Source: a virus. Taken from it: DNA of 40,197 nt. This document shows, piece by piece, positions 1 to 40,197 of this stretch. Position 1 is the stretch's first letter. The number at the start of each line of letters is the position of its first letter. The stretch covers positions 1-40,197 of IMG/VR virus record IMGVR_UViG_3300019458_000018; one strand, 5' to 3'. A program made the position numbers and the translations under genes. A model generated the notes under the pieces. It did no database searches, was not told where the DNA came from, and saw only the letters and a program-made list of their open reading frames with translations.

Positions 1-123
1 CCGCATCGACCTCGACTCGACGCTTACACCAGCGCGCCGTGGCGAGCTGCGCGCGTTTGCGGGCACGCCGAAAGGGGCCACCGTCGAGTGGGTGCGGGGT
101 CGCGGCCTGACTTTTCAACGCGG
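1..123. repeat. Terminal direct repeat, left copy (identical to 40075..40197)
   Basis: Base-by-base comparison: ccgcatcgacctcgactcgacgcttacacc...cttttcaacgcgg occurs at both window ends. Confidence 0.95.
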
Positions 124-235
124 CTGGCGTCGGTACCTCGACAGCGCGCGCCTCATCGAGACCGCTACAGGCACGGTCACGGACGACGCGCCCGGCTTCG
201 ATCTGCTGTGGACTGACGGCGTGGAAAACGGTTAG
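2..235 (+). CDS. C-terminal part of a wrap-around hypothetical ORF (N-terminus at 40061..40197)
   Basis: The frame opened by ATG 40061 continues through the repeat, re-enters at position 2 and ends at TAG 233..235. The joined product is about 82 aa (MSTGRRIDLDSTL...LWTDGVENG). Confidence 0.5.
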   Translation, partial: RIDLDSTLTPARRGELRAFAGTPKGATVEWVRGRGLTFQRGWRRYLDSARLIETATGTVTDDAPGFDLLWTDGVENG

Positions 236-238
236 CCG

Positions 239-397
239 ATGGACGTACCCGCCACCCAGCCCATCCCCCTGCCGGCGGGGCTCGTCGCCGCGGTCGCGCG
301 GTACCTCGCGACGCGCCCATATTCGGAGGTCGCTGGCCTGATCGCACAGCTAGACGCCGCCGTGTCTGCCGCCCTGACACCACCGAAGGACCAATAA
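239..397 (+). CDS. Small hypothetical protein (52 aa)
   Basis: ATG 239 to TAA 395..397 gives MDVPATQPIPLPAGLVAAVARYL... It fits tightly between the neighbouring genes. It is too short for the ORF track. Confidence 0.4.
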   Translation: MDVPATQPIPLPAGLVAAVARYLATRPYSEVAGLIAQLDAAVSAALTPPKDQ

Positions 398-402
398 CAC
401 CA

Positions 403-696
403 ATGACAACAGTCCGCACCTACCTCGACTCTCTCGATCCGCGCCTCTGGCCGCTCGCTCTCGCACTCGCGGCGGGCGCGCTCGTGTGGGCATGGCGCCG
501 GTGGCATCTCGCGTCCTTCGACCGCTTGCCGCGGGCGGTGCAGGCGCTACCGGCTGTGCTCGTCGCGGCGGCGCTCGGCGGGGCGTCGGGGTCGTCGCTC
601 GTCCAGATGGTGATCGAGGCGGCGGCGGGCGGCGCGTCCGGCCTGCTCGCGATCGGCGGCCACCATGCAGGCAAGGCGATGCGCCGTGAAGACTGA
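403..696 (+). CDS. Small membrane protein, holin candidate
   Basis: 97 aa with hydrophobic segments LWPLALALAAGALVWAW and ALPAVLVAAALGG...GLLAIGG and a charged C-terminus (KAMRRED). It lies directly upstream of the amidase endolysin. Confidence 0.5.
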   Translation: MTTVRTYLDSLDPRLWPLALALAAGALVWAWRRWHLASFDRLPRAVQALPAVLVAAALGGASGSSLVQMVIEAAAGGASGLLAIGGHHAGKAMRRED

Positions 697-708
697 CGTC
701 GCCGCCGT

Positions 709-2073
709 GTGCATGATGCTCGCCCTCGTCGCGATGACGGTGCTCCTCGCGCTCCATTGGTGGACGACGTGACCGAACCGATCCCGGCGGGGCCCGGCCA
801 GCCACGCGAGGACTGGATCGTGCGCGCCGTACGCGAGGGGCGCTCCGATTGGGCGTGGGATACCGTCGAGAGTCGGCACGGCGGGCGCGTCTGTGCGTTC
901 GGCGTGATGCGCGACGCCCTGCGCATCGACGGCGTGCGCGTGAGCGTTACGGCGACGACGGCGCAGCGGATCGCCGACCTCCTCGGCGCGATGCTCCCGA
1001 CGCCGAAGATGGCCACGCTCACCTGGCTCACGGCGACGAAGCTCGACCCGCAGCCTCGCCCGATCAGCGCGAGCACCGAGGCCATGATCGCGCACTCGCA
1101 CGCCGTGGACGCTGCCATCGCGGGCCGCGCCGGACTCGTGGCCGACGTCGGGAAATGGTGGGTGCTCACCGACCGGCTCACCGAGAGCGTGGCTGCGAAC
1201 TTCGGCTGGCACGTCCGCACGGATCCGTGGCGCGGCATCCACACCGAGCGAGCCGTGAGCGGGGACGCCTACGTGATCCAGGGCGTCGGGCATCGGCACG
1301 ACCCCCGGCACGTCGATTACTCGCAGGTCTGCCGGCTCGTCGATGCACGCTGCACGCTCGACGGCCGGGACGTCTCGGTGCGCTCGGTCCTGGAGTCGCC
1401 GGATTGGCCGCTGCTCGACTACGGCGGCCCCCTCGGTGTGTTTCGGCAGCCGGGCGTGCCGCTGCCGGAGCAATCGATCCTCGTGCTCCCGCCGACGGTC
1501 GTCGAGGCGAGCCGCCGCGACGAGCCCGACACCGACCCCGCGCCGGCCGCGGTCCCATTCCTCCAGGCGCGCAATTACACGCCGGGGCCGCGTACCGAGG
1601 TCAAGTGGCTCGTGATCCACACCGCCGAGACGGGCGAGGTCAAGCACGCCGCTCGCAATCTCATGCAGTGGTGCGCCGGCCCGAGCGCACCGCGGGCGAG
1701 CTGGCACTACGCGATCGACGCGGAGCAGACGACGCAGAGCGTGCGGGAGGTGGATATCGCTTGGCACGCGCCCGGCGCGAACCGCTACGGCATCGGGATC
1801 GAGCATGCCGGGCGAGCGGCGCAGACCGCCGCAGAGTGGGCCGACGAGTACTCCGGGGCCGTGCTCGCACGGTCGGCGCGTCTCGTCGCCGACCTTTGCG
1901 CGCGGTGGAGGATTCCGTTCGAGCGCATCGGCCCCACGGAGCTGCGCGCGGGGACGCCGGGGATCTGCGGTCACGTCGACGTGAGCCGCGCCTGGCGCAA
2001 ATCGACCCACACCGACCCGGGCACGCACTTCCCGTGGGGCCGCTATCTCGATCTGATACGGAGCGCGTCGTGA
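709..2073 (+). CDS. Endolysin: N-acetylmuramoyl-L-alanine amidase (Amidase_2/PGRP-type) C-terminal domain, with an N-terminal domain of about 280 aa of unknown function
   Basis: C-terminal motifs resemble T7-lysozyme-type amidases: KWLVIHTAE, ASWHYAID, AWHAPGANRYGIGIEH, GHVDV...THTDPG. The start is uncertain (GTG 709 or GTG 769). Confidence 0.85.
   Translation: MHDARPRRDDGAPRAPLVDDVTEPIPAGPGQPREDWIVRAVREGRSDWAWDTVESRHGGRVCAFGVMRDALRIDGVRVSVTATTAQRIADLLGAMLPTPKMATLTWLTATKLDPQPRPISASTEAMIAHSHAVDAAIAGRAGLVADVGKWWVLTDRLTESVAANFGWHVRTDPWRGIHTERAVSGDAYVIQGVGHRHDPRHVDYSQVCRLVDARCTLDGRDVSVRSVLESPDWPLLDYGGPLGVFRQPGVPLPEQSILVLPPTVVEASRRDEPDTDPAPAAVPFLQARNYTPGPRTEVKWLVIHTAETGEVKHAARNLMQWCAGPSAPRASWHYAIDAEQTTQSVREVDIAWHAPGANRYGIGIEHAGRAAQTAAEWADEYSGAVLARSARLVADLCARWRIPFERIGPTELRAGTPGICGHVDVSRAWRKSTHTDPGTHFPWGRYLDLIRSAS
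713..772 (+). CDS. Tiny hydrophobic peptide (19 aa, MMLALVAMTVLLALHWWTT), speculative
   Basis: ATG 713 to TGA 770..772. The stop overlaps an in-frame GTG (769) of the endolysin frame as GTGA. Support is very weak. Confidence 0.15.
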   Translation: MMLALVAMTVLLALHWWTT

Positions 2074-2075
2074 CC

Positions 2076-2231
2076 ATGCCCGACGAGGAGGAGGAGGAGG
2101 AGCTGCGCCGCCTGATCGCGGCCGCGATCCCGACCACCGAGGACGCAGTAGCCCAGAGCGAGCGTGACCTCGCGGACTTCGTCGACGAGCTGCCGGAGCG
2201 GCTCCGGCGCTGGCGGGCCGGATGCCAGTAG
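2076..2231 (+). CDS. Small acidic hypothetical protein (51 aa) containing an E6 run
   Basis: ATG 2076 (or GTG 2070 overlapping the endolysin stop as GTGA) to TAG 2229..2231. Product: MPDEEEEEELRRLIAAAIPTTED... Confidence 0.45.
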   Translation: MPDEEEEEELRRLIAAAIPTTEDAVAQSERDLADFVDELPERLRRWRAGCQ

Positions 2232-2608
2232 CGGACGTGCTCCAGTACGGGGCGCTCGGGCTGCTCCTGCTCGTGCTGCTCGGGCTCTATCGGCTCGGAG
2301 CGGGAGCGGTGCGGACGCTCGCGATGTTCTTTGCCGGCGTCCGCGCGGACATCAAGAGTGAGATGGTCGACCTGGTCGGTGAGATCCGGCGCATGGGCGA
2401 CAAGCTAGAGAAGCAGGCAGTCTACCAGGAGCGCCGGCACGGCGAGCTCGTGGCGCACGTCACGCGGACGGCGGCGGATCTGCGCGCCGCTCACGCACGG
2501 CAGCTCGAGAGCGCGAGCGCGCAATCCGTGCGGCGCGTGCTCGCGCGGGAGACCGGCCCGATCTCCGTGCCGCCGCACCCGCACCCGAAGGCGGAGCCGG
2601 GCGAGTGA
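2222..2608 (+). CDS. Membrane-anchored coiled-coil protein (i-spanin-like or other lysis accessory)
   Basis: N-terminal TM segment (YGALGLLLLVLLGLYRLGAGAV) followed by a charged helical region (EMVDLVGEIRRMGDKLEKQAVYQERR...). It sits in the lysis block. I found no lipobox partner. Confidence 0.5.
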   Translation: MPVADVLQYGALGLLLLVLLGLYRLGAGAVRTLAMFFAGVRADIKSEMVDLVGEIRRMGDKLEKQAVYQERRHGELVAHVTRTAADLRAAHARQLESASAQSVRRVLARETGPISVPPHPHPKAEPGE

Positions 2609-3180
2609 TCTCCGCCGCTGCGGTCGCCGCCGGCATGGCGGCGCTCTGGATGCCCGAGGTGCCGACGGACGGCGAGACGGCGGCCGCGCGCGTGGAGCGG
2701 CTCGGGGTGCTCGCGGAGAGTATCCGCGGTGCGGCGTGCGAGGTCACCGCCTCGGGCGAGTGGCCAGGCACGGAGGCCGCGATGGCCGCGTCGCTCGTGG
2801 CGGTCGGGTGGCACGAGAGCGGGTGGGCGTGGCGCGTCCACGCCGGCCGGTGCCTGCCGTGGGAGTGCGACGCGGTCCGGCGTGGGGGCGTGGTGTGGCA
2901 CCGGGCGGCGTCACCGTGGCAGCTGCACACGACGGGCGACCTCCCGCCCGAGGAGTGGCGTGCGATCGTCGGCACCGGGCTCGGGCCGACATCGCGGGCA
3001 GCGCACGCGGCGGCCTCGGCACTCGCTCGCAGTCGCCGGCACTGCGGCCAGGGGCCCCGGTGGGCGCACGGGATGGTCAGCGGGTACGCGACCGGGAGTG
3101 TCTGCCGGTGGCGCGGGGCGGCGTCGCGAGTGCGGACGATCTGGCGGGTCGAGACGGCGATAGCGAGGGCGGCTCGCTAG
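2605..3180 (+). CDS. Secreted lysozyme-like / lytic-transglycosylase-like protein (tentative)
   Basis: GTG 2605 overlaps the upstream stop (GTGA). It has a signal-like N-terminus (MISAAAVAAGMAALW). VAVGWHESGW...ASPWQL resembles the catalytic Glu-Ser and GLMQ segments of SLT-type domains. Confidence 0.4.
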   Translation: MISAAAVAAGMAALWMPEVPTDGETAAARVERLGVLAESIRGAACEVTASGEWPGTEAAMAASLVAVGWHESGWAWRVHAGRCLPWECDAVRRGGVVWHRAASPWQLHTTGDLPPEEWRAIVGTGLGPTSRAAHAAASALARSRRHCGQGPRWAHGMVSGYATGSVCRWRGAASRVRTIWRVETAIARAAR

Positions 3181-3199
3181 TAGCGATAGGACGGAGCCG

Positions 3200-4204
3200 T
3201 CATGCGCTCCAGAGCGACGTCTGGCGCGGGTGCGCGTTCGGGTCGCGGCCCGTCCAATCCGGAAACGAGATCCGCTTGACAGCGAGCTCGACGCTCCGCT
3301 CGTCGAGGTCGATTCCCACGAAGTCGCGGCCGTTCGCGACGGCCACCATGCCGACGGTGCCAGAGCCGCAGAACGGGTCGAGTACGCAGTCGCCCTTGCG
3401 GCTGCCCGCCAGAATGCATAGAAGCGCGAGCATCGGCGGCATCACGGCCGTGTGTGCGCCGTGGAACGGCACCGTCGGGACTTCCCAGACCGATCGACGG
3501 TTCTTCCTCGAGCGTGCCCTGATCTTCGAGAGGCCGCGCTTCGTGCGCATGTGCTCGTCCTCCGAGGATGTGTACTTGCCCCGGCCGGTCGCCGAGGATG
3601 TGTACTTGCCCCGGCCGGTCGCAGGCTCGGCGATCGCGTCGGCGTCGTAGTAGTACCGTCGCGACTTCGAGAGCAGAAACACGTACTCGTGCGCGCGCGT
3701 CGGGCGGTCCGCGACCGGGTCGGGTAAGGGGTTCGGCTTCGCCCAGATCAGGTCGGCGCGAAGCCACCAACCCGCTTCACGGAGCCCGAAGGCGACGCGC
3801 CACGGGATCCCGACGAGATCCTTCGGCTTCTCGTCGAACCGACGCTTCGGGTTCGTGCGTGCGCCGTTCGTCCACTTCTGACCGCCGCGCGTCCCGTGGA
3901 GGAGCAATCCGCTGTGGTCCGGTCGCGCGTTGCCCGCGGGCGCGCCCGCGTAGCAGTCGCCGAGGACGAGCCAGAGGGTGCCGTCCTGCCTGAGCACGCG
4001 TCGCACCCGCTCGAAGACGTCGACGAGTGAGGCGACGTACTCCTTCGCCGTCTCCTCCTGACCGATCTCGTGCTCGTCGTCCGTGTAGCGCCTCAGCCCG
4101 AAGTACGGGGGGCTCGTCACGCAGCACTGCACCGATCGGTCGGGCATCCCGTCGAGCTCGTCACAGGCGTCTCCCGTCGCGACGTACCACTCGCCGCGCT
4201 TCAT
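3200..4204 (-). CDS. DNA methyltransferase, N4/N6 beta-class (motif IV SPPY, motif I DPFCGSGT)
   Basis: CCVTSPPYFGLR lies near the N-terminus and VLDPFCGSGTVGMVA near the C-terminus, which is the order IV then I. SPPY is more typical of N4-cytosine enzymes. Confidence 0.9.
   Translation of the reverse strand: MKRGEWYVATGDACDELDGMPDRSVQCCVTSPPYFGLRRYTDDEHEIGQEETAKEYVASLVDVFERVRRVLRQDGTLWLVLGDCYAGAPAGNARPDHSGLLLHGTRGGQKWTNGARTNPKRRFDEKPKDLVGIPWRVAFGLREAGWWLRADLIWAKPNPLPDPVADRPTRAHEYVFLLSKSRRYYYDADAIAEPATGRGKYTSSATGRGKYTSSEDEHMRTKRGLSKIRARSRKNRRSVWEVPTVPFHGAHTAVMPPMLALLCILAGSRKGDCVLDPFCGSGTVGMVAVANGRDFVGIDLDERSVELAVKRISFPDWTGRDPNAHPRQTSLWSA
3562..3621. repeat. Perfect 30-bp tandem duplication inside the methyltransferase gene
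   Basis: ccgaggatgtgtacttgccccggccggtcg at 3562..3591 is repeated exactly at 3592..3621 and encodes ATGRGKYTSS twice. Confidence 0.97.
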
Positions 4205-4386
4205 GGGCGCTCGGGGCGGCTGTCACGGACTGGCGTCTCGCGCGGCGGCGACGTTTTGCGAAGTCGGGATGCAGCACGTAGGGTGACGGGCTCGGGTCCG
4301 CCACGAGCGATCCATTCGAGCCACTCGACGTAGGTACCTCCCGCGTCGTACGCGATGTGCGCGCTGACTCCACGTCGCGCGCTCAC
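4201..4386 (-). CDS. Hypothetical protein (61 aa)
   Basis: The GTG start overlaps the upstream stop (GTGA) and its own stop overlaps the methyltransferase ATG (ATGA), placing it in a chain of coupled genes. Confidence 0.55.
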   Translation of the reverse strand: MSARRGVSAHIAYDAGGTYVEWLEWIARGGPEPVTLRAASRLRKTSPPRETPVRDSRPERP

Positions 4387-5159
4387 GACGCCACCTCGGC
4401 GGCCACGTCACGCTCGATCTCGTCGAGGATCGCGTGGGTGAGTCGGTCCGCCTCCGCCGCCGCCGCCGCCCTCGCCTCCGCCCACGCCGCCGCCCCCGCC
4501 TCCGACGCCGCCCACGCCGCCGCCCTCGTCCACGTCGCCGCCCACGCCGCCTCCCTCGCCGCCGTCGTCGCCCACGCCGCCGCCACCCTCGCCGCCGCCG
4601 CCGCCGCCCACGCCGCCCACGCCGCCTCCGCCGCCGCCTCCGCCGCCGGCTCCGCCGCCCTCGCCTCCGTCTCCGCCTCCGCCTCCCTCGCCGCCGCCTT
4701 CGCCGCCAGCTCCCTCGCATCCGCCTCCGCCGCCGCCTCCCTCGCCTCCGCCTCCGCCGCCGGCTCACCGCGCCCACGGCGCTCGCAGAGCGCCGCCACG
4801 CGCTCGCACACGGCGAGCACCGCGGCGTCGTCAGTGTGCCGCATCGCCTCCCGCACGCAGAGTGCCCGCACCCGCCAGTCGCACGCGGGCGAGACGCCAC
4901 CGAATCGTGGCGCGAGGCGCACGACGCGCTCGACCACCGTCGGCCAGTGCTCGACCGAGCCCGCGTCGTCCATCCACGGCAGCAGGTGCGCGAGCCACTG
5001 GGGGCACGTGCTCGTCGGGCACGAGCCGTCACCGGGGCGGGCGTGCGGGTCGCCCAGGAGTGCCGTGTAGAGGCAGAGGAGCTGGCGGCCGTCTTCGATC
5101 CGCGACCACTCGCGGCGGATCAGCCGGCCCTCGCGCACGACGTCGGCGAGGGGGGTCAC
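4383..5159 (-). CDS. Hypothetical protein with a Cys/Trp-containing N-terminal domain and an Ala/Glu/Trp low-complexity helical C-terminal half
   Basis: The likely start is GTG 5159, overlapping the upstream stop (the ORF-track start at 5273 is probably too far upstream). The C-terminal half reads ...AAEAAWAAWAAAAAARVAAAWATTAAREAAWAATWTRAAAWAASEAGAAAWAEA... Confidence 0.65.
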   Translation of the reverse strand: MTPLADVVREGRLIRREWSRIEDGRQLLCLYTALLGDPHARPGDGSCPTSTCPQWLAHLLPWMDDAGSVEHWPTVVERVVRLAPRFGGVSPACDWRVRALCVREAMRHTDDAAVLAVCERVAALCERRGRGEPAAEAEAREAAAEADARELAAKAAAREAEAETEARAAEPAAEAAAEAAWAAWAAAAAARVAAAWATTAAREAAWAATWTRAAAWAASEAGAAAWAEARAAAAAEADRLTHAILDEIERDVAAEVAS

Positions 5160-5386
5160 GACGCCACCTCCTCGAGCAGCCAGCCCAGCCGCTCGCGGTC
5201 CGCGTCGGTGATCCGCGGGTCGTCGGCGGCGAGCGCCGTCCACTCCCGCGCGACCCCGAGCCCGCCGGGCCACGACTGATCGTCGTCGTAGAGCGAGTAC
5301 CCTGGCGCGGTGTCGTCTGGGAGCTGCACGAGGATCGTGCCGCGGTCCGTGAGGACGTAGCCGCGGTGGGCGAGCGCCGCGCTCAC
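5156..5386 (-). CDS. Hypothetical protein (76 aa)
   Basis: The GTG 5386 start overlaps the upstream stop (GTGA). Product: MSAALAHRGYVLTDRGTILVQLPDD...LLEEVAS. Confidence 0.6.
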   Translation of the reverse strand: MSAALAHRGYVLTDRGTILVQLPDDTAPGYSLYDDDQSWPGGLGVAREWTALAADDPRITDADRERLGWLLEEVAS

Positions 5387-5805
5387 GACGCCACCGTCCA
5401 GGTCTGCTCGCCCACGGTCACGTGGCGCACGTCCCAATCGTTCGACTTCTTACGTGAGTATCCGTCGTGGCCGCCGACCGACCAGCGGCCGGGGCCGACC
5501 CGATACCCGCCGTCCACGCGCTCGCCCCACGTAGCACTGTCGCCGCGCCCGCAGCGAGCCCACCCGCTACCGCGCGAGAGGGCCTCGAAGCGGTGAGGGG
5601 GCAGCACGATCGTCTCGCCCCGCCACACGAGCAGGGCGCGCGCGAGCACGTCGAGCACCTCGGGGGGCGCCCCGAGCTCGACCGCGCGCGTGAGGGTCTT
5701 GAGCCGCGCGGGCGAGAGAGCACTCACCCACGCGAACGGGGTCTGGGTCTGGGTCTGGGTCAGGGTCTGGGTCTGGGTCTGGGTCTGGGTCTGGGTCTCG
5801 GTCAT
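5383..5805 (-). CDS. Hypothetical protein with an N-terminal (Thr-Gln)n repeat; first gene of the leftward early operon
   Basis: ATG 5805 is preceded by GGAGG (5815..5811) at a 5-nt spacing. Product: MTETQTQTQTQTQTLTQTQTQTPFAW... Confidence 0.7.
   Translation of the reverse strand: MTETQTQTQTQTQTLTQTQTQTPFAWVSALSPARLKTLTRAVELGAPPEVLDVLARALLVWRGETIVLPPHRFEALSRGSGWARCGRGDSATWGERVDGGYRVGPGRWSVGGHDGYSRKKSNDWDVRHVTVGEQTWTVAS
5741..5800. repeat. Hexanucleotide microsatellite (GTCTGG)n, 10 units with 2 imperfect
   Basis: Read directly: gtctgg x3, gtcagg, gtctgg x5, gtctcg. It is in frame and encodes TQ repeats on the minus strand. Confidence 0.95.
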
Positions 5806-5829
5806 CTGAGCCTCCATGCCCCCCACCTA

Positions 5830-5857
5830 GCACGTGGCGTGCCATTATGTTCCGCGG
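5830..5857 (-). promoter_or_regulatory. Left copy of a 28-bp inverted-repeat element; sigma-54-type promoter candidate facing the leftward operon
   Basis: The minus strand reads ccgcggaacataaTGGCACGccacGTGCt. TGGCACG-N4-GTGC(T) compares with the consensus TGGCACG-N4-TTGCW. The GG and GC dinucleotides have the canonical spacing, and the -12 GC lies 25 nt upstream of ATG 5805. Confidence 0.55.
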
Positions 5858-5892
5858 CGCCCGGCGAAAGCGGGCTATTAGCGGGCTCCGGA

Positions 5893-5919
5893 GGGAGGGG
5901 GTGGGGGGGTGGGTGGGGG
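5893..5919 (+). other. G-quadruplex-forming tract (G3 A G5 T G7 T G3 T G5)
   Basis: Read directly: gggagggggtgggggggtgggtggggg. Five G-runs are separated by 1-nt loops, within the divergent control region. Confidence 0.6.
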
Positions 5920-6123
5920 TAGATCGTCCCAGGGCCCCTATTGCGCGCCCGCGAAAAGCCCGGACAATCCGCGCACTTGCCGGCCGCCGCCGCACCCAGG
6001 CGGCCAGCACCCCGCAAAACATAACGAAGCCCGCAAAAAGTTCCGCCGGAACATAACCGCGCGGAACTTAACCAGAAAGACCCCATTTCCTCGGCATTCG
6101 CACGGAGCACTATGACTCGGAGA

Positions 6124-6327
6124 TCATGCCCCGGGGGCGCGCAGAGGGCGGGGGACGGGCTCGGTCTCGAGCCCCACCGCGAGCCGGATCCGGCGCAGGT
6201 GCTGGCGGGTGATCCCGTGCGCTCGGGCGACCGCCGCCCAGTCCCCTCGCTCTCTCCGCTCGCGCTCCAGGCCGTCTGCGCCCCCGGCGAGGAGGGCGCG
6301 GACTGTCGGCGAGACCGTGCGGGCCAC
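6124..6327 (-). CDS. Small Fis-type helix-turn-helix protein (67 aa), tentative
   Basis: GTG 6327 to TGA. The C-terminal GDWAAVARAHGITRQHLRRIRLAVGL resembles the Fis/NtrC C-terminal HTH pattern (G-N-x3-A-A-x2-L-G-I-S-R-x-T-L-x-R-K-L-K-x2-G-L). The long 6124..7410 ORF in the track is otherwise Arg/Pro-rich junk. Confidence 0.45.
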   Translation of the reverse strand: MARTVSPTVRALLAGGADGLERERRERGDWAAVARAHGITRQHLRRIRLAVGLETEPVPRPLRAPGA

Positions 6328-6365
6328 GCGGCCGGACCCTGCACGCGCCGGGCCGGACCGGCCCG

Positions 6366-6393
6366 GCGCGTAACATAATGGCACGCCGCGTGC
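6366..6393 (+). promoter_or_regulatory. Right copy of the 28-bp inverted-repeat element; sigma-54-type promoter candidate facing the rightward operon
   Basis: The plus strand reads gcgcgtaacataaTGGCACGccgcGTGCa. It matches the reverse complement of 5830..5857 at 26 of 28 positions. Confidence 0.55.
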
Positions 6394-7223
6394 AGAGACG
6401 CAGGGTCGTGCGGCTACACTGGTCCACGCTCTCTGTGGTCGCGACGTCTCCCGCGCTCGCCCGATGGCGGGCCGAGCACCCGCGTCCGGACACGTCAGCG
6501 CTCGCGATCGGGAGAGCGATCCACTGCGCGGTCCTCGAGCCCGCGCGCTGGCGGAGGGCGTACGCAGTCCAGCCGCCGCCGCCCGAGTGCCGGACGCGAG
6601 ACGGCCGGATCGCCGACGTGCCCCTCGCGACCAGCGAGGGCAAGCGCTGGCTCGCGGAGTGGAGAGCCAGCCTCGCGCTCGGATGCGAGGTGCTCTCCGC
6701 TGACGACCACGCGCTCGCAGAGACGTGCGCTCGCTCCGTGCGTGCGCATCGACACGCCGCCGCCCTGCTCGCCGAGGGGCACGCGGAGGTCTCGCTCTCG
6801 TGGGAGACCGACGGGGTCCCGTGCGGCGGCCGGCTCGACTGGATCGGGCGCTGCGTCGTGGATCTGAAGACCACGCGCCGCGAGTCGCTCCGCGAGATCG
6901 CTGCTGACTGCGCGCGGTACCTCTACCACGGACAGCTCGCGTGGTATCATGACGGCGCGGTCGCGGCGGGTGCCGTGGCCGCGGACTCGACGCCGCACCT
7001 GATCGCGGTGCAGACATGCGAGCCGTACGACGTCGCGGTGCTGCGCGTCCCGCCGGCCGTGCTGGAGATCGGGCGCTCGCTGTACCGCGCACTGCTCGCT
7101 CGGTATCGCGAGTGCCAGGCCGCCGGGTGGTGGCCGGGCATCGCACCCGAGGTAGTGGATCTGGACCTGCCGCACTGGGCGGCGGGCGGTGATGGCGGCG
7201 ACGCTGCCGAGGAGTGGTGGTGA
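6378..7223 (+). CDS. PD-(D/E)XK exonuclease (RecE/exonuclease VIII-like, DUF3799-type)
   Basis: Motifs: HWSTLS..SPA, GRAIHCAVLEP, GRLDWIGRCVVDLKTT, QLAWYHDG. The start is uncertain: ATG 6378 and GTG 6390 lie inside the putative promoter, and GTG 6408 is the last start that keeps the conserved N-terminus. Confidence 0.8.
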   Translation: MARRVQRRRVVRLHWSTLSVVATSPALARWRAEHPRPDTSALAIGRAIHCAVLEPARWRRAYAVQPPPPECRTRDGRIADVPLATSEGKRWLAEWRASLALGCEVLSADDHALAETCARSVRAHRHAAALLAEGHAEVSLSWETDGVPCGGRLDWIGRCVVDLKTTRRESLREIAADCARYLYHGQLAWYHDGAVAAGAVAADSTPHLIAVQTCEPYDVAVLRVPPAVLEIGRSLYRALLARYRECQAAGWWPGIAPEVVDLDLPHWAAGGDGGDAAEEWW

Positions 7224-7224
7224 C

Positions 7225-7560
7225 ATGGAGACGAAGCTCATCGAAATCCGAGACCGCGGGACGAAGATCGTCGCGCTCGCGACGCGCATGGTCCCGGCGA
7301 CCCCGCGCGAGTCGGCGCTGCTCTCGTGGTGCGGCTACGGGCCCGCGACCCCGCTCGTGGTCCTCGCCTACGCCGACCCGGACAACGGGGGCCGCACCGA
7401 GTGCCATCACGACCCGGTCGAGTGGCGGCTACACCGCGGCCGCACGATGCAGCGCGCGCACCTCCACCTCCAGGACCACTGGGACGACGTCGAGGACGGC
7501 GGCGTGGTAGACGTCGAGTACGTGGCGGGCGAGGTCGACGCACCAAAGGTGGCATCGTGA
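7225..7560 (+). CDS. Hypothetical protein (111 aa)
   Basis: ATG 7225 lies 1 nt after the exonuclease stop. Product: METKLIEIRDRGTKIVALATRMVP...DAPKVAS. The composition looks like real coding sequence. Confidence 0.7.
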   Translation: METKLIEIRDRGTKIVALATRMVPATPRESALLSWCGYGPATPLVVLAYADPDNGGRTECHHDPVEWRLHRGRTMQRAHLHLQDHWDDVEDGGVVDVEYVAGEVDAPKVAS

Positions 7561-7769
7561 GGCCGCTCACCCCTGGCGCGTACGTCGACCGGCTGCGCGC
7601 GATCCGCGCGCGACAGGACGAGGACATTGCAGCCGCGCAGGCGGAGGCCGCTGCGCACGTCGTCGCGCGGAACAGGGCACGCGGCGCTCGGCTCCTCGAG
7701 CGCGTGCCCGAGGCGGACCGGGAGGCGGCGATCCGGATGGTCTCCGCGGTGCTCGGGGACGTGCTGTGA
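7557..7769 (+). CDS. Hypothetical protein (70 aa)
   Basis: The GTG 7557 start overlaps the upstream stop (GTGA). The predicted product is helical. Confidence 0.55.
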   Translation: MRPLTPGAYVDRLRAIRARQDEDIAAAQAEAAAHVVARNRARGARLLERVPEADREAAIRMVSAVLGDVL

Positions 7770-8230
7770 CCGTCGGCGTCGCTGGCGGCGGAGACGACGA
7801 TGCGTGGCGCCGGCACGTCGTCGAGTGGCAGGGGCGCCGATGGGTCGCCGCGCTCCCGACGGGCGTCACTGCCGCGATGGTCCTCGTCGGGGCCGCGCAT
7901 TCGACCACGGCGGTCGACTGTCCCACTCCAAAGCAGATCCCGACGCGCCGCATCGGCACGGTGGATTTCCTCGCGCTCCGAGACTGGGCGGCACACGGGA
8001 CCGTGCGCGAGATCGCGGGCCGCATCATCGATCGCGCGCTGCTCCGTGAGTCGCTGCTACTCGTCCCGCCGTGTCAGCGCGTGACCCTGCGCGCGGACGA
8101 GGACCCCGAGGGCATGCTCCGGCTCGACGGCGATCCGTGGGTCGTACTCGTCATGCCGATGCGCATCACGGCTACCGACTATCACACGCTCGACGGCGAC
8201 CTAGAGTACCGCGACGAGGTCGACCCGTGA
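7766..8230 (+). CDS. Hypothetical protein (154 aa)
   Basis: GTG 7766 overlaps the upstream stop, and its own stop overlaps the ERF start. Confidence 0.6.
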   Translation: MTVGVAGGGDDDAWRRHVVEWQGRRWVAALPTGVTAAMVLVGAAHSTTAVDCPTPKQIPTRRIGTVDFLALRDWAAHGTVREIAGRIIDRALLRESLLLVPPCQRVTLRADEDPEGMLRLDGDPWVVLVMPMRITATDYHTLDGDLEYRDEVDP

Positions 8231-8973
8231 GCGACGACCACGCGATCACGACCACGGCACCCGCGCCAGTGGTACGCGTGCATCCGGTCGTACAGGCCGC
8301 GATCGCCGCCGGAGCGAGCCCGGCGGAGCTGCGCGAGATGCTCGCGATCCAGCGCGAGTGGGAGGCGGGCGAGGCGCTCCGGGCGTACACCCGCGCCCGC
8401 GTCGCCTTACGCCGCGATCTCCCGGCCGTGCTCGCGAAAGACACGCTAGTGGACTACACAGGCGCCAAGGGCCGGGTCCGCTACACGCACACGTCGCTCG
8501 CTGCCGCGATGGACGCCGTCACTCCCGCGCTGACGCGCCACGGATTCGCTCTCGCGTGGGTGCCCGGGCGCACGGAGCGCGGCGAGGTCGAGGTCACGTG
8601 CCGGCTGACGCACACGGACGGGCACTCCGAGACGTGCACGCTCTCCGCCCCGGTGGACACGAGCGGCCACAAGTCGACCGCGCAGGGAGTCGCGAGCACG
8701 ACCACGCTACTCTCGCGCTACACGGCGCTCGCTCTGCTCGGGATCGCGACGGCGGACATGGTCGAGCCGACTGGTGAGCCGAGCGCCGGGGACGTGGACC
8801 CGCGCCGCAATCTCCGCGCGGCCGCGCGGGTGGTCGAGCGGGGCAAGACCCGCGAAGCGGCGGAGGCGCACGTCGGGCGCCCAGTCGCGGAGTGGACGAC
8901 GGCGGACCTCGAGCGGCTGCGAGAATGGCTCGGACCCGCGCTCGATGGACGTGCGTCTGAGTGCGGGAGCTGA
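8227..8973 (+). CDS. erf: ERF-family single-strand annealing protein
   Basis: The core KDTLVDYTGAKGRVRYTHTSLAAAMDAVTPALTRHGFAL...GHKSTAQGVASTTTLLSRYTALALLGIATAD follows the ERF pattern (Y-x-Y-A-x-L, GL, GSA-x-TY-x-RRY). It pairs with the upstream exonuclease. Confidence 0.85.
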   Translation: MSDDHAITTTAPAPVVRVHPVVQAAIAAGASPAELREMLAIQREWEAGEALRAYTRARVALRRDLPAVLAKDTLVDYTGAKGRVRYTHTSLAAAMDAVTPALTRHGFALAWVPGRTERGEVEVTCRLTHTDGHSETCTLSAPVDTSGHKSTAQGVASTTTLLSRYTALALLGIATADMVEPTGEPSAGDVDPRRNLRAAARVVERGKTREAAEAHVGRPVAEWTTADLERLREWLGPALDGRASECGS

Positions 8974-8977
8974 TGCG

Positions 8978-9358
8978 ATGACCTCGAAGCGCCCGATCGT
9001 GGCCGTCCCTCTCTGGTACGCGACCACCGCTCCCGTGCCTCGGTCGCAGCGAGTCGCGCACGTCTGCTGGCACGACGCTGGCGCCGTGTGTGGCGCGGAC
9101 CTGCACGGTGAGGCCGTCGCCGTGGTCGCCCGCCGCTTCCGCCGGTGTCCGTCGCATCCGAGCCGTTCGCCGGCGCACACTTCGCCGTTCGCGGGTAGCG
9201 GCACCGTCGGCATGGTCGCGGTGATGCACGGCCGCCGCTTCGTCGGCTGCGAGCTAAATCCGGAGTACGCGGCGCTCGCCGAGAAGCGCATCGCTCACCC
9301 GGACTGGGACGGGCGCGAGGTCGATGCGGACGAGAGGCAGGCGACGCTATGGCCGTGA
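8978..9358 (+). pseudogene. Remnant of a beta-class DNA methyltransferase (only the C-terminal motif I region kept), possibly still translated as a 126-aa ORF
   Basis: The C-terminus SPFAGSGTVGMVAVMHGRRFVGCELNPEYAALAEKRIAHPDW parallels DPFCGSGTVGMVAVANGRDFVGIDLDERSVELAVKRISFPDW of the 3200..4204 enzyme. No SPPY/DPPY motif is present. A different frame (9151..9195) reads VASEPFAGAHFAV, compared with VPTVPFHGAHTAV in the intact enzyme. Confidence 0.5.
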
Positions 9359-10122
9359 GGCACTACGCCGACGACACCGCGGAACTTTGGGCGGCCGACG
9401 CCACGGACGCGGAGGCAGCGGCTCGGGTGCTCGGCGGCCGTCGAGCAGCGGCGCTCGTCGTGGACGCGCCGTACTCGGACCGCACGCACGCGGGGCACGG
9501 CGCCGGTACAGCGGCGGCGACCCGCGCCTACGCCGCGCGCGTGGCGAGCGGCGTAGGCGCGCCCCACCGTGACCTGGCCTATCCGTCGTGGTCCTCGGTC
9601 GAGGTCGAGGCGTGCTGCGCCGCGTGGCTGCCTCACGCCGCCGGATGGTGCGTGTCACTTACCGATCACATCCTCGCGCCCGTGTGGGACGCGGCGTTCC
9701 GCGCCCGTGACCTCTACGTGTTCGCGCCGCTGCCGCTCGTCGAGACGGGCTCGCGCGTCCGACTGACCGGCGACGGGCCGAGCTGCTGGACCTGCTGGCT
9801 CGTCGTAGCCCGCCCGCGCTCGCGCGAATTCGCGTCCTGGGGCACGCTGCCGGGCGCGTACGTGCAGCCTGCCGAGCGGCGCTTCAGCGACCGCATCGTC
9901 GGCGGCAAGCCGATCCGGGCGACGCGCGCGATCGTCGCGGACTACTCCCGCCCCGGGGACCTCGTGGTCGACCCGTGCTGCGGCGCCGGCACCACGCTGC
10001 TCGCCGCGCGCCTCGAGGGCCGCCGCGCCATCGGCTGCGACACGTCGCATGCGCACCTCCAGATCGCAGCGCGACGGCTGCGGCCGTACCCGCCTGGCTC
10101 GCTATTCGGGGAGGCGACGTGA
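9349..10122 (+). CDS. DNA methyltransferase, beta-class, with an atypical motif IV (DAPY)
   Basis: ALVVDAPYSDRTH (motif IV variant) comes before LVVDPCCGAGTTLLAARLEGRRAIGCD (motif I). Confidence 0.75.
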   Translation: MAVRHYADDTAELWAADATDAEAAARVLGGRRAAALVVDAPYSDRTHAGHGAGTAAATRAYAARVASGVGAPHRDLAYPSWSSVEVEACCAAWLPHAAGWCVSLTDHILAPVWDAAFRARDLYVFAPLPLVETGSRVRLTGDGPSCWTCWLVVARPRSREFASWGTLPGAYVQPAERRFSDRIVGGKPIRATRAIVADYSRPGDLVVDPCCGAGTTLLAARLEGRRAIGCDTSHAHLQIAARRLRPYPPGSLFGEAT

Positions 10123-11057
10123 CCGCGATCGAGTGGACCGACGCGACGTGGAATCCCACGCGCGGCTGCTCGCGCGTCTCCCCGGGCTGTGTGAACTGCT
10201 ACGCGGAGCGCGTCGCGATGCGCTTCTCCGGCGAAGGTCAGCCTTACGCCGGCCTCGCGAAGCTCCGCGGTGGCCGTCCGGGCTGGACCGGGAAGGTGCG
10301 GCTCGTGCCGGAGATGCTCGCGAGGCCGCTGCACTGGCGCAAGCCGCGGCAGGTGTTCGTCAACTCGATGTCGGACCTGTTTCACGAGGCGCTGTCGGAC
10401 GAGGAGATCGCTGCGGTGGTCGGCGTGATGGCCGCGTGTCCTCAGCACTCGTTTCAAGTCCTCACGAAGCGTGCGGAGCGGATGCTGGAGTGGTACGAGT
10501 GGGTGTCGGATGCCGAGGAGCCGCATCCGGCGAATCGCTGTGTCGCGCTGGCGGAGGATGCGCTTCGTGACTGGCGCGACGGCAAGGGCTGGTGGAACAA
10601 GCAATGGCCGCTCACCAACGTTTGGCTCGGCGTCTCAGTCGAGGACCAGGAGTGCGCGAACGAGCGCATCCCGCACCTGCTCGACACGCCGGCCGCGGTG
10701 CGGTTCCTCTCGTGTGAGCCGCTGCTTGGGCCGATCGACCTGACGCCGTGGCTCCCGTCGCTCGACTGGGTGATCGTCGGGGGCGAGAGCGGCCCCGACG
10801 CGCGCCCGTGCGAGGTCGAGTGGGTGCGCGCCCTCGTGCGCCAGTGCCGCGAGGCCAATGTGGCTTGCTTCGTCAAGCAGCTCGGGGCGCGGGTGCACCA
10901 TGTGCGGCGCTGGGAGCCGCCGCCGCTCCGCTACGAGCGCCTCGACCTCACCGGCTGCGCACACGCACACCGAATCTTGCTCCGGCACCCCAAGGGCGGC
11001 GACCCGCGCGAGTGGCCCGAGGACCTGCGCGTCAGGGAGTATCCGACGGAGCGCTGA
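10119..11057 (+). CDS. Phage Gp37/Gp68 family protein (DUF5131; three-Cys motif)
   Basis: The N-terminus IEWTDATWNPTRGCSRVSPGCVNCYAE is the family signature. The C-terminal part carries FLSCEPLLGPIDL and VIVGGESG. GTG 10119 overlaps the methyltransferase stop. Confidence 0.85.
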   Translation: MTAIEWTDATWNPTRGCSRVSPGCVNCYAERVAMRFSGEGQPYAGLAKLRGGRPGWTGKVRLVPEMLARPLHWRKPRQVFVNSMSDLFHEALSDEEIAAVVGVMAACPQHSFQVLTKRAERMLEWYEWVSDAEEPHPANRCVALAEDALRDWRDGKGWWNKQWPLTNVWLGVSVEDQECANERIPHLLDTPAAVRFLSCEPLLGPIDLTPWLPSLDWVIVGGESGPDARPCEVEWVRALVRQCREANVACFVKQLGARVHHVRRWEPPPLRYERLDLTGCAHAHRILLRHPKGGDPREWPEDLRVREYPTER

Positions 11058-12535
11058 TGGCACGCGTCTGCCTCACCGAGCCCAGCGAGACAGGTGGCAT
11101 TGGAGCCAGCGGGGTCCGCATCCTGGAGTACGCCCTCGTGCGCGCCGGTCACACCGTCACGCGCGTCCATGTCCATCGCCGGGGCAGCTCTCAGCTCCCA
11201 CTGCTCGACGGCGGCACGGTCGAGCTGACGGGCCGCAGCACACAACGGCCGGATGCCTGGTTCGTGAGCGCGCTCTATCCGCGGCAATGGCTCGACGTGC
11301 CGCGATTGCTCGCGCGCATCGGGGTACCCGCGCTCGCGGAGCACCGCGCCGCCAGCGATCCGCTCGTCGCCTTCGGCGGTCAGTCCGCCATCGCTCCCGC
11401 ACCCCTGGAACCGTTCGCCGACGTCATCGCACTGGGCGACGGTGAGCGGACCGGGCCGGAGCTGGCCGAATGGTGCGCGCGCGGTCGGGAGTATGCCCTC
11501 GCCCGTGCCGACGAGTCGCCAGGCTACATGGTCCCCTCCCGGACCCGGCAGCTGACGCGCGTCGAGTCCGGTGCGAATCTCATCGGGGAGCTGCTGCCGG
11601 GCAGACCGATGGTCGAGATCGCGCGCGGCTGCAAGAGCAAGTGTGCATTCTGCCCGATCGGCTGGGCTGGCGGCTCCTACCGCGAGGCGTCGGAGGCCCG
11701 CGTCATGGCGAGCATAGACCGTGTGCGCGGGAAGAAGCTGCTCCTCTACGCGCCCGACGGCTCCAGTGTCGACGGCATCGCGAGGTACGAGCAGCGGCTC
11801 CATCAGGCCGGCTGCGGGAATGCCGCACGGGATGCGCGCCTCGATCGGCTCATGCGTCACGCGGTGGCGACGGCCCGGAGCTACTCCTTCGGCATCGAGG
11901 GGCTGTCTGCCCGGCTGCGCGCCGCTATCGGGAAGCCGATAGCGGACGAGGACATCGTCGCTGCGCACGGCACACTGGCACGCGTCGGCGTCAAATCGGT
12001 CCGGTGGTACATGATCATCGGGCTGCCGGGCGAGGACGATGCCGACCTGCGTGAGTTTCTCGAGCTCCTCGACGCCGCGCACGCCGTCTTCCCTCGCTCT
12101 CTGAGCGTCACTCTTACGCACTTTCAGGCTGTCCCGCACACGCCACTCGGGCGTCTCGCGAACCGATACGACGAGCGGGCTGTGGCGCGCGGGCTTGCGA
12201 TCCGCGAGCACCTCCGACGTGCCTGGGAGGCGAGCGAACGCAAGACGCTCGCGAGTCAGCCGAAGGGTCGGGAGTTGCACGAGTCCGATGTCGCCTTGCA
12301 GCGAGGCCCGCGCGAGGTAGCGCACGCGCTCATCGAGCTCGGGGGGAACCGCGCGGCATTCGGGGACGGCCGGTGGCGCGAGACCTTCGCCCGGCATGGC
12401 GCCGATCCGGAGCGAGCCCTCGACGCTCATCCGGATGCCACACCCTGGGATCACGTCGTCACGGGCGCGAAACCCGAGAAGCTCCGCGCGGCCCTCGCCC
12501 GGTACTGGCACGAGGTCTCGGGAGCCCCGTCGTGA
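11057..12535 (+). CDS. Radical SAM enzyme with an N-terminal B12-binding-like domain (class B type)
   Basis: MVEIARGCKSKCAFCPIGW contains CxxxCxxC. The upstream part is Rossmann-like (LVAFGGQSAIAPAPLEPFADVIALGDGE). The ATG overlaps the upstream stop (TGATG). Confidence 0.8.
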   Translation: MARVCLTEPSETGGIGASGVRILEYALVRAGHTVTRVHVHRRGSSQLPLLDGGTVELTGRSTQRPDAWFVSALYPRQWLDVPRLLARIGVPALAEHRAASDPLVAFGGQSAIAPAPLEPFADVIALGDGERTGPELAEWCARGREYALARADESPGYMVPSRTRQLTRVESGANLIGELLPGRPMVEIARGCKSKCAFCPIGWAGGSYREASEARVMASIDRVRGKKLLLYAPDGSSVDGIARYEQRLHQAGCGNAARDARLDRLMRHAVATARSYSFGIEGLSARLRAAIGKPIADEDIVAAHGTLARVGVKSVRWYMIIGLPGEDDADLREFLELLDAAHAVFPRSLSVTLTHFQAVPHTPLGRLANRYDERAVARGLAIREHLRRAWEASERKTLASQPKGRELHESDVALQRGPREVAHALIELGGNRAAFGDGRWRETFARHGADPERALDAHPDATPWDHVVTGAKPEKLRAALARYWHEVSGAPS

Positions 12536-14004
12536 CGCCGCCCCCGCCGCGCGACTACCAGGTCCGCGCGATCGACCGGGTCCGCGCAGCCTGGACCGAG
12601 GCCCGGCGCGTCGTGCTCGTCATGCCGACCGGCGGCGGCAAGACGCGCACGGGTGGCGCCCTGGTCGAGGGGCGCACACTCTGGCTCGCGCACCGGATCG
12701 AGCTGCTCGACCAGGCGGCCGGGGCGCTCCGGGCGCTCGGGCACGACGTCGGGATCGTGTCGCCCCGGCATCCGCGCGAGCCCGCGGCCCCTGTGCAGGT
12801 CGCGTCCCTGGACACGCTCGTCGCCCGCTCGGGCGTGCGTCCCCCGGCAGAGCTCGTGATCCTCGACGAGTGCCACCACGCGGCGGCCGAGACGTACTCA
12901 GCGATCCTGGCGGCGTACCCGGAGGCTCGGCACCTCGGGCTGACGGCGACCCCGCAGCGGAGCGACGGCCGACCGCTCGGGGACCATTACGACCGGCTGG
13001 TCGTCGGCGCTCAGTACTCCGAGCTGACCGCCGCCGGACATCTCGTGCGCTGCCGGGTCGCGAGCACGAGCGCGAGCGAGGGCTACCTCGGGAGCGACCT
13101 GGCGCAGCAGCCGCTCGACGCATGGCGCGCGATGCCCGAGGGCCCGCGGCCCACGTTCGCGTTCGCCGCGAGCGTGGCGCAAGCGCACAAGTGGGCCGCG
13201 GAATTCGTGGCAGCCGGCATCCCGAGCGCGGCGATCGACGGTGAGACGCCGGCCCCGATCCGGGACGAGACGCTGACCGCGTTCCGAGCCGGCGAGATCG
13301 CCGTGCTCTGGAACGTCTACGTGCTCACGGAGGGCGTCGACGTGCCGGCGGCGTCCTGCGTGCTGCTCGCTCGCGGCGTCTCGCACGCGGGCCCATATCT
13401 CCAGATGGTCGGCCGCGTGCTGCGCCCGGCGCCGGGCAAGGTGGACGCGCGGCTGCTCGACCTGAGCGGTGCGGTGCACGTCCACGGGCTCCCGACGGCG
13501 GATCGGGAGTACGCGCTCGATGGCCGGCCGATCCGGATCTCGGGTGAGCCGCTGAAGAACTGCCCGCAGTGCGGCGCGTGCATCCCGGCGGCGCAGTCAC
13601 CATGCCCCGAGTGCGGATACGTCTGGCCCGAGAAGCCGCGACGCAAGCCGAAGATTTGGGACATCGCGCTCCAGTGGGAGGTCGACGCGGCCGGCGGCGA
13701 CCTCGCGGCGGTGAGCGACGAGGCCAAGCGCCGCGAGTGGGCTCGGCTCGTGCGCGAGGCTGAGCGTCGCGACTGGTCGCTCGGCTTCGTGCGTCGCGAG
13801 TGGTCGGCCCTCTTCGGTGCGCCGCCACCGGACGAGTGGGCCGCCGAGCTGAGCGCCGGGGCCCAGGTGCGCGAGCTGCGAAAGCTCCTCCATGTGGCGC
13901 GCGCTCGGGGCTACCGCGACGGGTGGGTCCGGCACCGGTTCCGGGCGCATTTCGGGCGGTGGCCGACGGCGGCGTTGCGGGCGGCGGCGGAGGGCGAGCG
14001 GTGA
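12532..14004 (+). CDS. SF2 DEAD/DEAH-type DNA helicase with a C-terminal zinc ribbon
   Basis: Motifs: MPTGGGKT (Walker A), ILDECHH (motif II), LGLTATP (motif III), QMVGRVLR (motif VI), CPQCGACIPAAQSPCPECG (zinc ribbon). GTG 12532 overlaps the upstream stop. Confidence 0.9.
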   Translation: MTPPPPRDYQVRAIDRVRAAWTEARRVVLVMPTGGGKTRTGGALVEGRTLWLAHRIELLDQAAGALRALGHDVGIVSPRHPREPAAPVQVASLDTLVARSGVRPPAELVILDECHHAAAETYSAILAAYPEARHLGLTATPQRSDGRPLGDHYDRLVVGAQYSELTAAGHLVRCRVASTSASEGYLGSDLAQQPLDAWRAMPEGPRPTFAFAASVAQAHKWAAEFVAAGIPSAAIDGETPAPIRDETLTAFRAGEIAVLWNVYVLTEGVDVPAASCVLLARGVSHAGPYLQMVGRVLRPAPGKVDARLLDLSGAVHVHGLPTADREYALDGRPIRISGEPLKNCPQCGACIPAAQSPCPECGYVWPEKPRRKPKIWDIALQWEVDAAGGDLAAVSDEAKRREWARLVREAERRDWSLGFVRREWSALFGAPPPDEWAAELSAGAQVRELRKLLHVARARGYRDGWVRHRFRAHFGRWPTAALRAAAEGER

Positions 14005-14381
14005 CCGCCGCGCGGGGCTCCGAGTACCGCGACAACGAGTCGCAGCTCTCCGCCGCGATCCGTCTCGCCCTCGGGCGCGTCCCGGACCTCGTACTCTGGC
14101 GCAATAACTCGGGCGTCGCGGAGTACAAGAACGGCGCGCGCGTGCGTTACGGGCTCGTGCCCGGCGCGTCGGACCTGATCGGCATCTACCGTGGCCGCTT
14201 CGTCGCGATCGAAGTGAAGACGCCGCGCGGTCGGGTGACGCGCGAGCAGCAGATGTTTCTCGACCTCGTCGCGCGCCTCGGGGGCATCGCTCGCGTCGTG
14301 CGGAGTGTCGAGGAGGCGGTGGCGGTGTTTCCTCCGGCCCGCTCGGATCTTGACGATGCGGGCGCTCCCGACGTAGCGTGA
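14001..14381 (+). CDS. VRR-NUC domain nuclease
   Basis: PGASDLIGIYRGRFVAIEVKTPRGRVTREQQMFLDLVARLGGIARVVRSVEEA follows the VRR-NUC D...E-x-K...Q pattern. Confidence 0.8.
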   Translation: MTAARGSEYRDNESQLSAAIRLALGRVPDLVLWRNNSGVAEYKNGARVRYGLVPGASDLIGIYRGRFVAIEVKTPRGRVTREQQMFLDLVARLGGIARVVRSVEEAVAVFPPARSDLDDAGAPDVA

Positions 14382-14472
14382 CCGGCCCCATGGCTAGGGT
14401 CGACCTGCTCGGCGCACCCGTCTTCACTCGCCGCCCCCCGGTGCTCACCAGCCATGGGTCCGGGGGGCGGCG

Positions 14473-15333
14473 GTGAGCTGGCAGGCGCTCCGCTCCCTCG
14501 ACTCACCACAAGCAGCCGCCGAGCTGTATCTCCGCCTCGGCCTCTCCCCGATCGCGCTCTGGGCGCCGCTCCACGGGGGGTGCTCGTGTCCGCGCGGCGC
14601 GGACTGCGAGGCGCCCGGCAAGCACCCGTCTCACCCCGCGTGGCAGCGCGAGCGGCCCGTCCCGGGCACGCTGCTCCGCGAGCTCGGCGCATGGCCCCGC
14701 AACGTGGGGCTGCGCACCGGGACCCAGCCGAGCGGACGCGCCCTGCTCGTCGTCGACGTCGACGGCGGACGCGGGCCGCTCGCGGCGCTCGGAGAGCGGC
14801 TCGGCGCGCCGCTGCCCCGCACGCTCTGCGCTCGTACCGCACGCGGCTGGCATCTCGTCTACGCGGCGCCTCCGGACCAGCGCAACGCCGTGCGCCTCGG
14901 GGGGATCGCTGGGGTGGACGTGCGGGCCGAGGGTGGACAGATCGTCGCCCCGCCCTCCGTGCATGTGACCGGCGCGCGCTACCGCTGGACGCTCGCCATG
15001 CGCCCCGTCGCCGCTCCCGCCGCTCTGCTCGCTCTGCTCGCTCCGCCCCCGCGCGTCGCCCCTGTCCGCCACGAGCGCCGCGGAGACGGAGCGGGCGAGC
15101 GCGCGCTCGCGAAGGTCTGCGACTCCGTCGCTCGAGCCGGCGCGGGCACGCGGCACGACGCCGCCTTCCGGGGCGCAGTCTGGCTCGGCGCCCGGATCGC
15201 CGAGGGGCTCGATCTCGACGAGGCCCGGGCGGCGCGCGCGCTGGTCGATGCGGCCATGACAGCCGGGCTCTCCCAGCACGAGGCGGAGCGGTGCGCGCGT
15301 GACGGCATCGGCCTCGGCAGGCGCAGCGCATGA
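14473..15333 (+). CDS. Bifunctional primase-polymerase (Prim-Pol) domain protein
   Basis: Motifs: CSCPRGADCEAPGKHP, NVGLRTG...LLVVDVDG, TARGWHLVY, GVDVRAEGGQIVAPPSVH..G..YRW. Confidence 0.8.
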   Translation: MSWQALRSLDSPQAAAELYLRLGLSPIALWAPLHGGCSCPRGADCEAPGKHPSHPAWQRERPVPGTLLRELGAWPRNVGLRTGTQPSGRALLVVDVDGGRGPLAALGERLGAPLPRTLCARTARGWHLVYAAPPDQRNAVRLGGIAGVDVRAEGGQIVAPPSVHVTGARYRWTLAMRPVAAPAALLALLAPPPRVAPVRHERRGDGAGERALAKVCDSVARAGAGTRHDAAFRGAVWLGARIAEGLDLDEARAARALVDAAMTAGLSQHEAERCARDGIGLGRRSA

Positions 15334-16661
15334 CCGAGCCGCCCGACGACGCCTCGCCGCTCTTCGACGACGACGAGCCCGGCTCGCCACCACCGCCCGC
15401 GCTCCGCGCCGTCGGCCCCGAGGACGATGAGCCCGCGTGGTACCGCGCGCTCGCGCGCACCGACCAGGGGCGCCCGCGCAAGACCGCCGGCAACCTTGCG
15501 CTCCTGCTCCTCCACGACGAGGCGTGGCGCGACGTCTTCCGCCATGAGGTCTTCGCCGGCGGTGTGCTCTGCGGCGGATTCCCTCCGCTCCCTCGCATCC
15601 CCGAGAGCTGGGCCGCCACGCTGCCGCCGCCCGTCTCCACCACGGTCGACGACCATGTGCTCACTTACGTCGAGCACTGGGTCTCGCGGCTCTGGGGGCT
15701 CACCTACGAGCGCAGCATGATCCGCCACGCGATCGATGCCGCCGCTCGGGCGCGCCCGATCCACGCGCTCCAAGCGTACCTCGACGCCTGCGCCGACTCG
15801 TGGGACGGCACGCTCCGCGTCGACTCGTGGTGCCAGACCTACCTCGGCGCCGAGTCCGAGGGCCCAGAGACCGCCTGGATCTCTCGGTGGTGGCTCGTCT
15901 CCTGCGTCGCCCGCGCGTACGACCCGGGCTGCAAGGTCGACCACGTGCTCGTGCTCGAGGGCGAGCAAGGCGCCCGCAAGAACACCGCGCTCGAGGCGCT
16001 CGCGGGCGACCAGTGGTACCTCCCCGAGCTGCCGGACATCCGCGAGAAGGACGCGATGGGCGCGCTCGAGGGCGTCTGGCTCGTCTGCATCGACGAGCTG
16101 CGCGCGATCCGAGCCGCCGACGTCGAGCGCGTCAAGTCGTTCCTCTCGCGACGCATCGACCGCTACCGCCCCCCGTACGGGCGCGAGACCGTGTCGCGGC
16201 CGCGCACCGCCGTTTTCGCCGCCACGACCAACGCTCTGCAGTACCTCACCGACGAGACCGGCGCGCGCCGCTACTGGCCCGTCCGCTGCACCCACGTCGA
16301 CGTCGACGCCATCCGCCGCGACCGTGACCAGCTCTGGGGCGAGGCGGTCCACCTGTACCGCGGCGGCGCGCGCTGGTGGCCAGACACCGCGGAGGAGCGC
16401 TCAGCGCTCGGGGACCTGGTCGAGCGCCGCGACGTCGTCGACGAGTGGGAGGTGGGCGTCGCCCACGAGCTCCGCGGCCTCGACGAGACCACCGTCGGTG
16501 ACTGCCTCACCGCGCTCGGCCTCGAGCGGCGCGACTGGCGCCCCGCCGACCAGCACCGCGTCCGCCGCTGCCTCACCCGCCTCGGCTGGGTGGAGTGCCG
16601 CGCCTCCCGCTCGGAGCGCCGCCGCGTCTGGCGGCGACCCGACCCGACCGACGGCGCCTGA
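15330..16661 (+). CDS. VirE-like / D5-type P-loop NTPase (replicative helicase-primase partner)
   Basis: VLVLEGEQGARKNT (P-loop), LVCIDEL (Walker B-like), RYRPPYGRE...PRTAVFAATTN..YL.D.TG.RRYWPV. The ATGA overlap joins it to the Prim-Pol gene. Confidence 0.8.
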   Translation: MTEPPDDASPLFDDDEPGSPPPPALRAVGPEDDEPAWYRALARTDQGRPRKTAGNLALLLLHDEAWRDVFRHEVFAGGVLCGGFPPLPRIPESWAATLPPPVSTTVDDHVLTYVEHWVSRLWGLTYERSMIRHAIDAAARARPIHALQAYLDACADSWDGTLRVDSWCQTYLGAESEGPETAWISRWWLVSCVARAYDPGCKVDHVLVLEGEQGARKNTALEALAGDQWYLPELPDIREKDAMGALEGVWLVCIDELRAIRAADVERVKSFLSRRIDRYRPPYGRETVSRPRTAVFAATTNALQYLTDETGARRYWPVRCTHVDVDAIRRDRDQLWGEAVHLYRGGARWWPDTAEERSALGDLVERRDVVDEWEVGVAHELRGLDETTVGDCLTALGLERRDWRPADQHRVRRCLTRLGWVECRASRSERRRVWRRPDPTDGA

Positions 16662-16664
16662 GGG

Positions 16665-16694
16665 CCCCCCGCCCCCCCCGCCCCCCCGGCCCCC
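16665..16694 (-). other. C6-g-C8-g-C7-gg-C5 tract (G-quadruplex on the minus strand, i-motif on the plus strand)
   Basis: Read directly, starting 3 nt after the VirE stop codon: ccccccgccccccccgcccccccggccccc. Confidence 0.6.
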
Positions 16695-16755
16695 GGGCCC
16701 GCCACGCCTCTCCACCGTCCGGCCCACGGGCCGAGCCGGGCCGCCCCGCCCTTCG

Positions 16756-17007
16756 GATCCCGGGATCGATCCCGCCCCCCTGCCAGGGAGATCGCAAAGC
16801 CTTCCGCCCACTTGCCCCCCCGATCCCGGGATCCCGGGTCAAAGTGCCCATCCGAGGGGAGGCACTCTCGGCCCGGGGTAGCCCTGGCTGTAGATATCCC
16901 CCTACTATTTCTCTCTCTCTCTATGGGATCGCCGGGATCATGGGACACAAGGCCTCGGATCTACACCCGATCCCCGAGCCCGGGTAGCCCTGGGATCTGG
17001 CGGGATC
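16756..17007. repeat. Iteron/palindrome field: candidate origin, pac site or late regulatory region
   Basis: The 12-bp palindrome GATCCCGGGATC occurs twice (16756..16767 and 16822..16833). It overlaps the palindrome GGGATCGATCCC (16762..16773). There are at least 6 copies of GGGATC. GGGTAGCCCTGG occurs twice (16876..16887 and 16982..16993). A (CT)6 run sits at 16911..16922. Confidence 0.5.
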
Positions 17008-17043
17008 AGCCGGGACCTCGATCGTGGTACTCTCCGCCCGCCG

Positions 17044-17484
17044 ATGGGTACGTCGGCGCATCCACTCGCGAAAAAAGTGGAGTCTGTCCGCGCGCGCGCG
17101 GACGAGCTCTCGCGATTTTCTGCGCCGCAGAAGGTGACGCGGGTGCTGCAGGCGTACCTCGAGATAGCCGACCAGGCGCTGGCGTACGAGCGGACGTGGG
17201 TCGGGTCGGACGGTCGGACGCGGACGGAGCCGCTGCCGCACTTCGAGGTCGCGCGGAAGTGCTGGGACAGCATCGGTCGCGTGCTCCGGGTGATGGGCCC
17301 CGATGTCGTGGTCGAAGTGGGTGCGGGCACGCGGCCGATGGCGACGCTGGCAGCGGCGGCGGTGCGGCGGAGGGAGGACCGGATGCTGCTGTACGAGGCG
17401 CTCCGGGCGGGCGGGCACGCTGCGGAGGCAGCGGCGGAGCTTGGGCTCGTGGTAGTCACGACGACGGAAGGAGAGAGCGTATGA
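17044..17484 (+). CDS. Hypothetical protein, first gene of the late operon (possible small terminase or regulator)
   Basis: 146 aa with a C-terminal HTH-like stretch (RMLLYEALRAGGHAAEAAAELGL). The stop overlaps the next ATG (ATGA). The function is guessed from position only. Confidence 0.6.
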   Translation: MGTSAHPLAKKVESVRARADELSRFSAPQKVTRVLQAYLEIADQALAYERTWVGSDGRTRTEPLPHFEVARKCWDSIGRVLRVMGPDVVVEVGAGTRPMATLAAAAVRRREDRMLLYEALRAGGHAAEAAAELGLVVVTTTEGESV

Positions 17485-17879
17485 TCCTGGAGCTGCTGGA
17501 CGATCGTGTGCTGGTCGAGCCGGACCGCGAGGAGTACACGACCGGGGCGGGCATCGTGCTCGCGCTCGGGACGGACGCGAGCGCGAAGAAGGGGCGCATC
17601 GCTGTGCGACGAGGACGCGTAGTCGCCTGCGGGCCGGGCCGCGTGACGGAGCGCGGCGACCGCGTGGCCATCACGGTGCGCCCGGGCGACTACGTCTGGT
17701 ACTCGGTGATGCTCGCGGTCGAGCTGCGCTGGTCCACCGGCGACGAGTCGCGGCCGAGCGTGGACCTCGTGCTCTGCGAGGAGGGCGACCTGTGGGGCGT
17801 GGAGCGCGAGGGCGCGTGGGCGTTCGCGCCGATGGCGCGGGGCGCGGTCGCGCCTGTAGGCACCAGGATCCTGGCGTGA
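17481..17879 (+). CDS. GroES/Cpn10-like co-chaperonin
   Basis: LLDDRVLVEPDREEYTTGAGIVLA, GRVVACGPGRVTERGDRVAITVRPGDYVWYS and LVLCEEGDLWGV are collinear with E. coli GroES ([24 protein letters not shown] / GEVLAVGNGR...VKVGDIVIFN / VLIMSESDILAI). An SD-like GGAAGGAGAG precedes the ATG. Confidence 0.75.
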   Translation: MILELLDDRVLVEPDREEYTTGAGIVLALGTDASAKKGRIAVRRGRVVACGPGRVTERGDRVAITVRPGDYVWYSVMLAVELRWSTGDESRPSVDLVLCEEGDLWGVEREGAWAFAPMARGAVAPVGTRILA

Positions 17880-18706
17880 GCGTCTACCTCATCGCGGAGG
17901 TCGGCACGACACACGACGGCAGCCTCGGCAACGCGCTCGCGCTCGTCGATGCGCTGTCGGTCGGCGAGTATCCCGTCAACGCGGTGAAGTTCCAGGACCA
18001 CTTCGCCGACATCTCCAGTCTCGACTCGCCCGCGCCGTGCCCTCGCGGGTTCCTCGCGCCCGTCGAGTCGCGGCGCGAGTACCTCGAGCGCGTGAGCGCG
18101 TGGGGCGCGCGCGAGTGGCGTGCGCTCCGTGACGCGGCCCGGCGGCGCAAGATCGACTACGTCGTCTCGCCGTTCTCGGTGGCCGCTGCCGAGCGGCAGT
18201 GGCAGTGGTGCGAGCCGGACCGCTGGAAGGTCGCCTCGGGCCAGGCGACGAACCTCGCGATGCTCGCGTTTCTGGGGGGCACGGGTCGCCCGGTCATCCT
18301 GTCGGCGGGCCTAGTGACGGCCGACGAGCGGCAGGTCGCCGACGACGCTCTGCGCGCCGCCGGCTGCACGGACATCGCGTGGCTGTGCTGCACGAGCGAG
18401 TACCCGTGCCCGCCCGAGCACGCGCGGTACCAGGAGTGGCGGTACTTCGATGGTCTCTCCGACCACACGCGAGGGAAGTGGGCGCCCATCGCAGCGGTGG
18501 CCCGCGGGGCGCGCATCCTCGAGAAGCACGTCACGCTAGACACGCGGATGTACGGCTCGGATGCGTGGCACTCGATGAGCGTCGAGGAGTTCCGGGCGCT
18601 CTGCGAGGAGCTGGCGGCGCTCGAGGTGGCGATGACCAGCGGGATGCGCGGGTGGATCCCGACCGGCGCGCGAGAGCGCTACCTGTACCGGGAGCCCGGG
18701 ACATGA
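17876..18706 (+). CDS. neuB: NeuB-family nonulosonic (sialic) acid synthase, TIM-barrel part only
   Basis: Motifs: YLIAEVGTTHDGSLGNALALVDA..NAVKFQ, VVSPFS, WKVASGQATNLAMLAF, GRPVILSAGL, LCCTSEYPCPPE, GLSDHT, ARILEKHVTLD. At 276 aa it has no room for the C-terminal SAF domain. Confidence 0.85.
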   Translation: MSVYLIAEVGTTHDGSLGNALALVDALSVGEYPVNAVKFQDHFADISSLDSPAPCPRGFLAPVESRREYLERVSAWGAREWRALRDAARRRKIDYVVSPFSVAAAERQWQWCEPDRWKVASGQATNLAMLAFLGGTGRPVILSAGLVTADERQVADDALRAAGCTDIAWLCCTSEYPCPPEHARYQEWRYFDGLSDHTRGKWAPIAAVARGARILEKHVTLDTRMYGSDAWHSMSVEEFRALCEELAALEVAMTSGMRGWIPTGARERYLYREPGT

Positions 18707-19293
18707 GGGTCGAGCTGGTCATCCCAGCACGCGGAGGCAGCGTCCGCCTCCCGCGCAAGAACCTCGAGAAGATCGGCGGGCGGACGCTCGTCGAGTGGGC
18801 GATCCGCCCGCACGCCGGCGCGACGCCGTGGGTGATCACGGACGACGCGGAGATCGCGGCGGTGGCGTACGCCGCGGGGGCGCATGTCTTGCGCGACCAC
18901 CCGGGTGACGGGCCGATGGCGCGCGTGGCGATGGCGGCGGCCGAGGCGCTCGGGCTGCACGGCGGCCATGGGCTCGTGATCGTGCAGCCCACGACGCCGC
19001 TGAGGGAGTGGCGGGGCGTCGCGCGCGTGGTCAAGGCGCTGCTCGACGGCCATCCGCGAGCGGTCACGGTCGACGCTCGAGGCACCGGGCGGCGCACGGG
19101 CAGCGCGTACGGCGCGCTCGTGCAGCACTGGGCAGAGGGCGAGCGTCACGGACTCACGCCCGACGAGATGTGGTCGACCGACGAGATGTGGTCGACCGCG
19201 CTGTGCTTCGCGAGCGACGACGGCCCCGATATCGACACGCGGGAGGACCTCGAGGAAGCCCGGCGCCTCTACGCGGGCAGGCAGGCGCCGTGA
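18703..19293 (+). CDS. neuA: Acylneuraminate cytidylyltransferase (CMP-nonulosonic acid synthetase)
   Basis: The N-terminus VIPARGGSVRLPRKNLEKIGGRTLVEWAI is the CTP_transf_3 signature, and the C-terminus carries DIDTREDLEEA. Confidence 0.8.
   Translation: MRVELVIPARGGSVRLPRKNLEKIGGRTLVEWAIRPHAGATPWVITDDAEIAAVAYAAGAHVLRDHPGDGPMARVAMAAAEALGLHGGHGLVIVQPTTPLREWRGVARVVKALLDGHPRAVTVDARGTGRRTGSAYGALVQHWAEGERHGLTPDEMWSTDEMWSTALCFASDDGPDIDTREDLEEARRLYAGRQAP
19161..19196. repeat. Perfect 18-bp tandem duplication inside neuA
   Basis: cgacgagatgtggtcgac at 19161..19178 is repeated exactly at 19179..19196 and encodes DEMWST twice. Confidence 0.97.
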
Positions 19294-20297
19294 GGGTGGC
19301 GTTCGCGGTGCTGTCGCGCGCGAATTGGTCGAGCGTGGCGCCCGTGGCGACGCTGCTCCGGCGCGAGGGGCACGGCGTCGTGCTGCTCCGTGGCGGCTCG
19401 GCGCTGGTCGACCGGTACGGCGCGGGCGGTCTGCCCGAGCTGGGGCCGGGCGAGTACGAGATCCGCGCGCTCGTGGAGGATGGTCCGACGGAGACGGCGT
19501 GCCTCGCGGCGGCGCAGACGGGGGCGATCCTGCGCCGCGAGCGGCCCGACTGGCTCTACGTCGTCGGCGACCGCCACGAGATGCTCGGCGCGGCGATGGC
19601 GGGGGCGTACGAGGGCGTCCCGATCGCGCACCAGATGGGCGGGGAGCGCTCGGGGCTGATCGACGACCGCGTGCGGGACGCGATCAGCGCGCTAGCGACG
19701 CTGCATCTCGCGGCCACCGCGCAGGCGTCGGAGAGGCTGCGCTCGTTCGTCGCGGGCACGGTGGTGCAGACCGGCTGCCCGCGCATCGACGGGGTGCGCG
19801 AAGCGGTGGCGGGCGAGTGGCCTCTACCGGCGGAGTATCTGCTCGTCTACGTACACCCCGCGGACGCCGGAGTGGCGCGGGCCACCATGAGCGCAGCGGT
19901 AGCGACGGGGCTGCCAGTACGTCTGTGCTGGCCGAACGCCGACCCAGGGAGCGCCGCCGTCGTCCGGGAGCTGCGCGAGCACGGGCCAGACGTCGCTGCG
20001 TATCGCGCGCTCAGCCCGGCCCGCTACGCGCTGATGATGCACTCCTGCTCGGTGCTCGTGGGCAACTCCTCGAGCGGGCTCCGCGAGGGCGCGTGGCTCG
20101 GCGTGCCCGCCGTCAATGTGGGCACACGGCAGCAGCTCCGGGAGCGCGCCGCGAACGTGCTGGACGTAGGCCTCGACGCGGGCGCGATCCTGGAGGCTAT
20201 CGACGCGCAGCGCGCGCACGGCCGCTACCAGCGGAGCGACCTCTACGGCGACGGGCACGCGGCGCCACGCATCGTCGCCGCTCTCGGTGGCGCATGA
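19290..20297 (+). CDS. neuC: Hydrolysing UDP-N-acetylglucosamine 2-epimerase (NeuC-type)
   Basis: Motifs: VVGDRHEMLGAAMAG, IAHQMGGERSGLIDDRVRDAISALATLHLA, GCPRIDG, LVGNSSSGLREG, VNVGTRQQ.R. Confidence 0.85.
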   Translation: MRVAFAVLSRANWSSVAPVATLLRREGHGVVLLRGGSALVDRYGAGGLPELGPGEYEIRALVEDGPTETACLAAAQTGAILRRERPDWLYVVGDRHEMLGAAMAGAYEGVPIAHQMGGERSGLIDDRVRDAISALATLHLAATAQASERLRSFVAGTVVQTGCPRIDGVREAVAGEWPLPAEYLLVYVHPADAGVARATMSAAVATGLPVRLCWPNADPGSAAVVRELREHGPDVAAYRALSPARYALMMHSCSVLVGNSSSGLREGAWLGVPAVNVGTRQQLRERAANVLDVGLDAGAILEAIDAQRAHGRYQRSDLYGDGHAAPRIVAALGGA

Positions 20298-21670
20298 GCG
20301 CCGCGCCGATGCCTGCGTTTCCCGAGGCGCCGCGCGACGCGACAGTCATCGTGCAGCGCGAGGTCGACATGGCGCTCGCGACGGGTCGGCGGGTGGTCCA
20401 CGCGTCGCCGCAGGTGCTCGTCGAGAGGTGGTCTGACGTCTGCCGGCGGTACCCGGCCGTGACGGTGATCGGCGACGTTGAGTTCCAGCGGCAGATCGAG
20501 GAGAGCTGCCACATCACTGCGGCGAACGTGGGCAACACCGTCAGTCGCGGGCGCGCGTGGGTCGAGCACGCGATCGACGCGCTGCCCGACCTGCCCCGGT
20601 GGCCGTGGTCCGGAGGGCTCGAGGCGCGCGGGCTGCCGGCGTTCATCGTGGGCGCAGGGCCATCGCTGGATCGGTCCCTCGAGCAGCTCGGCGCGCGCGA
20701 CCTGCGAGACCACGGACTCGTCTTCGCCGTCAACGCTGCCACACGCGCGGTGGGGCATCACATCTGCGTCGGGAACGAGTCGAACGACCAGCGAGGGAAG
20801 ACCGTGCCGCTCGCCGACGCGGTGCTCGTCACGGGGCCGCAGGCGCATCCGGGACTGCGCAGGGAGCACCCGGGCCGCGTCGCGTGGGTATTCGCAGGCG
20901 AGCTCGGCGGCATGCTCGGGCACGTCGTCGGCCGGCCCGTCACGCCGTCGTGCTCCAGCTCGACCTCGCTCGCCGTGAGCCTCGCGCTCGGCGCAGGGTG
21001 CGACCCCATCGTGCTCGTGGGGCAGGATCTCGCGTTCCCCACGGGGACGATCTACGCGGCGGCAGTCGGGGGATTTGGCGGAGCGGCCCCGATCGTCGAC
21101 GGTGCATTCGCGTACGACTGGAGCCCGCGCACGCGAGCGCACCCGCGCGCCTCTCCGCTGCCGACCACGGAGCCCGTCTGCTACGTGCCGGCGTACGGGG
21201 GCGACTCTCAGGTGCCGACCGTGATGCCGATGGCCGCCGTGGGGCGATGGATCAGCGGCGCCGTCGCGTATCACGGACGGCGCCGGGGCATTCAGACGAG
21301 CGAGCTTGGGATGCGCATCGAGGGCTTCGCCGAGCAGCCGCTCGGCGAGGTGCTCGACGCGCTGCCCGTGCGGCCCGTGACGTGGGCGATCCACGACGAG
21401 CCGCTCCGCGGCGAGAGCGTGGAGGCGTTCCGCGCCTCGGAGCTCGCTGCGCTTGCCGCCGTCGTGGCTGCCCCCACGGCGGAGCACGCGGCCCGGAGCA
21501 GGCTGCTCGATCCGTGGGCGTTCGCGGCGGTCGCGCGCTTCCTCGAGGAGCGCCGGGCCGGCCCCGTCGAGGACTACCGCAGCGAGTACCGCCGGGCCCG
21601 GCGCGACCGCGTGCGCCTGCGCGCGCTGCTCCGCGACGAGGCGAGAGAGCTGCTCGCGAGGCTCGGGTGA
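20294..21670 (+). CDS. Maf-like (motility-accessory-factor / DUF115, MptE-like) putative nonulosonic-acid transferase
   Basis: GLPAFIVGAGPSLDRSLEQL and SSSTSLAVSLALGAGCDPIVLVGQDLAFPTGTIYA resemble the two conserved blocks of DUF115/Maf proteins. ATGA overlaps join it to neuC upstream, and a GTGA overlap joins it to the terminase downstream. Confidence 0.65.
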   Translation: MSAAPMPAFPEAPRDATVIVQREVDMALATGRRVVHASPQVLVERWSDVCRRYPAVTVIGDVEFQRQIEESCHITAANVGNTVSRGRAWVEHAIDALPDLPRWPWSGGLEARGLPAFIVGAGPSLDRSLEQLGARDLRDHGLVFAVNAATRAVGHHICVGNESNDQRGKTVPLADAVLVTGPQAHPGLRREHPGRVAWVFAGELGGMLGHVVGRPVTPSCSSSTSLAVSLALGAGCDPIVLVGQDLAFPTGTIYAAAVGGFGGAAPIVDGAFAYDWSPRTRAHPRASPLPTTEPVCYVPAYGGDSQVPTVMPMAAVGRWISGAVAYHGRRRGIQTSELGMRIEGFAEQPLGEVLDALPVRPVTWAIHDEPLRGESVEAFRASELAALAAVVAAPTAEHAARSRLLDPWAFAAVARFLEERRAGPVEDYRSEYRRARRDRVRLRALLRDEARELLARLG

Positions 21671-23067
21671 GCCTCGAGGCGTTCGCGCGCGCGGCCGTCG
21701 AGCATCAATGGTGCCCGCACGAGCCCACAGCGAAGCAACGCGCTTTCTTGGCGGTCGAGGCCGACGAGGCGCTGTTCGGCGGTGCGGCAGGTGGCGGAAA
21801 GAGCGATGCCCTGCTCATGGCTGCGCTCGAGCACGTCGACCACCCGAGCTACGCGGCGATCCTATTCCGCCGGACATACACGGACCTGGCGTTGCCGGGG
21901 GCGATCATGGACCGCGCGCACGAGTGGCTCGCGCCGACCGCGGCGAAGTGGGGCGACCGCGAGAAGCGGTGGACATTCCCGAGCGGGGCCACGCTCACGT
22001 TCGGATACCTTGACGGGCCGCGCGATCGGTATCGCTACCAGTCGGCAGAGTTCCAGTTCGTTGGCTTCGACGAGCTGACGCAGTTTCCCGAGCGCGATTA
22101 CGTGTACCTGTTCTCACGGCTCCGGCGTGGCGTGACGACGCGGGTGCCGCTCCGGATGCGCAGCGCGACGAACCCCGGCGACATCGGCCACGAGTGGGTG
22201 AAGAGTCGCTTTTTGGACGAGCCGGAGGGGCGTGTGTTCGTGGCGGCCAAGCTCGACGATAACCCGTACCTCGACCGCGCTGAGTACGAGCGCGCGCTAG
22301 GGAAGCTCGACCCGGTCACGCGGCAGCAGCTACGCGATGGCGTGTGGCTGCGCGACCCGTCGGGGCTCGTGTATTCGTCGCTCGACCCGGAGCGTAACGT
22401 CGCGGATGACCTGCCGCGGCTGCCGCAAGGCGAGACGTGGACGCGCGTGTTCGCGGCGGACTTCGGCGTGCGCGACCCGACCGCGTTCGTGGTGTGGTAC
22501 TTCACGGCGCACGACCCCGTAGCCTACCTCGTCGCGAGCGAGCAGTGGTCCGAGAGGAGCCCGAGTGAGAGCGCGGAGAAGTTCCTCGAGTGGCGCGATG
22601 CTCACGGACCGTTCGAGCGCGTCGTCGGCGATCTCGGCGGATTGGGCAAGGGCTTCGAGGCCGAGTGGAAACGGCGATACGGCCTGCCGCTCGAGCCCGC
22701 GGAAAAATCGAACAAGCTCGGCTTCATCAAGCTCATGAACGGCGAGCTTGCAAGCGGGCGCATCAAGATCCTGCGCTCGAACGTCCAGTACCTCCGCGAT
22801 GCGTGCGCGCTAGCGTGGGCGAGCGAGAGCCAGGACCGCGAGCATCCGGCGATGGCAAACCACCTGCCAGACGCGGCGCTCTACGGCTGGCGGTGCTGCC
22901 GGGCGTTCCAGGCCACCACGCGCCCGGCGAAGCTTTCGGAGCCGGACGCCATCGTCGCCGACATCGCAGCGCACAAGGAGCGGCTGATCGCGCGTTTGCG
23001 CGCCGAGGAGGAGGAGCGCACCATCCTGGACACCCTGCTGGAAGGAGATGACGAATGGACCGAGTGA
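21667..23067 (+). CDS. terL: Terminase large subunit
   Basis: FGGAAGGGKS (Walker A), FQFVGFDELTQF (Walker B) and a C-terminal nuclease-like region (VFAADFG...D). It sits at the head of the morphogenesis genes. Confidence 0.9.
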   Translation: MSLEAFARAAVEHQWCPHEPTAKQRAFLAVEADEALFGGAAGGGKSDALLMAALEHVDHPSYAAILFRRTYTDLALPGAIMDRAHEWLAPTAAKWGDREKRWTFPSGATLTFGYLDGPRDRYRYQSAEFQFVGFDELTQFPERDYVYLFSRLRRGVTTRVPLRMRSATNPGDIGHEWVKSRFLDEPEGRVFVAAKLDDNPYLDRAEYERALGKLDPVTRQQLRDGVWLRDPSGLVYSSLDPERNVADDLPRLPQGETWTRVFAADFGVRDPTAFVVWYFTAHDPVAYLVASEQWSERSPSESAEKFLEWRDAHGPFERVVGDLGGLGKGFEAEWKRRYGLPLEPAEKSNKLGFIKLMNGELASGRIKILRSNVQYLRDACALAWASESQDREHPAMANHLPDAALYGWRCCRAFQATTRPAKLSEPDAIVADIAAHKERLIARLRAEEEERTILDTLLEGDDEWTE

Positions 23068-23336
23068 ACCTGAGCGAAGTGGCGACCCGTGACCCCGTGT
23101 ACAATTTCAAGGCGTCGGGCGGCGGCGGCAACTGGACGAGCCGCATCCACCTGCGGAAGGGACGAGGCGACTCGGGCAACGCGGCCGAGATCTACGCCTA
23201 CGTCCATCCCCAGCTCGGGCTGACGGTCCACGCCGTCTCGACCGGCGGCAGCGTCGTGGATCTGCCGTGGCACCAGGTGACGCAGCACGTCGTCGCCGAG
23301 GCCGCGGCGACGACGCGCAAGCGCACCGCCGCGTGA
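23055..23336 (+). CDS. Hypothetical protein (93 aa)
   Basis: The ATG overlaps the terminase 3' end. The composition looks coding. Confidence 0.55.
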   Translation: MDRVNLSEVATRDPVYNFKASGGGGNWTSRIHLRKGRGDSGNAAEIYAYVHPQLGLTVHAVSTGGSVVDLPWHQVTQHVVAEAAATTRKRTAA

Positions 23337-23623
23337 GCACGTACATCGGCAACGCGTTCGACTGCCTCGACGAGCACGTCACGCGCTGGCGTCGCCACCG
23401 GCAGACCGACGGCGACCTCGTCGCGGAGCTGCGCGAGCGCCGGCGGCTCGGCGTGGCGGACCTGCTCGACCACGTCCGTGAGGAGGATTGGCGCGGCGTG
23501 CAGGAGGCCGCGGGCGTGCTGCGGGAGATCGGGGCGCGGCTCGACCTGATCGAGGAGGTCTGCCGGCGGGCTCCCGAGCCGGCGCGCCGGGCCCGAGGGC
23601 TGGGGGACTTGACGCGAGTGTGA
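23333..23623 (+). CDS. Hypothetical protein (96 aa)
   Basis: GTG 23333 overlaps the upstream stop (GTGA). Confidence 0.55.
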   Translation: MSTYIGNAFDCLDEHVTRWRRHRQTDGDLVAELRERRRLGVADLLDHVREEDWRGVQEAAGVLREIGARLDLIEEVCRRAPEPARRARGLGDLTRV

Positions 23624-23641
23624 ACGTTGGTTCACACTCGC
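23614..23641 (+). other. Perfect 12-bp-stem hairpin spanning a stop codon
   Basis: gcgagtgtgaac / gttg / gttcacactcgc. It is unusually AT-rich for this genome and has no downstream T-tract. Confidence 0.6.
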
Positions 23642-23645
23642 GGCC

Positions 23646-23903
23646 GTGGACGACGTCGACCGGCTCCGCGAGGTGCTCGCCCTCGCCCGGACCGAGGGCC
23701 TCGCGCTCGCGCACGTCCGCGTCGGCTCGATCGAGCTGCGGCTAGGCCCACGGGCCGGGCAGCCAGAGCATCGGGACGTCGACGCCGAGGCCGCCCGCGA
23801 GCAGGCGGCGCTACGCGACACGCAGTACGGCGCCGCGGAGGAGACGCTGCCGGCGTTCGATGCGGCGGAATACGCCGGGCTGATGGCGGGGCTCTCGCAG
23901 TGA
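23646..23903 (+). CDS. Hypothetical protein (85 aa)
   Basis: The GTG start lies 5 nt after the hairpin, and the stop overlaps the portal GTG. Confidence 0.55.
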   Translation: MDDVDRLREVLALARTEGLALAHVRVGSIELRLGPRAGQPEHRDVDAEAAREQAALRDTQYGAAEETLPAFDAAEYAGLMAGLSQ

Positions 23904-25762
23904 CCGGCGGCTCGGAGGAGTACATCGATTGGTGGGAGTCGCCGAAGGGCGAGCAGGCGGGGCAGCTCACCGCGCTCGTGCAGTCGCTCCAGGACCGGCA
24001 GGGCTACCGCCGCGCCGCCGACCTCCATCACCTGCGGATGTACATCGACCGCCACGCCACGCACGGACACCGACGCGCGGTCACGTCCTCGCGGACGCGC
24101 ACCGAGCAGCGCCCGCAGCCGCGCCTCTCCCTCAACGTGGTGCGGTCGTGCGTGGACACGGCCGTCGCGCAAATCACGCGCGCCCGCCCGCGCCCTCAGT
24201 TCCTCACCACCGGGGGCAACTGGGACCTGCACCAGCGTGCGAAGAAGCGCGGGCGCTTCGTCGAGAGCGTGTTCCACCGCTGCCATGCCTACGCGCTGGG
24301 GCAGCGAGCGTTCCGCGATGCCGCGCTCTTCGGCACGGGCTTCCTCCAGGTGCTCGCGGTGGACGACACGATCCAGATCGAGCGCGTCCCGCCGAACGAG
24401 GTGCTCGTGGACGACGCCGAGGGCGTCTACGGCACCCCGCGCAACGTCTTCCGCGCGCGCGTCGCCGACAAGCTTGCGCTCATGGAGCGGTTCCCGGGCA
24501 AGGCGCGCGTCATCGAGGACGCGCCAGCGCCCGACCATCGCTACTACGGCACCGCGCAATCAACGCGCCTCGCGCTCATCGTCGAGGCGTGGCACCTGCC
24601 GACGAGCGAGACGAGCGACGACGGACGCTATGCCATCGCGCCCTATGGCGCGGATGAGGTGCTCTACTCGGGCGCGTACGAGCACACCGAGTCGCCGTTC
24701 GCCGTATTTCGCTGGAGCGAGGATCCGTTTGGGTGGTTCGGCACCGGCGTCGCCGCGGAGCTGAGCGGGATCCAACAGGAAATCAACCTCGTCCTGCGCA
24801 CGGTCCAACGCAACGTGTACATGGGCGGCAACCTGAAGGTCTTCGTCCCGACGGGATCGATCGCAAAGGGCCAGCTCACGAACGACATCGGCGTGATGAT
24901 CGAGACGAGCGGCGGCGAGCTGCCCTCGTACGTCGTCAACGACATCGCGAGCCCGCAGCTGTTCCAGCACCTGGGGTTCCTCATCGAGCAGGCATACGGA
25001 ATCACCGGGATCTCGAGCTCGATGGCACAGGCCGTGGAGCCCGAGCGCGCGGAGAGTGGGCGCGCGAAGCTCGTGCAGCGCCAGACCTACTCGCAGCGGT
25101 TCTTGCACGTCGAGCGCCAGTACGAGAACTCGTTCATGGACCTCGCGAACCGCGTGCTCGACGCCGCGAAGGACCTCGCGGCGCGCAAGAAGCCGCCGCG
25201 CGAGAAGTACCCGGGACGGTGGAGCGTCGAGGCCATCCGATACGAGGACGTCGTGCTCGACGACGACGACGCATTAATGCAGGTCTTCCCGACGACGATC
25301 CTGCCCGAGACGCCGGCCGGCAAGATCGCGATGGTCGAAAGCCTTGAGGCGCGCGGCTACATCGACCGCGCGCAGGCCATGAAGCTGCTCGACTTCCCGG
25401 ACGTGGATGCCGAGATGAACTTAGAGCTCGCGCCGATCGAGCTGATCGACCGGCGGATCGAACGGATGCTCGACGAGGGACTGTACGAGGGGCCGCATCC
25501 GCGCATGGACCTCGAGCTCGCGATGAGCCGATGCTTGCTCGCGTACCAGTGGGCCGAGGAGCGCGGGTGCCCGCCCGAGCGGCTCGAGGTGCTCGGACAG
25601 TTCATCGACGCCTGCCAGGACATGCTCGCTCCCGCTGCGGCACCGGCGGCACCGATGCTCGGGGCAGCGATGCCCGGAGCGACCCCCGACGCGGGGATGG
25701 CCCCGCCCGCATTCCCCGAACAAGCGCCGCTGGCGCCGATGGCCCCCGTCGCCGCCGCATAG
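23900..25762 (+). CDS. Portal protein
   Basis: 620 aa, between terminase and scaffold/capsid. It has a conserved-looking core (KKRGRFVESVF...DAALFGTGFLQV...IERVPPNEVLVDD) and an Ala/Pro-rich tail. The call rests mainly on position and size. Confidence 0.75.
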   Translation: MTGGSEEYIDWWESPKGEQAGQLTALVQSLQDRQGYRRAADLHHLRMYIDRHATHGHRRAVTSSRTRTEQRPQPRLSLNVVRSCVDTAVAQITRARPRPQFLTTGGNWDLHQRAKKRGRFVESVFHRCHAYALGQRAFRDAALFGTGFLQVLAVDDTIQIERVPPNEVLVDDAEGVYGTPRNVFRARVADKLALMERFPGKARVIEDAPAPDHRYYGTAQSTRLALIVEAWHLPTSETSDDGRYAIAPYGADEVLYSGAYEHTESPFAVFRWSEDPFGWFGTGVAAELSGIQQEINLVLRTVQRNVYMGGNLKVFVPTGSIAKGQLTNDIGVMIETSGGELPSYVVNDIASPQLFQHLGFLIEQAYGITGISSSMAQAVEPERAESGRAKLVQRQTYSQRFLHVERQYENSFMDLANRVLDAAKDLAARKKPPREKYPGRWSVEAIRYEDVVLDDDDALMQVFPTTILPETPAGKIAMVESLEARGYIDRAQAMKLLDFPDVDAEMNLELAPIELIDRRIERMLDEGLYEGPHPRMDLELAMSRCLLAYQWAEERGCPPERLEVLGQFIDACQDMLAPAAAPAAPMLGAAMPGATPDAGMAPPAFPEQAPLAPMAPVAAA

Positions 25763-25769
25763 GAGCCCC

Positions 25770-26747
25770 ATGCCCCGCAGGACCACGATCGGCCTCGCAG
25801 ACAAGCCCGAGCTCGCGGAGTTTCTTGGCCAGCCCCCGGCCGAGTCCTCGGCTCCCGCGGCGCCCCCGCCCGACCCGGCGGAACCGCCCGCCCAGGGCGC
25901 CCCGGCGCCGGTCGACGCGGCGCCGCCACCCGACGACCCCGACGCCCCGCCGAAGGGCGAGCGCCTCTCGACGAGCTGGGCCGCGGTCAAGCGTGCCCGC
26001 AAGGAGCAGCGGCAGCGCGAGGAGGAGTTCGCCGCCCGGCACCGGCGCCTCGTGGACGAAATGCAGCAGATCGAGACCATGCGGAGCGACCTGGAAAAAC
26101 GCATCGCGGGGCTCGACGCCCGCGAAAAAGCCGCCATCGGCGACCCTCTCACGTGGCTGCAGGAGCGCGGCGTGGCGGCGCGCGCGCTCGTCGAGGCCGC
26201 CGCGAAGGAGCCGGCAGACGCGGCAGAGCGGCACCAACGGTCGCGCGAGAACGCCGACCTCCGCGAGCTCGTCCAGCAGCTCACGGCGAAGGTCGAGCAG
26301 CTCACGCAGGCGAGCGAGAAGCGCCAGACGGAGGCCACCGAGCGCGAAGAGCTGGCCGAGATCGCTCACATCCTCGAGAACCCCGCCGAGTACGAGATCG
26401 AGGCCGACGGCATCCAGTGGTGGGGTGCGGAAATCGTCGCGAAGGCGCTGCATGACGTCTACCGGGCGAGCGGGCGCAAGTTGGACTTGCGCGCCGAGAT
26501 CGCCTCTGCTAACAGGTTCTATCGCGGGCGCATGGCTCGCGCCGGCCCACCCGGCAAACCCCATGCGAGCCCCGGCAACGGTGGCTCCCCCGCGCGTGGC
26601 ACCGGGGCCGAGACGACGGCAGAGCCCGCGGAGCAGAGCGCTCCCCCCGCACTCCCGAACGCGAGTGCTCGCCGTCCTGGCCCGACCGTGAAGCGCACGA
26701 AAGCGGAGCGGCTCAAAGAGGCGATCAACTTGCTCGAAGTGCGGTAA
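25770..26747 (+). CDS. Scaffolding protein
   Basis: 325 aa, Pro/Ala-rich N-terminus followed by a long charged coiled-coil region. It lies between portal and major capsid. Confidence 0.65.
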   Translation: MPRRTTIGLADKPELAEFLGQPPAESSAPAAPPPDPAEPPAQGAPAPVDAAPPPDDPDAPPKGERLSTSWAAVKRARKEQRQREEEFAARHRRLVDEMQQIETMRSDLEKRIAGLDAREKAAIGDPLTWLQERGVAARALVEAAAKEPADAAERHQRSRENADLRELVQQLTAKVEQLTQASEKRQTEATEREELAEIAHILENPAEYEIEADGIQWWGAEIVAKALHDVYRASGRKLDLRAEIASANRFYRGRMARAGPPGKPHASPGNGGSPARGTGAETTAEPAEQSAPPALPNASARRPGPTVKRTKAERLKEAINLLEVR

Positions 26748-26750
26748 CCC

Positions 26751-26774
26751 GAGGTCGCCGCGTGCGGTGACCTC
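26751..26774 (+). other. Imperfect hairpin between the scaffold and capsid genes
   Basis: gaggtcgccgc gt gcggtgacctc. The arms are complementary apart from one G-U position and there is no T-tract. Confidence 0.35.
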
Positions 26775-26792
26775 ACACCGAAGAGGTTATCG

Positions 26793-28028
26793 ATGGGTGC
26801 AGTCACCTCCACGACGTTCGACGCCGCGCTGAAGCAGTACTACTCGGACGAGGAAGTCCGAGACGTCACGAGCGACGGCAACCCGCTGTTCGGGATGATC
26901 TCGAAGGCACCGGATCTCACGGGCAAGACGTTCGAGCAGCCGATCCAGTGGGGCCGCGGGCAAGGGCGAAGCGCGAGCATTCAGAAGGCCATCGCGCGAC
27001 AGGGAGCGAACAAGTACGACCGCTTCTCCTGCACGACCGCGGACGACTACGGCGTCATCTCGATCGAGCGCAAGGTGATGAAGACGTCGGGCAACATGCG
27101 CGGCGCGTTCTTCCAGGCGCAGACGCGCGAGATCGACTCGATGCTCCAGGAGCTCGCGCGGTCCATCTCCTGGAGCATGTTCCGCAACTCAGGCGGCGCC
27201 ATCGGGCGCGTGAGCACGGCGACCGCGCCGTCTACCACGACGCTCACGCTCAACGAGTCCGAGGACATGTCGATCTTCGAGGCGGAGCAGGTGCTCGTCG
27301 CTTCGGACAACGACGGCTCGGTCTCCACCGACGTGCTGCTCGCGGGCTCGCAGGAGATCGCGAGCGTCAACGAGGACGGGCCGACGCTCACCGGGGCCGG
27401 CAACTGGACGGCCGGGATCCCGAGCCTCGGCGTCGGGGATTTTCTGTTCATCGACGGCGACTTCCAATCGAAGATCCAGGGCTTCGGTGGCTGGATGAGC
27501 ATCCGCAACGACGCCGCTGCGACGCCGGGTACCACCGCATTCTTCGGGGTCGACCGCTCGCAGCACGTCACGCGACTCGCAGGACGGCGCATCACGGCCA
27601 TCGGGGACCCGATACACGAGGCGGTCCCGCGCGCCGCGCGGCAGCTCGGGCGCAATGGCCACAAGGTCGATTGCTTCTTCTGCTCGCACCAGAAGTACCA
27701 GGACCTCCAGATCGAGCTCAGCAACAAGGTCGTGTTCGATCGGTACAACGCCAGCGAGAGCGTCGGGTACGAGTCGATCACGATCCGCGGACCACACGGA
27801 CCGATCAAGGTGTACGCGGATCGCAACTGCCCAGACAAGTTCGGGTTTCTCATCGCGAAAGACGACTGGACGTTGCGGTCGATCGGCCCCGTGCCGGATC
27901 TGCATGACGAGGACGGCGTCCGGATGCTCCGCAACACGAACGATGACTCGTTCCAGGTGCGCGCAAGCTACTACGCGCAGATGGTGACCGCGAACACGGC
28001 CGCGATGGCGGCCCTCACGTTGGAGTAA
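26793..28028 (+). CDS. Major capsid protein
   Basis: 411 aa, directly after the scaffold, with an SD-like GAGG 8 nt upstream of the ATG. The composition is typical of a structural protein. The call rests on position and size. Confidence 0.8.
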   Translation: MGAVTSTTFDAALKQYYSDEEVRDVTSDGNPLFGMISKAPDLTGKTFEQPIQWGRGQGRSASIQKAIARQGANKYDRFSCTTADDYGVISIERKVMKTSGNMRGAFFQAQTREIDSMLQELARSISWSMFRNSGGAIGRVSTATAPSTTTLTLNESEDMSIFEAEQVLVASDNDGSVSTDVLLAGSQEIASVNEDGPTLTGAGNWTAGIPSLGVGDFLFIDGDFQSKIQGFGGWMSIRNDAAATPGTTAFFGVDRSQHVTRLAGRRITAIGDPIHEAVPRAARQLGRNGHKVDCFFCSHQKYQDLQIELSNKVVFDRYNASESVGYESITIRGPHGPIKVYADRNCPDKFGFLIAKDDWTLRSIGPVPDLHDEDGVRMLRNTNDDSFQVRASYYAQMVTANTAAMAALTLE

Positions 28029-28033
28029 CGGCG

Positions 28034-28564
28034 ATGGCAGAAATCACGAGCGAGAAGTTCCTCGATGCGATGCGCGCCGTCGCCGGCGGCCACTTCGAGG
28101 ACTCGACCGGCGGTATCAAGGACCGGGTGCAGGGCCTCGTCACGCAGCGGATCGAGCTGCCCGTCAACGCGGAGAACGTCACGCTCACCGATGCCGTCAC
28201 GCGCGCACTGTCGAGTCGCGCCTCGGCCGTCGGCGGCGGGAAGATCGTGCGCATCACGTACACGCCCGTCGCGAGCTTCACGGTCAGCCAGACCGACCAT
28301 CAGGTGGTGAGCGTCGTGAAGCTGTCGGCGCCGACGTGGAGCGCGACGCTCAGCGTCGGCACGTTCACGAGCACGACCGATGGCGTCGCCGCCGCCGTGT
28401 ACCACGGTCCCGACAAGCCGAGCCGCTTCACGCTCTCGACGACCACCGACAACCTCAAGGTGAACGACGGAGACTCGTTCTTCTTCGTCGTGGCGAAGAA
28501 CGGCGCCGCGGGCGCGAACACGCACACGACGCAGCTCGGACGGATCACGATCGAGGTGCGCTGA
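28034..28564 (+). CDS. Virion-associated hypothetical protein (Ser/Thr-rich, beta-rich; possible decoration protein)
   Basis: 176 aa, immediately after the capsid gene. Confidence 0.65.
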   Translation: MAEITSEKFLDAMRAVAGGHFEDSTGGIKDRVQGLVTQRIELPVNAENVTLTDAVTRALSSRASAVGGGKIVRITYTPVASFTVSQTDHQVVSVVKLSAPTWSATLSVGTFTSTTDGVAAAVYHGPDKPSRFTLSTTTDNLKVNDGDSFFFVVAKNGAAGANTHTTQLGRITIEVR

Positions 28565-28944
28565 TGCCGCACGGCGCGCAGTACCCGCTCGGCTCGTGCC
28601 CCACGCCCGGCCTCGTCTGGATCGCGGGCTCGTTCGAGATCAACGCGACGAGCAATCCCGACGCGAACGAGAACGTCGGGCGCGGCTGGAGCGTCGTGCG
28701 CTCGGACGTCGGCAAGTTCACGGTCACGCTCGACCGCGCGATCCGCCGGCCTATTGCCGTCCTCGTCTCGAACGGGCTCACGGCGGACGACAAGGAGTAC
28801 AACGTCCACACCGGCACGATCGACGAGACGACGACGCTCTCGAGCTTCATCATCTACGCGACCGTCGGGGCGACCGACACGGACACCGACGCCCTGCGCA
28901 TCTCGTTTCTCGTCATCGGCTCCGACACGACTGCGAGCAAGTGA
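28564..28944 (+). CDS. Virion-associated hypothetical protein (126 aa)
   Basis: ATG 28564 overlaps the upstream stop (TGATG). Confidence 0.6.
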   Translation: MPHGAQYPLGSCPTPGLVWIAGSFEINATSNPDANENVGRGWSVVRSDVGKFTVTLDRAIRRPIAVLVSNGLTADDKEYNVHTGTIDETTTLSSFIIYATVGATDTDTDALRISFLVIGSDTTASK

Positions 28945-29135
28945 TGCCGGAGCCCGGCCAGATCGCGAAGGCGCTGCTCGCGAGTGCCAAGAAGACCGGC
29001 GCGCCTCCCGGGAAGGATGACGACGACGACGCTGCCGCCGAGGCCCTCGCTGATCTCAAGGCAGCCTGGGACAAAGACGACGCGCGCGCCTTCGCGAACG
29101 CGCTGCGTGACCTGAGGACGATCGCAGAGGACTGA
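28944..29135 (+). CDS. Small acidic hypothetical protein (63 aa)
   Basis: ATG 28944 overlaps the upstream stop (TGATG). Confidence 0.5.
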   Translation: MPEPGQIAKALLASAKKTGAPPGKDDDDDAAAEALADLKAAWDKDDARAFANALRDLRTIAED

Positions 29136-29140
29136 CCGCC

Positions 29141-29818
29141 GTGCCGTACACGCTGCTCCAGGTCATCGACCAAGTGCGGCAGCGCGCGGACATGGTCGGT
29201 TCGACGTTCGTCACCACGGACGAGGTCGCGGTCTACGTCGCCGAGAGTAAGTTCGAGTTGTTCGAGCTCCTCGCGAACGTCGTGGGCGACGCGGTGCCGT
29301 CGCTCCAAGAGGTGCAGATCGCAGCGGGCGCGAGCAACGCGACGATCGGCGCGTCCTATTACCGCATCTTGCGCGTGGACTGGGTCCACAACGACGCGCG
29401 TTACCCGCTGCGTCGCTACAACTTCCACGACCTCGTCGCTCGCACGACGAGCACGACGTGGCATCCCGCGCTCGACATCACGTACTCACTGTACGAGGGC
29501 GGCGCGAAGATCACGGTCGACCCGCCCCCGGCGGTGACGACCACGCTCGGCATCTACTACCACCCTCAGGACACGCGCATCACGACGATGTCGCAGCCCA
29601 TCACGGGGCTTGTCGATCGGTGGGTCGAGTACGTGGTGATCGACGCGGCCATCAAGTGCAAGGAGAAGGAGGAGAGCGACACGACGGCGCTCGAGCGCGC
29701 GAAGCAGAACATGATCGGGCGCATCGAGCGGTACAGTGCGCGGCTCGACCGCAACCCGATGTACATCGGCGACACGCGACGCGACGATGAGGACGAAGAG
29801 CTGGCGGTGTGGTACTGA
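29141..29818 (+). CDS. Virion protein, possible head-tail adaptor
   Basis: 225 aa from a GTG start. Function is guessed from its position after the capsid genes only. Confidence 0.6.
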   Translation: MPYTLLQVIDQVRQRADMVGSTFVTTDEVAVYVAESKFELFELLANVVGDAVPSLQEVQIAAGASNATIGASYYRILRVDWVHNDARYPLRRYNFHDLVARTTSTTWHPALDITYSLYEGGAKITVDPPPAVTTTLGIYYHPQDTRITTMSQPITGLVDRWVEYVVIDAAIKCKEKEESDTTALERAKQNMIGRIERYSARLDRNPMYIGDTRRDDEDEELAVWY

Positions 29819-30186
29819 TGAAGGGATTGCGCAAGCTGTACGGCGGGCTCGCTGGACTGCCGGCGCAGGCCGCCGACGCCATCGAGCGCCGCATGCGCTA
29901 CGCCGAGGACGCGACGGAGGAGGCCACGAGGCAGGCGCGCGCGTTTCCGGAAAACGCGGGCAGGCGTGTGAAAAACATCAAGGTCGACCACAAGCGGGCG
30001 GGCGGTGTCAACTCGGCGACCATCACGATCCCACACAAGCTCGCGCGCCCGCCGACCGTGGTGCGTCCGCTCACCAGCACGAACGAGACGCTTGGGCGAT
30101 ACCGCGTCGTCCAGCGCACCGCGCGCGCGCTCAAGGTGATTATCAGCGAATCCACGTCCGGCTCGCTTGACTTCTGGGTGAGCTGA
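29818..30186 (+). CDS. Virion-associated hypothetical protein (122 aa)
   Basis: ATG 29818 overlaps the upstream stop (TGATG). The ORF-track start at GTG 29809 is also possible. Confidence 0.55.
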   Translation: MKGLRKLYGGLAGLPAQAADAIERRMRYAEDATEEATRQARAFPENAGRRVKNIKVDHKRAGGVNSATITIPHKLARPPTVVRPLTSTNETLGRYRVVQRTARALKVIISESTSGSLDFWVS

Positions 30187-33100
30187 TGGCGTGGACGAAG
30201 GTCGAGCTGCCGCTCGGAGGCGTCGACCAGTACACCGATGCCGAGCACGTCCAGCCCGGCAAGCTGCTACTCGCCGAGAACGTGCGGTTCCGTCGGCCGG
30301 GCGGCTTGCGAAAGCGCGACGGCTTCTCGGCGACGAGCCGGCTCGTCGCCGACACGGGGGGCGCGGTGCACGCTACGCCAGTACGGCTCACGCAACACCA
30401 CGGCGAGCTCTTGCTCGCGACCGGGCGGGGACTGCACTCCTATTCGTTCGCGGCGGACCGCTGGAACGTCGTCGGCGCAACTCCGAAGTACCTCGCGGAT
30501 CGCTATCGCGTGAGTCGGCCGACGCCCGAGGATGCGGCCGACTTCCAGGCTAGCGCCGATACCGTGTACTGCGCACCCGTCTGGGCGACCGTAACGCTGT
30601 ACGACAACGGCGGGGGCTCGCTCATTGGCGACGTCGTCATCGTCGATGCACGGACCGGCGCAATCATCAATGTGCACGCGCTCGGGACAACGCTCTCCGT
30701 GACAGGCCCCCCCGGCCCGTGGCTACTGACTGACGGCACGAGTATCTTTGTGGTGTATGTCACACTGGCAGGTGTGCTGACGTACCAGGCGTACACACCC
30801 TCGAGCGCCTCGTGGGGCGCGGCGACCGCCATTACTCTCTCGGTCGCCTGCACCCCCGCGATCATGTCGTGGGAGAAGGTACACGGGTCGGCGCCTGCAG
30901 AGTTCATCGTCGCGGCGAAGCGCTCGGCAGACGCCAACGTCCACGTCGAGGTAGTCAACGCCTCGTTCGTGTCGCAGCGCACGGCCACACTGACGACGGC
31001 AGCGGGCACACCGGAGCAGGCCATCGCGGTCTACGCCACGGCTGGCGAGGACGTGTACGTTGGATGGGACAACGGCACGGATCTCCGGATGGCGATTCTG
31101 ACGACGGCCACGCTCGCCACGACGACGAGCGATTTCGCGGCGATTGTGGCCACGCGCCCCGACCGCCTCGCGTTTGCGCGCCGGGATGCCACGAGTGTAT
31201 GGTTCGTGCTCGACTGGTCGTCCAGTGGCGTGCGTACCGTGCGCTGGGGCCACGTGACCGACGCGGCAGTAGTGACGAGCACGCCAGGGACGCATGACAT
31301 GGCGCTCGCCGGCGTCGGCAGCTCGACGAGCGCGGTCTATATGGCGAGCGACCCGTGGGTCGATGACGGCGGACTCTGCGTGCTCGTGCTCTACGACGCC
31401 GGAGGCGGTGCTGCCGACGGCTCGTACATGATCTACGGGCTGAGCGACCAGACGGCGCTGCGGTCGTCCGCGGTCCTGCTCGGTGTCGTGGCGCGCACTG
31501 TGGGGCCGGACGTGGACGCGTTACGCGGCTCGATGGGAGCACGCCAGGTCGGCATCAGCACGGACGGCCTGTACGCCATCGGCGTTAGCGTGGTGCAGAC
31601 ATTCAAGGCGCTCGAGGACCAGGCGTACAGGGCTACGCACTACGGCGTCGATCTGCTCGTGCTCGACGCTCGGAGCGCGGTCAGCGTGGACCAGCGGATG
31701 CAATCGGCGCCGTGGGGGCCGTCGCGCGTGTTCGCGGGTGCGCAGCCGATGATCTACGACGGCGTGCGCATGACAGACAGTGGCATGCCGCACCGGCTCG
31801 ACCTGCCGGCCGCCGACCTGCAGCCCAGTGACGGCGACGAGAACGGGGCCGGCGGCGGGCCGACGGCAATCAAGGTGGTCCTCGTGGCCGAGTGGCAAAA
31901 CGCGGCGGGGCAGGTCGACCGCGGCTCGCCGTCGGCGCCCGTCGCGCTCACGACGCTGAGCCTCACGCAGACGAACACCCTCACGATGCAGGTGCCAGAC
32001 CTCATGGCCGGCAACCGCTTCGGGGCGCCCGTGGACGTGCGAGTCGGCGTCTACACCACCGCGGTCAACGGCGACCTCTACTACCGACACGAGACGTACG
32101 GCTTCGTGCGCCCGGGGCAGGCTACCACGGTCACGCTGCAGATCAGCTCGCCCCGGGTCGCTCTGGGCGAGCCGCTCTACACGGACGGCGGTGTACTGCC
32201 GAACATCGGGGCGCCCGCGTGCAAGGTCATCGTCGAGCACCGCGAGCGGCTGTTCGCGGCGGGGCTCGACGGCGACGCGGAGGGCATCGCGTTCACAAAG
32301 CCGTATAAGCTCGGCATCGCGCCCGAGTGGGTGGCGGACGCGTTCGTGGTGCGCATCCCAGGGGCGGGGCGCATCACCGCGCTCGCGTCGCTCGATACGG
32401 CACTCGTGGCGTTCTCCCGCACGGCGCTCTGGGTGATCTATGGCGACGGGCCTCCGGACACGACCACCGCTGGCAGCGACGCGCCGGGCGGCATCTCGGG
32501 CTTCCAGGTACAGCGCATCACGAGCGATGTCGGATGCGCAAACCCCCGGTCGGTCGTCGTTACTCCACGCGGCATCATGTTCGAGAGCGAGAAGGGCATC
32601 TACTTGCTCGACCGGGGCCTACAATCGATGTGGGGCAGCGGCGCGCAGATAAATGCGGTGCTCGGTGCGCGTGGTCCCGTGACGGGCGCCGCGCTGCGCG
32701 CAGGGAAGACAGAAGTCGAGTTTGCGCTGGCGGGCTCGCCCGAGGAAAACTTGACCAAGCTCGTCTACGACTACCACGTGGACCACTGGTCTGTAGACCG
32801 CCTCGCGGCGGGGATCGCGCAGGAGCTGAGGACGCTCTGCGAGTACAGCGGCGCGGCCGCAGCGGACCCGTGGATCTGCTTTGCAAGCAATACGACGGTG
32901 TACCGCGAGACTCCGGGTCAGTTCGCCGACGCGAGCGCGTTCTATCCAATGAAAGTCCAGACGGCGCCTCTCGCACTCGACACGATCGGCGGGTGGGAGC
33001 GCGTCCGATCGGTCACCGTCGCGGGCAAGCGTATCTCGTCGCAGTCGATCCGGATGCGGTTTGCGTACGACGACGCCGAGGATTACGACGCCGTGACGTA

Positions 33101-33308
33101 CGACGCGACGATCGGGCGGGCGGCAGCGTGGGTAGCGACCGCGGGCTACCCGATCAAATTCCACGTCCCGCGGCAGAAGGTCCGGCATCTGCGCGTGGCG
33201 CTCGAGGAGGTCGCGGGCACGGGCGAGGGCGCGCGGTGGAGCGCGCTCGTCTTCGAGGTCGCGGCGAAACGTGGTACCGTCAAGCTGGCACCCACGGCGA
33301 GGACGTGA
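30186..33308 (+). CDS. Large tail structural protein (1040 aa; nozzle / tubular-B-like by position)
   Basis: Long ORF with uniform coding composition in a podovirus-like gene order (portal, scaffold, capsid, adaptor, large tail protein, internal proteins, fibre). Confidence 0.75.
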   Translation: MAWTKVELPLGGVDQYTDAEHVQPGKLLLAENVRFRRPGGLRKRDGFSATSRLVADTGGAVHATPVRLTQHHGELLLATGRGLHSYSFAADRWNVVGATPKYLADRYRVSRPTPEDAADFQASADTVYCAPVWATVTLYDNGGGSLIGDVVIVDARTGAIINVHALGTTLSVTGPPGPWLLTDGTSIFVVYVTLAGVLTYQAYTPSSASWGAATAITLSVACTPAIMSWEKVHGSAPAEFIVAAKRSADANVHVEVVNASFVSQRTATLTTAAGTPEQAIAVYATAGEDVYVGWDNGTDLRMAILTTATLATTTSDFAAIVATRPDRLAFARRDATSVWFVLDWSSSGVRTVRWGHVTDAAVVTSTPGTHDMALAGVGSSTSAVYMASDPWVDDGGLCVLVLYDAGGGAADGSYMIYGLSDQTALRSSAVLLGVVARTVGPDVDALRGSMGARQVGISTDGLYAIGVSVVQTFKALEDQAYRATHYGVDLLVLDARSAVSVDQRMQSAPWGPSRVFAGAQPMIYDGVRMTDSGMPHRLDLPAADLQPSDGDENGAGGGPTAIKVVLVAEWQNAAGQVDRGSPSAPVALTTLSLTQTNTLTMQVPDLMAGNRFGAPVDVRVGVYTTAVNGDLYYRHETYGFVRPGQATTVTLQISSPRVALGEPLYTDGGVLPNIGAPACKVIVEHRERLFAAGLDGDAEGIAFTKPYKLGIAPEWVADAFVVRIPGAGRITALASLDTALVAFSRTALWVIYGDGPPDTTTAGSDAPGGISGFQVQRITSDVGCANPRSVVVTPRGIMFESEKGIYLLDRGLQSMWGSGAQINAVLGARGPVTGAALRAGKTEVEFALAGSPEENLTKLVYDYHVDHWSVDRLAAGIAQELRTLCEYSGAAAADPWICFASNTTVYRETPGQFADASAFYPMKVQTAPLALDTIGGWERVRSVTVAGKRISSQSIRMRFAYDDAEDYDAVTYDATIGRAAAWVATAGYPIKFHVPRQKVRHLRVALEEVAGTGEGARWSALVFEVAAKRGTVKLAPTART

Positions 33309-33311
33309 CGC

Positions 33312-34511
33312 ATGGCATTTCTCGGCGGACTACTCGGACATCGGGACGCGACCGTGAGGGCCGTCGGGGCGCCGGGGACGGCTCCCGGGGCGCAGGCGAT
33401 CCAGGACCAGCTACGCCAGGGCGGCGAGGCGGCGCAGCGCCAGGCGCTCGGGATGGGCGCGGCGCGTGGCTCCACCGCGCTCAACCGCATGGCGGCGCAG
33501 CAGTACGGTTCGAGCGCGATGACGCAGGCGAACGTGCAGGCGTCGATCGCGCGTCAGCAGCTCGAACAGAACCGCCTCAACCAGCAGTTTCAGGCGCAGC
33601 TGCAGGCGCAGCAAATGAACGAGGCGATCCGCGCGCAGAACGCGCAGACGACGGGGCAGCTCGTTGGCGGCGCCGCGATGCTAGGCGGCGCCGCGCTGCT
33701 GAGTGACATCCGCGCCAAGCAGGACGTGGGCGCTGTGCCCGGGTGGCTCGGCGGGTACATGGCGGGGCAGGCACCGAGCGCGCCTGCTGCGTACGAGGGC
33801 GAGGAGCCGATGCCCGGCTACTACCCCGAGGCAGGAGCGCCGATGCCGGGGCAGTCGCCCGTGGAGCGCGCGGCGCTGCTGCACGGCCGCGTGCTTTCGG
33901 GGCGCGTCGACATGGCCGAGCTGTCGCCGCACGATGCCGACCTCGTGCGCCGGTACGGCGCGTACAGGGCGCAGCAGCAGGTTGCGGGGGCGCCCGATAT
34001 CGCGCTCGCCGACGAGCCGGCGGGACCGACCGGCGTGCTCGGGCAGCTCCGGCGCTCGCAGCCGAGCGCGTACGAGCGCGGCTACCGCGCGATGAGCGCG
34101 CAGCTCGGCCCGCCGGTCAACCCGACCGCGCCGATGCAGCCCTACCAGTACCGCTACACGCCCGAGGCGGCGGCGCAGATGGGCACGGACACGGCCCCGC
34201 GCGTCGGGCCGATGGCGCACGAGATGGCCGCGAGCCCGCTCTACGCATCGTCCGTCGTGCAGCGGCCAGACGGGATGCTCGGCATCGACCCGACGCGCGC
34301 GCAGCAAGCGACGATGGCGGGCCTGGCGGACGTCAACAACCGGATGCACGCGTTGGAGGACGAGCGAATGCGGCTCGGCCGGTACGCGGCGGCGCGTGAG
34401 GGCGGGCGCGAGGCGTATCCGGTGCGGATCCGCCGCGACGACTCGGGGCCGGGGCGCGAGTACGGTGAGGGCTACCTGCCGCCGTCGCGCCGGCCGTGGG
34501 AGCAGCCCTGA
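33312..34511 (+). CDS. Virion protein with a Gln-rich coiled-coil N-terminus and a Peptidase_S74-like (intramolecular chaperone) signature
   Basis: LSDIRAKQDV matches the S-D-x-R-x-K-x-[ND]-[IV] cleavage motif. Later, YQYRYTPEAAAQMGTDTAPRVGPMAHEMAASPLYASSVVQRPDGMLGIDPTRAQQATMAGLADVNNRMHALEDE resembles the Y-x-Y...G-x-I-A-Q-E...P-x-x-V...D-G...V-D-Y core. Confidence 0.6.
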   Translation: MAFLGGLLGHRDATVRAVGAPGTAPGAQAIQDQLRQGGEAAQRQALGMGAARGSTALNRMAAQQYGSSAMTQANVQASIARQQLEQNRLNQQFQAQLQAQQMNEAIRAQNAQTTGQLVGGAAMLGGAALLSDIRAKQDVGAVPGWLGGYMAGQAPSAPAAYEGEEPMPGYYPEAGAPMPGQSPVERAALLHGRVLSGRVDMAELSPHDADLVRRYGAYRAQQQVAGAPDIALADEPAGPTGVLGQLRRSQPSAYERGYRAMSAQLGPPVNPTAPMQPYQYRYTPEAAAQMGTDTAPRVGPMAHEMAASPLYASSVVQRPDGMLGIDPTRAQQATMAGLADVNNRMHALEDERMRLGRYAAAREGGREAYPVRIRRDDSGPGREYGEGYLPPSRRPWEQP

Positions 34512-36148
34512 TGCCCACCTACGGCGAGCAGGTGCGCGAGGAGGCGCTGCGCGTCGGTCTCGGCGGGCCGCAACTCCAGCCGATGCCGCCACCCGGCGTC
34601 GTACAGCTCAGCCCGTCCGCGCTCGCGGCGTACGCGTTCGAGGCTCCCACGCCCGCCGCGCCCCCGCGCGCGCTCGTGCCCACGACCGAAGAGCTACGCA
34701 GTGGTGTCCTGCCGCCCCGAGGTGCCGACCCTGCCCCCATCAGCGCGGAGGCATTGCGCGGCTACTCGTTCACGGCAGAGCCCGAGCCACGCGCCCCCAC
34801 TGAGGCCAGGGGAGGCGGCCCCGCGGGCCCACGCTACCCGCCCGCCTGGTCGCGCACGAGTCCGGCCCGCGACGTGCGCGCGGCGTTCAGCGTCGAGAAG
34901 GGCGTGCCGTACTCGCCGGAGTTCCGCGAGGCCGCCGTCGAGGGCGCCGAGGAGCGGCTGCGGCTCACCGGCGAGGCGGACACCGCGGCACGCGAGGCCG
35001 CCGAGACGATGGCCGGCGCGCAGGCCGCAGCGCAGGAGCGCGCCGACGCCATGCGCCGAGACTTCGAGGCGCGCGAGCGCGCGCGCCTCGACGACCTCGC
35101 ACGCCTGGACGAGCACATCGACGGCCTGAGCCGCGACCTCGCGGACATGCCCGTCGAGACGCCGAGCTTGTTCACCGGCGACTTCGGGACGGATCTGATC
35201 CGCGGCCTCGGGGCGATCCTGATGGGCGTAGGCGCGGGCGCGACGGGCCAGATCGGCAAGGCCATCGACACGCTCAACGAGCGCATGCTGGACAACGTCC
35301 GCAGGCAGCAACAGGAGTACCACCAGGCGAGCGAGCAGCTGCGGAACATGGAGTCACTCTACGGCCGAGCGTATGCGCGGTTCGGCGACCGGCAGGCGGC
35401 AGAGCAAGCGTCGCTCTTGTCCGGGATGCAGATGGTCGACCAAGAGCTCGCGCGGTTCGCGTCCATGGCACGCGCGCCCGAGACGGCGAAGCGCGCCGAG
35501 CTCGCGCGCGCCGAGCTGCGCGACCAAATGAACTTCTACCTGGAGCAGTTCCGGCGCGAGGGCGCGGACCGCATCGGCGAGCAGTGGCGACACGAGGCGG
35601 CGCGCACGGTCAGCGGCGGCGGGCCACCGAGCAAGGCGCAGGTGATCAGGGGGCTCAAGCAGGACGTCGAGATTCAGGAGCTGACCGGCAAGCTCGCGGG
35701 CGGCACAGGCGCGCCATCGGACGTCGAGCCCACGGCGGTGCCCGGCTATGGGCGCGCACGCACGAAGGAGGCCGCAACCGCGACAAACGCCGTCATCGTG
35801 GCCAACAAGCAAGCCGAACGCGCGCTCGACGCACTCGAGGCCATGAACGAGAGCGGCTGGTCGGCCACCGGCGCTTTCGGGTTCGGCTCGAAGGAGTACC
35901 AGGACGCGCAGGCACAGAAGGCATTACTCGTCCCGTTCGTCGCCAAAATCATGGCGGGCGGGTTCGCGCCGAGCGAGACGGACATGGCGCGCGCGGACGG
36001 CGCCGTGCCTGATCCCACGGCCATCGGGCGCGATAAGTTTCGCGCGAAGGCGGCGGCGCTGCGCGACTCGATCCGCCGCCAGGTCGAGACGACGCTCGAG
36101 CAGAACGTCGTCGGCTACGGCGCCACCCGGCGCAGACGGGTCGAGTGA
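34511..36148 (+). CDS. Internal virion / ejection-type protein (545 aa, coiled-coil rich)
   Basis: ATG 34511 overlaps the upstream stop (TGATG). Function is guessed from position and composition. Confidence 0.65.
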   Translation: MPTYGEQVREEALRVGLGGPQLQPMPPPGVVQLSPSALAAYAFEAPTPAAPPRALVPTTEELRSGVLPPRGADPAPISAEALRGYSFTAEPEPRAPTEARGGGPAGPRYPPAWSRTSPARDVRAAFSVEKGVPYSPEFREAAVEGAEERLRLTGEADTAAREAAETMAGAQAAAQERADAMRRDFEARERARLDDLARLDEHIDGLSRDLADMPVETPSLFTGDFGTDLIRGLGAILMGVGAGATGQIGKAIDTLNERMLDNVRRQQQEYHQASEQLRNMESLYGRAYARFGDRQAAEQASLLSGMQMVDQELARFASMARAPETAKRAELARAELRDQMNFYLEQFRREGADRIGEQWRHEAARTVSGGGPPSKAQVIRGLKQDVEIQELTGKLAGGTGAPSDVEPTAVPGYGRARTKEAATATNAVIVANKQAERALDALEAMNESGWSATGAFGFGSKEYQDAQAQKALLVPFVAKIMAGGFAPSETDMARADGAVPDPTAIGRDKFRAKAAALRDSIRRQVETTLEQNVVGYGATRRRRVE

Positions 36149-38538
36149 TGGCCGCCGCCGCAGAGCAGGAGCCCGCAGACGAGGTCATTATGAGGGACGC
36201 CGAGACGGGTGCGGCCTACGCCGTGCCCGTCGAGGACGTCGAGCTCGAGATGTCGCGGGGCCTCCGTCCCGAGACGCAGGCCGAGCTCGAGGAGCGCGAG
36301 TACGCGAAGACGGCGGGGCTCGGCGAGGCGGCGACCGCGGCGGCGGAGGGCGCGTTGCGCGGGCTCGACCCGACCGGTCTGTCCTCCGTGGCGCTCGCGG
36401 AGATCGGGGGCGAGGACTACCTGCGCCGCCGCGAGATGCGAGAGCGCGAGTTCGGGGCGCTGTCGGGCGGCGTCGAGGGGGTAACGATGCTCGGGGCCAC
36501 GCTCGCGAGTGGCGGGGCGCTCGGGGCCGCGAAGGGAGTGGGGCTCGGCGCGAGGGCGGCGAGCGCGGCGCGCGCAGGGCTCCGCTACTCCCCCGCCGGC
36601 CTCACGAGCACCGCCGGCAGGCTCGTCGAGGAGGGCGCCGAGCGCGCGCTGAAAACGATGGGCCTCGCCGGTGAGACCGCGGCGAGCCGGGGCGCGCTGC
36701 GCGGGCTCTCCACGGCGGCGGGCGCGGCGGTCGAGGGCGCCGTCTACGGCGGCGGCGCGGCCGTCCACGAGGAGGCGCTGACGGGCGGCGACTTCGCGGG
36801 GTTCGGCGAGAAGCTCTTGGCGGGCGCGAAGAACGGCGCGCTCTTCGGCGGCATCGCGGGTGGAGGGCTCGGCGTCGCGGGCGGCGCGCTCAGCGTGCTC
36901 GGCGGCAAGGTCGCGCGCTCGAAGACCGCGGCGAGGCTCGCCGATGAGTCGTGGATCCAGTCCGTCAACCCGAGCAAGAGCGAACTCAAGCAGCTCTCGC
37001 AGGGCGGCAAGAAGGTGGAGCGCATCCTCGAGACGGGGCGCAGGCTTCGCGACCTCGAGATCGTCGGCGCCGGCCGCACGAATCGCCAGATGCTCGACCG
37101 CGCGCGCGCGGTCGTCGAGGAGCAGGGCGCGAAGCGCGGCGCGCTCATCCGCCAGCTCGACGACCTCGGCGGCAGGGTGGACGATGCGGCGGCGCGGCAC
37201 CTCGCGCGGCAGCTCGACGACCTCGCGGAGATCCCGGCCGGAAAGCTCGTGACCGCCACGGAGAAGAGCCAGGCGAAGCGCGTGGCGCGTGAGGTCGCGG
37301 CCATGCGCGCGGCGCTCACGAAGGGCGGCGTCACGCACCGCCAGCTCGACGACTTCCGCCAGCGGCTCGGCGAGGCGACGAAATGGGCGCGGCGCGAGCA
37401 GTCGGCGGCCGAAGAGAAGCTCGCGCAGGCGTATGGCGCGATGGCGCGCGCAACCGAGGAGAGCGGCGAGGCCGTGTTCCGCGGCGCGGGGATGGAGGCG
37501 TTCGTCCCGCAGTGGAAGGACGCGGGGCAGAAATTCGCGGCGGCGAAGTGGGCGAGCGACGTGCTCGAAAACAACCTGCAGCGCGGGCAAGCCAACATGT
37601 TGCTCGGCCTCAGTGAGCAGCTCGGGATCCAGACCGGCGCGATCATGGGGCTCGCGTCCGGGGGCTTGACGCCTGCCGTGACCGCCGTCGGAGGCGCGCT
37701 GCTCTCGGGCGTGGTCAAGCGATACGGACGCGGCGTGCTCGCCGAGACGCTCGACACGGTGGCGCGCATCGAGCAGCGCATGGACAGGAGCGTGCGGCGC
37801 TACGTGCATCGCGACGTCACGCGCCGGGGGCTCGCAGCGGCGGCGGCGGCGGACGAGCGCAAGCGCGCCGCTCAGACGAGGACGGATGCCGCGCTGCGCC
37901 GCCGCAAGAGCGAGAGCCAGGGCGACGCCTACCGGCGCACGCTAGCTGAGCTACACCGCGGCGCGACCACTCCGTCCACCCTCGGCCACGTCGCCGCCGA
38001 GCTGCCGCGCATCGCCGCTGCCGCGGACGCCGCCGGCAAGCGCGCGAGCGAGTACCTGCTCCGCACGGCACCCGCAGGCACGCTGCGCGAGTACGCGCTC
38101 CAGCCGACGCTCGACCCGCCCGAGCCGCATCCGGTCGAGCTCGCGAAGTGGGCGCGCCGCGTCGAGATCGCCCGCGACCCGATGGCTGCGTTCGACCTGC
38201 TCGAAGCGGGCGAGCTGACGCTCGACCACGTCGACGCCCTGCGCACGGTGTACCCCACGGTCTTCGGCCAGCTGCGGGAGAAGACGATGACGGAGCTCGC
38301 GAACCGCTCGACGCCCATGCCGTACCTCGATCGCGTGCAGCTCGGCGCGCTGCTCGACGTGCCGACCGATCCATCGCTCCGGCCCGAGCGGGTGGCGCAG
38401 GTACAGGCGCTCTACGCCGCACGTCGGCAGGCGGCGACCCCGCCGAATCAGGGGCCGATGACCGGAAGCCCCGGCACCATCGCGGCTGCGTTCAAGAGCG
38501 CGGCTCAGCAGATCGAGGGCGGCGACGCAGCCGCATAG
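36148..38538 (+). CDS. Internal virion / ejection-type protein (796 aa)
   Basis: ATG 36148 overlaps the upstream stop (TGATG). It has Gly/Ala-rich hydrophobic stretches (GATLASGGALGAAKGVGLGA, GALFGGIAGGGLGVAGGALSVLGG) that suit membrane insertion. Confidence 0.65.
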   Translation: MAAAAEQEPADEVIMRDAETGAAYAVPVEDVELEMSRGLRPETQAELEEREYAKTAGLGEAATAAAEGALRGLDPTGLSSVALAEIGGEDYLRRREMREREFGALSGGVEGVTMLGATLASGGALGAAKGVGLGARAASAARAGLRYSPAGLTSTAGRLVEEGAERALKTMGLAGETAASRGALRGLSTAAGAAVEGAVYGGGAAVHEEALTGGDFAGFGEKLLAGAKNGALFGGIAGGGLGVAGGALSVLGGKVARSKTAARLADESWIQSVNPSKSELKQLSQGGKKVERILETGRRLRDLEIVGAGRTNRQMLDRARAVVEEQGAKRGALIRQLDDLGGRVDDAAARHLARQLDDLAEIPAGKLVTATEKSQAKRVAREVAAMRAALTKGGVTHRQLDDFRQRLGEATKWARREQSAAEEKLAQAYGAMARATEESGEAVFRGAGMEAFVPQWKDAGQKFAAAKWASDVLENNLQRGQANMLLGLSEQLGIQTGAIMGLASGGLTPAVTAVGGALLSGVVKRYGRGVLAETLDTVARIEQRMDRSVRRYVHRDVTRRGLAAAAAADERKRAAQTRTDAALRRRKSESQGDAYRRTLAELHRGATTPSTLGHVAAELPRIAAAADAAGKRASEYLLRTAPAGTLREYALQPTLDPPEPHPVELAKWARRVEIARDPMAAFDLLEAGELTLDHVDALRTVYPTVFGQLREKTMTELANRSTPMPYLDRVQLGALLDVPTDPSLRPERVAQVQALYAARRQAATPPNQGPMTGSPGTIAAAFKSAAQQIEGGDAAA

Positions 38539-38546
38539 GAGGCATC

Positions 38547-38831
38547 ATGCCGAGAGGTCGCACGACGAAGCAGTATGTGGGAATGCACGTGAAGGATTTC
38601 TCGACGCATTCCGTCACTATCGATCTGGAGAGCGGGGCGCACGGCGTACCGGCTGGATATGCAGCGCGCCGCCTCTATGTCACGGTGGCCAGCACCAGCG
38701 CGACGATCCAGATCCGCACCGAGGTTGGCGCGGTGAGCACGATGCCCATCGCGACGGGCGAGCAGATGGACGTGGTGATCCGCAAGATCCTGCCGCCGTC
38801 GAAGTTCGGCTCGCTGAAGATCTACTGGTGA
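38547..38831 (+). CDS. Hypothetical virion-associated protein (94 aa)
   Basis: A canonical AGGAGG lies 4 nt upstream of ATG 38547. Confidence 0.65.
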   Translation: MPRGRTTKQYVGMHVKDFSTHSVTIDLESGAHGVPAGYAARRLYVTVASTSATIQIRTEVGAVSTMPIATGEQMDVVIRKILPPSKFGSLKIYW

Positions 38832-38837
38832 ACCGTG

Positions 38838-40064
38838 ATGCGGCTGGGCTTGCACATCGGGATCCCCGGCGGCGCGGCTGGTACGGAGGCGGCTCTGCGG
38901 GTCGTCACCGAGACCTTTTTCGCTGACGGCACGTTCGCGACTCCCGCGAAATTCTTTGGTCCGGACGGCGTCGCCAATCGACTCAAGGTCGAGGGATGGG
39001 GCGCGGGGGGCTCGGCGCAGATCAATGCTGGCGGCGGCGGAGGCGGCGAGTACCGCCGACTCGACTCCTTCGCGGCGACGCCGTCCACGGGGTACGCGTT
39101 CGTGCGCGGCGCAGGCGCGAACGACGCTGACGGGGGGGCGACCACGTTCCACTCCACCGCGCTCGTGGCGACCGGTGGTCTCGCCCGCGTGAACGGCGGC
39201 ACGGGCGGCACGGGCGGCACGGGGGACGTCGGATTCAATGGAGGCGACGGCACGGCGGGAACTGACACACGGCCCGGGGGCGGCAGTGCTGGCTCCAGCG
39301 GGGCAGCCGCGGGGGCCACGCCCGGCGAACCAAACGGTGCGGCGGGGGCGCCGTCGGCCGCGAATCGCAGTCCTGGATCGGGAGGCCGCTCCACCGCGAC
39401 GACCCGCTCGGCCGGAGCCAACGGCTCACTGCGAGTCACGTATCAGATACCAGCCACGGCCGGCTTCCCGTGGCTGGTTGCGGAGATCGCCGAGGCGCGC
39501 TCTATCGGCGCGACGACGTCTCTCGTCGCGACCGTGCCGAGCGGCGACGTGGGCGACTTGCTTGTCGCGTTCGTCGGCGCGGACGGTGTCCCCGACGTCT
39601 CCGCTACTGGGTGGACGCTGCTCGGCCAGCACGACGAGACTGGCGCCCTCTGCACGGCGGCGGTCCTCTACCGCGTTGCGACCGGCAGTGACGCCCTCAC
39701 GGTCGCGCTCACCGCGTCGGAGGAGTGCGCGGTGCACGTCCGTCGCTACCGCAGCGCCGGCACGCCCGAGGTCGCGTTCGCGGACGGCAGCTCGACGAAC
39801 GCAGATCCGCCGAGCCTCACGCCGAGTGGTGGGAGCGCGGACTATCTGTGGGTCGCGGCCGTGGCCTGGGACAGCAACACGGCCTTGACGGTCACGGGCT
39901 TCCCGAGCGGATACCAGGGGATCCGGACCGGCCCTCAGGCAGAGATCAGTGTCGTGATAGCGTCGACGAGCCGGCAGGCGACCGGCTCGTCGGAGAACCC
40001 GGGCGCGTTCACCTCGTCGACCGAGCAGTGGGTCGCCGCCACCATCGCGGTGCCGCCAGCATGA
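38838..40064 (+). CDS. Tail fibre / receptor-binding protein with a glycine-rich domain
   Basis: FADGTFATPAKFFGPDGVANRLKVEGWGAGGSAQINAGGGGGGEY...GGTGGTGGTGDVGFNGGDGTAG...GANGSLRVTY matches the glycine-rich domain pattern seen in phage fibres. A beta-rich C-terminal domain follows. Confidence 0.75.
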   Translation: MRLGLHIGIPGGAAGTEAALRVVTETFFADGTFATPAKFFGPDGVANRLKVEGWGAGGSAQINAGGGGGGEYRRLDSFAATPSTGYAFVRGAGANDADGGATTFHSTALVATGGLARVNGGTGGTGGTGDVGFNGGDGTAGTDTRPGGGSAGSSGAAAGATPGEPNGAAGAPSAANRSPGSGGRSTATTRSAGANGSLRVTYQIPATAGFPWLVAEIAEARSIGATTSLVATVPSGDVGDLLVAFVGADGVPDVSATGWTLLGQHDETGALCTAAVLYRVATGSDALTVALTASEECAVHVRRYRSAGTPEVAFADGSSTNADPPSLTPSGGSADYLWVAAVAWDSNTALTVTGFPSGYQGIRTGPQAEISVVIASTSRQATGSSENPGAFTSSTEQWVAATIAVPPA

Positions 40065-40197
40065 GCACGGGACGCCGCATCGACCTCGACTCGACGCTTA
40101 CACCAGCGCGCCGTGGCGAGCTGCGCGCGTTTGCGGGCACGCCGAAAGGGGCCACCGTCGAGTGGGTGCGGGGTCGCGGCCTGACTTTTCAACGCGG
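40061..40197 (+). CDS. N-terminal part of the wrap-around hypothetical ORF (continues at 2..235)
   Basis: ATG 40061 overlaps the fibre stop (ATGA), and the frame stays open to the end of the window. Confidence 0.5.
   Translation, partial: MSTGRRIDLDSTLTPARRGELRAFAGTPKGATVEWVRGRGLTFQR
40075..40197. repeat. Terminal direct repeat, right copy (identical to 1..123)
   Basis: Base-by-base comparison with 1..123. Confidence 0.95.

Follow-up and report, generated by a model that had tools for sequence, protein, structure and literature searches.

Control region between the divergent early operons

The window analysed here, 40,197 nt in length, is a complete 40-kb phage genome derived from a metagenome. 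In a whole-genome repeat search one inverted repeat heads the listing: its arms (5830-5859 and 6364-6393) are 30 nt long, 90% complementary, with agreement at 27 of 30 positions, and have 504 nt between them. The 28-bp pair of the original prediction, agreeing at 26 of 28 positions, is present as the core of these arms. Each arm is an outward-facing TGGCACG-N4-GTGCW box. The features of the region are the following, in window coordinates except where the related phage L006 is named.

5383..5817, minus strand: gene that opens the leftward operon, with a TQ dipeptide repeat in its product; possible starts are ATG 5817 (leaderless) and ATG 5805 (after GGAGG)
5829..5859, minus strand: P_left, the left repeat arm; core TGGCACG-CCAC-GTGCT (5844->5829), flanked by AACATAA near -33..-27, with 5830 as the C of the -12 GC; L006 counterpart 2137->2122
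6018..6056, plus strand: two internal copies of AACATAA, at 6018-6024 and 6050-6056, within a block conserved with L006, AGCCCGCAAAA.GT..CATAACC.CGCGGA.CT.
6033..6069, minus strand: terminator-like hairpin, AAGUUCCGC...GCGGAACUU then UUUUU, downstream of the helix-turn-helix (HTH) ORF, with one AACATAA copy in its loop
6124..6327, minus strand: 67-aa HTH ORF, uncalled in the source annotation; HTH_23 E=0.023, BLASTP E=3e-5 to L006 HTH1
6340..6355, minus strand: P_HTH, weak candidate box, CGGCCCG-GCGC-GTGCA; C of the GC at 6341, GTG 6327 after 13 nt; PWM -0.9 bits
6343..6371, no strand: perfect palindrome, ACGCGCCGGGCCGG-A-CCGGCCCGGCGCGT (arms of 14 nt), placed between P_HTH and P_exo and overlapping both
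6364..6394, plus strand: P_exo, the right repeat arm; AACATAA, then TGGCACG-CCGC-GTGCA (6379-6394), C of the -12 GC at 6393; L006 counterpart 2858-2873
6408..7223, plus strand: exonuclease gene (DUF3799 / exonuclease VIII-like) opening the long rightward operon; probable start GTG 6408, aligned to L006 MTRLHWSTL...
L006 2856->2841, minus strand: counterpart of P_HTH, CGGCACG-CGAG-GTGCT, likewise 13 nt from the GTG of the L006 HTH gene

The sequences that make up the boxes are rare elsewhere in the genome. Each arm box has a single mismatch to TGGCACGNNNNTTGCW, and no other site with one mismatch or fewer exists in the 40 kb. The string TGGCACGNNNNNTGC occurs twice against 0.19 expected in the 40-kb genome, both occurrences being copies of one repeat and not independent. 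AACATAA occurs four times in the genome (0.07 expected), always within 5845-6378. A relaxed pattern, [TC]GGC[AC][CT][GA]N4GTGC[AT], finds exactly three matches in the 40-kb genome against 0.32 expected and three in L006 against 0.07 expected; all of them lie in the regulatory region and face the neighbouring gene. The third match is a weaker box on the minus strand that precedes the small HTH gene in both phages. A scan of 5300-6900 for sigma-70-type promoters, defined as -35/-10 hexamers with a 16-18 nt spacer and thus leaving the -10-only promoters of high-GC lineages outside its scope, returned no sites.

The remaining elements of the region are candidates for control sites. The palindrome at 6343..6371 is a candidate regulator-binding site; as RNA it folds with z=-2.4, and a search for its counterpart in L006 found none. 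The hairpin at 6033..6069 is only tentatively a terminator, because its counterpart in L006 folds poorly (z=+1.4). The intergenic blocks conserved with L006 are candidate enhancer sequences; no enhancer site was recognised in the phage, nor was an enhancer-binding protein identified. Rfam detects no family in the genome.

The small HTH gene

The predicted ORF at 6124..6327 on the minus strand exists, and its GC content by codon position (0.85/0.63/0.88) is coding-like, although an antisense frame would give the same pattern. Its product is probably a small DNA-binding regulator. The Fis-type label given to its HTH could not be established. PF02954 (HTH_8), whose gathering threshold is 22 bits, does not match the ORF; HTH_23 reaches only 15 bits. 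A single-sequence AF2 model has four helices (pLDDT 79), and a Foldseek search of this model against the PDB gave nothing at E<=0.001, with Fis (6p0s_B) at E=6.4 and TM 0.49. No homologue was found in 1.84 billion representative proteins, and the PDB contains no sequence match.

The orthologue in the related phage, HTH1, scores above threshold with HTH_23 (28.2 bits) and below it with HTH_8 (18.4 bits, E=0.0019). The stop codon of HTH1 overlaps the start of HTH2 (GTGA), and both are therefore real genes. The modelled window protein resembles Fis and the NtrC-family C-terminal HTH_8 domain in being a short four-helix module that ends in an HTH, and the segment LEREAL..G.WSAAARQLGISYRT of the L006 orthologue is reminiscent of the DNA-binding domain of NtrC-family enhancer-binding proteins at that sub-threshold Pfam score. 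The window protein differs from these families in the lack of an HTH_8 match, in the non-significant structural match to Fis and in having no AAA+ domain.

Conservation of the boxes in a related phage

A second phage (L006/L007), recovered from other samples, encodes an exonuclease 83% identical to that of the window. Its operons diverge in the same way from an intergenic region of 800 bp, which has a box at either end: the left one reads TGGCACG-GGGA-GTGCA, the right one TGGCATA-GGAC-GTGCT. In the 6.6 kb of this phage, TGGCAYRNNNNGTGCW has two matches against 0.00 expected. The boxes are kept between the two phages while spacers and flanks have diverged, and the extended inverted repeat is absent from L006. 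This pattern fits the prediction for a sigma-54 promoter, not for an operator or an inversion site. The functional unit is not the 28-bp repeat as a whole. The N4 spacers of the six boxes are all different (CCAC, CCGC, GGGA, GGAC, GCGC and CGAG). In the window, each copy has a perfect dyad of the form 5+3+5, GCACG-N3-CGTGC. The TGG is kept solely on the gene-distal side, and L006 retains GG-N10-GC where the GCACG/CGTGC dyad has eroded, which argues for a directional promoter.

The arrangement is carried by two independent genomes only. The boxes are absent from the other phages whose exonuclease or ERF genes are related (L001-L003, L008-L030), and an exact-motif scan of viral contigs gave no matches. 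Among the 120 matches listed in a metagenome scan, which are mostly unrelated, the sole relative is L045, the same contig as L007. Searches for cultured-phage relatives, by blastn with positions 5000-9000 and by tblastn with the portal and major capsid proteins, yielded no match.

Similarity to promoters of the -24/-12 class

Position frequencies and a rough generic PWM were derived from 51 curated sigma-54 promoters (S2 table of PMC12316311). The four strong boxes (5844->5829 and 6379-6394 in the window, 2137->2122 and 2858-2873 in L006) carry GG and GC exactly 10 nt apart within TGGCAC-N5-TTGC(A/T), each with one mismatch, a G for T at -15; two weaker boxes precede the HTH genes. The claims that such boxes stand before both divergent early operons, with the GG/GC spacing of the class and one mismatch in the -12 element, thus hold. 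The boxes agree with the reference promoters at all strongly conserved positions: T-26, G-25, G-24, C-23, A-22, T-14, G-13, C-12 and W-11. All six boxes face the adjacent gene, and their positions are kept where the spacers are not. With 13.8 and 10.7 bits, the two window boxes come second and fifth among about 80,000 positions; both scores fall inside the training range of 4.9-23.7 bits of this generic matrix. By this score the boxes are not unique in the window, and P_HTH ranks 282. A high PWM match at 3707 of L006 was discarded: it marks where the coding sequence of the next gene begins (METKLL).

Similarities to the bacterial sigma-54 promoters glnAp2, pspA, norV and fdhF comprise TGGCAC and TGC(A/T) with GG and GC 10 nt apart, directionality and the lack of a -10/-35 pair. 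An A/T-rich stretch lies just upstream of TGGCA, as it does in fdhF (CACATAAAATGTGGCATA) and many other sigma-54 promoters of E. coli. The phage boxes differ from these promoters in having G at -15 in place of the usual T in every copy (six of six boxes, against about 3% of the 51 reference promoters), in the placement of start codons 12-14 nt after the GC, and in belonging to a virus without a nearby cognate activator gene or a recognised enhancer site. The start-codon placement implies leaderless mRNAs, whereas the well-known E. coli sigma-54 promoters have leaders.

From the observed sequence, conservation, orientation and spacing we infer binding by sigma-54, and we consider it likely that the boxes of both phages are sigma-54-class promoters of the early units. 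On the same grounds we predict where transcription starts, that it depends on an activator, and what the HTH protein does. The sigma-54 interpretation is thus upheld in part: the boxes behave as directional -24/-12 elements that face adjacent genes and are kept in a diverged relative, whereas the Fis-type label is not supported. Sigma-54 holoenzyme is unable to open DNA without an ATP-hydrolysing activator. The statement that the phage encodes no AAA+ activator was borne out: GAFTGA, ESELFGH and GxSGxGK are missing from all six frames, and there is no Sigma54_activat among the gene calls. The persistence of the boxes in a relative whose surrounding DNA has diverged suggests that the phage probably needs a host sigma factor early in infection, one that ordinarily requires a separate activator powered by ATP.

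Positions of start codons

In five of the six box-gene pairs the start codon follows the GC by 14, 13, 13, 13 or 12 nt, which implies leaderless early mRNAs for these pairs. ATG 6378 and GTG 6390 do fall inside the right box, and the proposed exonuclease start at GTG 6408 with a near-zero leader is supported: it lies 14 nt after the GC, and the ATG of the relative lies 13 nt after its own. On the left, the Shine-Dalgarno sequence plus ATG of the original prediction exists (ATG 5805-5803 after GGAGG), but this is the second in-frame ATG, and the first, at 5817-5815, comes only 12 nt after the GC.

Leaderless GUG mRNAs are best known from lineages without sigma-54, and this geometry counts against the sigma-54 reading. 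To our knowledge there is no earlier description of -24/-12 promoters that launch leaderless mRNAs.

Indications of the host

If sigma-54 reads the boxes, we infer that the host carries rpoN. Actinomycetota are effectively without RpoN (PMC12316311, PMC3162934). A GTDB scan with the exonuclease alone gave no match; with an alignment it gave four distant matches (38-44%), the best being a Polyangiaceae MAG at 44% identity. The portal and adaptor are similar to those of SU10 and P22, and a related high-GC prophage has DNA in common only with Pseudomonas, Burkholderia and Myxococcus phages. These observations weakly hint at a Gram-negative host. Further hints, to Isosphaeraceae and a Gemmatirosa plasmid, stand alongside that to Polyangiaceae and conflict with actinophage-like matches: the cultured-phage matches of the Amidase_2 protein are actinophage lysins only (27-30% identity), and the best matches of DUF5131 are Mycobacterium and Gordonia phages (45-50%). 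Homologues of NeuB reach at most 49% identity and come from mixed phyla. We rejected the Amidase_2 protein as an actinophage-type endolysin. A 49%-identical homologue lies among the baseplate genes of another phage; the protein is therefore probably a tail lysin and has little bearing on the host.

Alternative explanations

The boxes might be promoters read by a factor other than host sigma-54, either a lineage-specific host sigma or an unrecognised factor or polymerase that is phage-encoded or delivered with the virion, their likeness to the consensus being coincidental. Such a reader would be required if the host were an actinobacterium, the direction in which the Amidase_2 and DUF5131 matches lean. 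The leaderless geometry with GTG starts and the atypical G at -15 also speak for it, as do large virion proteins of 1040, 797 and 550 aa that have no assigned function. The probability of an arbitrary bipartite motif matching sigma-54 at 11 of 12 specified positions is, however, of the order of 1e-6, and the boxes share precisely the positions that sigma-54 promoters conserve, their variable positions coinciding with the sigma-54 spacer. Moreover, neither Pfam nor PHROGs detects an RNA polymerase or sigma factor in the phage, and the Amidase_2 protein, as a probable tail lysin, says little about the host. We regard this explanation as unlikely.

The window copies also invite a reading as operators, in which the GCACG-N3-CGTGC dyad and AACATAA would be bound by the HTH protein or a host repressor, and the true promoter would use the A/T-rich CATAAT/TAACAT as its -10. 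The perfection of the dyad in both window copies, the agreement of CATAAT with TATAAT at five of six positions, the four AACATAA copies in the region and the HTH gene between the arms are in its favour. In L006, though, the dyad has decayed (GCACG..AGTGC and GCATA..CGTGC) and the right box lacks the CATAA flank, while TGGCAY-N5-GTGCW is intact. The TGG is one-sided, the scan found no sigma-70-type promoter, and a -10 at CATAAT would place the start site inside the dyad. As a substitute for sigma-54 promoters the operator reading is quite improbable; the two can coexist, since sigma-54 promoters may be overlapped by repressor sites. We rejected two other readings of the arms, which we hold to be extremely unlikely: recombination sites of an invertible 0.5-kb segment (a Hin/Gin-type inverton), or short bidirectional terminators insulating the regulatory region. 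Arms of 28-30 bp have a hix-like size and surround the gene of an HTH_23-like protein, and an arm read inward forms a 5-bp hairpin followed by a T-containing tail. Domain searches find no recombinase or integrase in the phage genome, three assemblies are identical (zero differences) in the same orientation, and inversion would leave the facing of promoter and operon unchanged. The stems are only 5 bp long, and both the extended repeat and the hairpins are missing from L006.

A model of early transcription and comparison with known systems

Under the preferred sigma-54 interpretation, the two repeat arms would be the core promoters of the two divergent early operons, and the weaker third box would serve the HTH gene. 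The box class would consist of an A/T-rich flank, TGGCA(C/T)(G/A), four variable bases and GTGC(A/T). Host RNA polymerase carrying sigma-54 would sit on the boxes as a closed complex, to be opened by an AAA+ enhancer-binding protein of the host, invoked because the phage encodes none. Transcription would begin about 12 nt after the GC, putting the 5' end at the start codon, or 1-3 nt before it, in five of the six box-gene pairs and giving leaderless early mRNAs. The 67-aa HTH protein would be made from its own weak box between the operons. It would most likely bind the repeated CGCGGAAC(A/T)TAA motifs, the palindrome or both, and modulate the flanking promoters in the manner of a Cro switch.

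The layout is comparable to that of the lambdoid PR/PRM/PL promoters with Cro and CI: two outward early promoters surround a short regulatory region, the gene of a small HTH protein stands back-to-back with one of them, and short repeated motifs adjoin the promoters. The window differs in its sigma-54-like rather than sigma-70 promoters, in the lack of a CI-like repressor or an integrase, and in an HTH protein without detectable homologues.

The sigma-54 promoters of phage YuA reportedly serve the region for particle formation and lysis, as verified in an rpoN mutant by Ceyssens et al. in 2008, and we know of no description of YuA as encoding its own activator. Sigma-54-driven transcription was proposed as an unusual phage strategy, which is a fair description, but it is not unprecedented: YuA, a phage of Pseudomonas aeruginosa, uses sigma-54-like promoters (PMC10914365). 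Reliance on host sigma-54 for part of transcription is thus shared by YuA and, as predicted here, the window phage. The putative promoters of the window differ in preceding every early unit, including the first-expressed genes, and in their divergent placement around a small regulator.

The need for an activator makes it surprising that an infecting virus would use sigma-54 for the genes it expresses first. A bolder version of the model, to which we give little credence, is that of a virulent phage whose whole early programme would run on sigma-54 promoters with an invariant G-15 and leaderless mRNAs. This phage would have no activator of its own: its promoters would respond to whatever AAA+ activator is abundant in the host and acts from solution, or would work with none, and the stand-alone Fis-like HTH protein would be the sole phage-encoded control. 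If true, this reading would reveal a natural departure from the rule by which sigma-54 promoters stay silent unless a dedicated activator, bound at an enhancer, acts on them.

Promoters of the -24/-12 class combined with leaderless mRNAs would offer compact, orthogonal expression parts for high-GC bacteria. The boxes could mark the host range of uncultured phages, because they would exclude phyla without RpoN. If the boxes are confirmed, either the phage would make its entry decision depend on how active a host enhancer-binding protein is, and hence on a physiological signal of the host, or these would be natural sigma-54 promoters free of strict activator control.

Genome and gene content

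The window carries an exact terminal overlap of 123 nt (1-123 = 40075-40197), indicating that it is a circularly closed, complete genome of ∼40.07 kb (∼40,074 bp). Its G+C content is 72%. Identical sequence was found in two ENA metagenome assemblies and one Logan assembly, with zero differences across the studied region. The gene complement is characteristic of a phage:

Recombination: DUF3799/exonuclease VIII; ERF annealing protein
DNA modification: several N6_N4 methyltransferases; DUF5131; radical SAM protein
Replication: helicase; VRR-NUC; Prim-Pol; VapE
Auxiliary: GroES-like protein; NeuB; epimerase
Virion: terminase; P22/SU10-like portal; SU10-like adaptor; major head protein; Amidase_2 protein

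Searches of the window genes revealed no integrase, RNA polymerase, sigma factor or AAA+ activator. A leftward four-gene operon spans ∼5817 to 3200, and the plus strand carries every gene from 6408 round to ∼3180; the putative promoter boxes therefore occupy the sole divergent junction of the genome.

Promoter-like boxes at the divergent junction

The original prediction read an inverted repeat at this junction as a pair of sigma-54 (RpoN) promoters. The repeat is real (5830-5859 against 6364-6393, 27/30 matching) and heads the inverted-repeat list of a whole-genome scan. Both arms, in outward reading, give AACATAA-TGGCACG-CC(A/G)C-GTGC(T/A), and their two boxes, but no other genomic sites, come within one mismatch of TGGCACGNNNNTTGCW. 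AACATAA occurs four times in the genome, each time in this regulatory region; this A/T-rich flank resembles the A-rich stretch 5' of many E. coli sigma-54 promoters. A further box precedes a small helix-turn-helix (HTH) gene between the operons, and a perfect 14+14 palindrome (6343-6371) sits between the HTH and exonuclease boxes.

A single close relative of the exonuclease (83% identity) is encoded on contigs L006 and L007 of a second phage from other samples. Their layout is that of the window, with leftward genes, then an intergenic stretch of ∼800 bp in which small HTH genes lie on the minus strand, and then the exonuclease. The intergenic DNA of L006 is mostly diverged from that of the window and contains no long inverted repeat, yet it has outward-facing boxes at its two ends (2 matches to the box pattern in 6.6 kb, with 0.00 expected). 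The importance originally attached to the 28-bp repeat itself is not supported.

Putative sigma-54 boxes, with the spacing between the C of the GC and the start codon
Window, 5844→5829 (−), left box: 12 nt to ATG 5817, in frame with ATG 5805 that follows GGAGG
Window, 6379-6394 (+), exonuclease box: 14 nt to GTG 6408
Window, 6355→6340 (−), HTH box, CGGCCCG-GCGC-GTGCA: 13 nt to GTG 6327, start of a 67-aa ORF
L006, 2137→2122, outward-facing left box, TGGCACG-GGGA-GTGCA: ∼43-nt leader, AAAGGA (likely ribosome-binding site) 5' of the ATG
L006, 2858-2873, outward-facing right (exonuclease) box, TGGCATA-GGAC-GTGCT: 13 nt to ATG 2886
L006, 2856→2841 (−), HTH box, CGGCACG-CGAG-GTGCT, back-to-back with the exonuclease box: 13 nt to GTG

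The four left and exonuclease boxes of the two phages share TGGCA, GTGC and the last A/T without exception; they differ in the four-base spacer and in their flanks. The 5+3+5 dyad of the window decays in L006, and TGG is kept solely on the gene-distal side. All of these features are predicted by a directional −24/−12 promoter. A symmetric operator, a recombination site and a hairpin were also considered, and none of them predicts the pattern of box conservation between the two phages. A relaxed pattern covering all six boxes finds three sites in the window, where 0.32 are expected, and three in L006, where the expectation is 0.07, with no other sites in either.

Base frequencies were tabulated from 51 curated sigma-54 sites (S2 table of PMC12316311) to give a rough matrix. 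The phage boxes agree with these sites at every strongly conserved position (T-26, GG, C-23, A-22, T-14, G-13, C-12 and W-11); at −15 they have G, which is rare among the 51 sites (∼3%), where T is usual. The two arm boxes score 13.8 and 10.7 bits, within the training range, and rank second and fifth genome-wide; by this rough matrix they are not unique outliers, and the window HTH box scores poorly. The case for putative sigma-54 promoters stands on conservation, orientation and spacing rather than on matrix score.

Predicted leaderless transcripts

Sigma-54 transcription starts ∼12 nt past the GC. Combined with box-to-codon distances of 12-14 nt at five of the six boxes, this predicts leaderless or near-leaderless mRNAs for those units. 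The distances also back the earlier placement of the exonuclease start at 6408, and suggest a possible leaderless start, ATG 5817, as an alternative for the left gene.

The HTH protein

The 67-aa ORF (6124-6327, minus strand) exists as predicted, and is uncalled in the source annotation. Its product is a small HTH protein. The original label of Fis-type HTH is unsupported: a search with HTH_8 (PF02954) gave no match, and Pfam returned a weak HTH_23 match only. The L006 orthologue, related at BLASTP E=3e-5, exceeds the HTH_23 threshold and reaches only E=0.0019 with HTH_8. The HTH protein has no homologue in 1.84 billion representative proteins and no sequence match in the PDB. AlphaFold, run on the single sequence, models four helices (pLDDT 79); the model has no significant structural neighbour, with Fis listed at E=6.4. 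Fis-type identity is a lead. In L006, the GTG behind the HTH box is the start codon of the ORF VALEREALRARLRAARARAGSWSAAARQLGISYRT..., and the TGA stop of this ORF overlaps the GTG at which a second HTH ORF begins. A terminator-like hairpin and U-run lie 3' of the window HTH gene and are not kept in L006.

Activator and host

As originally noted, no AAA+ enhancer-binding protein (EBP) is encoded, its signatures being absent from every frame of the window; if sigma-54 is used, the host would have to supply the activator. Several hints point to a Gram-negative host bearing sigma-54: the closest GTDB exonuclease is in a Polyangiaceae MAG and the next in an Isosphaeraceae MAG; DUF5131 finds its top match on a Gemmatirosa plasmid; VapE has its best matches among Burkholderia and Pseudomonas phages; the connector between head and tail is podovirus-like; and a related high-GC prophage shares DNA solely with Pseudomonas, Burkholderia and Myxococcus phages. 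Hints of an actinobacterial host are that the Amidase_2 domain matches actinophage lysins only and that cultured-phage DUF5131 matches are mostly from Mycobacterium and Gordonia; the databases behind these two hints are both heavily biased toward such phages. Full-length homologues of the Amidase_2 protein (454 aa, 709-2073) are 43-52% identical to it, and one lies among the baseplate genes of an 83-kb phage, a setting that favours a virion-associated lysin over a classical endolysin. RpoN is effectively missing from Actinomycetota, and Myxococcota have the largest numbers of EBPs (PMC12316311); in diderm bacteria with LPS, sigma-54 is almost universal (PMC3162934).

Other features of the genome

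The first protein of the left operon begins with an N-terminal (TQ)n dipeptide repeat, encoded by a GGGTCT hexanucleotide array (5739-5800); this protein has 138 versus 140 aa in two assemblies, suggesting that repeat copy number varies. Genes for a GroES-like Cpn10, NeuB (without SAF domain), a 196-aa ORF, UDP-GlcNAc 2-epimerase and an MptE-like protein (17044-20300, in this order) are a nonulosonic (sialic-like) acid synthesis cassette within a 40-kb phage. A 22-nt inverted repeat, 95% complementary (17633-17654 and 18122-18143, arms 467 nt apart), lies within the GroES-like and NeuB coding region. Of the 26 CGGGATC copies in the genome, 8 fall in the 383-bp non-coding gap 3' of the VapE-like gene (16661-17044), where they form GATCCCGGGATC palindromes. 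The gap also has a C-rich tract, a CT-rich A/T patch and, at 16809-16846, an overlapping palindrome of 24 nt. It contains no sigma-54-like box and may serve as a replication origin or as a promoter region for middle or late genes.

Related exonuclease loci and known systems

Two MAG contigs carry related exonucleases. A short prophage-like contig of Candidatus Competibacter (L016) has a perfect TGGCACGGGATTTGCT sigma-54 consensus 3' of the exonuclease gene (3316-3331). On an Isosphaeraceae contig (L014; 40,208 bp, nearly the length of the window), the exonuclease is 38% identical and is preceded by a divergent junction that includes a small HTH gene; A/T-rich −10-like elements (TTATAT, CATACT) occupy this junction where the window has sigma-54-like boxes. 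The contig may come from a distantly related phage of the same group that relies on ordinary promoters.

Sigma-54-like promoters have a phage precedent in YuA, one of them having been re-detected via ONT-cappable-seq (PMC10914365, citing Ceyssens et al. 2008). For the boxes described here, promoter activity with sigma-54 is the best explanation and a probable one, strengthened by the second genome and the third box. The promoters of the 2008 YuA study reportedly control late genes and had been examined in an rpoN mutant. In contrast to YuA, the boxes here front every early unit, are divergent around a small regulator, have an invariant G at −15, and would imply leaderless transcripts.

Follow-up and report, generated by a model that had tools for sequence, protein, structure and literature searches.

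A CMP-nonulosonate gene set and a Maf-like transferase coupled to the terminase gene suggest that a podophage decorates a protein of its own particle with sugar

The stretch of DNA analyzed here (40,197 nucleotides, hereafter the window) is a complete 40-kb phage genome, probably of a myxobacterial host, in which no integrase was detected. Four coupled genes for NeuB-, NeuA-, NeuC- and DUF115/Maf-type proteins had been predicted at 17876-21670, and all four products scored above the Pfam gathering thresholds. The locus and the virion genes that bear on its interpretation comprise the following features:

16662..17043, no strand: non-coding gap of 382 nt, ahead of the overlapping gene chain
17044..17484, + strand: orf17044, 146 aa, first gene in the 4-nt overlap chain
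17481..17879, + strand: GroES/Cpn10-like co-chaperonin, 132 aa, adjoining NeuB upstream
17876-18706, + strand: NeuB-type synthase, 276 aa
18703-19293, + strand: NeuA-type cytidylyltransferase, 196 aa
19290-20297, + strand: NeuC-type epimerase, 335 aa
20294-21670, + strand: Maf-like gene, 458 aa
21667-23067, + strand: TerL, large terminase subunit (PF03237, 2.2e-8; tblastn to annotated phage terminases)
26793..28028, + strand: major capsid protein of an SU10-type podophage module (phrog_14242 major head protein; PF17236 weak)
28034..28564, + strand: g28034, 176 aa, Ser/Thr-rich, 5 nt after the capsid gene

The NeuB, NeuA, NeuC, Maf and TerL genes are joined by 4-nt ATGA/GTGA overlaps at each junction, including the predicted link between the Maf-like and terminase genes, and the overlap chain begins two genes before NeuB, with orf17044 followed by the GroES-like gene. 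In the public gene call the Maf start lies 15 nt downstream (20309, giving 453 aa), so that the NeuC/Maf overlap hinges on the start chosen. Codon-position GC indicated that each called cassette frame is the coding frame, and in GC3 (0.90-0.92) the cassette is no different from the remainder of the genome. The whole cassette fits into 3.8 kb. Its placement within the morphogenesis operon was borne out, as it heads the packaging/morphogenesis block and is translationally coupled to TerL; co-expression with the virion genes is therefore expected. By contrast, the cassette had also been placed between a possible small terminase gene and the large terminase gene, and this had to be abandoned: its upstream neighbor is GroES-like (PF00166, 4.2e-12; PHROG phrog_3188 co-chaperonin GroES, 2.7e-9; NCBIfam GroES models at about 1e-11, below cut-off), and the Cpn10/GroES homology rules out a small terminase for gene 17481-17879. 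The orf17044 product could be the small terminase; it had no significant Pfam, NCBIfam or PHROG match and no homologue in the related loci. The gap ahead of the chain holds six of the ten matches to the CCGGGATC motif in the window, where 3.6 would be expected in total; all six lie within 16756-16939, and it may represent a late promoter, a regulator site or a packaging site.

The NeuB-, NeuA-, NeuC- and Maf-type assignments were upheld by Pfam, NCBIfam and PDB matches, and the products passed the gathering scores of PF03102, PF02348, PF02350 and PF01973, respectively. NeuB (PF03102, 7.7e-42) had NeuB_NnaB as its best NCBIfam match (TIGR03569, 166 bits and under the equivalog cut-off, vs 131 bits for TIGR03586 PseI), and it matched SpsE, NmNeuB and PseI in the PDB, each at about 1e-22. 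Positions E25, K53, K129, S132, S154, Y186, S213, H215, E234, H236 and D247 were conserved when the PDB alignment was read by eye. NeuC (PF02350 Epimerase_2, 1.5e-45) was closest to NeuC_NnaA in NCBIfam (TIGR03568, 193 bits and likewise under the equivalog cut-off, vs 34.6 bits for wecB); it matched the human GNE epimerase domain over its full length (1.2e-33), LegG-type enzymes over part of it (1e-23) and non-hydrolysing enzymes at 5e-10 or weaker, and its GDR, GGE.S..D and HP motifs were conserved. NeuA (PF02348 CTP_transf_3, 2.7e-10) belongs to a phage clade in which the motifs IPARGGS.R.PRKN and DID...DL are kept throughout.

All four cassette enzymes are shorter than their cellular counterparts. 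The phage NeuB, like that of all its phage relatives, consists of the TIM-barrel domain only and lacks the C-terminal SAF domain, which in Neisseria meningitidis NeuB supplies Arg314 for sugar binding, and NeuA is missing some 30-45 internal residues that its cellular homologues have. These losses might impair the two enzymes or alter their specificity. The original prediction of a complete CMP-Neu5Ac pathway thus stands as far as the three enzyme families are concerned; given the SAF-less NeuB, the shortened NeuA and matches that do not separate Neu5Ac from a legionaminic-type sugar, the complete pathway is no more than plausible. A pseudaminic-type sugar was rejected, leaving a nonulosonic acid of Neu5Ac or legionaminic type.

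The Maf-like protein matched PF01973 (MptE-like/DUF115) at 2.1e-13, its 50.9 bits exceeding the cut-off of 34.6, so that the DUF115 similarity passed its significance threshold. Foldseek with an AF2 model of the protein (pLDDT 91) returned 5MU5, the only solved Maf structure, as the top match (8.4e-13), followed by MptE and sialyltransferases; the 5MU5 alignment spanned the whole protein and beat the next by nine orders of magnitude. A profile search of the PDB likewise found 5mu5 (4e-7). This structural match, together with the flagellar gene neighborhoods of its cellular homologues (described below), confirmed the Maf identity, and we regard the protein as a putative CMP-nonulosonate:protein Ser/Thr O-glycosyltransferase of the DUF115/MAF_flag10 type. 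Maf enzymes are able to O-link Neu5Ac to Ser/Thr from a CMP-Neu5Ac donor (bioRxiv 10.1101/2020.06.03.131540; PMC11339370), non-cognate flagellins have been reported to remain unmodified by them (PMC11339370), and acceptor recognition by known Mafs depends either on a TPR domain or on GlfM as a partner (bioRxiv 10.1101/2023.12.03.569772). Neither a TPR domain nor a GlfM-like partner was identified for the phage protein. Alignment showed that, relative to cellular Mafs, it is shorter by about 150 residues at the N terminus and by about 45 at the C terminus, and most tblastn alignments to cellular Mafs ended near residue 363; both observations fit a changed acceptor-recognition module. The earlier remark that no characterized phage system is known to pair this pathway with a Maf agrees with our full-text literature search, which found no description of a phage-encoded Maf.

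The nearest cellular Mafs were found in Polyangiaceae/Myxococcota genomes, the closest sequences being 28-36% identical over the catalytic part; of the 79 closest loci of this kind, 68 had a flagellin gene within 10 kb, often directly downstream. One Myxococcota locus (L097) contained a stand-alone Maf-NeuB-NeuC-NeuA cluster of the same four families, outside any flagellar locus and with a SAF-bearing NeuB, which indicates that the four genes naturally belong together. Islands of the host lineage (L052, L113) held the same NeuA, NeuB and NeuC types. Among viruses, a survey of related phages revealed the cassette in at least seven distinct uncultivated podophage genomes (the window, L001, L003, L030, L031/L033, L042 and the P0010 contig), always at the replication/packaging junction. 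Cassette-bearing phages were monophyletic in portal and capsid trees, and in the Maf tree the phage proteins formed a single clade whose sister group was the flagellar Mafs of Polyangiaceae, indicating long retention under selection. Catalytic motifs were retained in all phage copies, which are 34-55% identical to each other, and the cassette was retained in relatives of 58% to 72% GC, a range that implies different hosts. Consequently, the suggestion of a cargo cassette did not survive: vertically inherited across the clade and matching the rest of the genome in GC3, the cassette is an old trait of these phages, not a recent acquisition.

Which protein might receive the sugar was considered among the virion genes. 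The g28034 product had been named among the Ser/Thr-rich candidates, and rightly so, since its Ser/Thr content is 22% compared with about 9% for non-structural proteins. An HMM of g28034 matched cassette-positive loci only; the independent contig found through it (L042) also carried NeuC-NeuA-Maf, and g28034 was absent from five cassette-negative relatives in which 10 kb upstream could be inspected. Given the monophyly of the clade, this co-occurrence counts as a single evolutionary event and is statistically weak. The protein matched no known decoration protein, and its structure model was poor (pLDDT 57), so that its role is only inferred: it is a candidate acceptor or decoration protein, and the best acceptor candidate. 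The capsid protein, whose alignment showed no insertion specific to cassette-bearing phages, is a possible acceptor without a cassette-specific feature.

Taken together, these results lead us to propose, tentatively, that the four genes are a phage-adapted, slimmed copy of a myxobacterial flagellin-glycosylation module, with a virion surface protein as the most likely acceptor. NeuC would hydrolyse and epimerise a UDP-2-acetamido sugar (UDP-GlcNAc to ManNAc if the pathway is self-sufficient), and NeuB would condense the product with PEP into a nonulosonic acid, namely Neu5Ac, or a legionaminic-type sugar if the host provides a di-N-acetyl precursor. NeuA would then activate this acid with CTP, and the Maf-like enzyme would use the CMP-sugar to glycosylate Ser/Thr hydroxyls in the cytoplasm, most probably on a virion surface protein, for which g28034 (28034-28564) is the best candidate. 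Progeny particles would in that case carry an acidic sugar coat.

An alternative to be taken seriously, though less likely, is that host flagellin is the acceptor: the phage would use its host-derived Maf and donor sugars of its own making to re- or over-glycosylate flagellin in the infected cell, which might hide a flagellar receptor from superinfecting phages or keep progeny from being trapped on debris. The flagellin genes beside the cellular homologues, the sister position of the phage clade to flagellar Mafs and the NeuA/NeuB/NeuC types shared with host-lineage islands all favor this, and known Mafs are specific to their cognate flagellin (PMC11339370), so that moving to an acceptor other than flagellin would be a considerable leap. 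However, the position of the cassette, coupled to TerL at the start of the morphogenesis genes, and the lack of a detectable integrase in a complete genome argue against a role in lysogenic conversion. Flagellin produced just before lysis would have scant time for export, the phage Maf has lost the N-terminal domain of the flagellar enzymes along with part of their C-terminal helical region, and the different hosts implied by the GC range would have required repeated re-adaptation to new flagellins.

A host envelope glycan, such as LOS or capsule sialyltransferases modify, or a non-virion protein of host or phage is a distinctly unlikely target, with an altered surface or host protein as the outcome. 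The central domain does resemble glycan sialyltransferases (ST8SiaIII and mammalian sialyltransferase entries in Foldseek), similarity of Maf to Cst-II has been reported (PMC11339370), the L097 cluster is non-flagellar, and several unrelated viral contigs encode DUF115 proteins in varied contexts; yet the closest homologues act as protein glycosyltransferases in flagellar systems, the window revealed neither a membrane segment nor genes for a lipid-carrier enzyme or polysaccharide export, and late expression would leave little time for surface remodelling. That the cassette is a decaying remnant, its shortened NeuB, NeuA and Maf inactive and kept by linkage alone, is very improbable. The four proteins are indeed shortened and below NCBIfam equivalog cut-offs, but their reading frames are unbroken and show full codon bias, their catalytic motifs do not vary even between genomes with portals just 38% identical, and the truncations are common to the whole clade, as expected of stable streamlined forms rather than decay in progress; moreover, a NeuB-family protein of 290 aa has been crystallised (6ncs). 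We give almost no credence to an MptE-like pterin pyrophosphokinase or a nucleotide- or DNA-acting enzyme in place of a glycosyltransferase: although Pfam names PF01973 after MptE and MptE (8sd5/8sbu) is among the structural matches at about 1e-3, the Maf structure leads in a whole-protein alignment, the family tree groups the protein with flagellar Mafs, its gene always adjoins CMP-nonulosonate genes, and the window yielded neither a 5-hydroxymethylpyrimidine-forming enzyme nor a folate gene.

Modification of a virion protein, the reading we favor, can be set against several known systems. With the flagellin Mafs of Campylobacter, Aeromonas, Magnetospirillum (5MU5), Clostridium botulinum and Shewanella, the phage Maf has in common the DUF115/MAF_flag10 catalytic domain, the overall fold, the genetic pairing with a CMP-nonulosonate pathway and, as expected, the chemistry of cytoplasmic Ser/Thr O-glycosylation from a CMP-sugar. 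Unlike them, it adjoins a terminase gene in a genome without flagellin and lacks the terminal regions and recognition partners noted above. The Myxococcota/Polyangiaceae loci and L097 contain the same four gene families, and the NeuB-NeuC-NeuA order of L097 is that of most phage relatives; their proteins, however, are full length (Maf of 552-650 aa, NeuB of 347 aa with SAF, longer NeuA), and the genes adjoin flagellins or housekeeping genes. The NeuC/NeuB/NeuA pathway of Escherichia coli K1 and N. meningitidis, like LegG/LegI/LegF, uses the same three families in the same reaction order, and the phage enzymes keep the hydrolysing-epimerase signature and the metal and catalytic residues of NeuB. 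It differs in that the three phage proteins are below equivalog cut-offs, with NeuB SAF-less and NeuA shortened, and in that the phage nonulosonate would serve a protein transferase instead of capsule or LOS synthesis. Virion glycosylation has reportedly been described in mycobacteriophages, where glycosyltransferase genes are said to lie near structural genes, capsid or tail O-glycosylation has reportedly been proposed or shown, and ordinary GT-family transferases are said to use host nucleotide sugars; we know of no nonulosonic acid, Maf-type enzyme or phage-encoded sugar pathway in those systems. Giant viruses, in eukaryotic hosts and with other sugars and transferases and far larger genomes, also encode both a nucleotide-sugar pathway and a transferase, and employ these to glycosylate the fibrils of their own particles.

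The four open reading frames of the nonulosonic acid cassette were all recovered exactly as the original prediction gives them, and codon-position GC confirmed the coding frame of every one of them (GC3 0.90–0.92). Their products matched the expected Pfam families, each above the gathering score (PF03102, 7.7e-42; PF02348, 2.7e-10; PF02350, 1.5e-45; PF01973, 2.1e-13).

Cassette genes and neighbouring features, in window coordinates
16662-17043, 382-nt gap between the left arm and the overlapping gene chain
17876-18706, NeuB-type gene (Pfam PF03102)
18703-19293, NeuA-type gene (Pfam PF02348)
19290-20297, NeuC-type gene (Pfam PF02350)
20294-21670, DUF115/Maf-type gene (Pfam PF01973)
21667-23067, large terminase gene (TerL), directly after the Maf gene

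The junctions from NeuB through NeuA, NeuC and Maf to TerL are ATGA or GTGA overlaps; because the public call for the Maf gene begins 15 nt further downstream than the call used here, whether NeuC and Maf overlap hinges on which start codon is taken. The overlapping chain starts two genes 5′ of NeuB and runs in the order orf17044 (a 146-aa ORF at 17044-17484), GroES, NeuB, NeuA, NeuC, Maf, TerL. A possible small terminase had been placed directly 5′ of the cassette; the immediate upstream neighbour is instead a GroES/Cpn10-like co-chaperonin gene (17481-17879), which had no visible homologue at the related loci and which recalls the co-chaperonins that serve capsid folding in some phages.

The window has a GC content of 72%, and its positions 1-123 and 40075-40197 are identical over 123 bp, indicating that the contig closes on itself and represents a complete genome of 40,074 bp, either through circular assembly or through terminal redundancy. 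The left arm encodes an amidase, two N6/N4 DNA methylases, a PDDEXK nuclease with an ERF recombinase, a DUF5131 protein with a radical-SAM protein, a helicase, a primase-polymerase and a VapE-type helicase. The region 3′ of TerL holds genes for an SU10/P22-type portal, a scaffold-sized product, the major capsid protein, small head proteins, an SU10-type adaptor and large tail proteins. The possibility of a prophage, or of a role in lysogenic conversion, was considered and set aside, given the closure of the contig and the result of family searches of the window, which covered small ORFs incompletely and detected no integrase. Within the 382-nt gap before the late gene chain, six of the ten CCGGGATC motifs found in the window (about 3.6 expected over its full length) cluster at 16756-16939, and several of these copies form overlapping GATCCCGGGATC palindromes. 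The cluster is a candidate regulator, late-promoter or packaging site; a scan of the window for sigma-70 promoters and terminators was uninformative at this GC content.

Several features elsewhere in the window were also recorded. The region 9975-12535 encodes the DUF5131 (phage Gp37/Gp68) protein (PF07505, 1e-83) and, after it, the radical-SAM protein. Among the candidate defence components of PADLOC, PDC-M41B and PDC-M30B also match the DUF5131 protein (about 1e-74); a part in nucleic-acid modification or counter-defence is possible. A perfect 30-bp tandem duplication at 3562-3621 creates an in-frame 10-residue repeat in a minus-strand N6/N4 DNA methylase gene (3200-4204). A long array with 9/12/18-nt periodicity occupies 4388-4800 in a minus-strand ORF (4223-5032) that gave no family match, and a run of GGGTCT hexamers lies at 5739-5804; these two repeats indicate repetitive, low-complexity proteins.

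To place the cassette among known phages, we searched 50,697 GenBank phage records. Neither megablast with 15 kb of the window nor tblastn with Maf gave a match, and a NeuB search returned two distant records only, so there was no cultivated relative to compare. PHROGs held no family for NeuB, NeuA, NeuC, Maf or the 28034-28564 product (g28034), and PADLOC reported nothing for the cassette. A Maf search of 5.8 billion proteins returned a small group of about 450 aa together with many Polyangiaceae proteins of about 630 aa. The short form is encoded on contigs of phages that match the window in type.

Related phage loci with the short-form Maf
L001, NeuA-Maf-TerL-portal
L003, NeuB-NeuC-NeuA-Maf, three small ORFs, TerL, portal, capsid, adaptor
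P0010 contig, encodes short-form Maf
Four IMG/VR genomes of about 40 kb each, encode short-form Maf
L042, found independently via g28034

A portal search of viral contigs gave nothing with a single sequence and needed an alignment query. On neighbour-joining trees of portal and capsid proteins, drawn without support values, the cassette-bearing genomes form one clade, spanning 58-72% GC, and the cassette is absent from five relatives for which 10 kb of upstream sequence is available. A Maf tree of the same kind recovered the phage Mafs as monophyletic and sister to those of Polyangiaceae. The cassette has the same GC3 as the remaining genome; taken together with the clade-wide conservation and the monophyly, this indicates an old, vertically inherited trait. 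The idea that the genes form a cargo cassette thus does not hold, and conservation across the clade and composition rule out a recent insertion.

All three enzymes of the predicted donor pathway scored below the product-level (equivalog) cut-offs of NCBIfam, so Neu5Ac remains a putative product. The TIM-barrel domain of NeuB scored 143.8 bits against PF03102 (cut-off 22.1), and the protein matched Neisseria meningitidis NeuB, Bacillus subtilis SpsE and a PseI at about 1e-22. In a HMMER alignment to 1xuu it keeps positions E25, K53, K129, S132, S154, Y186, S213, H215, E234, H236 and D247, with E134 replaced by Q and N184 by S relative to N. meningitidis NeuB; both histidines that bind the metal are retained, as are the catalytic positions (Glu, Lys and Asp), and the motifs are invariant across the phage clade. 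At 276 aa, NeuB stops after the barrel and has no C-terminal SAF (antifreeze-like) domain (no PF08666 match). This domain is absent from NeuB of all phage copies and present in the NeuB of L097, a cluster in a Myxococcota MAG. NeuB scored 166 bits against the N-acetylneuraminate synthase model (TIGR03569), which is short of the equivalog cut-off of 399.65 and leaves its product type unassigned, and 131 bits against the PseI model.

NeuC scored 193 bits against its own model (TIGR03568; equivalog cut-off 235.9) and 34.6 bits against wecB. Among PDB sequences, it matched the epimerase domain of human GNE over its full length (1.2e-33, 120 bits), more strongly and over a longer stretch than a LegG-type enzyme (partial match, 1e-23, 87 bits), and non-hydrolysing epimerases at 5e-10 or weaker. 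By these matches, NeuC is clearly predicted to be of the hydrolysing type. NeuA has a cytidylyltransferase domain (PF02348, 40.9 bits, cut-off 22.6) whose match spans only profile positions 3-119 of 217. The N-terminal P-loop IPARGGS.R.PRKN and the C-terminal DID...DL are kept in all phage copies; an internal (dimerisation) segment of about 30-45 residues, which cellular homologues and that of a further phage contig (L018) have, is missing from NeuA. Epimerases of the NeuC type belong to the neuraminic and legionaminic routes and not to the pseudaminic one, suggesting that the sugar is Neu5Ac-like or Leg-like. No dehydratase, aminotransferase or acetyltransferase gene was found in the window genome; if the pathway is self-sufficient, it would therefore make Neu5Ac from UDP-GlcNAc.

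The DUF115 similarity of the Maf-like protein, noted in the original prediction, proved significant (PF01973, 50.9 bits, cut-off 34.6). The GAGPSL and GQD signature blocks are kept, and G122, P123, S124, L125 and D245 are invariant or nearly so in our Maf alignment. A single-sequence search of PDB with Maf gave no match and a profile was required, which ranked 5mu5, a Magnetospirillum Maf, first. Consistent with this, an AlphaFold model built from a 22-sequence alignment (pLDDT 91) had 5MU5 as its best Foldseek match in PDB (E 8.4e-13, probability 1.00, 542 aligned columns), followed at about 1e-3 by MptE kinases, SteA and eukaryotic sialyltransferases. Mafs comprise an N-terminal Rossmann-like domain, a central domain and a C-terminal helical domain (PMC11339370). 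The phage proteins depart from this three-domain layout: they measure 443-488 aa in the alignment, as against 552-685 aa for cellular Mafs, and a block of about 150 aa at the N terminus and about 45 aa of C-terminal helices are missing. Mafs have been reported to work in the cytoplasm, to be able to use CMP-Neu5Ac (bioRxiv 10.1101/2020.06.03.131540; PMC11339370) and to depend on a helical module that binds the acceptor, namely a TPR domain or a separate protein, GlfM (bioRxiv 10.1101/2023.12.03.569772).

A scan of 185,579 species genomes for Maf yielded 79 loci, nearly all in Polyangiaceae, Myxococcales or Myxococcota MAGs. Flagellin lies within 10 kb of Maf in 68 of these 79 loci, often in a flagellar cluster where Maf immediately precedes two flagellin genes, whereas the window contains no flagellin gene. 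Some of the cellular islands (L052, L113) also hold NeuA, NeuB and NeuC. In view of this setting, the phage cassette is best understood as a module for flagellin glycosylation that was captured and streamlined; a flagellated myxobacterium is the probable host. One cellular cluster differs: in L097 (JBCCEA010000051.1, 5969-10585), a stand-alone Maf-NeuB(SAF)-NeuC-NeuA group is flanked by genes for a Mur ligase, a laccase-like protein, HemE and an amine oxidase, with no flagellin within 17 kb. Maf-type glycosylation in Myxococcota may thus extend beyond the flagellar loci. Many of the Polyangiaceae/Myxococcales MAGs (L004 and L045-L123) carry full flagellar clusters, including FlgH, FlgI, FlgK, FliD, FliS, flagellins and chemotaxis genes, along with a Maf gene. 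Myxobacteria are classically viewed as gliders without flagella; our survey shows that many uncultivated Polyangiaceae genomes hold flagellar and Maf loci. A further contig, classed as viral (IMGVR_UViG_3300022858_000245, 2304-14066), encodes NeuB, a metallophosphatase, a C92 amidase, NeuC, a methyltransferase, NeuA, a LarN-like protein, a 648-aa Maf and another methyltransferase; this region looks like a cellular flagellin-glycosylation island.

Candidate acceptors were sought in a gene-by-gene comparison of relatives with and without the cassette. The capsid protein, one of the Ser/Thr-rich candidates of the original prediction, was ruled out as the bearer of a cassette-linked Ser/Thr-rich insertion, none being found in this comparison. 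The only gene of the structural module that tracks the cassette is g28034 (28034-28564), which begins 5 nt past the capsid gene and encodes a 176-aa protein with 22% Ser+Thr, several of these positions being invariant. Its HMM matched all cassette-positive loci and no negative ones; in cassette-negative relatives, a gene like g28564, the next head gene of the window, directly follows the capsid gene. The family comprises 6 clusters in 5.8 billion proteins. Since the cassette-bearing clade is monophyletic, this co-occurrence counts as one evolutionary event and is suggestive only. The structure model of g28034 is poor (pLDDT 57), and Foldseek returned only non-significant, generic beta-sandwiches. 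That g28034 might be a captured flagellin fragment was ruled out (hhalign probability 0.3% against host-lineage flagellin). In one cassette-negative relative (L041, 14326-14961), two small ORFs with CxxC...HCH motifs, which look like HNH-endonuclease insertions, fill additional space that separates the capsid gene from the head gene after it.

We propose, at somewhat short of an even chance, that the cassette would produce a CMP-activated Neu/Leg-type sugar late in infection and that the trimmed Maf would then O-glycosylate a virion protein, for which g28034 is the first candidate. This proposal draws on genomic evidence, namely the linkage to morphogenesis genes and the co-occurrence of g28034. 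The fuller statement is rather doubtful: that a nonulosonic acid of the sialic acid type decorates the particles of this podophage clade, O-linked to g28034 as a dedicated capsid-associated protein by a Maf captured from a flagellin-glycosylation island and retargeted from flagellin to the particle. The ancestry of the enzyme among flagellar Mafs speaks for the main alternative, modification of host flagellin, which we consider the less likely of the two in view of the coupling of the cassette to the terminase gene in a genome with no detected integrase, the domains lost from the phage Maf and the retention of the cassette across hosts that differ widely in GC content. Action of the Maf-like protein on other acceptors or glycans is less probable still. 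The conserved motifs, the truncations common to the clade and the structural match argue strongly against two further readings, making it very improbable that the cassette is an inactive remnant and scarcely credible that the DUF115 protein is a pterin kinase.

The enzymes of the cassette are of known kinds; what is new is the setting, a phage-borne, miniaturised and clade-conserved system in which Maf has probably been retargeted. UniProt already lists unstudied DUF115 proteins from uncultured phages. A Maf is also present in at least one phage lineage that is not related: a 73-kb contig with a Mu-type portal and a T4-type terminase (L018, IMGVR_UViG_3300014613_000025, 6669-19000) encodes a 373-aa NeuA, a SAF-less NeuB of 289 aa and a full-length Maf of 627 aa about 5 kb upstream of the terminase gene. 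A full-text literature search, with most subscription journals outside its coverage, turned up no report of a Maf encoded by a phage or of phage particles that bear a nonulosonic acid. At 3.8 kb, with a SAF-less NeuB, a 196-aa NeuA and a 458-aa Maf, the cassette is the smallest natural system for CMP-nonulosonate synthesis and putative protein sialylation seen so far, a size attractive for glyco-engineering. The phage lineage has kept this minimal Maf and minimal three-enzyme donor pathway through deep divergence, and its Mafs offer a natural experiment for telling dispensable Maf domains from those that set the acceptor.

To our knowledge, Maf enzymes have been described only as glycosyltransferases specific for flagellin, and the basis of their acceptor choice is an open question. 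If the acceptor is a virion protein, it would be the first natural Maf substrate other than flagellin and the particle the first phage particle glycosylated with a nonulosonic acid, its sugar perhaps mimicking the host flagellar glycan, which would matter for adsorption, for the stability of the particle and for its escape from recognition by hosts or predators. Glycosylation of phage particles, which we know so far from mycobacteriophages and with ordinary sugars, would then extend to sialic-acid-like sugars.
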